From Ignavibacteriota bacterium (lineage in GTDB: Bacteria; Bacteroidota; Ignavibacteria; UBA10030; UBA6906): a stretch of DNA of 64,000 nucleotides. The translations under genes were made by a program, and so were the position numbers. Positions 1 to 64,000 of the stretch are shown piece after piece. A model generated the notes under the pieces. That model worked only from the letters and a program-made list of their open reading frames with translations. It did no database searches and was not told the origin of the DNA. The stretch spans positions 1,088,001-1,152,000 of the forward strand of contig CAWDEM010000008.1 of assembly GCA_963801355.1 (NCBI GenBank), in the 5' to 3' direction. The stretch's first letter is position 1; every line of letters starts with the position of its first letter.

Positions 1-310
1 TGAGCGAAGAATAGCTTGCGGAGGTATCAGCCAGAAGACTATTCAGTCTTTTGTAGAGCGGCTCCCAGGAGGGAAACTTGTCCAGAACGGAGCGGGTGTA
101 CGCATTCTGTGCGTCGTTCCATTTCCGCACTTCGGAATTCCCGAGGTCATCCAACCAACGGTAGTCATCGATGACGCTGGTCCCGTAGTACTCATCCGTA
201 ACCGGGTGTCTTTCGGTGGGCGGGAACGAGGGATGCCGGTCGCCCGTGCAGGCGAACCCGAAAAGCATCACTGCCGCCGAGAGACTGATCAGACTTATGC
301 GAGGGTTCAT
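1..310 (-). CDS. Prolyl oligopeptidase family (S9A) serine peptidase, N-terminal part; runs off the window edge
   Basis: Not in the ORF track. My translation from ATG 310: MNPRISLISLSAAVMLFGFAC...HPVTDEYYGTSVIDDYRWLDD...VRKWNDAQNAYT, matching the S9A N-terminal 'V.D.YRWLE...W...QN..T' pattern; lipoprotein-like signal. Confidence 0.8.
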   Translation of the reverse strand, partial: MNPRISLISLSAAVMLFGFACTGDRHPSFPPTERHPVTDEYYGTSVIDDYRWLDDLGNSEVRKWNDAQNAYTRSVLDKFPSWEPLYKRLNSLLADTSASYSSL

Positions 311-414
311 ACTTGCCTCACTGGACTTGAGAATGCGGTGAGATGCTGTGCCGGGTAACAATTACGGGAAATGGAGGAAAAAAGCAATATATCCCGCGTT
401 TACCTTCGACCCAC

Positions 415-443
415 TTGCACATTACCTGTTAAAGCGGTATCTT
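415..443 (+). promoter_or_regulatory. sigma70-type promoter of higBA (TTGCAC-17 nt-TATCTT), probably giving a leaderless transcript
   Basis: -35 at 415-420 and -10 at 438-443; ATG at 449 only 5 nt later; no SD; short TACC/GGTA inverted repeat in the spacer. Confidence 0.55.
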
Positions 444-448
444 GTTGT

Positions 449-739
449 ATGATTCTCGACTTCGGCGACCAGACGACGGAAGACCTCTTTAATGGCAGTG
501 CTTCGAAGGCGGCTCGTCGCATCCCTGTCAGCCTATGGCCGATTGCCGTCCGAAAACTGGATATGCTGAATGCGGCGAGGGAGCTTCGAGACCTTCAGTC
601 TCCACCAGGCAACCGCCTGGAGAAATTGAAGCGCTCGTTCGCCGGATTCCATAGTATCCGGGTCAATGACCAGTTTCGCATCGTTTTCCGATGGGTCGAT
701 GGAAATGCCCGGGACGTCAGAATCACAGACTATCATTGA
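449..739 (+). CDS. higB: HigB (RelE/ParE superfamily) toxin
   Basis: MILDFGD..TEDLF...RKLDMLNAA..L.DL.SPPGNRLEKL...HSIRVNDQFRIVFRW...DV.ITDYH, typical of the plasmid-maintenance killer protein; lies upstream of the antitoxin. Confidence 0.9.
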   Translation: MILDFGDQTTEDLFNGSASKAARRIPVSLWPIAVRKLDMLNAARELRDLQSPPGNRLEKLKRSFAGFHSIRVNDQFRIVFRWVDGNARDVRITDYH

Positions 740-749
740 GGACACGGCT

Positions 750-1022
750 ATGATTCCGAACAAGCGAAGGCCAACACACCCGGGAAAGATTCTCCTCGAG
801 GAGTTCCTTCTCCCCATGGGAATGACACAGGTTGAGCTTGCTGAGAAGATGGGGGTTCCCATCCAGCGCGTCAACACACTCATCAATGCCCGGCGGGATG
901 TGACTGCTGAGACTGCAATTCTCCTTGGACGCGTCCTCAACACCTCGTCTGAGTTCTGGATGAACCTGCAAGTCGCATGCGATCTCTATGATGCACAGAC
1001 CACGCTGACGCATGCCGCGTGA
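750..1022 (+). CDS. higA: HigA antitoxin, XRE helix-turn-helix
   Basis: PTHPGKILLEEFL.PMGMTQ.ELA...TAETAILL...TSSEFWMNLQ..DL; GAGG SD; toxin-first gene order. Confidence 0.9.
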   Translation: MIPNKRRPTHPGKILLEEFLLPMGMTQVELAEKMGVPIQRVNTLINARRDVTAETAILLGRVLNTSSEFWMNLQVACDLYDAQTTLTHAA

Positions 1023-1121
1023 CCTGACAGCCCGTGCTCCATGGTACCGCCCCTCCCCTTCCGCATGTCCAGCAGAATTCCAGAACGAAAATCGCCTCAG
1101 CAATGATCGTCGGGAAGAAGA

Positions 1122-1325
1122 CTAAACCTGCCGATTTCTTCGGGTGCCGTCAAGGAGCTCTTGCAGATCAACACCGATGCAAAGATCGATCGCTTCACGA
1201 ACACGCCGCATGAGCACGTGAAGTGATTTGGCCTGTGTGTGGCAACCTGGGAGTTCCGGAACGCTGGCCACATAGAAGCCTTCTGCGTCGCGTTCGATAA
1301 CCACGGCAAACTCGCGTCTTTTCAT
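1122..1325 (-). CDS. HicB-family antitoxin, orphan and possibly truncated
   Basis: FAVVIERDAEGFYVASVPELPGCHTQAKSL..L..RVREAI.LC; no hicA partner seen. Confidence 0.75.
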   Translation of the reverse strand: MKRREFAVVIERDAEGFYVASVPELPGCHTQAKSLHVLMRRVREAIDLCIGVDLQELLDGTRRNRQV

Positions 1326-1412
1326 CTTTGGCCTCCACACAAATGTAGTCCATTCCTGACTCTCGTGCGACACGGGCTCCGGGAGAGTCACTTCTGCAAG
1401 GCGTTGAAGGAT

Positions 1413-3509
1413 CTACTTCAGCAACAAAGCTTTTCTCGTCTTGATATAGTCCCCCACCTGCAGCCTGTACAGATACACTCCACTTGCCATTCCGATCGCG
1501 TTCCAGGTAACCGTGTAGGTTCCGGGGTCCCTCATTTCGTTCACCAGCGTCGCCACCTCGCAGCCGAGGATGTCGTATACGCCGAGCTGCACCCACCTAT
1601 TGCCTATTGCCTCGTGCCTACTGCCTATTCCCGGTACTGTGTAGCCTATCGTTGTACTCGGGTTGAAGGGATTGGGATAGTTCTGGGAGAGACTAAAGCT
1701 TTCAGGCGTTGTGCCGGCAACCTGCGGGACGCCGCTGGCCGTCCCGGGATCAGTGGCGAATTTCAGCCCCCAGACTCTGTTCCCTCTGTACAGCGCATTC
1801 GACTCGACATCGCAAATATTCACACTGAAATTGTACGCGGCATACTTTTGTAGTGCCTTGACGAGCAGTGGGTTTCTTCCCTTCTTGAGAATGACCGTTA
1901 CGGTATCTTTGTAATTCTCTGTTCCCGCGAATGTCCTTGTCCCCGAGTAATTGTACACGACGACGCCATTCAGGTAGATCCTCAAAGCCTCATCAGAGCC
2001 CACCCAGAGCTCAGCCCCCCGATCCGCCGGAGCCAGGATATACGTAAACGCGTAACTCAGTACGTTGCTGGTGCTTGTGCCCGCGGCAGCGTAATAATCA
2101 TTGAGCATGATCTGATCATTTATGAAATACACGGGTTGACTCCAACCGCCCCCTCCCGCTACAGGCGCTGCTGATGTTTCATTGGCAATGAACCCGCTGT
2201 CCATAGGATTCGCAATGCCGTCCGTCGAATAGGGGCCGTTCAAGAGCCATGTGCGATTGCTCTGTCCGTAGAGCCCACTCCATGTCTGGGGCTTCTTGAA
2301 AAGCCGCTTGGTCTGTTCGATGCTCGAACCCAGCACCGTGATGCTATCCGGGTTGTTTGTTCCCAATCCGACGCGCTCGGCAAGGGTGATGTGTTCAATA
2401 TCGTCCGGGTTGAGCCCCATGACCCGGCAGCACACATGATCGACCGCCACTGGATCGTACCCGGCAATAATCGTGTTCATCTTCACCCGGTTCTTGATAT
2501 TGATGTTGCTCGAATCGGACGTGTAGCTGGGCGACTTGTCGGTTTCAAGACACGCAAGCGCGTCCACAACCACGAACTTAATCCTGGCAAGCGTCGACAA
2601 ATCTACAATTTCTTTGTCCTGCCAGTTGTATGGCGCCTGCACAAGGTGATGAAGCTTGTGTACACGGTTTTCCTGAAGCACACCGGTGGTCTTGTTGAAC
2701 CCATAGCGTGTGCTGGGAGCGATACCTATCTGGTTCTTCAGCGCACAGGTGAATCCGGGTTCCTTGTGGATCTTCATAACGGGCACCGAGATGTATACGC
2801 TCGCGTGTGTGACGTCGCGGTGGAGGAAGTACTTCCCTGCCTGCAGCTGGGCGGATCCCCCTCCCGGCACAGTCACGGTGTCCAGTTCTGGCCACGGATC
2901 GGTGTCGGAATTGCCGTTGAGATTCGTAATCCGGAAGTTGATCCCCGCGGCAAGCGCTTCCGTTTTGAGAAGCTGATAGCCTGACACACCGAACAATTCC
3001 TTCCAGGCTCTCTGGCTCGTGCCAGAGGCCTTCTCAAAAGTTGTGAAGGGTCTGGGGGATCCGTCGCCGACGACAATGGCAATCTTTCCGTGATCGATCT
3101 CATCGATCAAATACACCAACGCCTTCACGACCCGGACATCGGTAACACCACCGCTCCCGCTTGAGTCAGCCTGGACAAGGTTGGGTTTGATCAGCACCGT
3201 GTCGCCACTCTTAACGACCCCGCTCAATCCTCCGGCGAGATCGACTGCCCGCCGGACCATCTGGGCTACTGTCTGGTAGGTTAGAGTTTCAGCGGTTACA
3301 GGACACGGATCGGCCAACACCGGATCATTCGACCGCACAATTGCGACTTTCGTTGCGGCGGGTGATTTCAGTGTCTCATCACGTGCGTCGAGGAACGACA
3401 GATGGCCCTCATGCTTCGTGTTATGTGCCCGGGTGAGATCCCACCAGATCCAAGCCGTCAAGGCAAGCACATAAAGCAGATATCGATAGTAGTGTCTTAA
3501 GAAATGCAT
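1413..3509 (-). CDS. DUF362-domain protein with a beta-sandwich (PA14-like) region and T9SS CTD
   Basis: GDTVLIKPNLV, VPVMKIH...TCALKNQIG, DPVAVD motifs; C-terminal LSQNYPNPFNPSTTI...SGVYLYRL. Confidence 0.75.
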   Translation of the reverse strand: MHFLRHYYRYLLYVLALTAWIWWDLTRAHNTKHEGHLSFLDARDETLKSPAATKVAIVRSNDPVLADPCPVTAETLTYQTVAQMVRRAVDLAGGLSGVVKSGDTVLIKPNLVQADSSGSGGVTDVRVVKALVYLIDEIDHGKIAIVVGDGSPRPFTTFEKASGTSQRAWKELFGVSGYQLLKTEALAAGINFRITNLNGNSDTDPWPELDTVTVPGGGSAQLQAGKYFLHRDVTHASVYISVPVMKIHKEPGFTCALKNQIGIAPSTRYGFNKTTGVLQENRVHKLHHLVQAPYNWQDKEIVDLSTLARIKFVVVDALACLETDKSPSYTSDSSNINIKNRVKMNTIIAGYDPVAVDHVCCRVMGLNPDDIEHITLAERVGLGTNNPDSITVLGSSIEQTKRLFKKPQTWSGLYGQSNRTWLLNGPYSTDGIANPMDSGFIANETSAAPVAGGGGWSQPVYFINDQIMLNDYYAAAGTSTSNVLSYAFTYILAPADRGAELWVGSDEALRIYLNGVVVYNYSGTRTFAGTENYKDTVTVILKKGRNPLLVKALQKYAAYNFSVNICDVESNALYRGNRVWGLKFATDPGTASGVPQVAGTTPESFSLSQNYPNPFNPSTTIGYTVPGIGSRHEAIGNRWVQLGVYDILGCEVATLVNEMRDPGTYTVTWNAIGMASGVYLYRLQVGDYIKTRKALLLK
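1594..1631. repeat. Heptamer tandem repeat (TGCCTAT-like) inside a CTD coding region
   Basis: acctat tgcctat tgcctcg tgcctac tgcctat; encodes the extra loop GIGSRHEAIGNRW. Confidence 0.7.
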
Positions 3510-3526
3510 AATAGTCGTTCACTCTC

Positions 3527-4420
3527 TTAAAAAAGAGAATACACGGCCCCCGCGAAGCAGGAGAAAAAGAATGTCAGGAGGACGTAGAAGAGAAGCACTT
3601 TCCCGCCCAGAAGGGATTTGAAGGCGTACAGGGTCTCCAATTTCGTGGCCGGACCTGCAATGAAGAAGGCCAGCATCGCCCCTTTGCTCATCCCCATCTC
3701 CATGAGCGTCTGGACGAAGGGAATCGCAGCCCCACCGCATGAATAGAACGGCACGCCAAGTGCAATGGCCATAAGTGTCCCCATCCGCGCATGCTCGCCC
3801 AGAAGATCCGCGACAACCTGGGGAGGGACGAGGGCCTTGACTGCCGCACTCAATAAAATTGACACGGAGAACACTTTCGCCGTGTATCGCGCGCTACTCC
3901 AGAAATCAGCAGCTATGGTCTTTGGGGGAGAGTGTGGCGTGTCCGCAACGTCGGCGCGCGGGTGAGGGAGCAACTTGAAACTATACATCACGGCCAGCCC
4001 AGCCGTGCCGCCGAGGATGACTGCAGTCACTGTTCTCACGACAGCCAATTCGATGCCAAGCTGTGTGGCCGTAAGAAAGAACACGCTCGGATTCATTAAA
4101 GGTGATGCAATGGCGAATGCCAGCACTGCACTGAAGGGAATGCCCGCCGGCATCAACGAAAGCCCGACCGGGATCGCGGCATAGGTCGGCAGCGGGGAGA
4201 CTACTCCAATGATAGCAGCGGAAACAATGGTGAGAAGTTCACTGCGCGGGGAGAACGCCGGCTTCTTGCTTCTGAAATAACGTGTTGCCGCAACGCCAAT
4301 GATGATGCTGATGACCAGGTAAGGACCGATCGTCAATAGAAGGTCAACCGCCTCTTTCAGGATCCTGAGAGTGTAGGTCCCTTCCAGCAAGTCCAGGATA
4401 TAGTAATAGGCTTCGGACAC
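3527..4420 (-). CDS. DUF318/ArsP_1-type predicted permease
   Basis: Two-repeat hydrophobic protein with FAIASPLMNP and GVPFYSCGGAAIP...AFFIAGPAT motifs. Confidence 0.8.
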   Translation of the reverse strand: MSEAYYYILDLLEGTYTLRILKEAVDLLLTIGPYLVISIIIGVAATRYFRSKKPAFSPRSELLTIVSAAIIGVVSPLPTYAAIPVGLSLMPAGIPFSAVLAFAIASPLMNPSVFFLTATQLGIELAVVRTVTAVILGGTAGLAVMYSFKLLPHPRADVADTPHSPPKTIAADFWSSARYTAKVFSVSILLSAAVKALVPPQVVADLLGEHARMGTLMAIALGVPFYSCGGAAIPFVQTLMEMGMSKGAMLAFFIAGPATKLETLYAFKSLLGGKVLLFYVLLTFFFSCFAGAVYSLF

Positions 4421-4482
4421 GAATATAGTTCCTCCGCCTAAGATATGCAGAAATTACTCGCATTCAAACGTTCGATCAGATC

Positions 4483-5586
4483 TCACCGGAGAAGCAACAT
4501 CTTTCGCACATCCGTCTTCTGGTCAGTCGCCAAACGGTAGAAGTAGATCCCCGACGCAATGTCTACCGCATCGAATTTTATCACGTAGTATCGTCCCGCC
4601 TCCGCCGTACCGTCAAACATCGTCGCGACCTCTGCCCCCAGCATATTGTACGCCTTCAGCACCGCCTTGCCCGTCGTCTCTACCGAAAACTTCAACTGTG
4701 TACTCGGATTGAACGGATTCGGATAATTCTGCAAGAGCTGTAGTACCCGCGGCGCCACTTCCGCAACATCCGTCAACGTCACCTGCACAATCACACCCTC
4801 AGTGTAGTGAATCGGCCCGTCCATGTCCTGTTGTTTCAACCGGTAGGTGTAAATGCCCGCCTTGGGGATGCTCCTGTCCACGTAACTGTACACCTGGGAC
4901 TCGGATGTCGTGTTATGACCTTCAATGAAGGCACCGACCAGGTCGGCAAAGTCCGCGTCACCCTCCCCCTTGCGCTGCACAGTGTAGCCGAGGTTGTTCA
5001 CCTCGCTCGATGTCTTCCACTCCAGCACCACGCCCCCCTTGCTTGCGTTGGCACTTCCCGCAAATGACACAAGAGTTACCGGGAGCGGATTGTTGTCCGG
5101 ATTTATCCACGTGAAACTGCTCTTGATGGCCACCCCTGCGAAGTTGTAGGGCGAGCTGAACGTGGTGTTCCACGTAATCCCGGGACGCCCCGTCGGATTC
5201 ACAATTGTGAAATTCAGCCGTCCGATGTGTGTCGCTGTTCCGGGAATATCCGAGCCTGTGCCCGAGGAGCTCTTTACAATGTCCAGACTCGCTCTCGGCA
5301 CTACATTGCTCGCGCTCAGATCACTGTAGCTTGCGTTGCTCCCGTCGTCCCACCGCCCGTCCATCGCCGCATCCTTGCCGATAAACGTCAGCACAGCCGG
5401 GTCGTAATCGATGGCAAACACCGCATCTCCTAGTAAGGCCGTCGGTCCCGTGCTCGTCACTATGTACAGATCAACATGGAGCATTGCATAGTCCGGAATT
5501 AGTTGGACTGTGGCGACATACTCCTGACCGAACCCCAAACCACTAGCCAGAGACATTGTCATCAACATTAATCCTAATCGTCGCAT
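4483..5586 (-). CDS. Secreted protein: cohesin-like domain, 'LPVTL..F' linker domain and T9SS CTD
   Basis: AAGGAG SD; signal peptide; 'FAIDYDPAVLTF...IGRLNFTI' cohesin-like strands; LLQNYPNPFNP CTD. Confidence 0.7.
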   Translation of the reverse strand: MRRLGLMLMTMSLASGLGFGQEYVATVQLIPDYAMLHVDLYIVTSTGPTALLGDAVFAIDYDPAVLTFIGKDAAMDGRWDDGSNASYSDLSASNVVPRASLDIVKSSSGTGSDIPGTATHIGRLNFTIVNPTGRPGITWNTTFSSPYNFAGVAIKSSFTWINPDNNPLPVTLVSFAGSANASKGGVVLEWKTSSEVNNLGYTVQRKGEGDADFADLVGAFIEGHNTTSESQVYSYVDRSIPKAGIYTYRLKQQDMDGPIHYTEGVIVQVTLTDVAEVAPRVLQLLQNYPNPFNPSTQLKFSVETTGKAVLKAYNMLGAEVATMFDGTAEAGRYYVIKFDAVDIASGIYFYRLATDQKTDVRKMLLLR

Positions 5587-5626
5587 TGCTATCTCCTTCG
5601 TCATGCCGGCAAGTGATGCTACGGTA

Positions 5627-8317
5627 TTACGGAACATTTGTGCCGCGCAGATTATTCGCGCGAACAATCGTCAACTCATCCGACAGCACCACCGCATCGT
5701 CCATATTGACATCCGCTTTGTTGTACCCAGCCTGAAGGTTGTTCGTACGTATCACCGTCAGTTCGTCCGACAGCACAATGGCGCCTTCCGGCGTTACATC
5801 CCCCGCATACATCGCGTATATGCCCGGTGTCACCTCCACCATGGAAGCCAGGCCGTAAGCCATGCCAGCCGCCCTGAAGTCAGCCAGCCCGTTGACCGGG
5901 GTCAACCCGAAGTGATTCGCACTCATCACTGCCAGATGATTTCGATGTCTGAGCACAATATAGTAGAGCCCCTCCGCAACCCCCGGAAATCCCACGGGAC
6001 TCAGCCCATCCAAGTCGACAATGAATCCATCCCTTTTCACGAAAGCAGCCCGTGTCGCAGTTGTGCTCGACGCGGCCGTGCCTGTACGTAGTTGCACCAG
6101 TACCCAGTCGACAACGTCTGCGGGGATGCTCGACACCGATTCCGTCCCGGCATAGTTCCACGGGGCAATGTTGTACGGCTGGGTCAACGGAATCGATCCT
6201 GCCGTCCGCAGTGCTGTCGACATCATCCCGGCGGCGAACGGGCCCTGCAGCAGGACCCGCGCATTGCAGCTCACCGGAGTTCTGCGGAATACTGCGCGAA
6301 CGGCAATATCCAAGTCCACCAAATTGTCAAAAGTTGTACCATTCGTTGAAGAGTATGAATTTCCAGTGGCCGGAAGGGTGATGTCGACAGGAACTGTATA
6401 TCCGTCTGACGCTCTCTGGAAGACCATTTTCACGTAGATGGGCACGTTTTGCGTTACATCAATTGCAGGTGAGAAATTCAACTCTACGAAACTCGTTATC
6501 CCCGGGGAAGCTCCTCCTACCGGACTACCTAATTGCCCTGACAACGTCTTTGAGGTGAAATTGGCATACGCAGTTGCAGTGATATTTGTATACCATCCCC
6601 CGTAGCTGAACACCCTCAGTCCTTCAAGTTTACCTGTAAAAGCAGGAGTACACCTCACCATCGCATATCCGGTAGGTGATATTGAAGACCCAATGAACCA
6701 ACCGTTGAATGTTCTATAGAACTGCAGGGGATAGCCATAGTAAGTGGGGAGAACAGCCGCGGCTGTCATTGTAGCTCCAGATGCAGAGATGCTGGTTATT
6801 TCCACACCGCTCGCATTCGTATTCCAGAGCCTCGAGTTAGGTGTGGATGTTTGAGTCAAAGATGTATTACCTGTTGAACCAGGATAAGGATCTCCTGCGT
6901 CACCTCTGTTTGTATTTCCTGCCATTTGCTCCAAACCGTCAGCCTCATAAACCTTAACACCCAAGTGCGTATTGGTCACATTCACCCCATTAGAAGCCGG
7001 CCAGATATCAGCCAGATTCTTGTCCACATGATAAATCAACAACCCTGAGGTCGGCAGATTGAGATCAAATCCGGTCTGTTGTCTGTTCTCAATGAGCATA
7101 TACTCATCGGACTTGTTGTTGTCCATCCAGATTTTGTAGGAAAATGAATTCGTTTCAGCCCTAGGGATACTCAATGCTTGACTTGACGCAACGACAGTTG
7201 GGTTTGTATATCCCAGAAGTTCTTTGCAGTAAGCAGACATGTGTGACGGCCTTTCGGGAGTGTATCCATTTCCGCCCCAGCTTCCGCCGGCCATCAAACA
7301 CCAGTTACCTACACCTTGAGAACTTCCGTGTGAAGCGCCATCCGTATCATAAAGGTCAGGTAACCCAAGCATGTGTCCGTACTCGTGGCAAAACACTCCA
7401 ATATCAACATGATTTGACCCGTACAGTTCCGGCATGATAATATACATGTTTATGGTTTTTCCATCGTACGTCCTCGAATACGGCGTGCTCAGACCACCTG
7501 TATGGGACCAAATGTACTGCGTCTGGCTGCCTTCTTCGGCGCCTCTACCGGAATGCACTATGAAGAGTCCGTCGACAGCACCGTCGCCATCGTTATCGTA
7601 GAGCGAGAAATCAACTCCGTTTGCTTCTGCTGCATCAACACATTGGCTTACAAGTTCCCTCACATGTGTCGAGTAATTCGCATTACTATATGCATAATAG
7701 GACGATGGCTGTGCAGCGGTAATCCAATCTTTGTAGTCTGCCTGTATCGAGACAGCCTCATATGACACGTCCTTATAGTACTTGCTCATGCCGCCAATCC
7801 CGTCTTTCCAACTGTCATTGTTTACCATATCTTGAAAGCTCGCGCTCGTTTGAGTCGCAACGAGATCCGAATACTGCACACACAAAATGAGGACATGCAT
7901 TACCGCACTCTGCGGTTGCATCAACCCCTGAATACTCTTGTGAAGAGTATTGTCATCAACATATTTCTCCGTGCGGAAAGCCTGTTGTTTTTCGGCGATC
8001 ACCTGTTGTGACTCTGTCAGATGCTTGGGGATACTCATCATCGTTTGATTCGGGGGCAGTTTGCTGCCGCCCTGCACTTTGTACGCACTCGGAATGAACC
8101 TGCCTTCGGGACTTAGTGTCGCATAGTACCAGTACTCATCGCTCCCTCTAATTACGACGTAGCCGTCCAGGGTCTCGGCATAGTTGTAGCGCTCATCGCC
8201 AAAGCCCACCACGCTGAAGGTTGTTCCGTCAGGTTGTGAGACGACAGTTGGTGTGCGCTTCGCCGGCATGGAAAAAAGGGAGGCGCTGCATAACATCAGG
8301 AGAAGTACTTTCTTCAT
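5627..8317 (-). CDS. M6 (immune inhibitor A) metalloprotease with C-terminal dockerin-like duplicated motif; no T9SS CTD
   Basis: QPDGT..GDE propeptide; GVFCHEYGHMLGLPDLYD zinc motif; WCLMAGGSW; ends GDVTPEGAIVLSDELT...ADVNMDDAVVLSDELT. Confidence 0.88.
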   Translation of the reverse strand: MKKVLLLMLCSASLFSMPAKRTPTVVSQPDGTTFSVVGFGDERYNYAETLDGYVVIRGSDEYWYYATLSPEGRFIPSAYKVQGGSKLPPNQTMMSIPKHLTESQQVIAEKQQAFRTEKYVDDNTLHKSIQGLMQPQSAVMHVLILCVQYSDLVATQTSASFQDMVNNDSWKDGIGGMSKYYKDVSYEAVSIQADYKDWITAAQPSSYYAYSNANYSTHVRELVSQCVDAAEANGVDFSLYDNDGDGAVDGLFIVHSGRGAEEGSQTQYIWSHTGGLSTPYSRTYDGKTINMYIIMPELYGSNHVDIGVFCHEYGHMLGLPDLYDTDGASHGSSQGVGNWCLMAGGSWGGNGYTPERPSHMSAYCKELLGYTNPTVVASSQALSIPRAETNSFSYKIWMDNNKSDEYMLIENRQQTGFDLNLPTSGLLIYHVDKNLADIWPASNGVNVTNTHLGVKVYEADGLEQMAGNTNRGDAGDPYPGSTGNTSLTQTSTPNSRLWNTNASGVEITSISASGATMTAAAVLPTYYGYPLQFYRTFNGWFIGSSISPTGYAMVRCTPAFTGKLEGLRVFSYGGWYTNITATAYANFTSKTLSGQLGSPVGGASPGITSFVELNFSPAIDVTQNVPIYVKMVFQRASDGYTVPVDITLPATGNSYSSTNGTTFDNLVDLDIAVRAVFRRTPVSCNARVLLQGPFAAGMMSTALRTAGSIPLTQPYNIAPWNYAGTESVSSIPADVVDWVLVQLRTGTAASSTTATRAAFVKRDGFIVDLDGLSPVGFPGVAEGLYYIVLRHRNHLAVMSANHFGLTPVNGLADFRAAGMAYGLASMVEVTPGIYAMYAGDVTPEGAIVLSDELTVIRTNNLQAGYNKADVNMDDAVVLSDELTIVRANNLRGTNVP

Positions 8318-8513
8318 GGCGGACAATCCTCAATTGGACCTGGTGCGATGGCCAATTGTAGGGAACCCGCCAGTCAATGTCAAATTGTCGCTTGGTGAAT
8401 TGATTCCGTACCGAAAGGAGAAAATTTTAGGGCTGGCGTTGGATCAGATGGCAGCAGACATTTCGACCTACGGCTATCGGCCAGTTGCCCAGGTCATGGG
8501 ACCCTCGTGAAGA

Positions 8514-8645
8514 TCAGCCGGCCGGATGGGTTGTGATGACGGTGACATTCTTGATCTCTTCAATACCATAGGATGTGACAACTCCATCATCTGAACAGGA
8601 CAGAGGAGAGCGAGCATAGCAGCCGTGGCAGGCAAAAGTCTCAAG
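8514..8645 (-). pseudogene. Decayed lipoprotein fragment
   Basis: GGGAGG SD and TTG, hydrophobic leader, frameshift into SCSDDGVVTSYGIEEIK.., then a stop; echoes 'SCSDDG' of the neighbouring lipoprotein. Confidence 0.35.
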
Positions 8646-8662
8646 GCAACTTCCCTCCCGTC

Positions 8663-9430
8663 CTAGCGACTCCTATCAATCCAAAACACAATTGTCCCGT
8701 TTGAAAGGCCCCAGGTCGACGGCCTTCCGAAAAACCGTCCGCTCATAACCCCGGATGTGTCCCAATCCTGAACCTTCAGGAGGCCTGTACGAATTGTGTC
8801 AATCCTCGTTCCGGGATAGTCCGGTTTGCTAACGATCCATGCATTTGTCAGAAAGGGAAGCTGGTTTGTCCCCCTGTTCACCAGACTAAAATGGCACTGA
8901 AAGACCATACCGCCGGTTGCGAAGTCCCGCCTGAGGTGGACTGTATCGCCGGATATGTCAGCCGTCCAGGTCCGGCGGAACCCCATGTAGTCGACAACGC
9001 TGGAGTCTTCCGCTGTAATGGGAGGCGTGATGTCATAGTTACGGACGGAGAGTGTCAGTGTGTCCGTTACCTCCGTCACTGTGAATGCCGGAGTCACACC
9101 GAACGGATCTGACCCAAGCGACACTGAAATGGGACCCGACACCGCGCCAAACGGGACTAAGGCATTGATGGTGGTTCCTGTGTCGCAGTTGGCCATCAAC
9201 GCCCAATCGGCACCCCGGAAATAGACCAGATACGAATAGGTCGCCACGAAATGAGCATCCAGGATTGTGATGCGACTTCCGATTTTCCCATCGTTTGGCT
9301 TGACCGTTGGAGAAAACAGCTTTGAGATCTCTTCCGGGGGCACAACGGCGGAGCCATCGTCCGAACAACTCATTAGAACGAGTGCACACGTCAGGGCAAC
9401 GCCGAATGCAAACCGAGAGGTCTTATTCAT
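8663..9430 (-). CDS. Lipoprotein with IPT/TIG-like Ig domain
   Basis: Lipobox LMSC; P..GKIGSRITI...I.ALVPFGAVSGPISV. Confidence 0.65.
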   Translation of the reverse strand: MNKTSRFAFGVALTCALVLMSCSDDGSAVVPPEEISKLFSPTVKPNDGKIGSRITILDAHFVATYSYLVYFRGADWALMANCDTGTTINALVPFGAVSGPISVSLGSDPFGVTPAFTVTEVTDTLTLSVRNYDITPPITAEDSSVVDYMGFRRTWTADISGDTVHLRRDFATGGMVFQCHFSLVNRGTNQLPFLTNAWIVSKPDYPGTRIDTIRTGLLKVQDWDTSGVMSGRFFGRPSTWGLSNGTIVFWIDRSR

Positions 9431-9525
9431 GTCCGAGTTCACTACGAAATCCAAAGAAGCACATCTTTGACCTTGCCCCTATTGATCTCGCTCATGGAGT
9501 CGATCTAGAAAAGAACCCCTTACCC

Positions 9526-9939
9526 TCAACGGGACACTGTCACGCTGAACCACACGGAATTCCTGGGTGGATCATTCGGCAACCAACCTTGTCGCTCGAC
9601 CAGTTCAACGGCGCACTGACCTGGTTTTGTTCCTCGGAAATAAAACGTCTCGACAGTCATGCCCCCACACAAGTTCCAGTTGCCGCTTTTCGGCCGATAG
9701 CTCGTGCTGTCCAATTGAAAGACGGCTGGATCGCTGATCTTGTGATACCAGGAGTATCCGGCATCGGCATTCAAGTCCAACTCCAACACAAATGAACCGT
9801 TGGGTTTGAGGAAGATACTTTTGCCATTGACAGATGAGCCCGACGGTGCTTCAGAATCCACGGGCACGCCAAGATCGCAACCGGAGAATAGCAGGACGAG
9901 CAACAGCAGAGTGTGGATGGTTTCCGATGAATGTCTCAT
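9526..9939 (-). CDS. Chagasin/I42 cysteine-protease inhibitor family lipoprotein
   Basis: Lipobox FSGC; F.LELD.NA.AGYSW, GG..VETF.F, RQGW loops corresponding to NPTTGY.W / G.GG / RPW. Confidence 0.7.
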   Translation of the reverse strand: MRHSSETIHTLLLLVLLFSGCDLGVPVDSEAPSGSSVNGKSIFLKPNGSFVLELDLNADAGYSWYHKISDPAVFQLDSTSYRPKSGNWNLCGGMTVETFYFRGTKPGQCAVELVERQGWLPNDPPRNSVWFSVTVSR

Positions 9940-10017
9940 ATCAAGACGCCCCCCTTTCCTCCGCAATCTTCGCTTTGTGCAGCCGGTCAAATCGACCCGG
10001 CGAGAACCCCGGGGTTC

Positions 10018-11058
10018 TCATATGATGTCAAATCGATATATTCGTCCTGTAAAGGTTAGAGCCCAGCAGGTGGACTGATCAACCAAACAGATGTCCACAA
10101 ATAGGGCATGAGGTAATGCGAGCTGATAGGTCCAGTGTTCCCCTCCGTCTTCCGTGTAGAGAATCCCAGCAGAACTCGCCCCCCATCCAACGCGGTCATT
10201 CAAAAATGCGACTGCCCTGATGAACTCATTCTCGGGAGTTCGTTGAACAGTCCATGTCTTCCCCGCATCCGTTGTGCAGATCACAGGCGTCGGATGGACG
10301 ACAGTCCCGCCGAGGCCCGTAGTCCCCGCAATCCATCCCTTGAATCGGTTGACGAAACAGATATCATCAAAAATTGCAACGACCTGGGAACCGTAGTCGA
10401 GAGAGTCGAGCAATAGTGACTTCCAGTTGTTCCCGGCATCTGTCGTATGCAATACCACCCTGTTCGTAGCGGTTGCCCATCCTTCCTGAGAATCCAGGAA
10501 CTGAACCGATGTGATGCCCCAGCTTGTACCGCTGACTTGCGGGACCCATGTCGAGCCCCCGTTTTCGGTGTGCAGTATCCCACCGAAATTGTCCACCACC
10601 CATCCCGCATTTTCGTCGACGAATGACATGGCCATGAATGTTCTGCGAGATTCGCCGGCGGGTCGATGCCACGTCCATGTAGCTCCGCCATCCGTGCTGA
10701 CTCCGAGCGAGTTGTCCGCCCCTCCAATCCAACCTTTTTGCGGACCAGGATAGTCTACCCAACCTTTCCGCGGATTCGGGAAGTTGACACACTTCAGAGA
10801 GACAAGCGTTCCACTTTGTTGAGCGTGCCATGAATTCCCGCCATCGCTCGTGATGAGAACTCTCCCGGAGTCGCCGACGGCCCATCCGTTGTTCCGGTCA
10901 GCAAACCACAGGCCGTTGAAATAGCCCGTTTGAGCTTCGCGAACCAGCTTCCACTCGCTCAGTGTCGGATCCGGCCCCGTAAGACGCGAGCATCCTGCGC
11001 TCAGCACCAACAGGCCGATACACAGAAGGATCTTCGTCGTGTGATTCACTTGCGACAT
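10018..11058 (-). CDS. YCF48/BNR-repeat beta-propeller lipoprotein
   Basis: Lipobox SAGC; repeated F.D...GW....G....T.DGG..W. Confidence 0.8.
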   Translation of the reverse strand: MSQVNHTTKILLCIGLLVLSAGCSRLTGPDPTLSEWKLVREAQTGYFNGLWFADRNNGWAVGDSGRVLITSDGGNSWHAQQSGTLVSLKCVNFPNPRKGWVDYPGPQKGWIGGADNSLGVSTDGGATWTWHRPAGESRRTFMAMSFVDENAGWVVDNFGGILHTENGGSTWVPQVSGTSWGITSVQFLDSQEGWATATNRVVLHTTDAGNNWKSLLLDSLDYGSQVVAIFDDICFVNRFKGWIAGTTGLGGTVVHPTPVICTTDAGKTWTVQRTPENEFIRAVAFLNDRVGWGASSAGILYTEDGGEHWTYQLALPHALFVDICLVDQSTCWALTFTGRIYRFDII

Positions 11059-11072
11059 GACGTCAAATACCC

Positions 11073-11564
11073 CTATCTGGTCTGAAAAAGGTAAAGTGTG
11101 TCCAGATTAGGGATGGAGAACGCCAAACACTTGTATCGCCCGAATGAGGGGACGCCCAAACCGTATGTGAATTGAACAAGCCAGGCATCTCTCCCATTGA
11201 ATGTCGCTCTCTCGGCATAGGTAGGCAAGATATACTCCCCGGGATTCTTGCAGCCGGCCCGCGTCAGTATTTTATCCATGATCGACACATCTTCGCGCAG
11301 CGCGGTAATCCTGGCGAGCATGTTGTCGACGAGATGCGTCCTTCGCTGCTCGGTATAGTTCTTGCTGAACGCCGAAGCGATATTGTGCAATGAGACGGTG
11401 TCCGGGAAGAGTTTTCGAAGGCTTTCGTGGTCGTAATTCGTAGTCGACACCCTGACGGTCACTTCAACGCCGTCTGCGACATCTATCGGACCGAGGTCAT
11501 TGCACCTCACGGAAATAAAGAGGAGGAAAGTCAAGACACCCAGGATGCCGGCAGACGGTTTCAA
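11073..11564 (-). CDS. Hypothetical exported or lipoprotein
   Basis: Signal-like N-terminus; tightly packed with neighbours. Confidence 0.55.
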   Translation of the reverse strand: MKPSAGILGVLTFLLFISVRCNDLGPIDVADGVEVTVRVSTTNYDHESLRKLFPDTVSLHNIASAFSKNYTEQRRTHLVDNMLARITALREDVSIMDKILTRAGCKNPGEYILPTYAERATFNGRDAWLVQFTYGLGVPSFGRYKCLAFSIPNLDTLYLFQTR

Positions 11565-11609
11565 TGAATTAGGCTCCTACTATCAAAACGCACAAGTCGG
11601 CCCTATCCC

Positions 11610-12119
11610 CTAATCCACGCCGAGGTCCTTTGTCGTTTTCCGAACCCAGCGTGGAGCCGAATCGGTCTTCTGCCTGAGTATCAGATTCAGCTGGCCGGTA
11701 TGATGCTGGACGTGCCGCATGTTGTAGAGCAGAAGCTCCGCCACACTGAGTTCCAGCCAGCTGAAGCCGCAACGTCGGTTCGCTAGCTCTTCTGTCAGGG
11801 CTGCAATAGTTGCACGACATTTTTCGCGCCCATGCTCCAGGTACTTCTGCAGCTCGTCTTTCGTGTACACCCGGTCGGGTAACAATCCGCGCTCATCGAG
11901 TTCGTCGAGCGTGAAGGGAGAGGGAGGTGAAAACCCAGTCTCAGATTCGGATAAGTAGCAGTCCAGATAGAAGAGTGTGTGGAACGCCACGTACCAGAAC
12001 TCCGGCTGCTTGGAACGATCCCCCCAGACCGCTTCGGGGCATACGCGCATTGCGTTTTCCAGCATATCGATCGCTGCCCCGAATTGCTGCCAGATCAGTG
12101 TCTTCCAGGTCGTGTCCAC
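11610..12119 (-). CDS. DinB family protein
   Basis: GTG start with AAGGAG SD; FWYVAFHTLFYLD and YNMRHVQHHTGQLNLILRQ His motifs. Confidence 0.85.
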   Translation of the reverse strand: MDTTWKTLIWQQFGAAIDMLENAMRVCPEAVWGDRSKQPEFWYVAFHTLFYLDCYLSESETGFSPPSPFTLDELDERGLLPDRVYTKDELQKYLEHGREKCRATIAALTEELANRRCGFSWLELSVAELLLYNMRHVQHHTGQLNLILRQKTDSAPRWVRKTTKDLGVD

Positions 12120-12171
12120 TTGAGGCTCCTTTTTAGCGTGCTCAGAACCACCGATGTCAGAAAGGTTTCCG

Positions 12172-12564
12172 TCACGTCGGATGAGTGACGGCTTTCCGCT
12201 CAGTGAGGAGTACTCCGATGAATCCCAGCGCAAGAAGGAACTCGATCGCTGCGGTCACAAGAATACCCGATCCTGCGCGCCCAGCGGTGAATTCGTAGAC
12301 TCCAAGTACGACCAAGAATGACAATGCGACCAGCGTTCCGGCACTAAGAGCCTTGCGGGCAACCGACACGGGCGCGGACCTGGCAAGGAAATACATGAGC
12401 GAAAGACCAAGATAAACTCCCCCTATTCGTCTCCCAACCAGTAGAACGCTGTCCGTAGGCTCGAGTTGCCAGCGTCCCAACACGAGCGATCCGGCGAACA
12501 GGTACCCAACACCGAGCACCAAAGTAACAATGCCTGTAATGACTGCCATGGTCTTGAAGTTCAT
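12172..12564 (-). CDS. Small four-helix membrane protein
   Basis: AAGGAG SD; four hydrophobic segments. Confidence 0.6.
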   Translation of the reverse strand: MNFKTMAVITGIVTLVLGVGYLFAGSLVLGRWQLEPTDSVLLVGRRIGGVYLGLSLMYFLARSAPVSVARKALSAGTLVALSFLVVLGVYEFTAGRAGSGILVTAAIEFLLALGFIGVLLTERKAVTHPT

Positions 12565-12685
12565 GGCGTCTCCTTTCGATTCTGCTTTGACGGCTGACCT
12601 GTGCTGACGTCTGAGAGTACTCACAAACTACGAGATTGTCAATTCCGTGAATGGCAGTCCTTCACCGTTTGTCCTTTACCGATCC

Positions 12686-12745
12686 TCAGGGGGGCATCTC
12701 AGGGGGGCATCTCGGGGGATGGCATCTCGGGGGATGGCATCCCCG
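12686..12745. repeat. Short tandem repeat (GGCATCTC(A/G)GGGG(GAT)), about 4 copies, in a divergent intergenic region
   Basis: ctcaggggggcat ctcaggggggcat ctcgggggatggcat ctcgggggatggcat cccc. Confidence 0.8.
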
Positions 12746-12833
12746 CAGAGCGTTTCTTGCATTTCACGATCCCGATGCATATTATTTCCGCATAGGCACT
12801 CCACACTCGACTCACAATCCGCGCCGGATCCCC

Positions 12834-13778
12834 ATGAAAACCCTCATCTGTTTCACTGCCCTACTGCTCATCTCGGCACCATTACAGGCCCAGTCACCGG
12901 TCAAAAAGGACCTCATGAAGCTCCTGGGCGAGGTTCCAACTCCTCCCCCCAATGCAAAGGAAGCCTATCGCGGGGTGACCTGTGAAGAATCGGCCATGAA
13001 CACTCTGACGTGCACCGCCGCAAAGAAATTTGAGGCTGTCGACGCCCAGCTCAAAGAAATCGAGGCCAAATACAAGGCACAGGAGGCTGAGCTAAAGGGC
13101 GCCGTGCCCCCGGGCATGTCACCGGACCTTGCGAAGCGGGCACAGGATCCGGAGTTCAAGAAGAAAATGAAGGGCATGAGCAAGGAAGAGAAGATGAAGA
13201 TGGCGATGGAGATGATGGGCTCCGGGCAGGTGGCCGCCCCCACCGTGGAACCAGAACCTCCTGCAGTGAAAAGCGCGGTTGACGAGTTGTTCAAAATAAA
13301 TGCCGGAACCCAGGAGGAGTACAATCGGTCGGTCGCTGAACAGGAGGCTGACCGGAAAGCGGAACAGGAGTACCTCGCGGCGCATCAGCAGGTCGGCACC
13401 TGGGAAGCCGATGCGATTGCCAAGCTCCCCAGAATCAGCAGCGGAGAAATGAGCGCCCCTGACCCCGCCCAGGTGAAGGTAGTCCGCCTGAAGGCCAACG
13501 ATCGTCACATCAGCGTAGTGGACCGGCGTCTCGCGCAACTCAGCAAAGAGTGGCCCGCGCGGAAGGCGCACATCACCGCCCGCTACGGCGTATTCCACGA
13601 AAAACTCGTTGCGGCGGACTATGCTGCAGGGGCAAAGAATTTCTCGACCAGGAAGACCCTCTCCGACGTACAGATAACTTTGTTGACGTCCATCGGCGGG
13701 ATCGCGCAGCAGTCACGCCATGCCTATGAGGAAGCAGCACACTGGGTGGCTCTTCGCAAGCAGATCGAAAAGGAATGA
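12834..13778 (+). CDS. Hypothetical secreted alpha-helical protein
   Basis: Signal peptide MKTLICFTALLLISAPLQA; Met/Lys-rich helical core. Confidence 0.7.
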   Translation: MKTLICFTALLLISAPLQAQSPVKKDLMKLLGEVPTPPPNAKEAYRGVTCEESAMNTLTCTAAKKFEAVDAQLKEIEAKYKAQEAELKGAVPPGMSPDLAKRAQDPEFKKKMKGMSKEEKMKMAMEMMGSGQVAAPTVEPEPPAVKSAVDELFKINAGTQEEYNRSVAEQEADRKAEQEYLAAHQQVGTWEADAIAKLPRISSGEMSAPDPAQVKVVRLKANDRHISVVDRRLAQLSKEWPARKAHITARYGVFHEKLVAADYAAGAKNFSTRKTLSDVQITLLTSIGGIAQQSRHAYEEAAHWVALRKQIEKE

Positions 13779-14114
13779 TCCTCAGGGTCCGGTGATGAAT
13801 ACCGGGCCCTTCTGTTCAACTTCATCAACCAGCGTCTATCGGACGAGGAGGAGCTTCTTCGTGTCAATATATGGGCCTGCTCCGTTCTTGGAGTCTCGCC
13901 CGACGGCGGAGTCCAGAGGGCGGATCTGCATCCTACACAGGTAGACGCCGCTTGCGAGCCCCGACGCATCGAACTTCAACTTGTGCACCCCCGCCTCCTT
14001 GCTCTCATCCACCAACACCGAGACCTCCCGACCGAGAATGTCGTAAACGACGAGCCGCACCATGCCGGCCACCGGCAACTGATAGCTGATGACTGTCGTC
14101 GGATTGAACGGGTT
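13727..14114. repeat. Direct repeat A, copy 1 (about 388 bp; copy 2 at 18055-18442)
   Basis: Covers a gene 3' end, the terminator and the CTD; about ten mismatches by eye. Confidence 0.9.
13784..13816. terminator. Hairpin terminator between convergent genes; duplicated at about 18112-18144
   Basis: agggtccggt-gatgaat-accgggccct-tctgtt. Confidence 0.65.
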
Positions 14115-17100
14115 GGGGTAGTTCTGTGCCAGCATGTACTCTGAAGGCGTGCCCGCAACGCCCCCCGGGGCCGAGGAAAGTGGGCTGGACCATCCCTGCC
14201 GCCATTGGACATCTTTCTGGTTGCCGTTGTTCTTGTTGGGTGACCTGTCCGCCACCAGGCTCCCGCTACCCTCATCGAAACGCCAGTTACCTACGAGGCC
14301 GGCTTCGTCTCCACGAAGTGTATCATGCATTGCGGCTTGTATTTCCGACTGCGTTCTGGCTATGTTCCAGATTCTCAGCTCGTCGATCATTCCATCAAAC
14401 GTCCGCGTGCGGTCGCTGTTGTTTCCGATGACGAGCGGACTGGAAGAACTGCTAATCAGGGGTCCATTGATTGGATCGGGCACATTGAGATTCTGTGGAA
14501 TTCCGTTGACGTAGACCTTCAGATCGCTCGTGGTCCCGGAGTAGCTGGCGGCAATGTGCTGCCAGTCGTTGAGCGTGATCGAGCCGAGTGAGGTGTTCGT
14601 TCTTGAGCTGGTGCCATTGGAGTGATCGATGCTGACCACCAGCATTCCGCCGGTCTCGAGGAAAACGAGAAGATTGTTCTTGTTGATGACCCTGCCGAAG
14701 CCGCTCCCCGCTTCTCCCCATCCGATGGGATGGATCCAGGCTTCGACCGTGAATGCGCTCGTCACATTAAGGCTCGCGGCCGCCGGGACATCAACATAAC
14801 TGTTCTTGCCGTCGAACTTGAGCGAGCTGTTGCCGTCGAAGACATGTACAAAACCATCCCTCGTCCGCTCCGAAAAGGAAGCCCCTCCCCCTGACCGCAG
14901 TTTCACGGTGTAGGTGCCCGGTGATGCGTAAAGGTGGTTGGGGTTCTGAGTCGTTGCGTCCATCATTCCGTCGTTCTCAAAGTCCCATTCCCAGGCTGTC
15001 ACAGGAAGGTTTGACACTGTCCCGTCATTGAACGTGACAGAGAGCGGCGCATGCCCTGTAGCCACGGCAGAACGGAAATCCGCGACCAGGTAGTCGAGAT
15101 CGACCTGCAGGCCAAAAAACCGGGCTACTTTAAGCAGGAGTCCGTACCGGTTGCTCAACGTGTCTTTGTCGACGAGTTCCGCGAGCGCGTAGGAAGAATA
15201 GAAGGTCTTTTGCCCGAAGCTCCCCTCATTCTGCACTGCAACTGTCCCGTAGCCTGTCTCTACAAATGCAGCGACCGCGGTTCCGGTGGGGGTGAATCGT
15301 CCAATGTAACTAAACGCGGTCTGGTTCGACGCAGTGAACGTCATGCCCGCTGTCAGCGCGTTCGGCTGGCCTACGAGGGCCGACAAGGGCGATTTCGCAG
15401 CCGTTCCCACGTTCAGTCCGGTGAGTCCGAAGAGTCCCACCAGAGTGGGGTCGTCGTCCTGATCGGCGGTCAACGAACCGCTCCCTTCCAGATAGACTTT
15501 TCCTCCACCCTGCAGGTAGCTCTTCACGGTGACGGCCATGCTATCGTCGAACAGGCGCAGAAAGCTCCCGACTGTTCCGTAGGAGAGGAACGCCGCGCTG
15601 AATCCTTCGAGAGTTGTGGGGAACGAGTTGGAGTACACCACCGGTACTCCCTTCGATTCGAAGAGGTCGGCTGTGAATCGCCCGCTGAAGTCTCGAGCCT
15701 CGGGAATGGCCTCCCAAACGAAGACCCCTGGACCTGAAACAAACACAGGTACCTCAAGCGAGCTCCCGTAAGCGACAGGCACATCCGAGGCCACCTGAAG
15801 GATCAATGAGGATGTGTGAGAGTGGGCCGTAGGCGAGACGAGCACTTGAAACGTATGTTCCAATTGGGAATTCCCATCAGGGGCGATGGAATCGACGGCC
15901 ACCGGGTTCAGGATCTGGAACGCAGAATCAGCGGACGTAAGAGTGAACGTCGCATTGTTCGTGGAAACGAGATGCGCGAAGTTCCTGATCGTGAATTGGA
16001 ACGAAGCCGTGTCACCCGGAATTAAGGTTCGAACGTACCTAATGTTGAAGTACTGAGGGCCCGGGACAAGATCCAACCTCAACGCTTGCTGCATTGTGGC
16101 CGTTGTTTCGCTCAGCGCCCGAAAGGCATTGATTCGCCCGGCACCGAGGGGGACACTGTTGACGGATGATATATCATCTGCAGTGGCAAGGAGCTGCCGG
16201 ATGATGCGATCATTGTCCCACGTCGGCCGGTACGATTTGATCAGCCCCAGCAGGCCCGCTACGAGGGGACCTGCCATTGATGTTCCCTGTTCGCGAATAT
16301 ATGTGCCATTCGGTCCCGCACTCAGGATCCCACCGTCATTCATCGATGAAAGCATCCCCCCCGGAGCGGCGATGTCTACAGCGATCCCGTAGGTTGAGTA
16401 TGTGGCCCTTCGGTCATCAACTCCTACGCTTGCGACTGAGATGACATGTGGATAGGCTGAAGGATATTGGAGGAATGCGTTGTTCTCGTTGCCGGCGGAG
16501 GCCACGAAGATGGCTCCCAGACCATGCACGTATGCGACCACATCTTCTCCGAATCGCGTATAGGTCGGACTCCCCCAGCTGTTATTGATGATGTGCGCTC
16601 CGTTTTCCACGGCATATACGACCCCGTCGTACGGGTTGGGCAGATTGCTGCCATTCCACGAGCTGATCGGCATCACCTTCACGTTCCAGCTGATGCTCGC
16701 AATGCCGCTTCCATTATTCGTTACACCGGCAGCAATGCCTGCGACATGAGTTCCGTGGGCCTGACCGGTGTTGGGATCATTGTCATCGCCGTAGACATCC
16801 CAACCTATCAGATCATCGCGGCGCCCGTTGCCATCGTCATCTACGCCGTTCAGATCCCCCGGGTCCATTATCCATCTCGTTCCGTTGAATTCCAGCGTCC
16901 GGCCGTCGTGATCTGCATCCTCCCCTTTGTTCTGCCAAATATTCTCCGCGAGGTCCGGATGATACCATTCCGTGCCGGCATCAACTACGGCAACGACGAT
17001 CACGGAGTCGCCGAGGTCCCCTTTGTGAATAGCCCAGGCCTGTTCGGCCTGAATTTGCGGGAGATGCTGAAGTTGCGCGTAGAGTGAGTCGTTCGGGATG

Positions 17101-17519
17101 TCATCAGGATAAAAACACGGGATCGGTTCCGCATACTCGATTCCTGGATCGGCTCCGAAGGCTTCCACAACTTCACGAAGGTTTTGTACAGGAGGGAACG
17201 ATATGCGGCTGATGCGGGAGAGGTCCGGGAGGTTGGGTCCGGTCCGGACGCGCGATTGGTGAAACATCCGCTCAACCGCTGTCACCCGGTAGCGCGCGCA
17301 CAGCGCATCGACAGAGGGAACGCCAGTCAGTGCAATACTCCCCGGTTTTGCCAGGCCGCCTATCACCTGCCTGAACTTGACGGCAATGACGCCACTCTGG
17401 TAGAGCGGCCTTCCCCTCTCGTCTTTCGCAACAGAGTTATCCTGAGAGAGGGCAGGCCCATCCGCCAGAAAGAACAGAAAGCCACAGAAGACTCCCCATC
17501 GACAGTTCACGTGCAGCAT
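13836..17519 (-). CDS. S8 subtilase with PKD, LamG-like and T9SS CTD domains
   Basis: Catalytic triad VAVVDAG / HGTHVAG / GTSMAGP; PKD WEWDF..DG...NP.H.Y..PG.YTV.L; LamG WQHIAASY...IDELRIWN; AAGGAGG SD. Confidence 0.9.
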   Translation of the reverse strand: MLHVNCRWGVFCGFLFFLADGPALSQDNSVAKDERGRPLYQSGVIAVKFRQVIGGLAKPGSIALTGVPSVDALCARYRVTAVERMFHQSRVRTGPNLPDLSRISRISFPPVQNLREVVEAFGADPGIEYAEPIPCFYPDDIPNDSLYAQLQHLPQIQAEQAWAIHKGDLGDSVIVVAVVDAGTEWYHPDLAENIWQNKGEDADHDGRTLEFNGTRWIMDPGDLNGVDDDGNGRRDDLIGWDVYGDDNDPNTGQAHGTHVAGIAAGVTNNGSGIASISWNVKVMPISSWNGSNLPNPYDGVVYAVENGAHIINNSWGSPTYTRFGEDVVAYVHGLGAIFVASAGNENNAFLQYPSAYPHVISVASVGVDDRRATYSTYGIAVDIAAPGGMLSSMNDGGILSAGPNGTYIREQGTSMAGPLVAGLLGLIKSYRPTWDNDRIIRQLLATADDISSVNSVPLGAGRINAFRALSETTATMQQALRLDLVPGPQYFNIRYVRTLIPGDTASFQFTIRNFAHLVSTNNATFTLTSADSAFQILNPVAVDSIAPDGNSQLEHTFQVLVSPTAHSHTSSLILQVASDVPVAYGSSLEVPVFVSGPGVFVWEAIPEARDFSGRFTADLFESKGVPVVYSNSFPTTLEGFSAAFLSYGTVGSFLRLFDDSMAVTVKSYLQGGGKVYLEGSGSLTADQDDDPTLVGLFGLTGLNVGTAAKSPLSALVGQPNALTAGMTFTASNQTAFSYIGRFTPTGTAVAAFVETGYGTVAVQNEGSFGQKTFYSSYALAELVDKDTLSNRYGLLLKVARFFGLQVDLDYLVADFRSAVATGHAPLSVTFNDGTVSNLPVTAWEWDFENDGMMDATTQNPNHLYASPGTYTVKLRSGGGASFSERTRDGFVHVFDGNSSLKFDGKNSYVDVPAAASLNVTSAFTVEAWIHPIGWGEAGSGFGRVINKNNLLVFLETGGMLVVSIDHSNGTSSRTNTSLGSITLNDWQHIAASYSGTTSDLKVYVNGIPQNLNVPDPINGPLISSSSSPLVIGNNSDRTRTFDGMIDELRIWNIARTQSEIQAAMHDTLRGDEAGLVGNWRFDEGSGSLVADRSPNKNNGNQKDVQWRQGWSSPLSSAPGGVAGTPSEYMLAQNYPNPFNPTTVISYQLPVAGMVRLVVYDILGREVSVLVDESKEAGVHKLKFDASGLASGVYLCRMQIRPLDSAVGRDSKNGAGPYIDTKKLLLVR

Positions 17520-17931
17520 GACACACCTCCTTTGGAAATCCGCGGAAATTGGGAGTGAGTTCTGCCATCGATGACAGTGGCAAGAGTGAGGAGATCGGAA
17601 CAAGAAATCGGGATGAAGGCGTTCGTGAACCGACGAATATATAGAGAAGACGGACGCAGAACGATTTCTTGAGGGACAGCTGGGGAAACGGTATTGCCCG
17701 CGCGGTAAGACCTTCTTTTCGGCTACCCCTTGTGGAGGTACGATTCGTCAAGAACGATAGCCCGTTGAGCACAGATCCTTTCGAGATTGCCTGTGAAGAC
17801 CTCTCAGGGAAGCCGGGAGAGGCTCGTCAGCAATCGCCCTGCAAAGAACAGCAACAGAATAAACCGCAGACTCACAATAGTATGTACAACCGCTAACAGA
17901 TCATATTTGTTCCCCGAGGGAAGAAAGCCGA

Positions 17932-18106
17932 CCAAATACAAGGAACAGGAGGCTGACCGGAAATCGGAGCAGGAGTACCTCACCGCGCATCAGCAGGTCG
18001 ACACCTGGGAAGCCGATGCGATTGCCAAGCTCCCCAGCATCAGCAGCGGAGATTTGAGGAAGCAGCACACTGGGTGGCTCTTCGCAAGCAGATCGAAAAG
18101 GAATGA
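17932..18106 (+). pseudogene. Deleted duplicate remnant of the 12834-13778 gene
   Basis: Mosaic of 13066-13090, 13340-13452 and 13727-13778. Confidence 0.85.
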
Positions 18107-18442
18107 TCCTAAGGGTCCGGTGATGAATACCGGGCCCTTCTGTTCAACTTCATCAACCAGCGTCTATCGGACGAGGAGGAACTTCTTCGTGTCAATATAT
18201 GGGCCTGCTCCGTTCTTGGAGTCTCGCCCGGCGGCGGAGGCCAGAGGGCGGACCTGCATCCTACAGAGGTAGACGCCGCTTGCGAGCCCTGACGCATCGA
18301 ACTTCAACTTGTGCACCCCCGCCTCCTTGCTCTCATCCACCAACACCGAGACCTCCCGACCGAGAATGTCGTAAACGACGAGCCGTACCATGCCGGCCGC
18401 CGGCAACTGAAAGCTGATGACTGTCGTCGGATTGAACGGGTT
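18055..18442. repeat. Direct repeat A, copy 2
   Basis: Offset 4328 bp from copy 1. Confidence 0.9.
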
Positions 18443-20668
18443 CGGATAATTCTGGTTCAGCGCGTATGTCATCGGCCCGGGTTCGCCCGGCTCCACGGAA
18501 ACCAGCGCCTCGGTCGGCCAATTCATCACCAAACGCGCATCAGCGCCAAGTCCCAGTTTTGCAGTCGCGGGGAGCACCGTGGCCGAGAATGCCGGACCTT
18601 TCTTCTGGGCGTTTGCGGGAAAACTATCCTGCGCAACATAGTAGAGATAGATCTTTGTCGCTCCGGGTAGCAGCGTAACCCCTCTCCACTCCCAGTAGAG
18701 ATCGTCTCCCAGAATCGATACAGAATCCACTCTGTCTGCCCCTCCCATGCCGTCAAAAATGTGCTGTAGATTTGGCGCTGAAGCGGAGGGGTACTTGTCA
18801 TCGGTCCACAGCCAGGTATCTGCCGTCGTGAAGAGCGTGTCCCCGGTGGAAGTCGCAATGACCTTGGAGGGATTTGCTCCCAAATCAGAGTACACACCAA
18901 CATTCACTGTGATCGGCGCCGCTGTTGGATTTGTCAGAATATCCTGGATGCGCATGAAGCCGAGCGTGTCACCCTGAGTCGCTGTTGGAACAAAGAACTT
19001 GCGTGTGACGGAAAGCCCATTGACGATCGCCGGTCCGAACACAAACTGCCTGCCGTCAAGTTCAGTCAGAGAGTAGTCGGGTTTGCTGGAAAAGGTCGTG
19101 CCGTTAATCGTCAAGAGGTACGCGTAGGTGTACGCAGAGTTCATCCCGGAGCGGAGCTCTGTTCCACGCCCGATGGTGGCAGGATCATAGAGCATTTCAT
19201 GAATATCGGCGAGTCCTTTGAAGCCTCCCCAGTAGTACACATATGTCGCCTCATTGGGTCTTATCCGCACATAGTACGTTCCGGCAGTTGGAAACCGGTA
19301 ATTGGGATAATAATTCTTGAAGGTGTTGGAGAGTTCGCTGGTGGCGTTGTGTAGAGATATGTTTCCGCTTCCACAACCATGCCCCTCGATTGAGTAGACG
19401 AAGAATCCAATCTCATTTGCCTCCGCAGTGTATGCGTAGAAGTCGGTATCAGGTGCCACAACACCTGCATCCAGACCGGGAAAGAGTGTGGCAATGCCGG
19501 TTTCTCCCCAGGCCCGCGGTGTTGCCTGAGCCTTTGTGTTGTTCGGCTCGTATTCGTCGGGCACAATTGTCTCACCCGTGTAATGTGCTTCCAGAGTATA
19601 AGATCCGCCGGCACCACTCCTGTTGACGACCTGTATGTAGCGGTAGCCCGGCACTGATGCAGCCGAGTAGAAGCCCGGGTATCCGCCGGAATGGGACGTA
19701 ATATGTGTGACGGAATCGGAGCCGTACATGCTGATTGTCATGTCGCCTGGATCACCGGCATTCTTGGCCCTGCTCTCGACCACGAAAATATCCCCGGGCC
19801 ATGTCCAGACTTTGAAATAGTCTGTATCGGCCGGAGCGATTGAGGCCTCAAGCAACTTGCTTTCGTAGTTCACGGGGGTTGCGGCGGCGAAGCAGCTGTT
19901 GGATTCGTTCTCATTGATGAACGCGTCGGGCCGTTCTGCGAGGGCAACGAGTTTCTTCGCACTGAATGTTCCGTGCAATCCGCCGGAGGCGGCGCGGTTC
20001 CACGCAACGGTATCACGTTCATCTTCAAAATGGTACACAGCCACAAGACCGGGCTCGTTGCCTTTGGCTTCATGTTTCCAGAGCGCGGCTATCTCGGATG
20101 CTGAACGGACGACGTTCCAGATCCGGATCTCATCGAGCAGGCCGGAGAACTGATCACCATATGCACTAGCGCCGATTCGGAGATCCACGTTGTTGTTCAC
20201 GAACCGAACGCCGGCAAATGCAATAGACCTCACTTCGCTACCATTAACGTAGAGAGCGTAGCGGTGCGCGATAGTGTCAATGCTTAGTGCGAGATGCATC
20301 CACGTGAGCGTATCGAGAGCAACGCGCGGCTTCCAAGCTTGGTAGTTCGAAAAGGCCAATGTCAGGTCAACACTATCGGTCCGGCCTGTAAGCGACTGGA
20401 TGCCCAGAGAAAAGCCGGCTTTGTAGCCCTTGTCAATAACCGCGCCATATGCGTGTGTGGGCATCGCCAACTTCACCCAGGCCTCGATGGTCAGTTGTGG
20501 TGCAAGATTGAGCGGGGCCGCGTGGGGAATAACCACGTACCCCTTTCCCGCATCGAGAACGGCATTGGAGTTAACCTGTGCGGCCAGTGGTGAAGCGAAG
20601 AGAATGAACACCGGCGCTAAGAACAGAAGGCGCCATCCTTGGAGAGTGCGGGTACTAGAAGAGTTCAT
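18164..20668 (-). CDS. T9SS cargo: LamG-like domain, PPC-like (pre-peptidase C-terminal) repeats and CTD
   Basis: GGAGG SD; TIEAWVK..LDEIRIWN; E.E.N.....A and DTD.Y motifs; LNQNYPNPFNP. Confidence 0.8.
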   Translation of the reverse strand: MNSSSTRTLQGWRLLFLAPVFILFASPLAAQVNSNAVLDAGKGYVVIPHAAPLNLAPQLTIEAWVKLAMPTHAYGAVIDKGYKAGFSLGIQSLTGRTDSVDLTLAFSNYQAWKPRVALDTLTWMHLALSIDTIAHRYALYVNGSEVRSIAFAGVRFVNNNVDLRIGASAYGDQFSGLLDEIRIWNVVRSASEIAALWKHEAKGNEPGLVAVYHFEDERDTVAWNRAASGGLHGTFSAKKLVALAERPDAFINENESNSCFAAATPVNYESKLLEASIAPADTDYFKVWTWPGDIFVVESRAKNAGDPGDMTISMYGSDSVTHITSHSGGYPGFYSAASVPGYRYIQVVNRSGAGGSYTLEAHYTGETIVPDEYEPNNTKAQATPRAWGETGIATLFPGLDAGVVAPDTDFYAYTAEANEIGFFVYSIEGHGCGSGNISLHNATSELSNTFKNYYPNYRFPTAGTYYVRIRPNEATYVYYWGGFKGLADIHEMLYDPATIGRGTELRSGMNSAYTYAYLLTINGTTFSSKPDYSLTELDGRQFVFGPAIVNGLSVTRKFFVPTATQGDTLGFMRIQDILTNPTAAPITVNVGVYSDLGANPSKVIATSTGDTLFTTADTWLWTDDKYPSASAPNLQHIFDGMGGADRVDSVSILGDDLYWEWRGVTLLPGATKIYLYYVAQDSFPANAQKKGPAFSATVLPATAKLGLGADARLVMNWPTEALVSVEPGEPGPMTYALNQNYPNPFNPTTVISFQLPAAGMVRLVVYDILGREVSVLVDESKEAGVHKLKFDASGLASGVYLCRMQVRPLASAAGRDSKNGAGPYIDTKKFLLVR

Positions 20669-20907
20669 AGGACCTCCGTGTGAGTCGCTGCCTTGCGCCC
20701 CCTTCCACTCCCACTGGGCTGCTGTGGTGCTTTTCAAAGGGGGGGAAGAGGCCCGTCCTCTCAGGCGGCCCTTTGTTGCACCGCTCTCCGGTGGGAGGGG
20801 CGGCTGAGAAGGGGGATATTCAGCGATGAGTGAATTCTAGGCAGGAACCGGAAGTAGTGCAATCCCGCAAACACGGTATTATTGACAGAATTCTGATTTC
20901 GTGCGTT

Positions 20908-21678
20908 CTAGGCCGTCCGTGCCGCGCCGAAACTGCGAGAGGTCAGGACCACATACGCATCCACAGACATGTCTTCGCTCGTCGCGGCTGTGATCCCCGG
21001 GTCGCCCTCTTGTTTCAACTTCCACTGGTACAGTGCCGATAGGGTCGGCTGCAGGATTTCCCTCAGCGCTCCGAACCGTCCCGATGTCTCGTACCGCTCT
21101 GCGGCCTCCCGACTCTCCCAGATGGTGAAGCTGATGAATTCGAGCGGATCCGAGACGCTCTGCGCGAGCTGGATGGAACAGCAACCCGGCTCCTCTCGAA
21201 GCTCAGGCAGCACGCTGTCCCGGTAGAGGCTGGTGAGTCTTTCCGCCTGCCCCGGCTGGACCAGCATGGACACGATGCGCAGGTAACCGCAGGTCGGCCT
21301 GATGGGTGCTCCGGCGGTCCCGTATTCGGCGGCACCGACGTAGGCCTGGACGACAGGCTCCTCCTTCACGGGAACGTATTCCAGGCGCAGGTCCTCGGAA
21401 AGACGCAAGTCCCAGTTCGTGGAGTCCGAGAAGTAGGGACGGGACACGTCGACAAGTTCGGTGAATAGTCCGCTCTTTTCATATGCGTCCGCGTCGTCCT
21501 TCGATTTCCAGAGGCTCAGGCTTACGGCACAACTCTTTTTGATGGTATTCAACACCAGAGCCGCGTACAAACACCCCGGGGTCCGCGCGAGCGCAGGGAT
21601 GATTTTCGCTGTGTACTCCGCGCTGAATTCCGCGGCGCGATCGGAGTCAACTTGCGTCTGAACGAGCCGTAGATACAT
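20908..21678 (-). CDS. Tandem ABM (antibiotic biosynthesis monooxygenase-like) domain protein
   Basis: Two repeats of '..P.L...PGC.....SxxxWESxE.A..YE.SG.F'. Confidence 0.8.
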   Translation of the reverse strand: MYLRLVQTQVDSDRAAEFSAEYTAKIIPALARTPGCLYAALVLNTIKKSCAVSLSLWKSKDDADAYEKSGLFTELVDVSRPYFSDSTNWDLRLSEDLRLEYVPVKEEPVVQAYVGAAEYGTAGAPIRPTCGYLRIVSMLVQPGQAERLTSLYRDSVLPELREEPGCCSIQLAQSVSDPLEFISFTIWESREAAERYETSGRFGALREILQPTLSALYQWKLKQEGDPGITAATSEDMSVDAYVVLTSRSFGAARTA

Positions 21679-21730
21679 ACATCACCTCCATGTGCCATGA
21701 GGGGCGCGCCGCTGAGAGCCCAGAGCAACT

Positions 21731-21787
21731 GCCGCCTTCGCCGAGTTTCGAGAGGATCTTGTAGTGGGAAATGACTTTGCCGATCAT
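21731..21787 (-). pseudogene. Remnant of a Ser/Thr kinase N-terminus
   Basis: Encodes MIGKVISHYKILSKLGEGG, near-identical to the start of the 24040-26631 kinase, then homology stops. Confidence 0.8.
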
Positions 21788-21794
21788 GGGCTGA

Positions 21795-24020
21795 TTACTT
21801 CAAGATGATTCGTTGCATGGACACATTGGCGGCTATCCCGCCTATCACCGCGCCATAGCTCAACAGAACCCACCACCACAGCTTCCGCCAGGGTGCCGTG
21901 GTCACTTCACCCTCCTCCCAAGCCAGGATGGACCAGGCCAGATGGCCGCGGTGCACGCTCCAGGCATTATAGATAAGGAGCAAGAGCATCGATACCAGCG
22001 CACCCATGACAGTGAAGGCCCACCAGGCTATCACAAGCCAGGGTGGCAAAGGAAGTTGAACGCTCATACTTAGAAGAGATGTAGTGAGTGCGAAGATGCC
22101 CGCTATTCCCAAGTTGGCGGTCACCCAGGTATGCGGGAGCCGCTCAAGGAGAGTGTGCAGGTACCCTTTTTTTGTCGCGAAAGTCAGCAGCAACCCCTGG
22201 AACACGAACCATCCAATGAACAAAGGTAAGCCGAAGAAGAACAAAAGCTGCAAAAGTTCTGAGCCTGATGCCCCTGGGATCAGAATCAACCCGATTGCCG
22301 CCGCAATAAATGCCACGATCGTAGGGATCACATCCCCCGTCGCTTCCACCAGGACCGCCTGCCAGCTACCCGCTTTCCGCTTACGCCCGGCAATCAGCCA
22401 GATCAGAAGACCCAGCGGACCGAGGATGCTGACGACCGGGATCCAAAAGATCAAGCCCTTTTTCTGTTTGATCGAGAAGATGAGCAGCGCTGCCAGGCTG
22501 GCAACCACCAAGCCAAGCCACACTTTGCCAAGCATCTCATAGCGGTCTCTTTGTGCCTGGATACGTTGATGGCGCCGGGCTGCCTCCTGCTGAACGTCTT
22601 CAGGGAACAGCTTGCTCAACGGTCCACCGGCACGCGCGCTGGCGATTTCCTCCGCCACGTTCAAGACGACCGGCCTGTCGAACTGGTAGAAGTAGTAAAG
22701 GTAGACGACCCCGCCCGGCAGGTCGGCGACCAGCGATTCGATCGTCCAACTTCCTCTACCCTCTTGGTGGACCGCATCCAGCACATTGGCGGCATCCTGG
22801 AAGGTCAGCACGCCCCCTTGATTCACCAACTTGCCAAGAAGTCCCTGCGCAGTCTCGTAGCGCGAACAGGGGTAGAAGCCGTTAGCGTGATTGGCGATGT
22901 TGAAATTGGTGGACACCAGGTACCCGTCGCCCTGCGGCTTCCGGGTAAAGACCACCTCGCCGTCTGCTCCGGCGCTGATGATTACCGCGTCGCCGGTGGC
23001 ATCCGCAAACTGCATCTGGTCGTGCATGTACGAATGCCACTGGTGCATCTTGACCCAGGAGATCACATCCTCCACAGTGACGCACTCATGCAAGATGTGG
23101 ATGGGGTAGCTGGAGTAGCCACCTGAGACAGGCTTGCGCTCGAGATGCGGATTCACATCCACGCGTGGCAGACCATTCGCATCATAGGCCAGGCCTTTTT
23201 CGCTTACCCCCTGCTGCACATCGTCGGGTGTGCCGACCCAGATAGCCCCATACGATTGAGCACCGCCTGGATCGACCCAATAGTAGCTGTCGGGGTTGAT
23301 ATAGTCGTCATTACCACCGAAAAAGACCTGCCCTCCCTTCGAAACGGTGAATACTGTACAGCGAGTGGGCAGATCCCCACCACAGGCACTTCCGGCGACG
23401 AGGACGCACAAGGCCAGAGTGGTCACTACCGTCTCTTTAGCCGACCGATTTGCTTTCACGTTGGGCGGCTGAGAACGCACGAGCCAGACAAGACCAACTC
23501 CGGTCACAACGCCGTACACGATAGCATCCAACCCATCGCCGGCACGGAAGTTCATCCAGGCCACCCCGGTCAGCATCCATGCTATCATGCTAAACAATAT
23601 CCAGAGGCTCGCGCGTTGCATGTGCCGGCGGAGTATCCACCACTGCGGCACACCCAGAAACAACCCGAATGTGGCAAGCACCGATCCATATCCCCACATC
23701 CAGTTCAAGTTCGATTCCGACAGCATGGTGGCCTGAACGGTCTGTCCAAAAGGATATCCGACTGCAAATCCAACAGCGCTTGCCACAACGAACCATACCG
23801 GGAGGACACCAACAGCTCGAACGATAGGCCATTGCAGTCCACCCATGACTGCACCCCAGATAAATCCCTTACCTATACGAGCCCAAATTCCTGGCTCACC
23901 CCCCAATAGTCTGGCTGTCCCACTCCCCAAATCATATCCCAGGAACATTGCAGCTATTGAGAGCAGGACGCCGACCAGCCATGGCTTCATTATCATCCAG
24001 GTGTTTGACTGCGTTGCCAT
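21795..24020 (-). CDS. Membrane protein fused to an Ntn-hydrolase (C45/C59-like) domain
   Basis: N-terminal TM block; CTVFT...FFGGNDD nucleophile motif; FADATGDAVII, STNF, RYE; C-terminal TM block. Confidence 0.65.
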   Translation of the reverse strand: MATQSNTWMIMKPWLVGVLLSIAAMFLGYDLGSGTARLLGGEPGIWARIGKGFIWGAVMGGLQWPIVRAVGVLPVWFVVASAVGFAVGYPFGQTVQATMLSESNLNWMWGYGSVLATFGLFLGVPQWWILRRHMQRASLWILFSMIAWMLTGVAWMNFRAGDGLDAIVYGVVTGVGLVWLVRSQPPNVKANRSAKETVVTTLALCVLVAGSACGGDLPTRCTVFTVSKGGQVFFGGNDDYINPDSYYWVDPGGAQSYGAIWVGTPDDVQQGVSEKGLAYDANGLPRVDVNPHLERKPVSGGYSSYPIHILHECVTVEDVISWVKMHQWHSYMHDQMQFADATGDAVIISAGADGEVVFTRKPQGDGYLVSTNFNIANHANGFYPCSRYETAQGLLGKLVNQGGVLTFQDAANVLDAVHQEGRGSWTIESLVADLPGGVVYLYYFYQFDRPVVLNVAEEIASARAGGPLSKLFPEDVQQEAARRHQRIQAQRDRYEMLGKVWLGLVVASLAALLIFSIKQKKGLIFWIPVVSILGPLGLLIWLIAGRKRKAGSWQAVLVEATGDVIPTIVAFIAAAIGLILIPGASGSELLQLLFFFGLPLFIGWFVFQGLLLTFATKKGYLHTLLERLPHTWVTANLGIAGIFALTTSLLSMSVQLPLPPWLVIAWWAFTVMGALVSMLLLLIYNAWSVHRGHLAWSILAWEEGEVTTAPWRKLWWWVLLSYGAVIGGIAANVSMQRIILK

Positions 24021-24039
24021 TTTTGTCAGTCCTCACTGC

Positions 24040-26631
24040 CTAATGGAATACGTTCTCGATGAACACAAACCTCATTTTCCGATAATTCTCGGTGTAGGCA
24101 ATTTCCTTGCCGTCTCTACTGATACTGAAGAACATGCCGAGACCCGGGAACTTCCTCACCGCGTGGTCAGCACCATCCGGCAGCGATATGCGGTGAAGCT
24201 CCGAGGAACCAAAAGGCACATAGAACATGTCGCGCATGCCCCGAGGAATTTGGGCGTACGAGATCCCTTTGGTCAACCTTCTTGCTCTCTCCATCCCTGA
24301 TGTACTGGATGATGCAGTCGTGGTGATCCACCATCCCTCCCGCCCCGTGCGCCAATCAATCCCGACCACCCAGTTCCCATTCAGCACGGGGATAGCAAAG
24401 ATGGAGTCTTTCGATATTCTCACGCGATCAGGTTGATCGATTGAGATCTTGTGCGTCCCCCCGAATCCCCAAGTGAGGAACTCTTTCTCATTGATCCACG
24501 GGGCGAAAATCCCTCTGCCCATGATTCTTGGCTGTTCCGGTCTGTCAGTCTGAATCAAATAGACCCATGAGGAATCCTGAGGCTCGGTACTGGGACGAGC
24601 AGAGTACGTTATCCACTTTTCATCGGGAGACCAGTAGGGGAATGATTTATAGCTCATGTCATCTGTGAGCTCCCTGATATTCCCTCCGTTTCTGTCCACA
24701 ATGCATATGACCCTTCCGGAGGCTGCGGCATCGGTTCCCTGAGCGGGAAACGCGACATACCTCCCGCTCGGCGAGATCGAAGACATCCCCCTCTGCTGCT
24801 CATCCACGGTAAGCTGTCTGACGCTTCCATCACTGATGCTGGCAATCTTCACTTGTCCGATATCCTGAACTTCAGAGTACATCAGTCTCCTGCCATCCCC
24901 GGCCATCCCCATCGGGGCGTCGGGTCCGCTCCCCCGTGTCACCTGAACGGGCTCTCCACCGCTTGCCGGAATCATCCACAGGTTGATGTTGCCCCCCCTG
25001 TTGGAGGAATAGAAAATGTGGCCTGTCGGACTCCAAAGCGGGTCGTCCGCGATTTGTTGGTCAAATGTCAGCTGACGGTCTGTACCTTTTTGTATGTCAC
25101 GAACCATGATCTCGGAGTATCCCTGAGGGAAGTTCTTTGTCCATACTATGGCTTTCCCATCCGGCGAGAATCTGAAGGCAAAACGAATACCGGTTCTTGC
25201 CTTCATGGTGTCGGCAATAAGGATACTCCGATCCGTTCCGTCCGGATTGCACCCCCACAACTGAATAATCCTCAGGTCTTGCGGATACGTTTGCACAACG
25301 TAACCAAATCGCTGCCCACCCGGCATCCAGGCCGGATTATGCCCATCGCGCACGATCACCCGTCCTGTTCCCCCTAGCGAAGAAATGCTGACAATCTCAT
25401 AGGTGTCCCACGGAGAGGAACGACGGCGCGAATACAAGATCGTGCTCGCATCCGGCGATATTGAGACATTGTCTATGCGAAAGCAGGAATCGTGTGTGAT
25501 TCTCCGCGGTTGACCTTGCGCTACATTCATCATGTAGACATCGAATTTCCCGCGATCATCAGAGGCGGGGAAAATAATCCAGTTACCGTCCTGTGACAAG
25601 TCGGCATAGTCAACATCGTGAAAGGGGAGCTGGACGACACGGGATTTCATATCCGGGTTCAATTCAGGTCCGCGGTGAAGAAGGACAGCCAATACCCCTG
25701 CGCATACAAGAGCACCTATCGCCACGAGCAGAATCGTAAGCCGCTTCTTCGATCGCTGAGGCGTTCCTTGTGAAGGGACCGTCCCCATCTCGTTTGATAG
25801 GTCAGGTGATCTCACAACCCTCGTGGTCTCTTTCTTCAGCCTTCGCAGGTCGATCAGCATCTCGTGAACCGTCTGATACCGTTCTTCGGGATCCTTCTCC
25901 AACGCCCGGCTGAGCACATGCATCAGTTCTGAAGGCGCGTCTGGAACATAGTGTTGCAGGGGCGCGGGCTCCTCGTTCACAATCGAGTACATAATTGCCG
26001 CCTCGTGCTCCCCACGGAACGGGAGATGACCAGTGAGCATTTCATACAGCACAACGCCAAACGAGAAAATGTCCGACCGCGCGTCGACCTCTCCCCCCTG
26101 GATCTGCTCGGGAGCCATGTAGGCCAGTGTCCCGAGGGTGCTCGACGTCTTGGTCAACTTCAGTGATCCCTTCAGCTTGGCCAACCCGAAGTCCATCACC
26201 TTCGCCTGGTTCTTCGTGTTGACCATGATGTTCTCGGCCTTTATATCCCGGTGCACTATTCCGTGCGCGTGGGCTTCCTGGAGGGCTTCCGCAATTTGCA
26301 CCGCATAGGCAATCGCGTCCTGGATCTTCTGCAGGGGGATGATCTCACGGAGCGTTTTCCCCTCTACATATTCCATCACGATGAACTGCTGACCTTCGTG
26401 TTCGGAAATATCATGTATGGTGCAAATATTGGGATGGTTGAGGATGGCGGCGGCCCGAGCTTCCTGAAGAAACCGTGCGCGTTCAGGCGCATCGGCAGCG
26501 AGGCCGAAAGGGAGAAACTTCAGGGCGACGGTACGTGTAAGCTTCAGATCCTCGGCCTTGTAGACCACCCCCATACCACCTTCGCCGAGCTTTTCGAGGA
26601 TCTTGTAGTGGGAAACAACTTTGCCGATCAT
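24040..26631 (-). CDS. Hanks-type Ser/Thr kinase with TM helix and TolB/PD40 beta-propeller
   Basis: LGEGGMGVVYKA, HRDIKAEN, DFGLAK, YMAPE; repeated SPDG motifs. Confidence 0.92.
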   Translation of the reverse strand: MIGKVVSHYKILEKLGEGGMGVVYKAEDLKLTRTVALKFLPFGLAADAPERARFLQEARAAAILNHPNICTIHDISEHEGQQFIVMEYVEGKTLREIIPLQKIQDAIAYAVQIAEALQEAHAHGIVHRDIKAENIMVNTKNQAKVMDFGLAKLKGSLKLTKTSSTLGTLAYMAPEQIQGGEVDARSDIFSFGVVLYEMLTGHLPFRGEHEAAIMYSIVNEEPAPLQHYVPDAPSELMHVLSRALEKDPEERYQTVHEMLIDLRRLKKETTRVVRSPDLSNEMGTVPSQGTPQRSKKRLTILLVAIGALVCAGVLAVLLHRGPELNPDMKSRVVQLPFHDVDYADLSQDGNWIIFPASDDRGKFDVYMMNVAQGQPRRITHDSCFRIDNVSISPDASTILYSRRRSSPWDTYEIVSISSLGGTGRVIVRDGHNPAWMPGGQRFGYVVQTYPQDLRIIQLWGCNPDGTDRSILIADTMKARTGIRFAFRFSPDGKAIVWTKNFPQGYSEIMVRDIQKGTDRQLTFDQQIADDPLWSPTGHIFYSSNRGGNINLWMIPASGGEPVQVTRGSGPDAPMGMAGDGRRLMYSEVQDIGQVKIASISDGSVRQLTVDEQQRGMSSISPSGRYVAFPAQGTDAAASGRVICIVDRNGGNIRELTDDMSYKSFPYWSPDEKWITYSARPSTEPQDSSWVYLIQTDRPEQPRIMGRGIFAPWINEKEFLTWGFGGTHKISIDQPDRVRISKDSIFAIPVLNGNWVVGIDWRTGREGWWITTTASSSTSGMERARRLTKGISYAQIPRGMRDMFYVPFGSSELHRISLPDGADHAVRKFPGLGMFFSISRDGKEIAYTENYRKMRFVFIENVFH

Positions 26632-26853
26632 GGGAATCTCCACGGGCGTGAATGATCCATGCGGCACAGGGAAGCCAACCGGACGCCGGTAATGTACAGA
26701 GGGGTGGCTCCAGAGTCAACTGTCCGGGGCTTCATCTTGGGCACTTCATCTTGGGCACAGCAGTCCGACGGCACACAGAGCGACCTGGGATTTCCTTGCT
26801 TTTCACCTACTGGAGAAGTCCTTAAGGGCGTCTCCGTGACCTCGCAGCCCGTA

Positions 26854-27780
26854 TCATTTCGTCAAGCGCTTGATATAGGCAGGCACTGCCGGGTCGTTTT
26901 TGAAGAAGCTTCCTGGCTTGCCTTGAGACAATGCCCATCGATCCAGCCACGATATTCCGTAATTTCCATACACCGTAACAGGCGTCAGGTACGCTCCGTC
27001 CTCAAGAGCTGCCTCGATACCTACAAAACGATAGCCGTTGCTTCTGCACACAACCGCCAGCGAATCGAGATAATCCGCGTTGAGCCAGCTTGCATGAATT
27101 AGCAGAATCTGGCTGATAGCGCGCCCGAAGAGCTCTTGTGCCTGATGCTCGAAGTAACGCAATTTATCTTGCATGTAAGCGACGTAGTCCCGGCCGATTT
27201 GTGCAGCGAGGCTCGAATCCCCTCTGAGTTTTGCCCGCTGGTATGCAACTGCAAACAGGTAATCATCATTGTCGATGGTGACTGGAGCAGCGGTGTAGCC
27301 CCGTTCTGCAATGAAGTCGTTCAGCGAGTCCGATCTCGTCTTCGTACTGCCGGTGTGCAAATATGGATGCCGGAAATACTGCAACCGCCTGCCGGTTTTC
27401 TGCAGCAATGCTTTTGTTACAGATTCGCCTTTGATGATGTCCTCAAAGTACTCTCCGCAGGAAACAGTATTGAAATCCGGATGAGAGAATGTATGATTTC
27501 CGATCTCCAAACCGCACTCTATCCAGCGATCCAGAAGCGACACCTGAAAACTGATCAGGCCGGTCCTGCTGTACAGCTTCCTTTCGTTGACGAAACCTAT
27601 CGCGGGGATATGATTGCTGACCAGCGAACGAACCAATTTGTCGACAATGCCCTTTTGAAAACTCGTGTCATTCTTTCCATAGCTCACAATCGGCAAATCG
27701 TCAATCGACACACAGAGTTGCTTCGTCTGGCCGATCGCCATGGCAGAAATGACAATGACCAGTGCAATAACCTTCTTCAT
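26854..27780 (-). CDS. Polysaccharide deacetylase (CE4/NodB) family, exported
   Basis: SIDDLP, GNHTFSH, YFRHPYL and LLIH motifs. Confidence 0.85.
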   Translation of the reverse strand: MKKVIALVIVISAMAIGQTKQLCVSIDDLPIVSYGKNDTSFQKGIVDKLVRSLVSNHIPAIGFVNERKLYSRTGLISFQVSLLDRWIECGLEIGNHTFSHPDFNTVSCGEYFEDIIKGESVTKALLQKTGRRLQYFRHPYLHTGSTKTRSDSLNDFIAERGYTAAPVTIDNDDYLFAVAYQRAKLRGDSSLAAQIGRDYVAYMQDKLRYFEHQAQELFGRAISQILLIHASWLNADYLDSLAVVCRSNGYRFVGIEAALEDGAYLTPVTVYGNYGISWLDRWALSQGKPGSFFKNDPAVPAYIKRLTK

Positions 27781-28065
27781 TGTGCAGCATCCTGGGTGCT
27801 GCCGTGCAAGAGGGTGCCTCTGCATAAATGCTGCCAGATGACTGATGGTTTTGTCAATTGTCTCCTTGGATCCCGTGCGAGGCACAAATGGACTTCCGGA
27901 TTCGCACGAAGAGGCCGCCTGCACGCAGTTTCTGCCATGGGATTCGTAGGAAATGTAGCAGAGAATTCCGGAATCTGCAAGCACGTCATGATACCGTATT
28001 AGCGGCAACACCGGCTTGGCGGAGCGTCATTGCACACTCCAATCGGCGGAGTGTGTCGTGATACA

Positions 28066-28093
28066 CAAAAGGCCCAGTGTGATGCTGAGCCTT
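28066..28093 (-). terminator. Intrinsic terminator
   Basis: Minus strand aaggctcag-catcaca-ctgggcctt followed by ttgt. Confidence 0.6.
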
Positions 28094-28115
28094 CTGCATA
28101 TCGATGGTGCAAAGT

Positions 28116-30344
28116 CTACTTGAGCAATAGGAGCTTGCGCGATTGGACGAAGTCTCCTGCTCCGCCTTTGGAGTCACCCCCTTGGGCGGAATCCAAAGGG
28201 CGGACCTGCATGCGATAGAAGTACACGCCGCTGGGCAGACGTGAGCCGTCGAACTTGACTTCGTGGTAGCCTGCATCCTCTTCCCCATTGTGCAGAAGGG
28301 CGACCAGCTCGCCAAGGGTGTTGAAGACTGTCAGGGTCACCTGAGAACGAGCGGGCAGACCGTAGCGGATTGTCGTCGAAGGGTTGAAGGGGTTGGGGTA
28401 GTTCTGTTGAAGCAAGAATTCCTGCGGCAACACGCTTGCCACGGGGTCAATCGAGGTAATCATTTCCGACAAGGGGCGTCGCCACACGCCGCTACCAGAA
28501 GTTCCGGCATAAAGGTTCGTCCCACTGACAACGAGAGACCAGACACTCGTGATTGTCAGACCTGAGCTAGCATCAGTCCAACTTGTGCCGTTGTTGGTGG
28601 TGAGAAAGATGCCGCCGGAAGTCCCAGCGAGCAGATTCGTCCCACTGACGACGAGAGACCAGACATTCGTGTTCGTCAGACCCGCGTTGACCGCAGTCCA
28701 ACTTGTCCCGTTGTTGGTGGTAAGAAAAGCGCCTTCAAAAGTTCCAGCGAAGCGTCTCGTCCCACTGACCGCAAGAGACCGGACACTCTTATTCGACAGA
28801 CCTGAGTTAACCGCAGTCCAACCTGTGCCGTTGTCGGTGCTAAGAAAGACGCCGCCGCCAGAAGTCCCGGCAAAGAGACTCTTCCCGTCGACGACAAGAG
28901 ACTGAACATTCTTGTCTGTCAGACCTGAGTCGACAGCCGTCCAACTTGTGCCGTTGTTGGTTGAAAGAAAGACCCCGCCGCCATATGTTCCGGCTAAGAG
29001 ATTCGTGTCGGAGACGGCAAGAGCACGGACTTGCGTGTTCGTCAAGCCGGTACTTGCGAGGGTCCAGCTTGTGCCGCTGTTGGTGGTAAGAAAGACGCCA
29101 CCGCTATCATTCTGCGCAAGAAGATACGTTCCGTTGCCAACAAGAGACGTGACCCTCGTGTTTGTCACCCCTTCGTTCAACGCAATCCAGTTTGTCCCGT
29201 CATCGGTGGAAAGAAAGCCACCTCCGCCGTAATAGAAGAGAGAGCCTGTCCCCGCAAAGAGCTTTTCCCCGCCGACCGCAAGAGACCAGACTGACGTGTT
29301 GGCCAGGCCAGAGTTGAGCGAACTCCAGCTTGTGCCGCTGTCGGTGGAAAGGAATACACCCCCCCCGGCGCCAATGCCCGCAAAGAGCTTCGCTCCGCCC
29401 ATCCCGTCCGAGGCGGGGCCAACAGCAAGGCTCCGGACCCACGCATTCTTCGGTAGGCCCGAGCTGGCCGCAGTCCAGTTCTTGCCATTGTCCGTTGTGC
29501 GAAAGACGGCATCGCCAGAACCCAAACTGTATGTCCCCGCAAAGACATTCGTACCGAAGACAGCAAGAGTGCCAACCGAACAATTCGTCAAGCCGGCTTG
29601 AGTCCAGCTTGTCCCGTTGTTCGTGGAAAGAAGGACGCCGCCAGAAGTCCCAGCAAAGAGATTCGTCCCACTTGCAGCAAGAGACCCGATATTCGTGTTC
29701 GTGAGACCTGCGTTGACCGCTGTCCAGTTCCCGCCGTTGTTCGTGGAAAGAAAGACACCGCCGTTAGTCCCCGCGAAAAGACTTGTCCCGATGACGGCAA
29801 GAGAGTAGACGAGTGTGTCCGTCAGACCTGAGCTAGCCAACGTCCAGGTCGTACCATTGTCCGTTGAACGATAGACCCCACCTGGGGTCTCACCACCATA
29901 TCACGTGTGCCCTGGGGTACCCGCAAAGAGATACGTGCCACTCACAGCAAAAGACCTGACAAACGCGCTCGTTAAACCTGTAGCAATCCAGCTTTGCCCG
30001 TTATCGGTGGAACGAAAGACTCCACCGCAAAGAGTCCCTGCAAAGAGATACGTCCCGGTTATCCCATTGGAGGCCGGAAAGGCCGCAAGAGAGGAGACCA
30101 CCATATCCGCAAGCCCGGAGTTGACCGCACTCCAGCTTGCTCCATCGTTCGTGGTACGAAAGACACCTCCGGCATCATGAATGCCAAAAAGGGGAAAGCC
30201 TGTTCCCACAAACACATCCGTGCCACTCACAACAATGGCGCCAACCTCACCACCACCGGGACCGCACGTTTGGACCCATTGGGCTGACACACGGGGGCAC
30301 AGCAGAACGATGACGAGTCCGAGGCAAATACATTGAGTGTTCAT
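28116..30344 (-). CDS. BNR/Asp-box beta-propeller T9SS cargo interrupted by an in-frame TGA at 29901-29903 (nonsense mutation or Sec readthrough)
   Basis: ORFs 29901-30365 and 28116-29840 share a frame: FAGTPGHT*YGGETPGGVYRSTDNG; many 'LFAGT..GVF.ST.NG..W' repeats; CTD. Confidence 0.8.
28192..28406. repeat. Direct repeat B, copy 1 (215 bp; copy 2 at 32502-32716)
   Basis: CTD-coding DNA; one mismatch (28302 vs 32612) by eye. Confidence 0.92.
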
Positions 30345-30791
30345 CCAATCCTCCATATAGCGCAAACGTTGTCGGAGATTTCTGACATGAAGTCGGACTC
30401 GTTGTGCCCTCGGGTAGCAGGTTATCGCAGAAACACTCGGCGGCTCGCCGACTCCTGCGCCAGGCCGAAGAAAGCAGGTCCCTCCGATGGATGAAATCCT
30501 TCGGAAATCCGTATGAGAGATGGGAGTGTAAGAGCAGAGGCAAGAATCGGACTTGCGCCCTCAGGTCTCATACGGCAACCGCCCCGTCCACCGCATAGAC
30601 CTATGTGCTATGGCGCAAACCTAAGAAAGGGCATGATCAATGTCAATGGACATCCCTTATGGGGATTCTACTTGAAAACACAAAGCCCCAAGAGATCATG
30701 AGGCTTTCGTCATGCCTATCGTTGCAGAGGGTCTATTGGATGAACATGAGCTTCTTGGTCTCCACGTACGATCCGGCGTGAAGACGAAAGT

Positions 30792-30827
30792 TTGCTCTCT
30801 TGAAACATTTATCGTATTATTACGATA
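30792..30827 (+). promoter_or_regulatory. hgcA promoter candidate (TTGCTC-17 nt-TATTAT) overlapped by palindrome TATCGTA-N4-TACGATA, an ArsR/SmtB-like operator
   Basis: Perfect 7-bp arms at 30810-30816 and 30821-30827 in an AT-rich patch upstream of hgcA. Confidence 0.6.
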
Positions 30828-30930
30828 TAAGATTAAGAATATGGGAGTCTGCTCTGTGCCAATCCAACCACACATCCGACGGTGTTGTGAGATCGTGAAC
30901 TCACCTGCAATCAAACACGAAGAGTCAGCG

Positions 30931-32025
30931 GTGAAGCCTTCTGAAACCACTGCCATCGACCCCAGTTCCTGCGGGTGTGCGAAGTCCAAATCAGCACCAA
31001 GACATCCGACCGTGGGAGCCATTGAAACTTCCGAAAAATCGATTCCGCAGATGTCGACGCGCCTTCAAGCAACCGATCATCTCGGCGCAGTGATGGTGCG
31101 TTTGGGTATCCGAAGGGACCGCTACCGGATCGAGCCAGGATTATATGCCGTCGGAACACCCGATGAACGCTCCGATGTGCTTGTGACCGCCAACTACAAA
31201 CTGACCGTCGATTCGGTGCGAAAGAACCTCACGGGTCTAAACGTTTGGCTTCTGGTGCTTGACACAAAAGGAATCAACGTTTGGTGTGCCGCAGGGAAAG
31301 GCACTTTCGGCACCGACGAGCTTGTTAACCGCATCAAACTGACTTCGCTTGAGACAGTTGTCAGGCACAGGCGCCTCATTCTTCCCCAACTCGGTGCTGT
31401 GGGTGTCGCGGCACATCTCGTGAAGCAGCGTTCAGGATTCACTGTGCTCTACGGGCCGGTGCGGGCGACAGACATACCCGCATATATTCAGGCTTCATAT
31501 AAGGCGACAAAGGAAATGCGCCTGGTGAACTTTGGGTTGGTAGATCGCGCGAAACTTATCCCCAATGATTTCGTGTACGGCATGCGCTATCTGCTCGCGG
31601 CAGCGGGTGTGCTCCTCCTTCTCTCGGGCATCACCAAAGAAGGCTTCTCAATCCGGCAGGCACTCGAACACAGCGATTCTACGATTCGCAATCTGGGTCT
31701 GGGGTATTGCGCCGGGATAATCTTCACACCCCTGTTTCTTCCCCTCATACCCACCCGTCCGTTTGCGCTGAAGGGTGGGCTCATCGGTGTGTTCCTCTCA
31801 GCCCTGCTCCTGTTTGTCCTCCGGCCGGTGACTAATCCCGGAGAAACAATCGCCTGGGCCTTGATGATAACGAGTGTTTCATCATTCATGGCAATGAATT
31901 TCACGGGATCTTCGACATACACATCGTTGTCGGGCGTGAAGAGAGAGATGAAGGTCGCAGTTCCCATTCAACTATCTTCAGCCGTGCTTGCCGCAATTCT
32001 TCTGGTTCTCGACAATATCATATAG
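30931..32025 (+). CDS. hgcA: Mercury methylation corrinoid protein HgcA; start uncertain (GTG 30931, or ATG 30841)
   Basis: PGLYAVG.P...SDVLVTANYKLT.D; cap helix GINVWCAAGKGTFG (NVWCAAGK at 31276-31299); LILPQL; YGPVRA.D; C-terminal TM helices with MNFTGSSTYTSLSGVKREM; followed by a ferredoxin. Confidence 0.97.
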   Translation: MKPSETTAIDPSSCGCAKSKSAPRHPTVGAIETSEKSIPQMSTRLQATDHLGAVMVRLGIRRDRYRIEPGLYAVGTPDERSDVLVTANYKLTVDSVRKNLTGLNVWLLVLDTKGINVWCAAGKGTFGTDELVNRIKLTSLETVVRHRRLILPQLGAVGVAAHLVKQRSGFTVLYGPVRATDIPAYIQASYKATKEMRLVNFGLVDRAKLIPNDFVYGMRYLLAAAGVLLLLSGITKEGFSIRQALEHSDSTIRNLGLGYCAGIIFTPLFLPLIPTRPFALKGGLIGVFLSALLLFVLRPVTNPGETIAWALMITSVSSFMAMNFTGSSTYTSLSGVKREMKVAVPIQLSSAVLAAILLVLDNII

Positions 32026-32033
32026 AACTCCCA

Positions 32034-32333
32034 ATGATGAAGAGACCAGTCTACCTGCCGGATGTCGTCACCCTTGCATTGGATGAAACTATCTGCAACG
32101 GATGTGGCATGTGTACAAAGGTGTGCCCGCATGCCGTTCTTGAAATGCGTGACGGCAGAGCTCATATCGTTGATCGTGACTACTGCATGGAGTGCGGGGC
32201 GTGTGCGCGCAATTGTCCGCTTGCGGCCATCTCTGTGCGCACCGGGGTCGGCTGCGCGGCGGGTATCATCAGAGGAACGCTTACGAACAGCGAACCTTCA
32301 TGCGGATGCGATCAACAGGCAGTGTGCAAATAG
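32034..32333 (+). CDS. hgcB: Mercury methylation ferredoxin HgcB, 2[4Fe-4S]
   Basis: CNGCGMC..VCPH and CMECGACARNCP, then GVGCA and a Cys tail; 8 nt after hgcA. Confidence 0.95.
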   Translation: MMKRPVYLPDVVTLALDETICNGCGMCTKVCPHAVLEMRDGRAHIVDRDYCMECGACARNCPLAAISVRTGVGCAAGIIRGTLTNSEPSCGCDQQAVCK

Positions 32334-32372
32334 TTGCCGGCAGGTCTTTCAGAATACTCGCATCTCCTTGAG

Positions 32373-32400
32373 GAGGCCCGGATATCCCGAGCCTTCTTGT
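32373..32400. terminator. Hairpin between convergent hgcB and the T9SS gene
   Basis: gaggcccgg-atatc-ccgagcctt-cttgt. Confidence 0.5.
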
Positions 32401-32425
32401 TGCATCAACGCGGGGACAAATGTCC

Positions 32426-34252
32426 CTATCGCAAAAGAACCAACTTGCGCGTCTGAACGAAATCTCCCGCTCCGCTCTTCGAGTCTCGCCCTCTGGCGGA
32501 GTCCAAAGGGCGGACCTGCATGCGATAGAAGTACACGCCGCTGGGCAGACGTGAGCCGTCGAACTTGACTTCGTGGTAGCCTGCATCCTCTTCCCCATTG
32601 TGCAGAAGGGCCACCAGCTCGCCAAGGGTGTTGAAGACTGTCAGGGTCACCTGAGAACGAGCGGGCAGACCGTAGCGGATTGTCGTCGAAGGGTTGAAGG
32701 GGTTGGGGTAGTTCTGCGAGAGAGAGAACGATCCAGGAGAATTCCCCGCATCGGGGACATCCAGATTCAAGTCGATGGCGTCGAAGTAGACATTCGCCGG
32801 ACCGTATCCTACGTAGGCGACGTTGCCGCGGTAGAATGTCCCGGATATGTCACGGTCGAAGCTGACCACAGGAGCGATGGAATAGTCCGACCGGAACTGA
32901 TTGACAACCTCCGCACTCTCATCGTACCAGGAGCTGAGTTTGCTTTGCAGTGCCTTGTAGTAGATAGTCCCATCGTTGTATGTCGATCGATAGGCTACAC
33001 GCCAGTAATAGCCTGAACCCCACGGAGCAAAACTGATTGATGGAACACCCTCGTAATACGTTGATATGGCGATGCTGTCGTGGGCGTACGTCCTGAACTG
33101 GTTGCTGGAACGGAAGCTCCTGACATCCTGGTAGGTCGGAGCTGCTGAGTTGCGTGTATACACAATCATTGCGTTCCCACGGCTGGGATCGATCGCCATC
33201 GCCGGATCATAGTTGTCGCCTGGCTGCGGTGAAGGAACGGTAAGGGCCCATGAAAACGGAACGATCTTGGGACTGCGCACGATTCGGATCACACGGCTCG
33301 GGTACTCGCCACGCGCGTATGCGACGAGGAGGGTGTCTGGTGTCGTGCCGTAGTCAACAGCGATCACCGGCGTTCCCTCCTGGCCTGAATGAAGGCTCGT
33401 GTCCGGAGTACCCCAGGTCACTCCGCAATCTGTGGTCTGCACGATGAAGAGCCCCCGCGCAATGTCGGTCGAGGGAGTGATGTACTCAGCCGCAACGTAG
33501 TGATATGTCACTTGCGGCAGATAAGTAGCGCCATCCGTGCATATGCTCGGGTTGCGGAAGCCCAGCCCCGTTCCGGTTGAAGCGATCGTTTTCGACCGCC
33601 AGTTTGTTCCATCGCTGAGCAGGCTCATCCACCCGAGCGACCCTCCGCCATCCACGCTCTTGTCCGACTTGATCACATATGCCACGGAGACAAGCCATTT
33701 CCCACCCGCCGTATCAGTGACACACATATCGAACGCCTGCATTGGACCACCAGGCGAGTAGACTCCGCCGATCACTGACCAGCTCGTGCCGCCGTTTGTC
33801 GACCGATAAATGGAGATCTGAGAGAGCGTGTCCCTGAACACCCTGTTCAATCCAAGATAGATGCCTCCAGCCGTGTCCGCACACATGCAGATCTGGCGTT
33901 TGCCCTCGCCCGGATAGACTGCTCCGTTGAAAACCTCCACATCGTTCCCCCAGAGCGGAGACGTGACTTCCTCCAGCTTTTCGCAATCGCCGGAAGCGAT
34001 CGCAAGGACATCCTCAGCAGGTGGTGTGGGCGATTCAGGGAAGAGGGCTTTCTCCAGTTCTCGAACCTTTGGGATGCTGCCCGCTTTGCGCGCCAGCGAA
34101 AGCTCGCGCAGAAGGCGGAATGTCTCCGCCGGTAGAGCGTTGTCTGCAGCAATCATTTCATCAGAGCAGAGCTCTATTGGTGTCTGGGCCGGCATCGCAG
34201 TGTAGCACAGGAGAAGAGCCAGCAAAAACGCAATGGAAAAGGCAGTTCGCAC
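32426..34252 (-). CDS. T9SS cargo, sialidase/BNR-like beta-propeller with CTD
   Basis: GTG start with GGAGG SD; signal peptide; YRSTNGGTSW Asp-box; LSQNYPNPFNP. Confidence 0.75.
   Translation of the reverse strand: MRTAFSIAFLLALLLCYTAMPAQTPIELCSDEMIAADNALPAETFRLLRELSLARKAGSIPKVRELEKALFPESPTPPAEDVLAIASGDCEKLEEVTSPLWGNDVEVFNGAVYPGEGKRQICMCADTAGGIYLGLNRVFRDTLSQISIYRSTNGGTSWSVIGGVYSPGGPMQAFDMCVTDTAGGKWLVSVAYVIKSDKSVDGGGSLGWMSLLSDGTNWRSKTIASTGTGLGFRNPSICTDGATYLPQVTYHYVAAEYITPSTDIARGLFIVQTTDCGVTWGTPDTSLHSGQEGTPVIAVDYGTTPDTLLVAYARGEYPSRVIRIVRSPKIVPFSWALTVPSPQPGDNYDPAMAIDPSRGNAMIVYTRNSAAPTYQDVRSFRSSNQFRTYAHDSIAISTYYEGVPSISFAPWGSGYYWRVAYRSTYNDGTIYYKALQSKLSSWYDESAEVVNQFRSDYSIAPVVSFDRDISGTFYRGNVAYVGYGPANVYFDAIDLNLDVPDAGNSPGSFSLSQNYPNPFNPSTTIRYGLPARSQVTLTVFNTLGELVALLHNGEEDAGYHEVKFDGSRLPSGVYFYRMQVRPLDSARGRDSKSGAGDFVQTRKLVLLR
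32502..32716. repeat. Direct repeat B, copy 2
   Basis: Offset 4310 bp from copy 1. Confidence 0.92.
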
Positions 34253-34586
34253 GGAGAACCTCCGATTGAGATTGACGCAGCATTCACACACTTCGGCAGG
34301 AATGTTACATTTCGCCCAGCAAAGGGACAATACCGCAAACGCGGGATATTTCTCTGAGGGGATAATTCTCTGAGGGATGAAGACCGCCGTCAGGCTTGAA
34401 TCACTCTTTACGTCCAACGCGTTGCGCTCAACGCGTCTTAGCAGCTTGACAAACGTCCGACTTCAGCTTATACTGCTGTCTGGCGTTCCCGCCGGCAGGG
34501 CACTGCAGCCCACCTCTCCAGGTGCAGCAGACGACAAGCTGGCCGGGCTCAAATGCACATATGCCTCACCACACACAGCTGGCATC

Positions 34587-36287
34587 ATGACCCGATCCTG
34601 CAAAGACTTCCTTGTGATCTCTCTGTACCTTCTCGCGGGGTGCACCCAACGCTCTACTGGACCTTACCGTCCCGCCGAAGACACCGTCTCCGTGCTCACT
34701 GCGCGCTCGAACACCGCAATGGTGGTTTCTGCTCATCCGATCGCCTCGAAGGCTGGAGTGGCCACACTCCGTTCCGGCGGCAACGCGGCTGATGCGGCAA
34801 TCGCGGCCGTCACGACCCTTAACGTTACAGAGCCGCATGCGTCCGGTCTGGGCGGAGGCGGTCTGTGCCTTTTCTACGACGCGAAAAGGGATTCTTTCTT
34901 CGTCATTGACTACCGGGAGCGGGCGCCTCTGGGCGTCGACCGCAGACTCTACTACAACGCTGCAGACACTCTGCATCGGAAACTCGAACACGGCCCGACT
35001 GCTATTGCCACACCGGGTGCTCCGGCAGGGTGGCAAGCGATTTATGACAACTTCTGCACGAAGCCGCTTGCAGAACTGGTGCGCCCAGCCATTGCGGCTG
35101 CCGACACGGGGTTTGAGTTGACCGAAAAACAGGTGGCGATACTTATGGATCACCTGAGCGATATTGAATCGGATGCGGCTATTTCGTCGATCTTCCTGGA
35201 CGGGGGCTTTCCTCCGGAAGTGGGCTTTCGAGTGAAGCAGCCGAAACTCGCTGCAACCTTGAGAGCGCTCGGAACCACGGCTTTCACGCGTCTCTACCAG
35301 CCGCCCTTCGCCGAAGATATCGCCGGCGCCGTCCAGGCACGCGGAGGCGTGCTTTCAAAGGAGGATCTTGCGTCGTACAGGGTTCAGATCCGGGAACCGC
35401 TGCGGGGGTGGTATAATGGCTTTGAAATCATTACGCTGCCACCTCCAAGCCTCGGGGGGACCGCGCTCCTCGAGATCCTGCGCATCGCCGAAAAGAGCAA
35501 CTTGAAGTCCAGAACATATCTCTCTGCGGACTATGTCCATTGCCTCGCTGCTGCAAGCCGCCAGGCGCTCACCGATGTGAACACGTGGATCTCTGACCCG
35601 GATTTTGGCAAACAGCCGGTGTTGTCACTTCTTTCCGACGAATGGATCGCTGATGTTTCGCGGCGCATGGAAGATGAAAGCCCGGCCTCCCAGCCTCACG
35701 CCTGGCAGCCAGGACCGGAAGCGAAGTCGACGGGCAACACGACACACCTGGCAATAGTGGACAGCGCCGGGAACATAGTCAGCCTCACACAATCCATCAA
35801 TGACTTCTATGGGGCGGGCGTGATGGCTCCCCGGTCGGGTATCCTCCTGAACAATCACATGGGAGACTTCTCCGGAGATTCGACACGGAACAACAGCGTC
35901 AGGCCCTTGCATAGGCCGACATCCAACATGGCGGCCACCATTGTGCGAAAAGACGGCAAACCCGTGCTGGTGATCGGTTCGCCCGGTGGCCCGCGCATCG
36001 CTCCCACAGTGGCGCAGGTCATTACTGCAGTGCTGGACGGCTGGCTTCCGATCGATGAGGCTATCAGAGCCCCAAGGTTTTTCCCGAAGGGCAACACGCT
36101 CGTCGTAGAGACGCGTATGCCAGATGAGACCATCAAGGGATTGCGCGCGAAAGGCTGGAAGATCGAGATGAACGGCAGCGTGAATTCCTACTTTGGAGGG
36201 GTGCACGCAATTCTGATCAACCCGGTCATCCATACTCTCACAGGTGCAGCGGATCCACGACGCGACGGTGCACCGGCCGGGTGGTAA
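34587..36287 (+). CDS. ggt: Gamma-glutamyltransferase, lipoprotein
   Basis: GGNAADAA, EPHASGLGGG, IDYRERAP, autocleavage site NTTH, LNNHMGDF, GSPGG, ADPRR; lipobox LAGC. Confidence 0.92.
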   Translation: MTRSCKDFLVISLYLLAGCTQRSTGPYRPAEDTVSVLTARSNTAMVVSAHPIASKAGVATLRSGGNAADAAIAAVTTLNVTEPHASGLGGGGLCLFYDAKRDSFFVIDYRERAPLGVDRRLYYNAADTLHRKLEHGPTAIATPGAPAGWQAIYDNFCTKPLAELVRPAIAAADTGFELTEKQVAILMDHLSDIESDAAISSIFLDGGFPPEVGFRVKQPKLAATLRALGTTAFTRLYQPPFAEDIAGAVQARGGVLSKEDLASYRVQIREPLRGWYNGFEIITLPPPSLGGTALLEILRIAEKSNLKSRTYLSADYVHCLAAASRQALTDVNTWISDPDFGKQPVLSLLSDEWIADVSRRMEDESPASQPHAWQPGPEAKSTGNTTHLAIVDSAGNIVSLTQSINDFYGAGVMAPRSGILLNNHMGDFSGDSTRNNSVRPLHRPTSNMAATIVRKDGKPVLVIGSPGGPRIAPTVAQVITAVLDGWLPIDEAIRAPRFFPKGNTLVVETRMPDETIKGLRAKGWKIEMNGSVNSYFGGVHAILINPVIHTLTGAADPRRDGAPAGW

Positions 36288-36333
36288 AGATGCTCAGTTC
36301 GCTTTCAAGGATTCCAACGCAGCAGTTCTCCAC

Positions 36334-37701
36334 TCATACTCGAGAGGTCACGCCGGCGGGAGTCCGCTCACCTGACATGTGTCGCCGTTCGGACATCCCC
36401 TTCACGTACTTCCGCGCTTCGATGTTCATGGTCCATATTGCTGCAGCCACACGCATATCCGGGATCAGGCTTCTACGAACGATCCGTGGCAGCGCCGAGA
36501 GCCTCTTCGCGAGACTGAAGTAGCCATCTTCAAGTTCCTGTGTTGTGAGGCCCTTGGGACAGAAGTAGGCAGAACTGCACGGCACGCTGTAGCGGGGATC
36601 CAGGCGGGCGAACTCATCAAAAGCCCCCGCAACAAGCCGTCCCTCCGACTTGAGACTATCATAGAGTGCCGTTCCGGGAATCGGGATGAGTATGTGGACA
36701 AATGGAACGGCGATAGGAGCGTTATCAACAAACTCTTCGATCTCACGAAAAGTATCGAGACTATCCCCATCCAGTCCGACGATGAAGTATGCGGCGCACA
36801 GGATCCCGGCGTTTCGAACACTCTTGAGCTGACGACCGTATTCACTCGTCAGCACCGGCTTGTTAAGTTGGCTCATGTTATCCTGTCGCAGCGACTCCAG
36901 ACCGAAGAAAATAAGCCTGCAACCGGCGCGCCGCATGGCTTCGAGAACCTCGGGGTCATCTCCGATATCCACGGTGCACTGAGCCCCCCACGCGCACCGG
37001 ATGCCTCGCGCAGCGATACTTCTGACAAGCCTGAGCAGATATTCCCGATTGTTGTAGAGGTTTGCGTCCTGAAACGCGACCGGTCTATTGAAAGAGGCGG
37101 CCGATTCGAGATCCGTAAGGACCCTGTCAATTGGACGGAGGTGATACCGACCATGGTAGAAAGGAGGATGGCAGCAGTACGAGCATCTGTTTCTGCACCC
37201 AATAGAGGCAACTACCTGGAGGTATCCCAAGGGTTTGTCACGAAGAATCTCATAGTCCAGCGGATAATCCATGTTCAACCTGGCCGGGACGTACGTACGC
37301 TGCAGAATCCCCGCGGCCGCGTCGTCAAGCATGCGTCCCATCATCGGCGGATCAGGAAAGCCGATGAACGTGGCGTCGCAGCATTCGCCCAACAGCTGAT
37401 CGCTCAGGGAGTCCATGTTGGCACCGGCGATCACAGTTTTCCCGCGCGCTTTGAACCGGCCGACTATATCCAGTGCATGGGCAATATCGTAACCCGCACA
37501 TGTTACGATAACTACAGAAGCATCGGTGTCATAATCGATGGCCTCACAGTATTCCAGGCAGAAGCGTTTCTCTCTGCCCGCAGGTATCGTCGCGCTGAGA
37601 ATTGGCAGATTCAGGGAGTGGTTGAAGATGGGGACCCGTGTGATCGGCTGTCCGTCCATCGTTCGGTAGGTAGGCTGAATTATATACACGGATTGTCGCA
37701 T
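36334..37701 (-). CDS. B12-binding-domain radical SAM protein
   Basis: GCRNRCSYC; AGC..IFFGLES; FIVGLDGD; PIPGT.LY. Confidence 0.85.
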   Translation of the reverse strand: MRQSVYIIQPTYRTMDGQPITRVPIFNHSLNLPILSATIPAGREKRFCLEYCEAIDYDTDASVVIVTCAGYDIAHALDIVGRFKARGKTVIAGANMDSLSDQLLGECCDATFIGFPDPPMMGRMLDDAAAGILQRTYVPARLNMDYPLDYEILRDKPLGYLQVVASIGCRNRCSYCCHPPFYHGRYHLRPIDRVLTDLESAASFNRPVAFQDANLYNNREYLLRLVRSIAARGIRCAWGAQCTVDIGDDPEVLEAMRRAGCRLIFFGLESLRQDNMSQLNKPVLTSEYGRQLKSVRNAGILCAAYFIVGLDGDSLDTFREIEEFVDNAPIAVPFVHILIPIPGTALYDSLKSEGRLVAGAFDEFARLDPRYSVPCSSAYFCPKGLTTQELEDGYFSLAKRLSALPRIVRRSLIPDMRVAAAIWTMNIEARKYVKGMSERRHMSGERTPAGVTSRV

Positions 37702-37768
37702 TGCCGGAATCGTATTTTGGGGTCTAGATCACCCTGGTCTCTCGTCAGTACGAGAGGAGACGGAAGCT

Positions 37769-39085
37769 TCACTTTTCCAGAAACATCTCCTGCCATTCGG
37801 TTTCAATCGTCCGGTGCGGGACCGGCATCGCACCTTCGGTATCCATCTTCTTCCTCAACGTCGACTGAAGTTGAAGCGAGGGACACTCTTTGTGCAGCGG
37901 ATGCGGAATCGCCACTCGCATTCTGCGGTAGATCGACTGAAAGTCCTCTTCCATGATGTTGCCAAACGTCACCGGCAGGAAAACACACGGGTTGACATTC
38001 CCCCGGCTGTCAATACTGAGATGCGATAGCCCTCCCATCATGCATCCCAGCTGCGCCGGGCTTTCTGCGAACGCAACGTAGTGAACGACCGGGTAGTCCC
38101 GATACCGCCTGTGTGTGTTCATTTGGCGGAAGAAATGCAGGAGCTGTTTGCGGTCGTCTTCCGTGAGGAGCACGCCTGGCAGAGCATTGAGATAACCGCC
38201 GCACGGACGGGGCTCGAGGAGTTGAATGAATCCCACACCCAGATTTTTCGCAAGCTCTGCGTAACGGCTGAGATCCCCCGAGCGCACCATCCGCTGTGTC
38301 GCGCACACATTGACATACGTGAAGATACCTGCCTGGCGGAATATGCGGAGCGCTCGCACCGCTTCTTCATGCGAACCCGGATACCCGCGAAGCTCGTCGT
38401 GTCGAGCCGGATCCACATCGTCAAGTCCCACCGCAGCGGCAATGAGTCCCGCCCTTTTCAACTCGAGAGCCCGCTCCAATGTCACACCGTGTCCGGAAGT
38501 GTGCACATGGATATCGGACAAATTCTTATCGGCATACCGCACCAGTTCCAGCAGGTCGTCGAAGCGGTTCATGGGCTCGCCACCTGTGAGTACCAGCGAG
38601 CCCACACCCTGCTTCTGTAGTTGCGCCACGACCTCTTTCAGGCGCGTGAGCGGCAGTTCATCTCCACGGCCGACATTGTGGCGCTCATAACAGTGCTGAC
38701 AGTGCAGATCGCAACGCTGCGTAATGGCCAGAAACACGGAGTCGATGTGTTGCTTCAGCGGCGTTCCTGCAGCACCGACGTTGAGCCCGCCATTTGCCAC
38801 CATGCGATCGAACGCTGCCGATGGGTGGTGCGGGGAAGTAAGGGATGAGAAATACACATCGCCGAATTGCACCAGCTTGCGGAGACCGATGTCGTGAACG
38901 ATCTTTGTTGTATACAACGCACCTGATGTGAGTGGAAAGATTCTGAACAACGGAAAGTCCCGGCGATGGAGGAGATACCGGCCCCACCCGAGCGCGAACT
39001 TCAGATTGAGGTACAAGAACTTCCAGCCGGTGTTGAACGTAAGCCTGGGACCGTGATTGTCAGTCTGGTATTCCATGATCTGCAC
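37769..39085 (-). CDS. Radical SAM protein with SPASM/twitch-like C-terminus
   Basis: CDLHCQHC; LTGGEP; C..GG....IDSRGNVNPCVF...FGNI. Confidence 0.85.
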   Translation of the reverse strand: MQIMEYQTDNHGPRLTFNTGWKFLYLNLKFALGWGRYLLHRRDFPLFRIFPLTSGALYTTKIVHDIGLRKLVQFGDVYFSSLTSPHHPSAAFDRMVANGGLNVGAAGTPLKQHIDSVFLAITQRCDLHCQHCYERHNVGRGDELPLTRLKEVVAQLQKQGVGSLVLTGGEPMNRFDDLLELVRYADKNLSDIHVHTSGHGVTLERALELKRAGLIAAAVGLDDVDPARHDELRGYPGSHEEAVRALRIFRQAGIFTYVNVCATQRMVRSGDLSRYAELAKNLGVGFIQLLEPRPCGGYLNALPGVLLTEDDRKQLLHFFRQMNTHRRYRDYPVVHYVAFAESPAQLGCMMGGLSHLSIDSRGNVNPCVFLPVTFGNIMEEDFQSIYRRMRVAIPHPLHKECPSLQLQSTLRKKMDTEGAMPVPHRTIETEWQEMFLEK

Positions 39086-39110
39086 CTGTGGATGAACGCG
39101 CGTCCTCCCT

Positions 39111-41034
39111 TTACTCAGATTGCGACCGGTTCAATGCCGCCTGCTGTCCGGCTTCCCAGCTTCGATATTCTTCCATTGTCGCCTTCACTATCCGTCCGGG
39201 GTTCATTCCGATGTCATACAGGCGCGCCAGCTGGTCGGGCAGATCCTGAGGCAGATGAAGTTCGTAGTAGCCCCTTGTCTCCAGGTACACCGATCGGACT
39301 GTCGCCGGCGGTTGCGGAGGCGCCTCGAAGCTGATGTTCGCCCAGTCGCCGACCTCCGGCATGGAGTAGTATTTCTCATCGATGCTCGTGAGAGCACCCA
39401 GGATTGAATTCTCTTGTTGATCTTCTGCACGGCGGGCATCGACAGTGGAAGCGTGCATCACCGCCGGCTCTTCATAACTCACGCCGAGGTAGTCGAACGT
39501 CCAGAATCCCTTGGGCGGATCGAAGCGAAGCACGAGCGAATCGCCGACGACATTGCTCACGTCTATCGGGTATACTCTGTCTTCGCTGATGAATGGCCCC
39601 TGTCCCACAATGACACCTTCCTGTTTCCACGACTCCCCTTCCTTCACCCATGTCTTCAAATGGTACATTTCTTCTCTCTCGAGGAACTGTTGCATCTCGA
39701 TAAAGGACTGACTTCCCGGTGTGACCGACTTCAACCAGGCCCCGGCGGTTTGCCCTCTATACTCGACGGTCTTCCGGATCATGTTCGATCCCCACGATGA
39801 GGTGCCGATGTTCGTGATGAGCCACGCCCTTTTTGCATCCACAGGTTTCGGGAGTGTAACCGTGAGTTCATGCCGTCGCAGGTGCGTCGACCTCCCTGCT
39901 TGCGGATGAGAGATGTGTTTGCCACACAACATTGTCGCTTGCCCGCAGAAAATTGGTCAGGCTCATCCCTTTTTCGTCGAATGCGGATGAAACCCCCCGG
40001 ACCTGTTTGAAGGCGTAGAAGTTCCCCTGGAGGTCAGGATACACAAGTGCGTCTGCGGGGTGGTCTACGACAAGTAGTTTCATCCGGTCGATGAATTGAG
40101 TTTCAGGTACCTCGTTCCTCACAAGCAGTCTGTACTCACCATCCACCGGTTTCACGAAGTCTAGCCGTGACAGGTCTGTTCTCGCCAGGCCGGCGCAGAT
40201 TGCGCCGCCAAGAGGCTCTGCGTCAAAGACAAAGCGTTGACCATCAAAGGAGTAAATGAACGGACAGGACTGTTTGGTCGCTATAGCGATGAGCGCGATG
40301 ACGCCGACCACTCCCACGAGGACCAGCAACGTTGCTATGATTGATCCCACAGCATCGGTCGTCTCGATACTGGCATAGAGTACACTGTCAGCGGGCATTT
40401 CGACGTGATTCATCAAAACGTCCCTGCCCATGAACACTGAGGGCCGACGTTCAAAAAAGCCTCCCGAAGAGTCAAACGCGGTCAAATACCCCAATGAGCC
40501 GACAACTTCATATACAGGCCGTTCCGGAGTCTGCGAGAGCTCGCCAACGCCAATGGCGGTAGGGCTCTCAGTGCGGATGGAGTTCACTATATCAATCCGG
40601 TATGACGTCTGGCTTCCGGTACGCGACTTCCCGGTGATCTTCTGTCCCCCCTTGTCATAGCGGCCACCTGGTTTCTGGAAGGTGACCAGGAGGTTGCTGC
40701 GCAAGACCATTTCTGCAATGTATGTGCTGTCCAGGTCCGCGAGGGCAATGATCTTGGGAGGACTCATCCTGCATTGGAGGGAGTCCCCCGACGAGACAAA
40801 GACCGACTTGCCGTCGGTGGACTTCCCCCGGACGCCATCACGGTACGGATAGAATGTCCCGCCGTTTTTATTGAACGTAACCGTGGAGCCATCCAGAAGG
40901 ACAATCTCGACAACTTTCTGTTTGATTCGTTGCGCTTCCTGTCCCGGGACTTTTTGCAGCTCCGTAACTCCGCATCCCATCATGAAGTTCACAAACGCCA
41001 GGAGAATAAACCCGGTAACGATTTGACGGACCAT
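39111..41034 (-). CDS. Lipoprotein or membrane protein with 'SCPFIY..DG' domain, split by a single-base frameshift near 39870-39895
   Basis: ORF 39868-41034 continues in another frame as ...RHELTVTLPKP (ORF 39111-39932); motif resembles the C-terminal domain of ASPIC/UnbV-associated proteins. Confidence 0.6.
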
Positions 41035-41082
41035 ATGCGTATCCTTTCGGGTGTCAGACGAAGTTGTGCACCGGATCAGACA

Positions 41083-42228
41083 TCAGAAATGATAACCAAC
41101 GACAAACCCCACGCTCGTCGAGGTGAAGGTCCCCCTTTCGAAAGTGACGTTTTGCACAGAGGGCACGTCTTCCGGAATATACACCAGATCAGCGTTGAAA
41201 CCGACCGAAAGATTACCGGTAAAGAACAATTTGAGTTCAGCATACATCATGGCACTGAATGTCTTCTTCTTCAACCCGACCGGAGTCATGGGCGGTGAGG
41301 ATGAAGGGTAGTAGTCGTAGACGACTCCCGGGGATGCGCTGAGATCGACGGAAGCCATCCCCACCCCCACCCCTATATCCCACTGCAGGCTTCGGCCACC
41401 CAGCAACCATAGCGGTTTGAACACGCCGACCGCGTAGTAACCTCTCCCGTTCAGGTGCATTTCGGAGACGTACGGGGAGTAATACCAGAGTGACGGTTGT
41501 CCCAACCACATCAAGGCGATCCCCGCATCGGCGTAGTCGGTAATAGTATAAGTAAGCTGCAGCTTGCGCATCATGTTCAACGATGACAAGTCCCGCGCAT
41601 AATAGCCACTGTTGGCACCGCCATGAGGCACGGGACCGCTCACCCATGATCCTTGAAAGGAAAAATGAACAGAAGTCTCCCTGCCGGCTTTCTGTCCACT
41701 TTCGCAGAGCTCTTCCCAACGGACTCCCCGTTCTTCGTCGGTTCCCGAAAAATCGAATACCACTTCATTGCTCTGGCTGGTCCCGATGCCATACCCGATC
41801 AGATATCCACCCAGGCAGAAGAGTGCATTGTAAAGGAATGCCTCTCCGGTCCCGCCATTCCCCCCCACGAACAAGAAGGGCTCCCTTTCGTCACTGAGAA
41901 CCAACGCACTCCCCAGGTATGCTGCTGTGATCATTCCGACAACTGCCGGTCCTCCTTTAGAGGGCTTTACTTCGATGGCGACACGGAGCAGATCCCGACG
42001 CGAAATCCGCTCGGAATTTCTTCCAATCTGGATGACCATGGAATCCTGATGGGTACCCACAAACCAGCCAAGCTTCACTGTACCGTCTTTCAGGAGCACC
42101 CGCGTCAACTGGTAGAAGTATCCGGCAGGTTTCAAATTCTGGGATGACTGCGATGGTTGTGATGGCTGGGCCCGGGTGAAAGCAATCGTGCAAAACCCGA
42201 GGAAGATGAACAGGAGGATTCTTTTCAT
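41083..42228 (-). CDS. Hypothetical protein with C-terminal outer-membrane beta-barrel
   Basis: Signal peptide; Gly-rich helices; ends VGFVVGYHF (terminal Phe beta-signal). Confidence 0.65.
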   Translation of the reverse strand: MKRILLFIFLGFCTIAFTRAQPSQPSQSSQNLKPAGYFYQLTRVLLKDGTVKLGWFVGTHQDSMVIQIGRNSERISRRDLLRVAIEVKPSKGGPAVVGMITAAYLGSALVLSDEREPFLFVGGNGGTGEAFLYNALFCLGGYLIGYGIGTSQSNEVVFDFSGTDEERGVRWEELCESGQKAGRETSVHFSFQGSWVSGPVPHGGANSGYYARDLSSLNMMRKLQLTYTITDYADAGIALMWLGQPSLWYYSPYVSEMHLNGRGYYAVGVFKPLWLLGGRSLQWDIGVGVGMASVDLSASPGVVYDYYPSSSPPMTPVGLKKKTFSAMMYAELKLFFTGNLSVGFNADLVYIPEDVPSVQNVTFERGTFTSTSVGFVVGYHF

Positions 42229-42326
42229 ATGACCCATCCTTTCACGGCACCTTGAAGCTTGATTTCAAAGTGGTTAGGCCTGATCGCATCGTTGTGCGGG
42301 CCGTCAAGTCTCTACTTCTTCTCCGG

Positions 42327-42899
42327 TCAGTCATCCTTTTCCACTGCAGGCACTTCCGGCTGCCCTGGCTTGTCTAGCAAGACGTAGCTGGGGGTGAAGG
42401 TTGCCGCGTCGAGGATAGACTTCCCGAAGTACACTCCGGCAACCGCACCGATCGCACCACCTAAAGTCAAAGATAGTATGCCTTGCCCCAAGTTTTCAAA
42501 ACCCTTTTCCTTCGGCGCAAGAGCGATACCAGCTTCCACTCCTCCCAAGCCCCCTAAGATCCCTCCCACCACAGCGCCGAGAACGACCCACCCGACATTA
42601 GAGCCGCTGCTTATCCGCAGGACGCTGTCCATCGGTATCACTAGTCCAGTACCACTGGAATTATCCCCCAGGGTGATCTGCTCTGCGTTTAGAGCAAGAA
42701 TCTCTCCCTCGTATCTCTGTTCATTGCAGAGGTCGACCTGAACATCCTTCCCCTTCAGATCGTGAGCTGCTTCAACCGCCCACTCCGGATCCGCAGGGCG
42801 TTCCACCACGCGAGTTCCGTGGTGTCTCGTGGTGAGTCCAGAAGCGCACCCGCAAAGTATCACCAAGGAAGCAACCAGCAGTTCCTGAAGAGTCTTCAA
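42327..42899 (-). CDS. Glycine-zipper lipoprotein
   Basis: Lipobox LCGC; GAVVGGILGGLGG and GGAIGAVAG. Confidence 0.65.
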   Translation of the reverse strand: MKTLQELLVASLVILCGCASGLTTRHHGTRVVERPADPEWAVEAAHDLKGKDVQVDLCNEQRYEGEILALNAEQITLGDNSSGTGLVIPMDSVLRISSGSNVGWVVLGAVVGGILGGLGGVEAGIALAPKEKGFENLGQGILSLTLGGAIGAVAGVYFGKSILDAATFTPSYVLLDKPGQPEVPAVEKDD

Positions 42900-43021
42900 G
42901 GTTGACCTCCACCGAGAAAGCGCCAGACTACGTGTACGAATGCCGGCAGAAATATGAGGAAAGCGAAGGGGGCATGTGTCACAGAATTGTCATCATTTTC
43001 ACACAAGGGGAGCCCAGCGGG

Positions 43022-43231
43022 TCACGATCCCCGGACCGGCTGGTCTGGATTTCTTGCAGATTTCTCCTTCGACTGTGGGGATTCTGCCCGGGGCCGACGA
43101 TGTTGTGAGACAATGATCCCGATCCCGACTGCAATGAGCAGCAGCCCCGGGCCGGGCAGGATCAGCAGTGGCACTCCTACCACTATCAAGGCGATCCCAA
43201 CGCACGTCAAGATAATCCGCTTTGCACTCAT
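43022..43231 (-). CDS. Small membrane protein, PGPGW-like
   Basis: G..L.VVG..LL.LPGPGLLLI..G. Confidence 0.6.
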   Translation of the reverse strand: MSAKRIILTCVGIALIVVGVPLLILPGPGLLLIAVGIGIIVSQHRRPRAESPQSKEKSARNPDQPVRGS

Positions 43232-43374
43232 GGATGGTGCCGCCTCAACCAGTGATGGTCGTCGTTGTGTAATCGTTGTGTAGCAACGGGCATTTGGCAA
43301 AAATGATGTGGCGATAGTCGCGTCAATTGACAATAGTCCCTGCAGCACCTATCTTACGGCCCAGGAGGGCCCAT

Positions 43375-44784
43375 CTATTTCTTCATCAGAGTCTCAATCT
43401 CACCACGGGTCCTCGGCAAGGACGCATTGAGGAATTCACATCCGGTGCTCGTGATTCGGATGTCATCTTCGAGGCGGGCGCACACGCCGCGGTACGGCGG
43501 AGCCACGGTAAGATCTCCCGCGCTGAGATAGAGGTGGGGTTCGATGGCCAGAACCATGTTTTCACGTAGGATCTTGCTGCCGTTCGCGTCTTTCGGCCAG
43601 GGATCGTGAACATCTAAACCGATCGAATGCCCGAGTGCAGCCGGAATGTAGAGTCGATACTGTCCGGAGGAGATGATCGTCGACTTCACTCCACTGATGA
43701 CGCCCTGTTGCAGCAGCCCTTCAATTAGGATGTCGGTATTCATCGACGAGAGTGCTGCAAAGCTCACGCCCGGCGCGGCGGCGGCAATGACGGCATCGAA
43801 GGCTTTGTTGACAATATCGTAGATCACCGCTTGTTCAGGAGAGAATTTGCCGCTCACCGGCACTGTTCTGGTCAGATCGCCAGCGTAGTAGCCGTACTCC
43901 GCGCCAAAGTCAATCATGACCAGGTCACCGCTCGCCATCTGCCGGTGATTCGCTGTGTAATGAATGGTCGTGATGTTCGGCCCAGAAGCGATGATGGTCT
44001 CAAACGCAGTCCTGGGACACCCATTCATGTGAAGGACAAGCTCAAAAACGGCATCCACTTCGTACTCGTACATTGACGGTTCAATGGCGCGAATCCCCTC
44101 CGTAAACGCCTGGACAGACACGTCGACTGCCCGCCGGATATGTCCCAGCTCGAGGGGCTGTTTGATGAGTCGCATAGCATCAAGAAGCGTGTCGACATTG
44201 TACACAGCGAAACTGGAGCCACCTGCTTCTCTGAAAACCTGTTCTGTCCCTTGATTGTCGTCCAGGTTGGCATAGATGTAATTTGCTGTTCCTGAACCTA
44301 AATAGGCACGAAGCATTTTCGGAAACTCAACTGAAGGATAAGCTGAATCGGCTCCAAAGTATTGAACAGCCCCGGCCGGCCCGTACACAGACCCGAGCCA
44401 TTGTGCTGAACTCGCAGACCGCTCCTCAACAAACATGATCAACTCGCTGGATGACGGCGCCGCCGTCTTTCTGCGAATTACAGCGAGTGCGTTTGGTTCG
44501 TCGAAGCCCGTGAGATAGTAGAACGCGGAGGCCGGGCGGAATTCGTAGTTCACATCACCGTTTCGGAGATAGACGGCATTAGTTGTGAGTAGGACAATAC
44601 TGCCGGCGGGTAACTGCTGCGCGAGATCATCCCGGCGCTGCTTGAATGCAGCGGCATTGTAGACAACTTCGTAAGGATAGAGCTTTGTGGGGAACCTCGA
44701 AGTGGCGGGTTCAGAACTATACTCGTTGCAGCTCACCAGGAGTATCTGAAGGAGGACACAGCAGAAAAGCCGCAAGAAGCGCAT
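43375..44784 (-). CDS. Xaa-Pro aminopeptidase (M24B), lipoprotein
   Basis: YLTGFDEP; IHY; IDFGAEYGYYAGDLTRT; GHSIGLDVHD; IEP; RLEDD; lipobox LVSC. Confidence 0.9.
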   Translation of the reverse strand: MRFLRLFCCVLLQILLVSCNEYSSEPATSRFPTKLYPYEVVYNAAAFKQRRDDLAQQLPAGSIVLLTTNAVYLRNGDVNYEFRPASAFYYLTGFDEPNALAVIRRKTAAPSSSELIMFVEERSASSAQWLGSVYGPAGAVQYFGADSAYPSVEFPKMLRAYLGSGTANYIYANLDDNQGTEQVFREAGGSSFAVYNVDTLLDAMRLIKQPLELGHIRRAVDVSVQAFTEGIRAIEPSMYEYEVDAVFELVLHMNGCPRTAFETIIASGPNITTIHYTANHRQMASGDLVMIDFGAEYGYYAGDLTRTVPVSGKFSPEQAVIYDIVNKAFDAVIAAAAPGVSFAALSSMNTDILIEGLLQQGVISGVKSTIISSGQYRLYIPAALGHSIGLDVHDPWPKDANGSKILRENMVLAIEPHLYLSAGDLTVAPPYRGVCARLEDDIRITSTGCEFLNASLPRTRGEIETLMKK

Positions 44785-45034
44785 ACCGTCCCTCATGAAG
44801 TCAAGCCGGCAGCCACGAGAACTGACTTCAGGCAAGATACAACCCGGCTCACAGAGATACAACACTCATCGAAACACTCACTTAGCACTCATTTTGGCGG
44901 GCCTGGGGGCAAAATCACACTGACTTGAGAGAAACACGGCACATATCATCTCGTAGTACAGGATGAGGCGCTTGGATTGTGGTGGTCGCCGGAAGTCCGA
45001 AAATCTCACAACGTGGAACAAGGAGGATTTGCCC

Positions 45035-45232
45035 ATGAATTGGGAATATAAGACCGTGAAGACACCAGCCAGAGGGGGTATAATGGGCGGGAAGTTCAAT
45101 GAAAAGATCCTCGAGGCAAAGCTCAACGAGCTTGGTGATCAACGATGGGATCTGGTTGCTGCATTCGCGACACACATGGGATATGGCAAGTCCCGGGACA
45201 TCGTTGCGATTTTCAAACGCGAGAAGAGATGA
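45035..45232 (+). CDS. DUF4177 family small protein
   Basis: AAGGAGG SD; WEYKTV...LNELGDQRWDLV...FKR. Confidence 0.8.
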   Translation: MNWEYKTVKTPARGGIMGGKFNEKILEAKLNELGDQRWDLVAAFATHMGYGKSRDIVAIFKREKR

Positions 45233-45240
45233 GGTATACT

Positions 45241-45876
45241 ATGAAAAAGCTCATGCTCGTTGTTTTGCTCTTCGCCACGGCGGCTCTGCTCTCCCCTGCC
45301 GCCCGATCCCAGGAACCCGTCTTGAAAGGGCGCTCAGGACTTGAACTGAATTTCGGACTCTGGACGGGCCCCAATACGTCCATTGCTGTCGGCGTGCAGG
45401 GTGTTGGAGTTGACGTAAAGAGCGGGGCATTCGCAGGCGGGATTCTTTTCGCTCATTGGGTGCAGGAATACCTGTCGGTCACTATGAGTGCCGGCCTCCT
45501 CGCCGGAAGGGCAAGCTCAACAGTCAGCATCCTGAATGTCTCGCAAAAGGTGAGCTCGGTCATTCCTGTCCTTCTGGGTGTGCGGTACTACGCCCTGGGG
45601 TCAGCAGCCGGAGAGCGGGTCCGTCCCTATCTGTCGGCTGGCGTTGGACTGTACGCCGGGTCCGAGGTCAAGAACTCCATCCTGTCGCACGAGGCCCGGA
45701 CCGAGACCGCGTTTGGGGGGCGTGCCGGCGCGGGCTTGGATTTCTTCCTTGGGGATCATTTCAAGCTGGGCGCCAGCGCGGGATATCACCTGATGTCCGA
45801 CTTCGATACCTCGATCGGCGGTAGGAAGAACTACAATGGGGGTGACTTCACCATTGGAGTGGGGTACGTGTTCTAG
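45241..45876 (+). CDS. Outer-membrane beta-barrel protein (OmpW/OmpA-like)
   Basis: Signal peptide; RPYLSAGVG; ends GVGYVF. Confidence 0.8.
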   Translation: MKKLMLVVLLFATAALLSPAARSQEPVLKGRSGLELNFGLWTGPNTSIAVGVQGVGVDVKSGAFAGGILFAHWVQEYLSVTMSAGLLAGRASSTVSILNVSQKVSSVIPVLLGVRYYALGSAAGERVRPYLSAGVGLYAGSEVKNSILSHEARTETAFGGRAGAGLDFFLGDHFKLGASAGYHLMSDFDTSIGGRKNYNGGDFTIGVGYVF

Positions 45877-46083
45877 ATCTTCTGTTCAAAAAGTGAGTCG
45901 GAGGTCAACGAGCTCGCGGTCACGAATGTAATTGCGAACCTGAAATCGACCGAGAGCTTACCAGGCGTTTTCTGCTTGACGGGCATTGCTCACTGCAATG
46001 AATCCGATTGCCGAGTTTGTGCGAAATCCCTCGACTCCGAGCCGTTTGAGGGGTCGATGCTTGATCCACGACTCTGCGTGTCT

Positions 46084-48246
46084 CTATTTCAAGAGCATTA
46101 AACGCTTTGTCTGTGTGAAGTCTCCCGCTTGTAGCCGGTAGAAGTACACACCGCTCCCCAGGTTCGAACCGTCCAGGGCGACATTGTGAACACCCGCCTC
46201 CTTCTTCGCATCCACAAGGACACTCACTTCACGGCCGAGAAGGTCATAGAGGGCAAGTCTCACATCACTTGCTACCGGCAGCTGATAACTGACAACTGTG
46301 GTTGGATTGAACGGATTTGGATAGTTCTGGTGGAGCGTGTACTGTTTGGGCGTACTGGCACTTCTTACCTCTCCAACAGAAGTGTAGCCTCCGGTAGTTG
46401 TTCTTAGAATTGTACCTCCCTCACCAACTGCGGTTCCGGTATTTGCAGCCGCAAGACACACTCCGCGCAGCCGGCCGCTCCCACTGAATTGCTTGGACCA
46501 GTGCTTCCCCCTATCCGTTGTTCTCAAAATGATACCAGCACTGTGACTCGCACCCGCAACCGTTCCGTTTTCTTGGTCCGTGAAGCAAACGTCAAAAAAT
46601 CCGTCATAATCGAGGGCAGAGCCCGCCAATTGGGTAACCCAGGTTTCGCCCGCATCTGTTGTGCGTAGAACAATCGCTCCTTCAAGCCAGCCACCTCCAA
46701 CAACGGTTCCTGTGTTTACGTCTGTGAAATACACATCTTGAAGTGTCTGTCGTGTCCCGGATGACTGCCTGACCCAGTTGGCACCTCCATCCGTTGTTCG
46801 AAGGATGACGCCCTCATACCCACGCCAGTCAATCCCAACAGCCGTTCCGGTATTCGCGTCCGTAAAGAACACTCCGTGAAGTTGGTATTCTGAGGCCTGG
46901 ATAATCCATTTTCCCCCCCCATTTGTTGTTCTGAGGATTGCATTCGCGCCCACAATCCAACCGGTTTCTGCATCGACAAAACAGACTCCGTTGAGTACGT
47001 CCGTGGAATCCTCCAGTTGAATTGCCCAGTTTCGTCCGCCATCTGTTGTGCGAAGGACTATCCCCTCTTTGAGACCCATCGGACCACCCCCAACGACTGT
47101 TCCCGTGTTTGCGTCGGTGAAGCAGATATCATTAAGGCCTCTCGTGGTTCGAGCTGTCTGACTCAGCCAACTGTCTCCGCCGTCTGATGTTCTGAGGATT
47201 GTCCCATAGATACCCACGGCAGTTCCCGTATTAGCGTCCGTGAACGACACTCCATTGAGCCCGTAACTCGTCCCCCGTATTTTGCTGAACCAGTTATTGC
47301 CGCCGTCTGTTGTGCGAAGAATTATGGGACCGATGAGTCCGTACGACAGTGTGCTACCACCGACAGCCATTCCGGTATTGCGGTCGGCAAACCATACGTC
47401 GAGCAGTTCCTCCGTTGTTCCACTAGACTGCGTGACCCAGTTCTTGCCGCCATCTGTTGTGCGAAGGACTACGTTCCCCCCGACCACCGTCCCGGTCTTT
47501 GCATCCGTGAAACACACACTCGAGAAAATGGAAGCCGAATACTTCAATTGGGTGACCCAGTTTGTCCCGCCATCCGTTGTCGCGAGGATTGTATTGTTTC
47601 CTACAACCCAACCGGTATCGGCACTCGTAAACCAGACTCCACAAAGAGACTCACTTGTTCCACTCGACTGACTGAACCAGTTTTCTCCCCCATTTGTTGT
47701 TTTGAGGATCGTTCCGTCAGGGCCAACAGCCGTGCTCGTATTTGCGTCTGCACCATGCACTCCAAACAGATGGGCAGAACCGCTGAACTGGCTCATCCAG
47801 CTGTCCCCTCCATCTGTTGTCCTAAGAATCACGCCTCGCGTACTTCCCCATACAGCTCCCACGGCTATTCCGCTGTTTGCATCGGCAAAGCACACGCTTG
47901 TAAGACCGACAGTATCGTTTGCGTATTTCTTAACCCAGTTGTTTCCTCCATCAGTCGTCTTGAAGATTGCTCCTGTGCCAACAACCCACCCGGTATTCGC
48001 ATCAGTGAACCAGAGGTCACTGAAGTTTTGGTTTTCGATGAGCTGGGTAGCCCAGGTGGTTCCACCGTCAGTGGTCTTGATGATTGTTCCCCCACTGATA
48101 GCGGTGCCTATGTCTGCATCGGTAAGATGGATAGCTTTTAGAGTACCCACGGTGGGTAGCGGACTCTGATGGAACCAACCTGATTGCGCAGGTGCATCCA
48201 GCTGAAGGCCCATTGCTGCAAGAACCACTACGTATAGCTTGCTCAT
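46084..48246 (-). CDS. YCF48/BNR-repeat T9SS cargo
   Basis: About 13 repeats of F.DANTG..VG....ILRTTDGG..W; CTD without the palindromic insert. Confidence 0.85.
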   Translation of the reverse strand: MSKLYVVVLAAMGLQLDAPAQSGWFHQSPLPTVGTLKAIHLTDADIGTAISGGTIIKTTDGGTTWATQLIENQNFSDLWFTDANTGWVVGTGAIFKTTDGGNNWVKKYANDTVGLTSVCFADANSGIAVGAVWGSTRGVILRTTDGGDSWMSQFSGSAHLFGVHGADANTSTAVGPDGTILKTTNGGENWFSQSSGTSESLCGVWFTSADTGWVVGNNTILATTDGGTNWVTQLKYSASIFSSVCFTDAKTGTVVGGNVVLRTTDGGKNWVTQSSGTTEELLDVWFADRNTGMAVGGSTLSYGLIGPIILRTTDGGNNWFSKIRGTSYGLNGVSFTDANTGTAVGIYGTILRTSDGGDSWLSQTARTTRGLNDICFTDANTGTVVGGGPMGLKEGIVLRTTDGGRNWAIQLEDSTDVLNGVCFVDAETGWIVGANAILRTTNGGGKWIIQASEYQLHGVFFTDANTGTAVGIDWRGYEGVILRTTDGGANWVRQSSGTRQTLQDVYFTDVNTGTVVGGGWLEGAIVLRTTDAGETWVTQLAGSALDYDGFFDVCFTDQENGTVAGASHSAGIILRTTDRGKHWSKQFSGSGRLRGVCLAAANTGTAVGEGGTILRTTTGGYTSVGEVRSASTPKQYTLHQNYPNPFNPTTVVSYQLPVASDVRLALYDLLGREVSVLVDAKKEAGVHNVALDGSNLGSGVYFYRLQAGDFTQTKRLMLLK

Positions 48247-48298
48247 CTTTGCCTCCTGAACAAGACTCTGTGAAGAACATTTCCCATAAGGTCACAGC

Positions 48299-50164
48299 TC
48301 ACTTCACAAATGTAAGTTTCTTCGATTGGACGAAATCATCCGCTCCGCTCTTGGCGTCACGCCCGATGGCGGAGTCCAGAAGGCGCACCTGCAGTCGGTA
48401 GAAGTACACGCCGCTCGATAGCCCTGAGCCATCGAACTTTGCTTCATGATACCCTGCGTCTCTCGTGTCGTTCACCAGAACCGATACATCACGTCCGAGC
48501 ACATCGTACACGGTCAATCTCACCTCCGAGGACTTCGGCAACTCGAACCTGATGGTCGTGCTCGGATTGAAGGGGTTGGGGTAGTTCTGTTGCAGCGAAA
48601 AGCTGGTTGGCAGCGCATCAGGTGGCTCATCAACTCCTGTGGTTGGTTTGCCGAAAAGATGCTCGTAAGCACCAATATCCGGCTTCGAACCGGAGGGACT
48701 TGGGCGAGGATTCCCTCCAACACAGTATGCAGGAATATGATACCAGACTCCCGCAACCTCTACCGAATCAATACCGGCACCGATACATGGCGATGCATCT
48801 GAAAGCCGGTAATCTTCTGAGGCAGCATTAACGAACAGAGGGTCAGCGTCTATGTTGTGTTCATAGAGCCCGGCATAATTTGCTCCCGCGCCTGTCCCTC
48901 CGATTCCTGCCTTACCACCCTCGATATCGCAGTACAGAATAGTCGGATCACAAGATTCGTCGTCAAGGGCTACTTCTTTTCCCATAGGCGCAGCATTGCC
49001 ATAGATGTTGTTGTTTATGAGAACTGGATTGCCATCCTCTCTACAGCCAATACCGCCCCCTGCATAGCTAGCTGTGTTGTAGGCAATAGTATTTCCGATC
49101 ACGATTGGCTTGCCACCCTTATAGCACAAGATGCCGCCAACGAAGCCTTGGTTGTGGACAATGACATTGTTTGCTATGGTCGGAGCCCCACCATTGTCAA
49201 TGAGAAGTCCACCTGCAGCTTCAGTTGCGACATTGTTGTAGAAAATGTTGCCTGATATCGTTCCCCGGCTATAGTAGCAACAGGCGACGGCGCCATACTT
49301 TCCAGTGTTGTTGTGAAACACGTTGTTTGATATGATGACATTTGGACAATATACACAACCGATCGCGCTACTTTTTGAACTTGAATTGTTAGAAAACGTA
49401 CTATTCGTAATTGTCGTTGAAGCATAGAAAACAAAGATTCCGCCATCTGCTTCGGGCGGATGCCACCCTTCACCACTCTGCTTATTGGAATCAAACAGGC
49501 AGTGGGACACTAAGACTTTGTCGAAATGAGATATCAGCATTGCACCGCCACTTCGATCAAGACCACTGCCTGTGTTTGCATTTCCATACTTCAGTGAGCA
49601 GTAGAAGATCTTTGACGTATCGTTTGTACTGGGGGTATCCTCGAACCGAATCCCGTGCCAGCCAGTCTGCGTATCCGCAGCCGTGAATCGTATCGTATCC
49701 TGTTCTGTGCCGACTGCCAGCAGCCTGCCCTGGACATTCAACTTGTAATGCCCCAGGAAAACGACTTCCACTCCCGGCTCTATGGTGAGTGTTGAGTCGT
49801 TTGGTACTGTGATTTCGCCATTGATGTGATATGGAGAGCCATCCAGCGTCCAGGTGCCACTTATATTTCCTGCGGGAATATCCGTATGGAATGTGGGATC
49901 ATAAGCTTCGTAGTCAGCCAAACCGACAACATCTTTGTCCACTCCTCCGATCACATAGATCTTGTTGTTGACCACAGCGGCACAGGACGCCGCCCGTCCT
50001 GTTGGCATATCTTTCTTCCTTGTCCAGGCTCCACTTTGTGCCCAGAGGTCGGCAGGGGACAGGAACACAGAAATAAGCAAAGCGCAATACACGATCCTGG
50101 GAGACGTTCTCGCGAATTGACGAGCCTTCACGATCCTCCCCCGTCGAATTGATCTTTGTGTCAT
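48299..50164 (-). CDS. T9SS cargo: one Kelch repeat, right-handed beta-helix and CTD
   Basis: KIYVIGG...YDP; SGTWT..GSPY; Asn-rich repeats; DPLFV...DYRL...SPCI; DIGAYE. Confidence 0.8.
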   Translation of the reverse strand: MTQRSIRRGRIVKARQFARTSPRIVYCALLISVFLSPADLWAQSGAWTRKKDMPTGRAASCAAVVNNKIYVIGGVDKDVVGLADYEAYDPTFHTDIPAGNISGTWTLDGSPYHINGEITVPNDSTLTIEPGVEVVFLGHYKLNVQGRLLAVGTEQDTIRFTAADTQTGWHGIRFEDTPSTNDTSKIFYCSLKYGNANTGSGLDRSGGAMLISHFDKVLVSHCLFDSNKQSGEGWHPPEADGGIFVFYASTTITNSTFSNNSSSKSSAIGCVYCPNVIISNNVFHNNTGKYGAVACCYYSRGTISGNIFYNNVATEAAGGLLIDNGGAPTIANNVIVHNQGFVGGILCYKGGKPIVIGNTIAYNTASYAGGGIGCREDGNPVLINNNIYGNAAPMGKEVALDDESCDPTILYCDIEGGKAGIGGTGAGANYAGLYEHNIDADPLFVNAASEDYRLSDASPCIGAGIDSVEVAGVWYHIPAYCVGGNPRPSPSGSKPDIGAYEHLFGKPTTGVDEPPDALPTSFSLQQNYPNPFNPSTTIRFELPKSSEVRLTVYDVLGRDVSVLVNDTRDAGYHEAKFDGSGLSSGVYFYRLQVRLLDSAIGRDAKSGADDFVQSKKLTFVK

Positions 50165-50260
50165 GGGACCTCCCATTTCTTAAGACGCAATTGCAGGATC
50201 CACCCTCATCGATAGATCGAGTCCCCACGAATTGTATCGAACCACGACATACGCACCCCT

Positions 50261-50662
50261 CTACTCGGCGGAAGCGAGACAACCCTGTCGCAGCATCACC
50301 ATCTTTTTCGTTTCAGAAAACTCCCCTGCCTGGAGTTTATAGAGATAGATGCCTTCCGACATCGCACCGCCATGGCCGGCAGGAAAGGATTCACCTCCGG
50401 CGACAAACTCGATTTCATACGTGCCCGCATTTCTTTCTTCATCCAGAAGGGTTCTCACCATCTTGCCTTCAGAGTCTAAGACTTCCAATGTGACTCTCGT
50501 CCTGTAAGCCACACAGAACTTTATTGCCGTTTTCTCACTGAACGGATTTGGGTAGTTCTGACTCAATTGGAACTCAGATGGAACCAGGCGAATGTGATCT
50601 TTACTTTGCGCTGGATTCACGATGTGAAGTACCCCCGACCTAGCCTTGCACGACTTGCCCAT
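50261..50662 (-). CDS. Stand-alone T9SS-CTD/FlgD-like small protein, no signal peptide
   Basis: FQLSQNYPNPF...GIYLYKLQAGEF..TKKM with only about 28 residues upstream. Confidence 0.65.
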   Translation of the reverse strand: MGKSCKARSGVLHIVNPAQSKDHIRLVPSEFQLSQNYPNPFSEKTAIKFCVAYRTRVTLEVLDSEGKMVRTLLDEERNAGTYEIEFVAGGESFPAGHGGAMSEGIYLYKLQAGEFSETKKMVMLRQGCLASAE

Positions 50663-50866
50663 GGCGGTCCCTCTGAACATGTGGGCCACGTAGGGATGAT
50701 TGACGACGGACACATGATAACACCGGAGGCGGCGGGCTTTCTACCAGTCTCGCATCAAAAACTACCGATTCTGAGTCCGGGCAGAAGGCATTTGCCCTGC
50801 AAGTCGTTAGTTCACAGAGAGTTGTGCGCTCGGTGTATCGGCAGATGCGTTCGTAATGCGTGCCGA

Positions 50867-53800
50867 CTACTGGTGGGGGGTCCTGAGGTGATAGTGTGAA
50901 GGGATTGTGCCAAATTGCTTCTTGAAGCATTCGGCGAAATACGACGGGTTGTTGAAACCTACTTCGAGTGCGATTTCGGACATATTCCCAAACTTGCCTT
51001 CAATGAGTTCAGCGGCCCTGTTCAGCCGGGTCCTCTTGATCAGCTCGCTCGGCGGCTCACCGACCAATGCCTCGATCTTCTTCAAAAGCACCGATCTGCT
51101 CACCGCCATTTCCGCTGCAAGAGTCTCTACGCCGAAAGAAGCATCCGACATATGCGTGGCGATGACCGCGACAGTGTTTTGCAGAAATTTGCTGTCAAGA
51201 GACGTGATTTTTTCTTTTTCTATCTCAAATAGTCCATGCTTTCTGAAATGCTCATGAACTCTTTTCCGTTGTTCAATGAGATTCCCGATTCTCGCCTTGA
51301 GTTCCGCCGGCTCAAAAGGCTTCATGATGTAGTCATCCGCACCTATATGGAGCCCTTCAATCCTGTCCTGACTCGAAGCCTTCGCCGTCAGCAAGATGAC
51401 AGGAATGTGGCTTGTTCTTTCATCTCTTTTGAGTTTATCACAAAGTGCAAACCCATCCATCTTGGGCATCATGACATCGCTGACGATGACATCGGGGATG
51501 TGCTCAACGGACTTGTTCCAGCCATCTTCTCCATCAACGGCTTCCAGAACTGCATATTCCTCCTTCACATTGCCACGTATGTAGTATCTCACGTCAGTAT
51601 TGTCTTCGACTATCAATACCAGTGGCTTTCCTGTGTCAACGGGGACACCAGATTCAGGTTTCCCAGACTTCGTTTCTTCATTATCGATCACAGCCTCCGC
51701 GGGAAGTGAAGCCTGCATCCCCGCAAGGCCGCGGCTCTCATCACCTTCCTCCGGTTCGCATATCTCTTCCGGCTGCAAGTGTGCTTTCCCCAAAGGAAGA
51801 TGAATCGTAAAAGTTGTTCCTTTCCCTTCTGTACTTTCGACTTCGATTGTCCCCTTATGCAACTCAATCAACTCTTTTGTGAGTGACAGGCCAATACCAG
51901 TCCCTTCCTGAGCTCGTATTTGGCTTCCGTCAACCTGGTAGAAACGATTGAAAATGCTGGGGATCTTGTCAGCCGGAATCCCGATCCCCGTATCACGAAC
52001 GGCTACATTCACGTAGTGTTCGTCTCTTGTTATAGCAACGTCTATTCCCCCGCCGTCCGGGGTGAATTTGAACGCGTTTGAGAGTATGTTCGTAACGATC
52101 TTATCGATTTTCCCCTTGTCGACATAAACCGGTATGTCCTCTGCTTCTGCGTTGAACGTGAGCGCGATCCTCTTTCTTTCGGCGTATGAGCTGAATGACA
52201 GCGCCAGGGCCTTCAGTAACTGCACAATGTTCAGAGGAGCAGTCCGAAGCTTCATACTGCCCGATTCAAGTTTGGATATATCAAGCAACTGGTTCACGAG
52301 CCCGAGCAACTTGTGTGCGTGCTTCTGCACAAGCTGGAGGTCACCCCGGATCTTCTCGTCCTGTACGGCCTCAATGGCCTGTTCTACCGGCCCGAGTATC
52401 AACGTCAGCGGCGTTCGGAATTCGTGGGAGATGTTCGCGAAGAAGCGCGATTTCAATTCATCCACTTCGTGCAGCTTGTCTGGCTTCGAACCTGCTCATT
52501 TCGTATGCGTGTCCCATCCGTATGCTTTTTACTTGCATTTTCCAGGCAGCATACAGCAGGCTGAGAAGAAGTAGCGAAGCGAGGATATAGGCCCACGCAG
52601 TTTTCCACCAAGGAGGAGAAATGAATACTGCAATGGACGTGCCGGCCTCATTCCAGACGCCATCATTGTTTGATCCTTTCACTCTTAACGTATATTTGCC
52701 CGGCTCCAGTCCTGGATAGGACGCATAACGTCGGGTCCCTGAATACACCCAATCCTTATCCAAACCCTCCATTTTGTACGCATACTGATTTCTTTCCGGA
52801 CTTATGTAGCTTAACGCCGCGAACTCAAAGGCTATGAAATTCTCATCATACGGTAGACGCACATCACTGGTGAGAGGAGCCGGTTTATCGAATTTCTTGA
52901 ATGATGTTATGACGATCGGAGGTACAAACGGATTGTCTTTCACGCTGTCAGGATGAAACCGGGTGAGCCCCCCTGCCCCCCCGAAATACATCTCGCCGTT
53001 TCCTGTTTTGCACCCCTTTCCGAAGGATATATCGGCCGTTGGTTCCAGGCCGTATGAGACGTCGTAATGTTTGACCTGATGAGTTTCAGGATTAAGCTTG
53101 GAAATCCCCTTGTTGCTGCTGATCCACAAACACCCATGATCATCCTCCAGAATGCCAAGTATGTCAGTGCTCGGCAAACCGTCCTTTTCGTAAAAGCGAA
53201 TGAAGCTGTTCGTTGAACGGTCAAATCTATTGAGGCCGTTGTTTGTAACGAACCATAGCCTTCTCTTTGTATCCTCATAGATCTCATGAATCTGTTTTCC
53301 ACTTATGGTTCCAGGATTGCCGGGTTCAGAAACAAATTCGACGATCGTGTCCCGGTCTTGATTGTAGCAGAATAGCTTTCCCATGTAGGTGGCAATCCAG
53401 ACCAAGCCAGTGGCATCTTCGTAGATGTACCGTATTCGCAGTTTCACATTCTTGACTTCTGTTAGCGATCTTGATTTAGGATCAATGAACCAGAGATTAC
53501 CAGAGCGAGTCCCAATCCAGAACCCTTTACTGCTTTTCCACGTGACGGAAACCGATCTCACGACATCTCGCGAGTACGGACCCCACACGTGTCTCACGCC
53601 AAGACTATCTATCGTAGAGAGAATCCCTCCCTCTGAGTAAAGCAGTACATCACCTCCTGAGTTGTACACAAACAATACGGAATCCTTGCCAAATGAACAT
53701 GGAACCAACTCCTCTTTTTGTATGTCGAATTTCTTGTATCTCTTGGATGTGAAGAGCCAGAGTATTCCTTCTCTCCCGCTCTTGACTACATAGACTATGT

Positions 53801-54860
53801 CATTCATTGGATACTTTTTGAAGGGCTGCTTTGACCGGTTAAGCTTTTGAATGTACGTATCTGTTCCGGCCCAGAATGTTCCGGATCGCTCGCTGCATAC
53901 AGCGTTTGTTCGATACTCATATTGAGCAAATGCTCTGGATTGTCTGTCAAAGGAAAGAAGTACTCTGCCGGTTGCCGCCCAGAGAGAACCAGTCATGACA
54001 TCCTGGCAAATTGAATAGATGCGATTATGTAGCCCCTTGGGATTATGGCGATAGTGTGAGAAAGTGCCTTCCTTAGGATTGAATTCCACTAAGCCTTCCT
54101 CCGTCCCCAGCCAGAGCGCGCCGTTGTTATCTTCACACAGTGAGTTGATCCAGTATTGCGAACCAGTAGTGTCCCGTGGCGCATGCTGTTTGCCCGAGTC
54201 ATACCAACAGTGGACAAACTTTGCTGTCGCGAAATCATACCTATCGAGCCCTCCACCAGTGGCAAACCAGAGCGATCCTTCCTTGTCTTCGTAGATGGCA
54301 TTGACCGAGTTGTGTGCGATGCTGCCGGGATCTGTGCTGTCATGTCGCAGTGATGAGAAGGTCCCTGTCGTTCTGTCGAACTGGCACAAACCCCATTCAG
54401 TCCCGACCCAGAGTATTCCACGCTTGTCTTCACAAATTGCCCCAACATAGTTAGTCGCACCTTCAACGGCACCGGATGGGTTGGGTGCATAATGCATGAA
54501 CGTGCCCGTCGTGCGATCGAATCTCTCAAGGCCAGAAGAACTCCCTATCCACAATACTCCGGCTTTGTCCTCATACAGGGTGGATATTCTATTGTCTGCT
54601 ATGCTGGTACTATCATCAAAGTCGTGCTTGTAAGACACAAAGCTGTACCCGTCATATCGATATAGGCCACCATACGTACCAAACCACAAATAGCCTGTTC
54701 CGTCTTGAAGAATGCACATTACGGCAGTGGGCATGCCATGCTCCACAGACAGCGTCTCAAAGGCAAGGTTCTGTTGCTGTGAGTACACGAAGGCTGAGGG
54801 AATTGCCAGGACAAGGGATAGGAGGATCAATATCTTCAGCAGGGAAGAACTCTCAGGCAT
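50867..54860 (-). CDS. Hybrid two-component system (Reg_prop/Y_Y_Y sensor, HisKA, HATPase, REC, AraC) split by a one-base frameshift at about 52480
   Basis: Beta-propeller repeats, SNNDGVWN, PPWW and TM; then ...FEA/DKLHEVDELKSRFFANISHEFRTPLT, NAFKFT, DVMMP and an AraC HTH. Confidence 0.88.
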
Positions 54861-54951
54861 GAGCTTGACCCAGAGACAATGACTTCCATAAAAAAATGCA
54901 GCCGTCAACTGATATGCACATCGTACCGACGTCGGCAGAGGCCGTTTCCGG

Positions 54952-55887
54952 TCACGACAACAGCGCACCCTCTTTCCATCCCAGGTGCACCAAATCAATG
55001 CGCTTCAGATCAGAAACCCCAAGGCCGTGCCTCGTCTCGGCCATCTGGATGTGCTTTGTAGGTGTGACCGCCTTGTCCTCCCCAAAGTGGTCGATGCGCT
55101 TGAGGCGGAGCAGCTCCGCGCCCAGGGCATCCACAGCCACCGGGTCCTTCGAAGCGAAAATCCCGCAGTAGTCCCACTGATATCGGGGATCGAAGGCGTG
55201 TGGTCCCCGACCGTAGAAGAGCGGCTTGAGCGCCAGGAGGATATTGAGGCGTGTTTTCCCCTTCAATATGGGGAGGTTCCAGATGGCCCCGAGGTCGGCA
55301 CAGGAATCTGCGTGGTAGTCTGAGGGATTCTTCACGAACATGATATGGTTCTTGATGCACCCTCCGATGCCGGACCAATGATGGGTCCTCACCGGACGTA
55401 TGTTCAGGATGGCCGTGCGGTCGGCAAGCAGCGTGCGTGCCTCGCGGTCCGTGACCGGGATGTCCGCTTCAGGGTTCACACACGCAGCCAGCCTCCTTTT
55501 GAGCAGCATGCTAAGGTCAGGAGGCGTATCCAGGTACCCGTAGACGTTGGTTTTGATTCCTACCAGGTCGTGGGGGCCGAAGAGCTGTCCCCACGCGTCT
55601 TCAGGTTTCTTCGTGCCGAGCAGTTCGCACAACGCCTGATCAATCATGGAGGCAGCCACCGCTGCATTTACGGCACCATCCGTGGTGATCACGTTCTTGT
55701 CGCGGATGAGGACCACCTTGGCCCGGGGCTTCACCGCAGGACCTGCTTGATCCTCCTTCCCCGCTTGCTTGACCTCCTGCCGGGTTTGTGCCGCTGAGAG
55801 ACTCTGTCCAAGGGCCACACCTGTTGCGGCAAGCGCCGTCTCTATCAGGAATTCCCTGCGTGAGGATATTTTGTCTTTCCTGCTCAT
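54952..55887 (-). CDS. DUF362 family protein with Tat signal
   Basis: SRREFL twin-arginine motif; VGIKTN; HHWSGIGGCIKN; DPVAVD. Confidence 0.75.
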   Translation of the reverse strand: MSRKDKISSRREFLIETALAATGVALGQSLSAAQTRQEVKQAGKEDQAGPAVKPRAKVVLIRDKNVITTDGAVNAAVAASMIDQALCELLGTKKPEDAWGQLFGPHDLVGIKTNVYGYLDTPPDLSMLLKRRLAACVNPEADIPVTDREARTLLADRTAILNIRPVRTHHWSGIGGCIKNHIMFVKNPSDYHADSCADLGAIWNLPILKGKTRLNILLALKPLFYGRGPHAFDPRYQWDYCGIFASKDPVAVDALGAELLRLKRIDHFGEDKAVTPTKHIQMAETRHGLGVSDLKRIDLVHLGWKEGALLS

Positions 55888-56789
55888 CGAGAGATCTCCA
55901 TCAGTTTGAGTGTGATTTGTTCAAAGTGTTTCCGAACGCTGGCTTCATCCGGGGCGTCAAGGATCAAAACCCCGTGGTTGCCGAGAGCAGCAACCAGGTT
56001 CCAGCCGGTGTCACACCGGAACGCTTCTGCCGGCATGTGCGATTGCCCACAGCGGAGCTTGAGATAGGATCCCACCCCTATTCTGGCGGCCTCCTCGTCG
56101 GGGAACAGCACAACGAGAATGCGCTCCGGATTCCCGGGATTCCCGTAACGGCCCATCACTGTAGGCGCGTGCTGTGGAAGTCCAAGAGGGTTGTCAAAGA
56201 GCGTGGGTTCGAGATTTCTGAGCGTCAGTGGTGAAAGAACATAACGCTCACTGAGCGGGCGCAATCCCTCTTTGGGCAGAACACCATGCAGGTAGGGATG
56301 GCTGGCATCCGGACCCAGGTGGGTTGCCAGGTCTTTTCCCAATGCGAGGACTGCATCGCGGGATGCAGGGGTTTCCTGTTCCGATTGAACGAAGACGAAG
56401 TATCGCCCCCGCCAGAATCTCAGCATCCCTCCACCATATTCGGAATCCTGCCCAACGCCCGCGTCGGCATCGAGGCGCTCGTAGGTGAAGACACCGAAAG
56501 CACCTGCGGGTTCTTCCATTTCGAAGATGCTCATTTCGATGGAGGGTTCACTGGGACTGGTGTATCTCACGGCACGAACACTTTTCATCCCGTAGGCCAG
56601 GTACACCTCGGCCCCACCGTCCATATAGTCGAACACCGTCTGCCGGTCGTAGGTGAAAGGTTTCCCTTCGGCATGCCATTTCCCAATCGAACCGGGAATG
56701 GCTTCGTTCTGTAGTACATCCTGGGCCTGGGCTGATATGCAGGAGCCCTGGGTCAGGATGAGTGGGATCAGATAATGTGCATGACGCAT
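55884..56789 (-). CDS. DUF6599-like exported protein
   Basis: FDYMDGGAEVYLAYG...IFEM...AFGVF...FWRGRYFV; overlaps the DUF362 start. Confidence 0.6.
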   Translation of the reverse strand: MRHAHYLIPLILTQGSCISAQAQDVLQNEAIPGSIGKWHAEGKPFTYDRQTVFDYMDGGAEVYLAYGMKSVRAVRYTSPSEPSIEMSIFEMEEPAGAFGVFTYERLDADAGVGQDSEYGGGMLRFWRGRYFVFVQSEQETPASRDAVLALGKDLATHLGPDASHPYLHGVLPKEGLRPLSERYVLSPLTLRNLEPTLFDNPLGLPQHAPTVMGRYGNPGNPERILVVLFPDEEAARIGVGSYLKLRCGQSHMPAEAFRCDTGWNLVAALGNHGVLILDAPDEASVRKHFEQITLKLMEISR

Positions 56790-56950
56790 ATTGGCAACTC
56801 CGGTCACATTACGAATCACGCTTCCAGTCTGCCAAGTAGGGAGTGCGGACAAAGAGGCATTTCATTCTGGGAATATAACGAGAGCGCATTCGACAAACAA
56901 ATGGTAGCAGGAGTGACTGGCAATGACAAACCCCGGGGCCTGAAGGGGTC

Positions 56951-59713
56951 CTACTGCATCTTTAGTACCACGAATGTCACATCATCCATCTGCGGGCGAC
57001 CGCCGGCCCAGTCTTTCATTCTTTCCATGAGATGCCTGATAATTTCCTGAGGGTTCTGGTCTGCAACCTCTTTGAACGATTCGACCGTCCTTGGTTCATC
57101 GAGTGTCTCATCGTTTGCGTTGAACATCTCAAGGAAACCATCACTCATGAGCAGCATCACATCTCCTGAACCGAGGGTTGTTTCCTTCGTCTGATATGGA
57201 AAATCCGTAAACCCTCCGAGCGGCATCCCTTTCATGACAAGTTGTTCCACCTCACCTGTTGATGACCTGAAGATGAGTACCGGCGGCATTCCAGCCGATG
57301 AGGCTGTTACCGTATGATCCTTTACCCGCAGCAAGAGCAAGGCCATATAGAGCTGCCCAAGATTCATTCGCTTGAATGCCCTGGTGAATCTTTCAAAGAT
57401 GGTTTGAAAACTGGAGAGGTGTGCGAACTCATGGAAAAGGCCTTTCGTCACCGACACCATCGTTCCTGCCTTTGCCCCATGACCCGTTGCATCGCCGAGT
57501 GCTATGGTCAGGGTCCCGTCCTCGCCAAGGTGAAAGTCATAGTAGTCGCCGCCAACCTCCGTTGCTGTTTCCATTTTCACCGCTATCTCGACGTGCGGTA
57601 TTCGCGGAATTTCCTTCGGCAGCATGGAAAGTTGCACCTGCCGCGCCTCCTCAAGTTCTCTGGTTTTGCGCGCATTATCCGCTTCCAGCATGCGCCGAGC
57701 AAGCTCTTCTTCTTTCGCAAGCCGCTCAGTCTCGATCGCTTTGCGGGAAAGGTCACGAACCTGTATCAGCTGTTCCTCGAGGTTCTTGCTTGTTCTGGCA
57801 AAGTTGCGGGACATGTCGATTGAAAAACAAACACTCATCACCAGCGTGCCGACGATGACAATACCAACGCCCGACAATGGCGAAAGGATGGACAGTTGAA
57901 TCGCCACCTGCCAGACGAGACTCAACATGAACACCGCGAACCCCAGTGCAGCAATCCATTTGTCGCGCCAGCGTTGTCGTCCGGCAACAACAAAGACCCT
58001 GAAAGTCTCGAGTGTCGCCGCGCCGATGAGCACGTACACAATGTAGACGCCTTTCATCCCACCAGGGGGAACAAATAATGCGAATATGGCAAGCACAGCA
58101 CATGTCGCGGCAATGACATAGCCGGTTTTCGGAATCCTAGAGAGGAACCGGGTATAGATCGTCAGCAAACCAAAGACGATTGCGCAACTCAGGAGAGCAA
58201 CTGTTCCCTTTGCGGAATTTAGAAAACCTTCAACAGAAGGGGTAAAGGCACTCTGGAACGACAACCATATGAAGCCCCCCCAGGAGAACATGAAGAGAGC
58301 GAAATAGAGGTTCTCCCTTGGACGCGGCAGAAACAGAAAAAGCAAAAGGTGCAGGACGCCGAGAACGAGCGCAATAACAGGAAAGACAATCTGGGTTACC
58401 GTCATTGTTCTGATTTCTTCAGCCCGCTGTTGAATCATCCCATTGAGATCGCTGGTAAGGATACACGCAAACCCTGCGTCGCCTCCCATGTTAATAAGAT
58501 CGTCCGTGTTGGCATTCGAATAGCGGATGGCGAGAAGATGGTCCCGTCCCTGCCGGAAGACGAGGACCCTCGGGTTGCGTTCGATGAACGATTGCTCCGC
58601 AGTTCCGGCAACGGCCACATCGCCGAAAGCATAGAGCAGGGTTCCATCAAGGTAGACTTCGCAGGCGCCCCCGTGATTGACAATCAAGCCAAGGGGCACA
58701 CTCCAAAGCGAGGAATCCACAACGATGCGCTCACGAAACCATCCAATCCCGCTCCACTTGCTTTCTGGCTTCTGTTCCCTCGTGAGCCGGGCATATGTGA
58801 TTTCCCAGGAGCGATCATCAAACGACGGGTTTGCCCATTCAAGGTCGTCACCGGGGTGGTAACGCCAGTTTTCAATTGTGATTGGAAATTCCGGGCGATA
58901 CTCGAACGCCGGGGCGGACAGAAATGTCCTGGCCCTGCAATCGGATGTATCGATGGCATTTCTTCGGATGAACTTCATCATGTGGTTTGGGGCAAATGCG
59001 ACGGTCCCCAACAGTTGTGGGACGAGCCACACATTATCCGCCATTCCAGCGGACCATTGGATTGTCCCATCACGCTCCATGGCACCGAATATCTTCGATA
59101 CCCCGTCATTGTCATGGAAGCTTACGGCAAAACCGAAGCTTTCACCGACGCCGACATGAACGGCACGGCCTCTGCACGCAATCAATTCCCACTCCAGACG
59201 CAGTTCGAGGGCGTATCCGTCACGCGTTGGCCGGCGGGCATAGTTTCCCGGCAAGGTCGCTTTTCGCGAAAGGAGAGAGTCTCGTTCAGGATAAAGGTTG
59301 TCAACACCCAGAATGTTGGAGGCATCGGCACTGTCCAGAGCAGTCAAGCGGGCATTCACGATTCCGATGAGAGGCTTCGTTGCAGGATCAGGATCGAACT
59401 TCAGTTCGATGCAATCGTTCCACGGCCGGACAATGCTTCCGACATGAACGACGTCATCTTTCACTTCAGCATAGAGGTAGAAGTACTTCTCGTCCCATGC
59501 AGCCCACACATCAGCCGAGAGGTCGGAATCACCATCAGGCTTAGGTCCACTGAGCGAAATGAAATCCAAATGAGAGAGATGGATGTAGCTCTCAGTCGGC
59601 GTGTTAAGGCCGGAATACCATGCATCCTTGCGAGCGTCAATTGCTATTGAGAACTGAGCAACAATTGCGTTGCACGACAGAATTTGGAGCAAGACCAAGA
59701 GTCTGAGAGACAT
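56951..59713 (-). CDS. Sensor phosphatase: CBM9/DOMON-like and galactose-binding-like domains, 7TM region, coiled coil and SpoIIE/PP2C domain
   Basis: AAWDEKYFYL.AEV.DD; WRYHPGDD..WA...FDD.SW; VGGDYYD, DATGHG, SDG, DDVT. Confidence 0.85.
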   Translation of the reverse strand: MSLRLLVLLQILSCNAIVAQFSIAIDARKDAWYSGLNTPTESYIHLSHLDFISLSGPKPDGDSDLSADVWAAWDEKYFYLYAEVKDDVVHVGSIVRPWNDCIELKFDPDPATKPLIGIVNARLTALDSADASNILGVDNLYPERDSLLSRKATLPGNYARRPTRDGYALELRLEWELIACRGRAVHVGVGESFGFAVSFHDNDGVSKIFGAMERDGTIQWSAGMADNVWLVPQLLGTVAFAPNHMMKFIRRNAIDTSDCRARTFLSAPAFEYRPEFPITIENWRYHPGDDLEWANPSFDDRSWEITYARLTREQKPESKWSGIGWFRERIVVDSSLWSVPLGLIVNHGGACEVYLDGTLLYAFGDVAVAGTAEQSFIERNPRVLVFRQGRDHLLAIRYSNANTDDLINMGGDAGFACILTSDLNGMIQQRAEEIRTMTVTQIVFPVIALVLGVLHLLLFLFLPRPRENLYFALFMFSWGGFIWLSFQSAFTPSVEGFLNSAKGTVALLSCAIVFGLLTIYTRFLSRIPKTGYVIAATCAVLAIFALFVPPGGMKGVYIVYVLIGAATLETFRVFVVAGRQRWRDKWIAALGFAVFMLSLVWQVAIQLSILSPLSGVGIVIVGTLVMSVCFSIDMSRNFARTSKNLEEQLIQVRDLSRKAIETERLAKEEELARRMLEADNARKTRELEEARQVQLSMLPKEIPRIPHVEIAVKMETATEVGGDYYDFHLGEDGTLTIALGDATGHGAKAGTMVSVTKGLFHEFAHLSSFQTIFERFTRAFKRMNLGQLYMALLLLRVKDHTVTASSAGMPPVLIFRSSTGEVEQLVMKGMPLGGFTDFPYQTKETTLGSGDVMLLMSDGFLEMFNANDETLDEPRTVESFKEVADQNPQEIIRHLMERMKDWAGGRPQMDDVTFVVLKMQ

Positions 59714-60275
59714 CCTCGTACCTCCTTGGTTCCGGATCGGAGCGTTCGGACCAGAGTGACATGTAGGCGACCACCATCATTATGGCATCAAAAACCTCTT
59801 CTTGACTGGTCGCCCCCCACATGTGATGCAGGAATTGCTGCCCCTACTTGTCATACGTGCCAGGATGGCAGAAGATTCTCAGAACCTGGTAATCTCGGGA
59901 AACCGCATATTCCTTATCCGGCTGGCGGTTTCGCGCATTGGGCCAGCTGTAAGGGCCACATGCAAAGGCCCGAGCAAAAAGGCCCTTTGACAAGGGAATG
60001 TGTGACAAGGGAATGGATTGATGGTTTGACAATCCCCCCGTGAAGCCCTATCTTTGCTGCGGACCATCTCTCGGCAAAGCCTCTGTTTCAATTCCTTCCA
60101 GCATCTCCCAGGGGCTTTGTGGATTCTCGAGATGGCCCTGCACCTTGATTTTAGGAGATCTCTCCGTGGTCCGCGAGTCTGTTGTCCGCAATCGATTCTT
60201 CTCGCGGATACTAACCCCCGTAAACGCAGGCTTCTTCTTTACACACTCACCCGAACACCCAACAAGGAGGAAGAG

Positions 60276-61808
60276 ATGAGACCACAACCGAGGGTCTTCA
60301 TCCGATTGGCATATGTTCTTGCCGCCTTTCTTTTGGCGACAGGCTTGCTCGCTGCTCAGACATTCGACGCCATCAAGGGTCAGGTGAAGGAACACATACT
60401 TCCCAACGGCATGAAGTTTCTTGTGCTGGAGCGGCCAGAGGCGCCGGTGGTTTCGTTCCACACCTACGCAGACGTCGGATCATCGAACGAATCGTACGGT
60501 ATCACCGGTATTTCCCACCTGCTGGAGCATCTGGCCTTCAAGGGAACGAAGGTCGTAGGGACGAAGGATTATGCTGCAGAGCAGAAACTCATGGATCAGA
60601 TAGACCGTGTCTATCAGCAGCTCGTGCGGGAACAAACTTCAGTCAAACCGGACAGTGCAAAGATAGTGACGCTGCAGGCGGAGTTCGACAGACTCGGCAA
60701 AGAAGCTCAGGGGCTCGTGGTCGTAGATCAATACAGCGACATGTTGAGGGAGCAGGGCGGCCCCATGATCAATGCGTATACAAGCAACGATGCCACACAG
60801 TACATCAGCAGCCTTCCATCCAACAAGCTGGAATTCTGGATGGCGATGGAATCCGATCGATGGATGAACCCGGTCTTCCGGGAGTTTTACAAAGAACGCA
60901 ATGTCGTCATGGAGGAGCGGCGGCTCGGAGTGGAGACACAGCCGACCGGGAAGCTGGTCGAGGATTTCTTGGCCGTCGCATTCAAGGCACATCCTTACCA
61001 CCACGAAGTGATCGGGCATATGTCCGATCTCCAACGTATCAATCGAGCGGACGTCACAAGCTATTTCCAGAAATTCTACGGACCCAGCAACTTGACTGTG
61101 GCGATTGTCGGGGACGTCAAAGCTGATGAGGTTTTCAGGTTGGCGGATACGTATTTCTCGCGTATCCCCACTGCACCGAAACCTGAGCCCCTGCGGACGA
61201 CTGAGCCCGAGCAGTGGGGTGAAAGGCGTGTGACCGTGGAGGCAATGTCCCAACCGTGGCTGGTGATAGGCTACCACCGCCCGGATATCAACAGCAAGGA
61301 CGATGCTGCGCTGGACGCTATGGCCAACATCCTCGGCCGCGGGCGATCCTCGCGCCTCTACACGAATCTGGTCAAGAACCGGAAGCTCGCCGTCAGTGTC
61401 TCCGCTGGGAATGGATGGCCGGGCAATAAGTACTCCAGTCTCTTTGTGGTCTTCGCCGTGCCTTCCATGGGTCACACGGCAGCTGAGTGCCAGAAGGCTA
61501 TCGAAGCCGAATTGGAAAAAATCAAAACGGAACCGGTGACGGAACAGGAGCTGGCAAAGTACAAACGCTTCACGAGGAAGTATCTGATCGATGGCATGAA
61601 GATGAACAGCAGGATGGCTGCATCCCTTACATTCAACGATGTGATCCGCGGCGACTGGCGAAAAGCATTCGAAATCATCAAAGTTGTCGACTCGGTGACC
61701 ATACCGGACATTCAGGCTGTCGCACAAAAGTATCTGGTCGAGAAGCATCGCACGATCGGGGAAGTCAAACCTGAACCGAAGCCCGAAGAGGGAGGAAAAC
61801 AACAATGA
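60276..61808 (+). CDS. M16B zinc peptidase, catalytic subunit
   Basis: AAGGAGG SD; GISHLLEHLAFKG (HxxEH); NAYTS.D.T.Y; ERNVVMEERR. Confidence 0.92.
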   Translation: MRPQPRVFIRLAYVLAAFLLATGLLAAQTFDAIKGQVKEHILPNGMKFLVLERPEAPVVSFHTYADVGSSNESYGITGISHLLEHLAFKGTKVVGTKDYAAEQKLMDQIDRVYQQLVREQTSVKPDSAKIVTLQAEFDRLGKEAQGLVVVDQYSDMLREQGGPMINAYTSNDATQYISSLPSNKLEFWMAMESDRWMNPVFREFYKERNVVMEERRLGVETQPTGKLVEDFLAVAFKAHPYHHEVIGHMSDLQRINRADVTSYFQKFYGPSNLTVAIVGDVKADEVFRLADTYFSRIPTAPKPEPLRTTEPEQWGERRVTVEAMSQPWLVIGYHRPDINSKDDAALDAMANILGRGRSSRLYTNLVKNRKLAVSVSAGNGWPGNKYSSLFVVFAVPSMGHTAAECQKAIEAELEKIKTEPVTEQELAKYKRFTRKYLIDGMKMNSRMAASLTFNDVIRGDWRKAFEIIKVVDSVTIPDIQAVAQKYLVEKHRTIGEVKPEPKPEEGGKQQ

Positions 61809-63238
61809 GAACGCCAAGAGTGTTCGTCGCATCATTGGTCATGGTTCTCCTGGCCGGTTTCCTTGGGACGGTCGTCGCACAGAAGGGACCTAAAGAAAAA
61901 TTCACGTTCCCCAAGCTCCATGACATTTCCATGCCGAAAGTCCGGGAGGCAAAGCTCAAGAACGGCATGCGGATCTTCCTTGTGGAAGATCGGCAGTATC
62001 CCACAATCGATCTGCGCGCCATGGTTGGCGCAGCCTCCGAGTTTGACCCCGCGGAAAAGGTCGGACTGGCAAGCTTAACAGGGAGCGTCCTGAGAACCGG
62101 GGGCACCGAAAAGATGACCGGTGATGAAATGGACCAGATGCTCGAGACGATGGGAGCATCGGTAGAAACGGGCATTGGATCCGGCTCAGGATACGTGTAC
62201 GTCTCCGTGTTGAAGGATGACATCGACAAGGGCGTCAATGTCCTCGCCGACATCCTGATGCATCCCGCATTCCGGCAGGAGAAGATCGAGCTCGCAAAAA
62301 TCCAGCAGCGTTCCTTTATCTCCCGTCGCAATGATGATATCTGGGAGATCACTGGCCGTGAGTTCAACACCTTGATCTACGGCAAGGGACATCCCTATGC
62401 GCGCTATCCCGAATTTGCGACGATCGATTCAATCAGCAGGGACGATGTTGTCGCGTTTCACAAAAAGTATTTCCATCCCAACAACATCATCTTCGCGGCG
62501 TGGGGAGATTTCGATGCCAAGCAGATGGAAAAGAAGCTGGAAACGGCCTTCGGCGCCTGGCCAAAGGTGGATATCCCCGTGCCTCCCAAGCCCAAAGTGG
62601 ACTATCAGTATGTGCAGACGGTGAACTACGTGAACAAGCCTGACGTGAACCAGACGCATATCCAGATGGGACATATCGGAGGACAGCTGAACAGCCCGGA
62701 CTATCCGGCCCTGGTGATCATGAACCAGATTCTTTCCACAGAAAGGATGTACAAGGTCATTCGGACGCAGGAAGGTCTCACCTATGCTCCGTGGGGATAC
62801 TATGGAGCGGACTACGACCATCTGGGTGTCTTCAATTGCGGGACGCAGACGAAGTCGCGGTCGACGGTGTACGCTCTCCGCCTGATGCTGAAGGAAGTGA
62901 AACGGATGACAGAAGAACCTGTGACCGATGAAGAGCTCGCTCGTGCCAAGGACACGTATCTGAACAGCTTTGTCTTCAACTTCGACACCAAGAGCAAGAT
63001 CGTCAACCGGATGATGGTGACGGCCTACCACAACTACCCGGTGGATTTCATCAACCAGGTCAAGGACAAGGTCGAGAAGGTAACGAAGGAAGATATTCTC
63101 CGCGTCGCGAAGACCCATCTGCATCCCGAACAGCTCCACATTCTGGTGGTGGGGAAAAAGGAGGAATTTGACGAACCGCTGTCAGTATTGGGAAAGGTTA
63201 ACGAAATCGATATCACCATCCCACAGCCCAAGCACTAG
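61805..63238 (+). CDS. M16B peptidase partner subunit, non-catalytic
   Basis: No HxxEH; carries the IRTQEGLTY Arg/Tyr motif; ATGA overlap with the upstream gene. Confidence 0.88.
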   Translation: MRTPRVFVASLVMVLLAGFLGTVVAQKGPKEKFTFPKLHDISMPKVREAKLKNGMRIFLVEDRQYPTIDLRAMVGAASEFDPAEKVGLASLTGSVLRTGGTEKMTGDEMDQMLETMGASVETGIGSGSGYVYVSVLKDDIDKGVNVLADILMHPAFRQEKIELAKIQQRSFISRRNDDIWEITGREFNTLIYGKGHPYARYPEFATIDSISRDDVVAFHKKYFHPNNIIFAAWGDFDAKQMEKKLETAFGAWPKVDIPVPPKPKVDYQYVQTVNYVNKPDVNQTHIQMGHIGGQLNSPDYPALVIMNQILSTERMYKVIRTQEGLTYAPWGYYGADYDHLGVFNCGTQTKSRSTVYALRLMLKEVKRMTEEPVTDEELARAKDTYLNSFVFNFDTKSKIVNRMMVTAYHNYPVDFINQVKDKVEKVTKEDILRVAKTHLHPEQLHILVVGKKEEFDEPLSVLGKVNEIDITIPQPKH

Positions 63239-63278
63239 ACCCGCGCGCCAGGAGACGGACGTTCGATAGTGCGTTGCT

Positions 63279-63315
63279 CCCGCCTGCACTTTAAAGGTCG
63301 ATCGGTGCAGGCGGG
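63279..63315. terminator. 11-bp stem hairpin after the M16 operon
   Basis: cccgcctgcac ... gtgcaggcggg. Confidence 0.55.
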
Positions 63316-63337
63316 TGCGGCGGCTGTCTCGATGTCC

Positions 63338-63652
63338 TCATCGTACGAGGACAGACTTGCGCGTCTGCACAAAGCTTTGTCCTGAGCCTGTCAAAGGATC
63401 CCCCGCTCCGCTCTCAGAGTCACGCCCGATGGTGGAGTCCAGAGCGGGGACCTGCATCCGGTAGAAGTACATGCCGCTTGACAGACCTGACGCGTCGCAC
63501 TTGACTTCGTGAGCCCCCACTTGCCTCCTCTCGTTCACCAGTGAGACAAACCGACGCCTGAAAATGTCATAAATCGTCAGGGTCCCGTGTGATGCTCTCG
63601 GCAACTCTCACTTGATGATCGTGGAAGGATTGAAGTGATTCGGGGCATTTTG
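63338..63652 (-). pseudogene. Orphan degenerate T9SS CTD fragment
   Basis: QNAPNHFNPSTIIK*ELPRASH...SGMYFYRMQ; no cargo upstream; carries two palindromic inserts. Confidence 0.75.
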
Positions 63653-63801
63653 GCACATCGATCGTGATCGATTTGTGATTACAGGAGCAAATTCGGACGG
63701 ATTCTTGGTTATGCTGCAGTTGACAGGCGGTGTAAAGAATAGTAGATTTGCATGAGGGACGAGGGGGCGAACCGAACACACCATCGTGGAGAATCATCAC
63801 C

Positions 63802-64000
63802 ATGCAAAAGCAACTCACTGGATTGGCGGTGCTCGTCGCATTGGTCTCGACTGCCTCCGCTCAGAACTGGTTCAAGGGAAGCCTCGACGACGCTCTCGCT
63901 AAGGCAAAGACCGAGAACAAAAAGGTGCTCGTGGATTTCTTCTCTCCTGGCTGAGGTGGCTGTAAATTGCTGGGTCAGCAATATTTCGAGAACCAAAAGT
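63802..64000 (+). CDS. Exported thioredoxin-family selenoprotein (UxxC); runs off the window edge
   Basis: Signal peptide; W...LDDALAKAK.ENKKVLVDFFSPG-TGA(63952)-GGCKLL; hairpin attgctg-ggt-cagcaat with its loop 18 nt after the UGA. Confidence 0.85.

Follow-up and report, generated by a model that had tools for sequence, protein, structure and literature searches.

Near-identical CTD repeats bracket hgcAB in an Ignavibacteriota genome: probable local gene conversion between neighbouring T9SS cargo genes

The window, a stretch of 64,000 nucleotides from an Ignavibacteriota bacterium to which all positions refer, contains an hgcAB pair between two minus-strand genes for T9SS cargo proteins. Gene A (28116..30344) encodes a beta-propeller cargo of the Sortilin/BNR type, whose C-terminal sorting domain (CTD) matches the T9SS type A family Por_Secre_tail (PF18962 / TIGR04183) with 34.1 bits in Pfam (cut-off 27) and 32.2 bits in NCBIfam (cut-off 23); its best match in the protein collection reaches 62%. 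The N-terminus is hydrophobic in translation, giving a putative signal peptide upstream of an in-frame TGA. This TGA (29903-29901) belongs to a 30-nt insertion (29881..29917, minus strand) flanked by the two copies of a 7-bp direct repeat (CCCCAGG; 29917-29911 and 29887-29881). All paralogues that align over this position lack the insertion, and it was not found elsewhere in the genome. Because of the TGA that it carries, gene A is probably a pseudogene.

Gene B (32426..34252, minus strand) is called as 608 aa in the protein collection. Its N-terminus is also hydrophobic in translation (putative signal peptide), and its C-terminal end matches Por_Secre_tail with 33.4 bits in Pfam (cut-off 27) and 29.1 bits in NCBIfam (cut-off 23). 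The cargo part belongs to no Pfam family and shows two Asp-box-like motifs. Among the protein-collection matches listed, the closest relative has 74% overall identity, and a hand count on the alignment gives about 26 matching residues of 51 in the CTD after the QNYPNPFNPSTTIRY motif. A metagenome contig of 1216 nt, 87% identical to gene B in its best segment, ends short of the CTD. Homologues in another genus (~50% identity) do not share the neighbours of gene B, save for one kinase-domain match in one genome.

Between these genes, on the plus strand, lie hgcA (30712..32025, the longest open reading frame, with its HgcA family match beginning at residue 111, near 31042) and hgcB (32034..32333), a 2x[4Fe-4S] ferredoxin gene that starts 9 nt past the end of hgcA. 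They score 417 bits against NF040863, the NCBIfam HgcA model (cut-off 275), and 120.3 bits against NF040864 (cut-off 99), respectively. The HgcA cap helix reads NVWCAAGK, and the motif GINVWCAAGKGTFGT is invariant in an alignment with two relatives; N(V/I)WCA(A/G)GK with its cysteine is what we take to be the HgcA form of the motif. The two genes are an intact pair between the CTD copies, and methylation capacity is predicted from them. The initial annotation had described the 4310-bp interval as the beta-propeller gene body plus hgcAB with its promoter. Both gene components are indeed there; the beta-propeller gene is interrupted by the TGA, and the promoter shrinks to a single sigma-70-like consensus match upstream of hgcA (30672-30699), which is a candidate only. 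No recombinase or transposase was detected in or beside the interval by Pfam among ten ORF translations from 21795-37701, small ORFs left out.

The CTD-coding ends of the two cargo genes form a direct repeat. Repeat search and pairwise alignment delimit 273 nt at 95% identity (28134-28406 / 32444-32716), spaced by 4310 nt, and within it a 215-nt core with one mismatch, 28192..28406 in the 3' part of gene A and 32502..32716 in the 3' part of gene B, both on the minus strand. The lone difference, 28302 G vs 32612 C, is synonymous and falls in a Val codon. Identity sets in precisely with the Q of QNYPNPF (28406 / 32716), upstream of which the unrelated cargos give no alignment (BLASTP E=0.08, Asp-box motifs only). 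The cargo-side edge is where homology itself ends, so the other boundary alone can be taken as diagnostic for a patch. This 3' boundary is a sharp fall at 28191/28192, within a hairpin-forming inverted repeat of the CTD insert (approximately 28160..28206, minus strand; peptide RPLDSAxGxDSKxGAG). Beyond it, tail A (28116..28191), which starts within this insert, and tail B (32426..32501), each comprising the final 25 codons and stop of its CTD on the minus strand, differ at 24 of 73 coding bases (Fisher p=3.8e-15 vs the tract). In codons, this means 11 synonymous and 7 replacement changes in 25, as against one synonymous change in the 71 codons of the tract. Both observations of the initial annotation, 215-bp repeats differing at one base on unrelated cargos and identity running from the QNYPNP codons into a palindromic insert, were thus reproduced. 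A strong terminator-like hairpin (approximately 28048..28095, minus strand; -27.9 kcal/mol, z -3.8) lies 3' of gene A.

The genome harbors about 204 CTD loci, and the 215-bp pair is exceptional among them. Distant CTDs have a median identity of 70.4% and a 99th percentile of 82.4% (1514 aligned pairs); the best match of the tract outside the pair is 80-81%, and other CTDs lie at 78-81% overall. The same sequence had been expected at many unlinked CTDs if homogenisation were general or the assembly had collapsed; we found no other CTD above 81%. High identity is concentrated among neighbours: when the two CTDs lie no more than 10 kb apart, 6 of 29 alignable pairs reach 88% or more, compared with 4 of the 1514 distant pairs, and whole-gene paralogues make up three of these six and two of these four. 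In the 19 insert-type CTDs of the genome, the tract ends coincide with the two stretches where paralogues are most conserved: pairwise identity averages 0.85-0.86 over the QNYPNPFN codons and 0.93 where the insert starts, compared with 0.43-0.76 between them. Its distribution, like the low CTD match of the closest gene B relative, speaks for swapping of CTDs in this lineage. The insert occurs in one of the 39 gene B family proteins listed, which is this genome's own gene B, and its motif in one of the 120 beta-propeller homologues listed, a protein of this same genome.

Three other pairs in the genome are near-identical in the CTD only (89-97%); in two of them (92.5% and 89%) the members lie far apart. 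The remaining pair lies about 14 kb from the one around hgcAB. Its copies, 13727..14126 and 18055..18454 on the minus strand, belong to a subtilase-type cargo gene (13836..17603) and to the gene 18164..20737, and agree over 400 nt at 96.75% (13 mismatches), from the CTD start to 109 nt past the stop. The two cargos have only a LamG domain in common, at 28%, and between the copies there is only a cargo body with no passenger genes. The convergent gene beside the first copy recurs as a remnant (17943-18058) at the 3' side of the second. The second copy therefore brought along a piece of the neighbouring gene, which indicates that segments containing a CTD are indeed copied from one neighbour to another. 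A larger duplicated unit, suggested by the similar spacings of 4310 and 4328 nt, was considered and rejected, since the two pairs resemble each other only at the CTD level (74-81%).

We propose that the 215-nt identity was probably made by recent intrachromosomal ectopic gene conversion between the neighbouring cargo genes, with a potentially deletable hgcAB as its consequence. A non-reciprocal copy, or a short replacement of the 3' end, would have homogenised 215 nt of two CTD ends 4.3 kb apart. Both cargo genes lie on the same strand, and the tract may have had its anchors in the most alike islands of this CTD subtype, the QNYPNPFN codons at one end and the hairpin-forming insert at the other. 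We infer the conversion mechanism from four kinds of observation. The patch has a diverged homologous flank on its 3' side and homogenised synonymous sites, and CTD-limited homogenisation recurs in a pair without passengers, with high identity enriched among neighbouring CTDs; for these reasons we consider conversion the better supported reading. The initial annotation had mentioned it only as an alternative. The event would have taken place with hgcAB already between genes A and B. The pair probably sits there because the region is dense in cargo genes, not because the repeats brought it.

The composition of hgcAB is native-like: among genome windows, its tetranucleotide distance ranks at the 63rd percentile and its GC of 0.532 at the 8.6th. 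On this ground we reject a recent foreign origin. In a wetland run, contigs at depth 3-5 carry the deacetylase, gene B and GGT at ~95-96% and a piece of hgcA/hgcB at 92.4%; these contigs, which are without linkage, suggest a greater age for hgcAB than for the 0.5%-diverged tract.

The initial annotation favored CTDs as portable homology for gain of hgcAB. Circular DNA with the beta-propeller body, hgcAB and one CTD would have recombined into the CTD of gene B, and the reverse reaction would remove hgcAB. Direct in-phase repeats do bracket a unit holding hgcAB with its upstream region, and the gene is patchy, hgcA having been found in 4 of 68 family genomes, each of another genus, and in none of four congeners. 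The stretch from gene 20908..21678 to GGT is not conserved in these congeners, and in part of the published account (PMC7438021) hgcA has neither transposases nor insertion sequences nearby and the transfer mechanism is left open. A single crossover, however, leaves repeats only as alike as the donor and recipient CTDs. With a 99.5% patch beside a 67% tail, integration would need a conversion step anyway, and a background CTD identity of ~70%, or 82% at the 99th percentile, makes a poor substrate for homologous entry. Further, CTD ORFs stand on both sides of hgcA at none of 83 other loci (80 from genome contigs, plus those of G017, G040 and G065), and any CTD ORF occurs within ~7 kb at only four. 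The three other genomes of the family or order that possess hgcAB have nothing else in common with the present locus, the like repeat 14 kb away encloses a cargo body only, and the native-like composition points the same way. The same picture could arise if integration proceeded by a crossover that was accompanied by a conversion tract. All the same, we regard integration as distinctly unlikely, and portable homology for gain is not borne out by the bracketing, the CTD background or the composition.

Homogenisation of the CTDs by the assembler or by read mis-mapping is very improbable. Same-strain unitigs (run X1, 151-205 nt, ~2x deep) do not cross the repeats, which leaves some room for an artefact, but both copies stand in one 3.0-Mb contig of an 8-contig genome with unique flanks, and they differ in their tails and at one base within the tract. 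Mis-mapping between sequences otherwise ~78% alike seems implausible, and identities in the other CTD-only pairs are graded (89-97%), which fits events of differing age. Least of all do we credit selection, purifying or convergent, acting on the secretion signal, which has next to no probability. CTDs are functional signals with conserved motifs, as the Por_Secre_tail matches in Pfam and NCBIfam attest. Such selection is contradicted by synonymous sites, identical across 71 codons bar one next to 25 codons with 11 synonymous changes, and by some 200 other CTDs that are under the same constraint and only ~70% alike. Moreover, as gene A is probably a pseudogene, its CTD would not be under selection. 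Local conversion is then the reading that we retain.

Reads and related genomes provide limited insight into alternative arrangements. The sequencing runs that contain the genome do so in small shares only (0.11, 0.06 and 0.06). In Logan contigs of four runs no contig bridges either repeat, the contigs being too short to span a 215-nt exact repeat. Sixteen joints were found in them; none of the 15 listed has the 4310-nt geometry that an empty allele or a circle would give, the same-strain run being uninformative on such molecules at ~2x. Same-strain unitigs cover the stretch from hgcB to tail B (32324-32473). Four same-genus genomes (93-97% complete) yielded neither the gene B body nor the deacetylase, and a DNA search of congeners with 20 kb recovered as conserved only GGT and the gene 20908..21678, in one genome (G002). 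On its scaffold C118, GGT adjoins a 136-nt piece corresponding to 21594-21729 of the window. We set this arrangement aside as a possible chimera, given an N gap and 98% identity of the piece vs 81-83% for its neighbours.

The genes kgp, rgpA and hagA have 3' sequences in common. Near-identical patches in otherwise different genes for T9SS cargo of Porphyromonas gingivalis are ascribed to homologous recombination or gene conversion, in the portion of the work relevant here (PMC5266723). As in the gingipain/HagA adhesin modules described there, the unit of exchange at our locus is domain-sized and sharply bounded, in keeping with ectopic gene conversion among paralogues of secreted proteins. Unlike the exchange of adhesin domains and alleles that part of that work reports, it is the CTD secretion signal itself that moves here, once with its downstream flank, and it moves between neighbouring genes with unrelated cargo in an environmental bacterium. 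The scattered hgcAB of this family, in separate genera with unshared neighbourhoods, resembles the patchy distribution attributed to transfer and extensive loss (PMC7438021, PMC10083202, each in part); extensive loss is inferred in the latter. In the portions of these two papers concerned, flanking repeats or a loss mechanism are not described; the present locus offers a candidate route to loss. Among the literature matches listed on mobile elements and context of hgcA we found no flanking repeats, and the idea may nonetheless have been published already.

The bracketed interval also resembles Campbell-type integration of circular DNA, in which an insert is bracketed by direct repeats of shared homology. 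There, the repeats are only as similar as donor and recipient, whereas here neither a donor module nor a recombinase nor an empty site was found. It is equally like the substrate of RecA-dependent direct-repeat deletion (pop-out): in-phase repeats of 215 bp, 99.5% identical and 4.3 kb apart, are a textbook case. The products would be a one-repeat chromosome and a non-replicating circle, which for this locus are predicted from sequence; neither product, nor a polymorphism, was seen. Rates of direct-repeat deletion are known from E. coli.

Since the codon phase is the same in both tracts, the body of the gene at 32426 would be joined by a crossover to the tail at 28116 and give an intact cargo-CTD gene, so the geometry foreseen in the initial annotation holds. 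The crossover would remove the beta-propeller body and hgcAB as a 4310-bp circle. Direct repeats such as this one of 215 bp are ordinary substrates of RecA-type deletion, and we infer that hgcAB could be deleted. Nothing shows that hgcAB has arrived or departed via the repeats. A more general scheme is possible, although we think it rather unlikely: conserved T9SS CTD islands would serve as recombination anchors, repeatedly made long identical direct repeats between neighbouring cargo genes would turn intervals into excisable cassettes, here hgcAB, and natural populations of this lineage would lose mercury methylation by scarless deletion, with a functional chimeric cargo gene left behind. If true, this would be a transposase-free route to loss and could be part of the reason why hgcAB is distributed so patchily.

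Taken together, we have one case only, and ordinary gene conversion between neighbouring genes for secreted proteins explains it best. T9SS sorting domains appear here to evolve in concert, domain by domain and independent of cargo, which bears on how secretion tags are acquired and exchanged. For the gain and loss of hgcAB, this one locus offers a concrete, PCR-testable candidate route to loss.

The hgcAB gene pair lies between two direct repeats, 28134-28406 and 32444-32716 (273 nt, 95% identity, spacing 4310), recovered by repeat search and pairwise alignment. Both copies are located on the minus strand and each codes for the C-terminal sorting domain (CTD) of a T9SS cargo protein, copy A in the beta-propeller gene A and copy B in gene B; both genes score above the curated Por_Secre_tail cut-offs of Pfam and NCBIfam. 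In the core of the repeats, 28192-28406 versus 32502-32716, one position of 215 is mismatched (28302 G, 32612 C), a synonymous change in a Val codon, which confirms the one-base difference reported in the initial annotation. Identity starts exactly at the Q of QNYPNPF, and upstream of this motif the two cargos are unrelated (BLASTP E=0.08, Asp-box motifs only). On the stop-codon side it is lost abruptly at 28191/28192: 24 differences occupy the following 73 coding bases, and the 25 codons of the two tails (28116..28191 and 32426..32501) contain 11 synonymous and 7 replacement changes. The mismatch contrast between tail and tract is pronounced (Fisher p=3.8e-15). As was noticed earlier, the break falls inside a palindrome, the hairpin-forming inverted repeat that codes for a 15-residue CTD insert.

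Between the repeats, hgcA (ORF 30712-32025) exceeds the HgcA equivalog cut-off of 275 with 417 bits (family match from residue 111) and its product keeps the NVWCAAGK cap-helix motif, while hgcB (32034-32333) scores 120.3 bits (cut-off 99). Gene A (30344-28116) encodes Sortilin/BNR repeats and a signal-peptide-like N-terminus, and is interrupted by TGA at 29903-29901. This codon is part of a 30-nt insertion at 29881-29917, bordered by a 7-bp direct repeat, unique in the genome and missing from all paralogues aligned across the site; a pseudogene is the probable status of gene A. The public protein collection lists gene B (32426-34252) as a protein of 608 aa.

The genome (4.8 Mb, 8 contigs) harbors about 204 CTD loci by tblastn, and among these the A/B tract pair is exceptional. 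For the 1514 distant CTD pairs with an alignment of 150 nt or more, median identity is 70.4% and the 99th percentile 82.4%, and the best match of the tract to any third CTD is 80-81%. The initial annotation had considered that the 215-bp sequence might be equally identical at many unlinked CTDs; these values rule that out. Ten ORFs with a CTD lie in the window itself, every one on the minus strand, at roughly four times the genome-average density and with stop-side ends near 1416, 4486, 13839, 18167, 28119, 32429, 46087, 48302, 50264 and 63341.

When 19 insert-type CTDs of the genome (without copy B) were aligned with MAFFT, two peaks of mean pairwise identity stood out, one over the QNYPNPFN codons (0.85-0.86) and one where the insert starts (0.93), with 0.43-0.76 between them; the tract extends from the first to the second. 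The exchange would then have been resolved in the sole stretches of near-perfect homology that these diverged paralogues share. The insert (RPLDSAxGRDSKSGAG-like, near the CTD C-terminus; 28140-28206 and 32450-32516) is present in at least 15-19 of the ~202 CTDs. In the wider protein collection 159 homologues were listed, and the only carriers among these matches are proteins of this genome: 1 of 39 gene B family proteins, the genome's own gene B, and 1 of 120 beta-propeller homologues, likewise a protein of this genome. A DNA search finds insert-type tails in 16 of the 68 genomes and 8 of the 29 genera of the family, with identities of 72-93%, and the insert is better conserved there than the remainder of the CTD. 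The closest gene B relative among the matches listed is 74% identical overall, and about 26 of 51 CTD residues match after the QNYPNPFNPSTTIRY motif (hand count on the alignment). Given this distribution of the insert and the differing CTD of the relative, gene B seems to have acquired an insert-type CTD earlier, the 215-nt homogenisation being a second, recent layer.

With regard to the history of hgcAB, hgcA was found in 4 of the 68 family genomes, belonging to four different genera, and in none of the four congeners (93-97% complete). The hgcA loci of the other bearers (G017, G040, G065) have nothing but hgcAB in common with the window, and the nearest HgcA outside the family, from Bacteroidales MAGs, is 57-58% identical. 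In G065 (C29, ~9434-10580) the match to hgcA stops at residue 366 of the window's protein, and for hgcB it covers residues 64-93 only, which suggests a deletion across the hgcA/hgcB junction and a decayed or fused gene pair. We built an HMM from this genome's CTDs, which recovered the ten CTD ORFs of the window as a positive control. With this model, which divergent CTDs may escape, a CTD ORF turns up within ~7 kb of just 4 among 82 further hgcA loci, none of the 82 has them on both sides, and none was detected near the G065 locus. Against 946 genome windows the composition of hgcAB is ordinary: its tetranucleotide distance ranks at the 63rd percentile and its GC, 0.532, at the 8.6th. One wetland run yielded contigs of depth 3-5 that match gene B and the GGT gene (95% each), the deacetylase gene (96%) and, at 92.4%, a piece of hgcA/hgcB; on one of them the deacetylase is joined to tail A. 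Taken together, though unlinked, these contigs suggest that a ~95% relative also carries hgcAB, in which case hgcAB would predate the tract. PMC7438021 found neither insertion sequences nor transposases close to hgcA and reports that its gene neighbourhoods are not shared, and PMC10083202 makes the case for vertical inheritance accompanied by extensive loss.

The structural part of the earlier proposal is sound: because the repeats share one codon phase, recombination between them would remove the beta-propeller body together with hgcAB and leave gene B joined to tail A. The further idea, that CTDs served as a vehicle for hgcAB entry, finds no support here, and we regard it as improbable. A simple crossover, which leaves the repeats no more alike than donor and recipient were, cannot give the patch-like identity; this requires a conversion step. 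The simplest account, and in our opinion a likely one, has hgcAB already lying between the two neighbouring cargo genes when local gene conversion made their CTD tracts alike. Domain rearrangement and gene conversion are described for P. gingivalis surface proteins with T9SS CTDs in PMC5266723, and a full-text literature search for CTD gene conversion returned nothing beyond this paper. Both remaining explanations are unlikely: an assembly or polishing artefact has very little probability, and selection on the CTDs still less.

Several other repeats were encountered. A 59-nt remnant at 21732-21790, between gene 20908..21678 and a 741-aa ORF, codes for a Ser/Thr-kinase N-terminus and is 88% identical to the start (26576-26634) of kinase gene 24040..26667; the two flank a 4.8-kb block, and ~24 similar copies exist in the genome. 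In the congener G002, scaffold C118 (1-9114) carries at positions 1-1290 a 136-nt piece, 98% identical to 21594-21729, fused to the GGT 3' end; adjoining orthologous sequence is only 81-83% identical, and an N gap and a CTD remnant are also present. A chimeric assembly or a rearrangement is possible. In the source genome (G000) there are a 100% identical tandem repeat at a contig start (C4:46-2976, period 2715) and a ~3-kb inverted duplicate (C8:25328 / C8:2670430, 96%). A small contig there also matches part of C8 at 90% identity (C7:13227 / C8:318143). Strain haplotigs and an end effect of the assembly may account for these repeats.

The A/B pair is not unique in kind. When the top CTD pairs were extended into their flanks, to tell whole-gene paralogues from CTD-limited pairs, further examples of the latter appeared. 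Two are far apart: one of 294 nt (92.5%, 804 kb distance, opposite strands) and one of 281 nt (89%, different contigs). High identity clusters among neighbours: of the 153 pairs closer than 10 kb, 29 can be aligned and 6 of these reach 88% identity, versus 4 of 1514 distant pairs; whole-gene paralogues make up 3 of the 6 and 2 of the 4. Another CTD-limited pair, 13727-14126 and 18055-18454 (400 nt, 96.75%), lies within the window and joins neighbouring, unrelated genes, one with a subtilase-type cargo and the other with a different, LamG-containing cargo. It runs 109 nt past the stop codon, and its interval contains the first gene's body alone. The convergent gene 12651..13778 adjoins copy 1, and a remnant of that gene trails copy 2 (13338-13453 / 17943-18058), so that the second locus holds a copied segment of ~0.8 kb from the first. 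The content of this pair and the dragged remnant show that copying of CTD-containing segments from neighbour to neighbour takes place irrespective of hgcAB.
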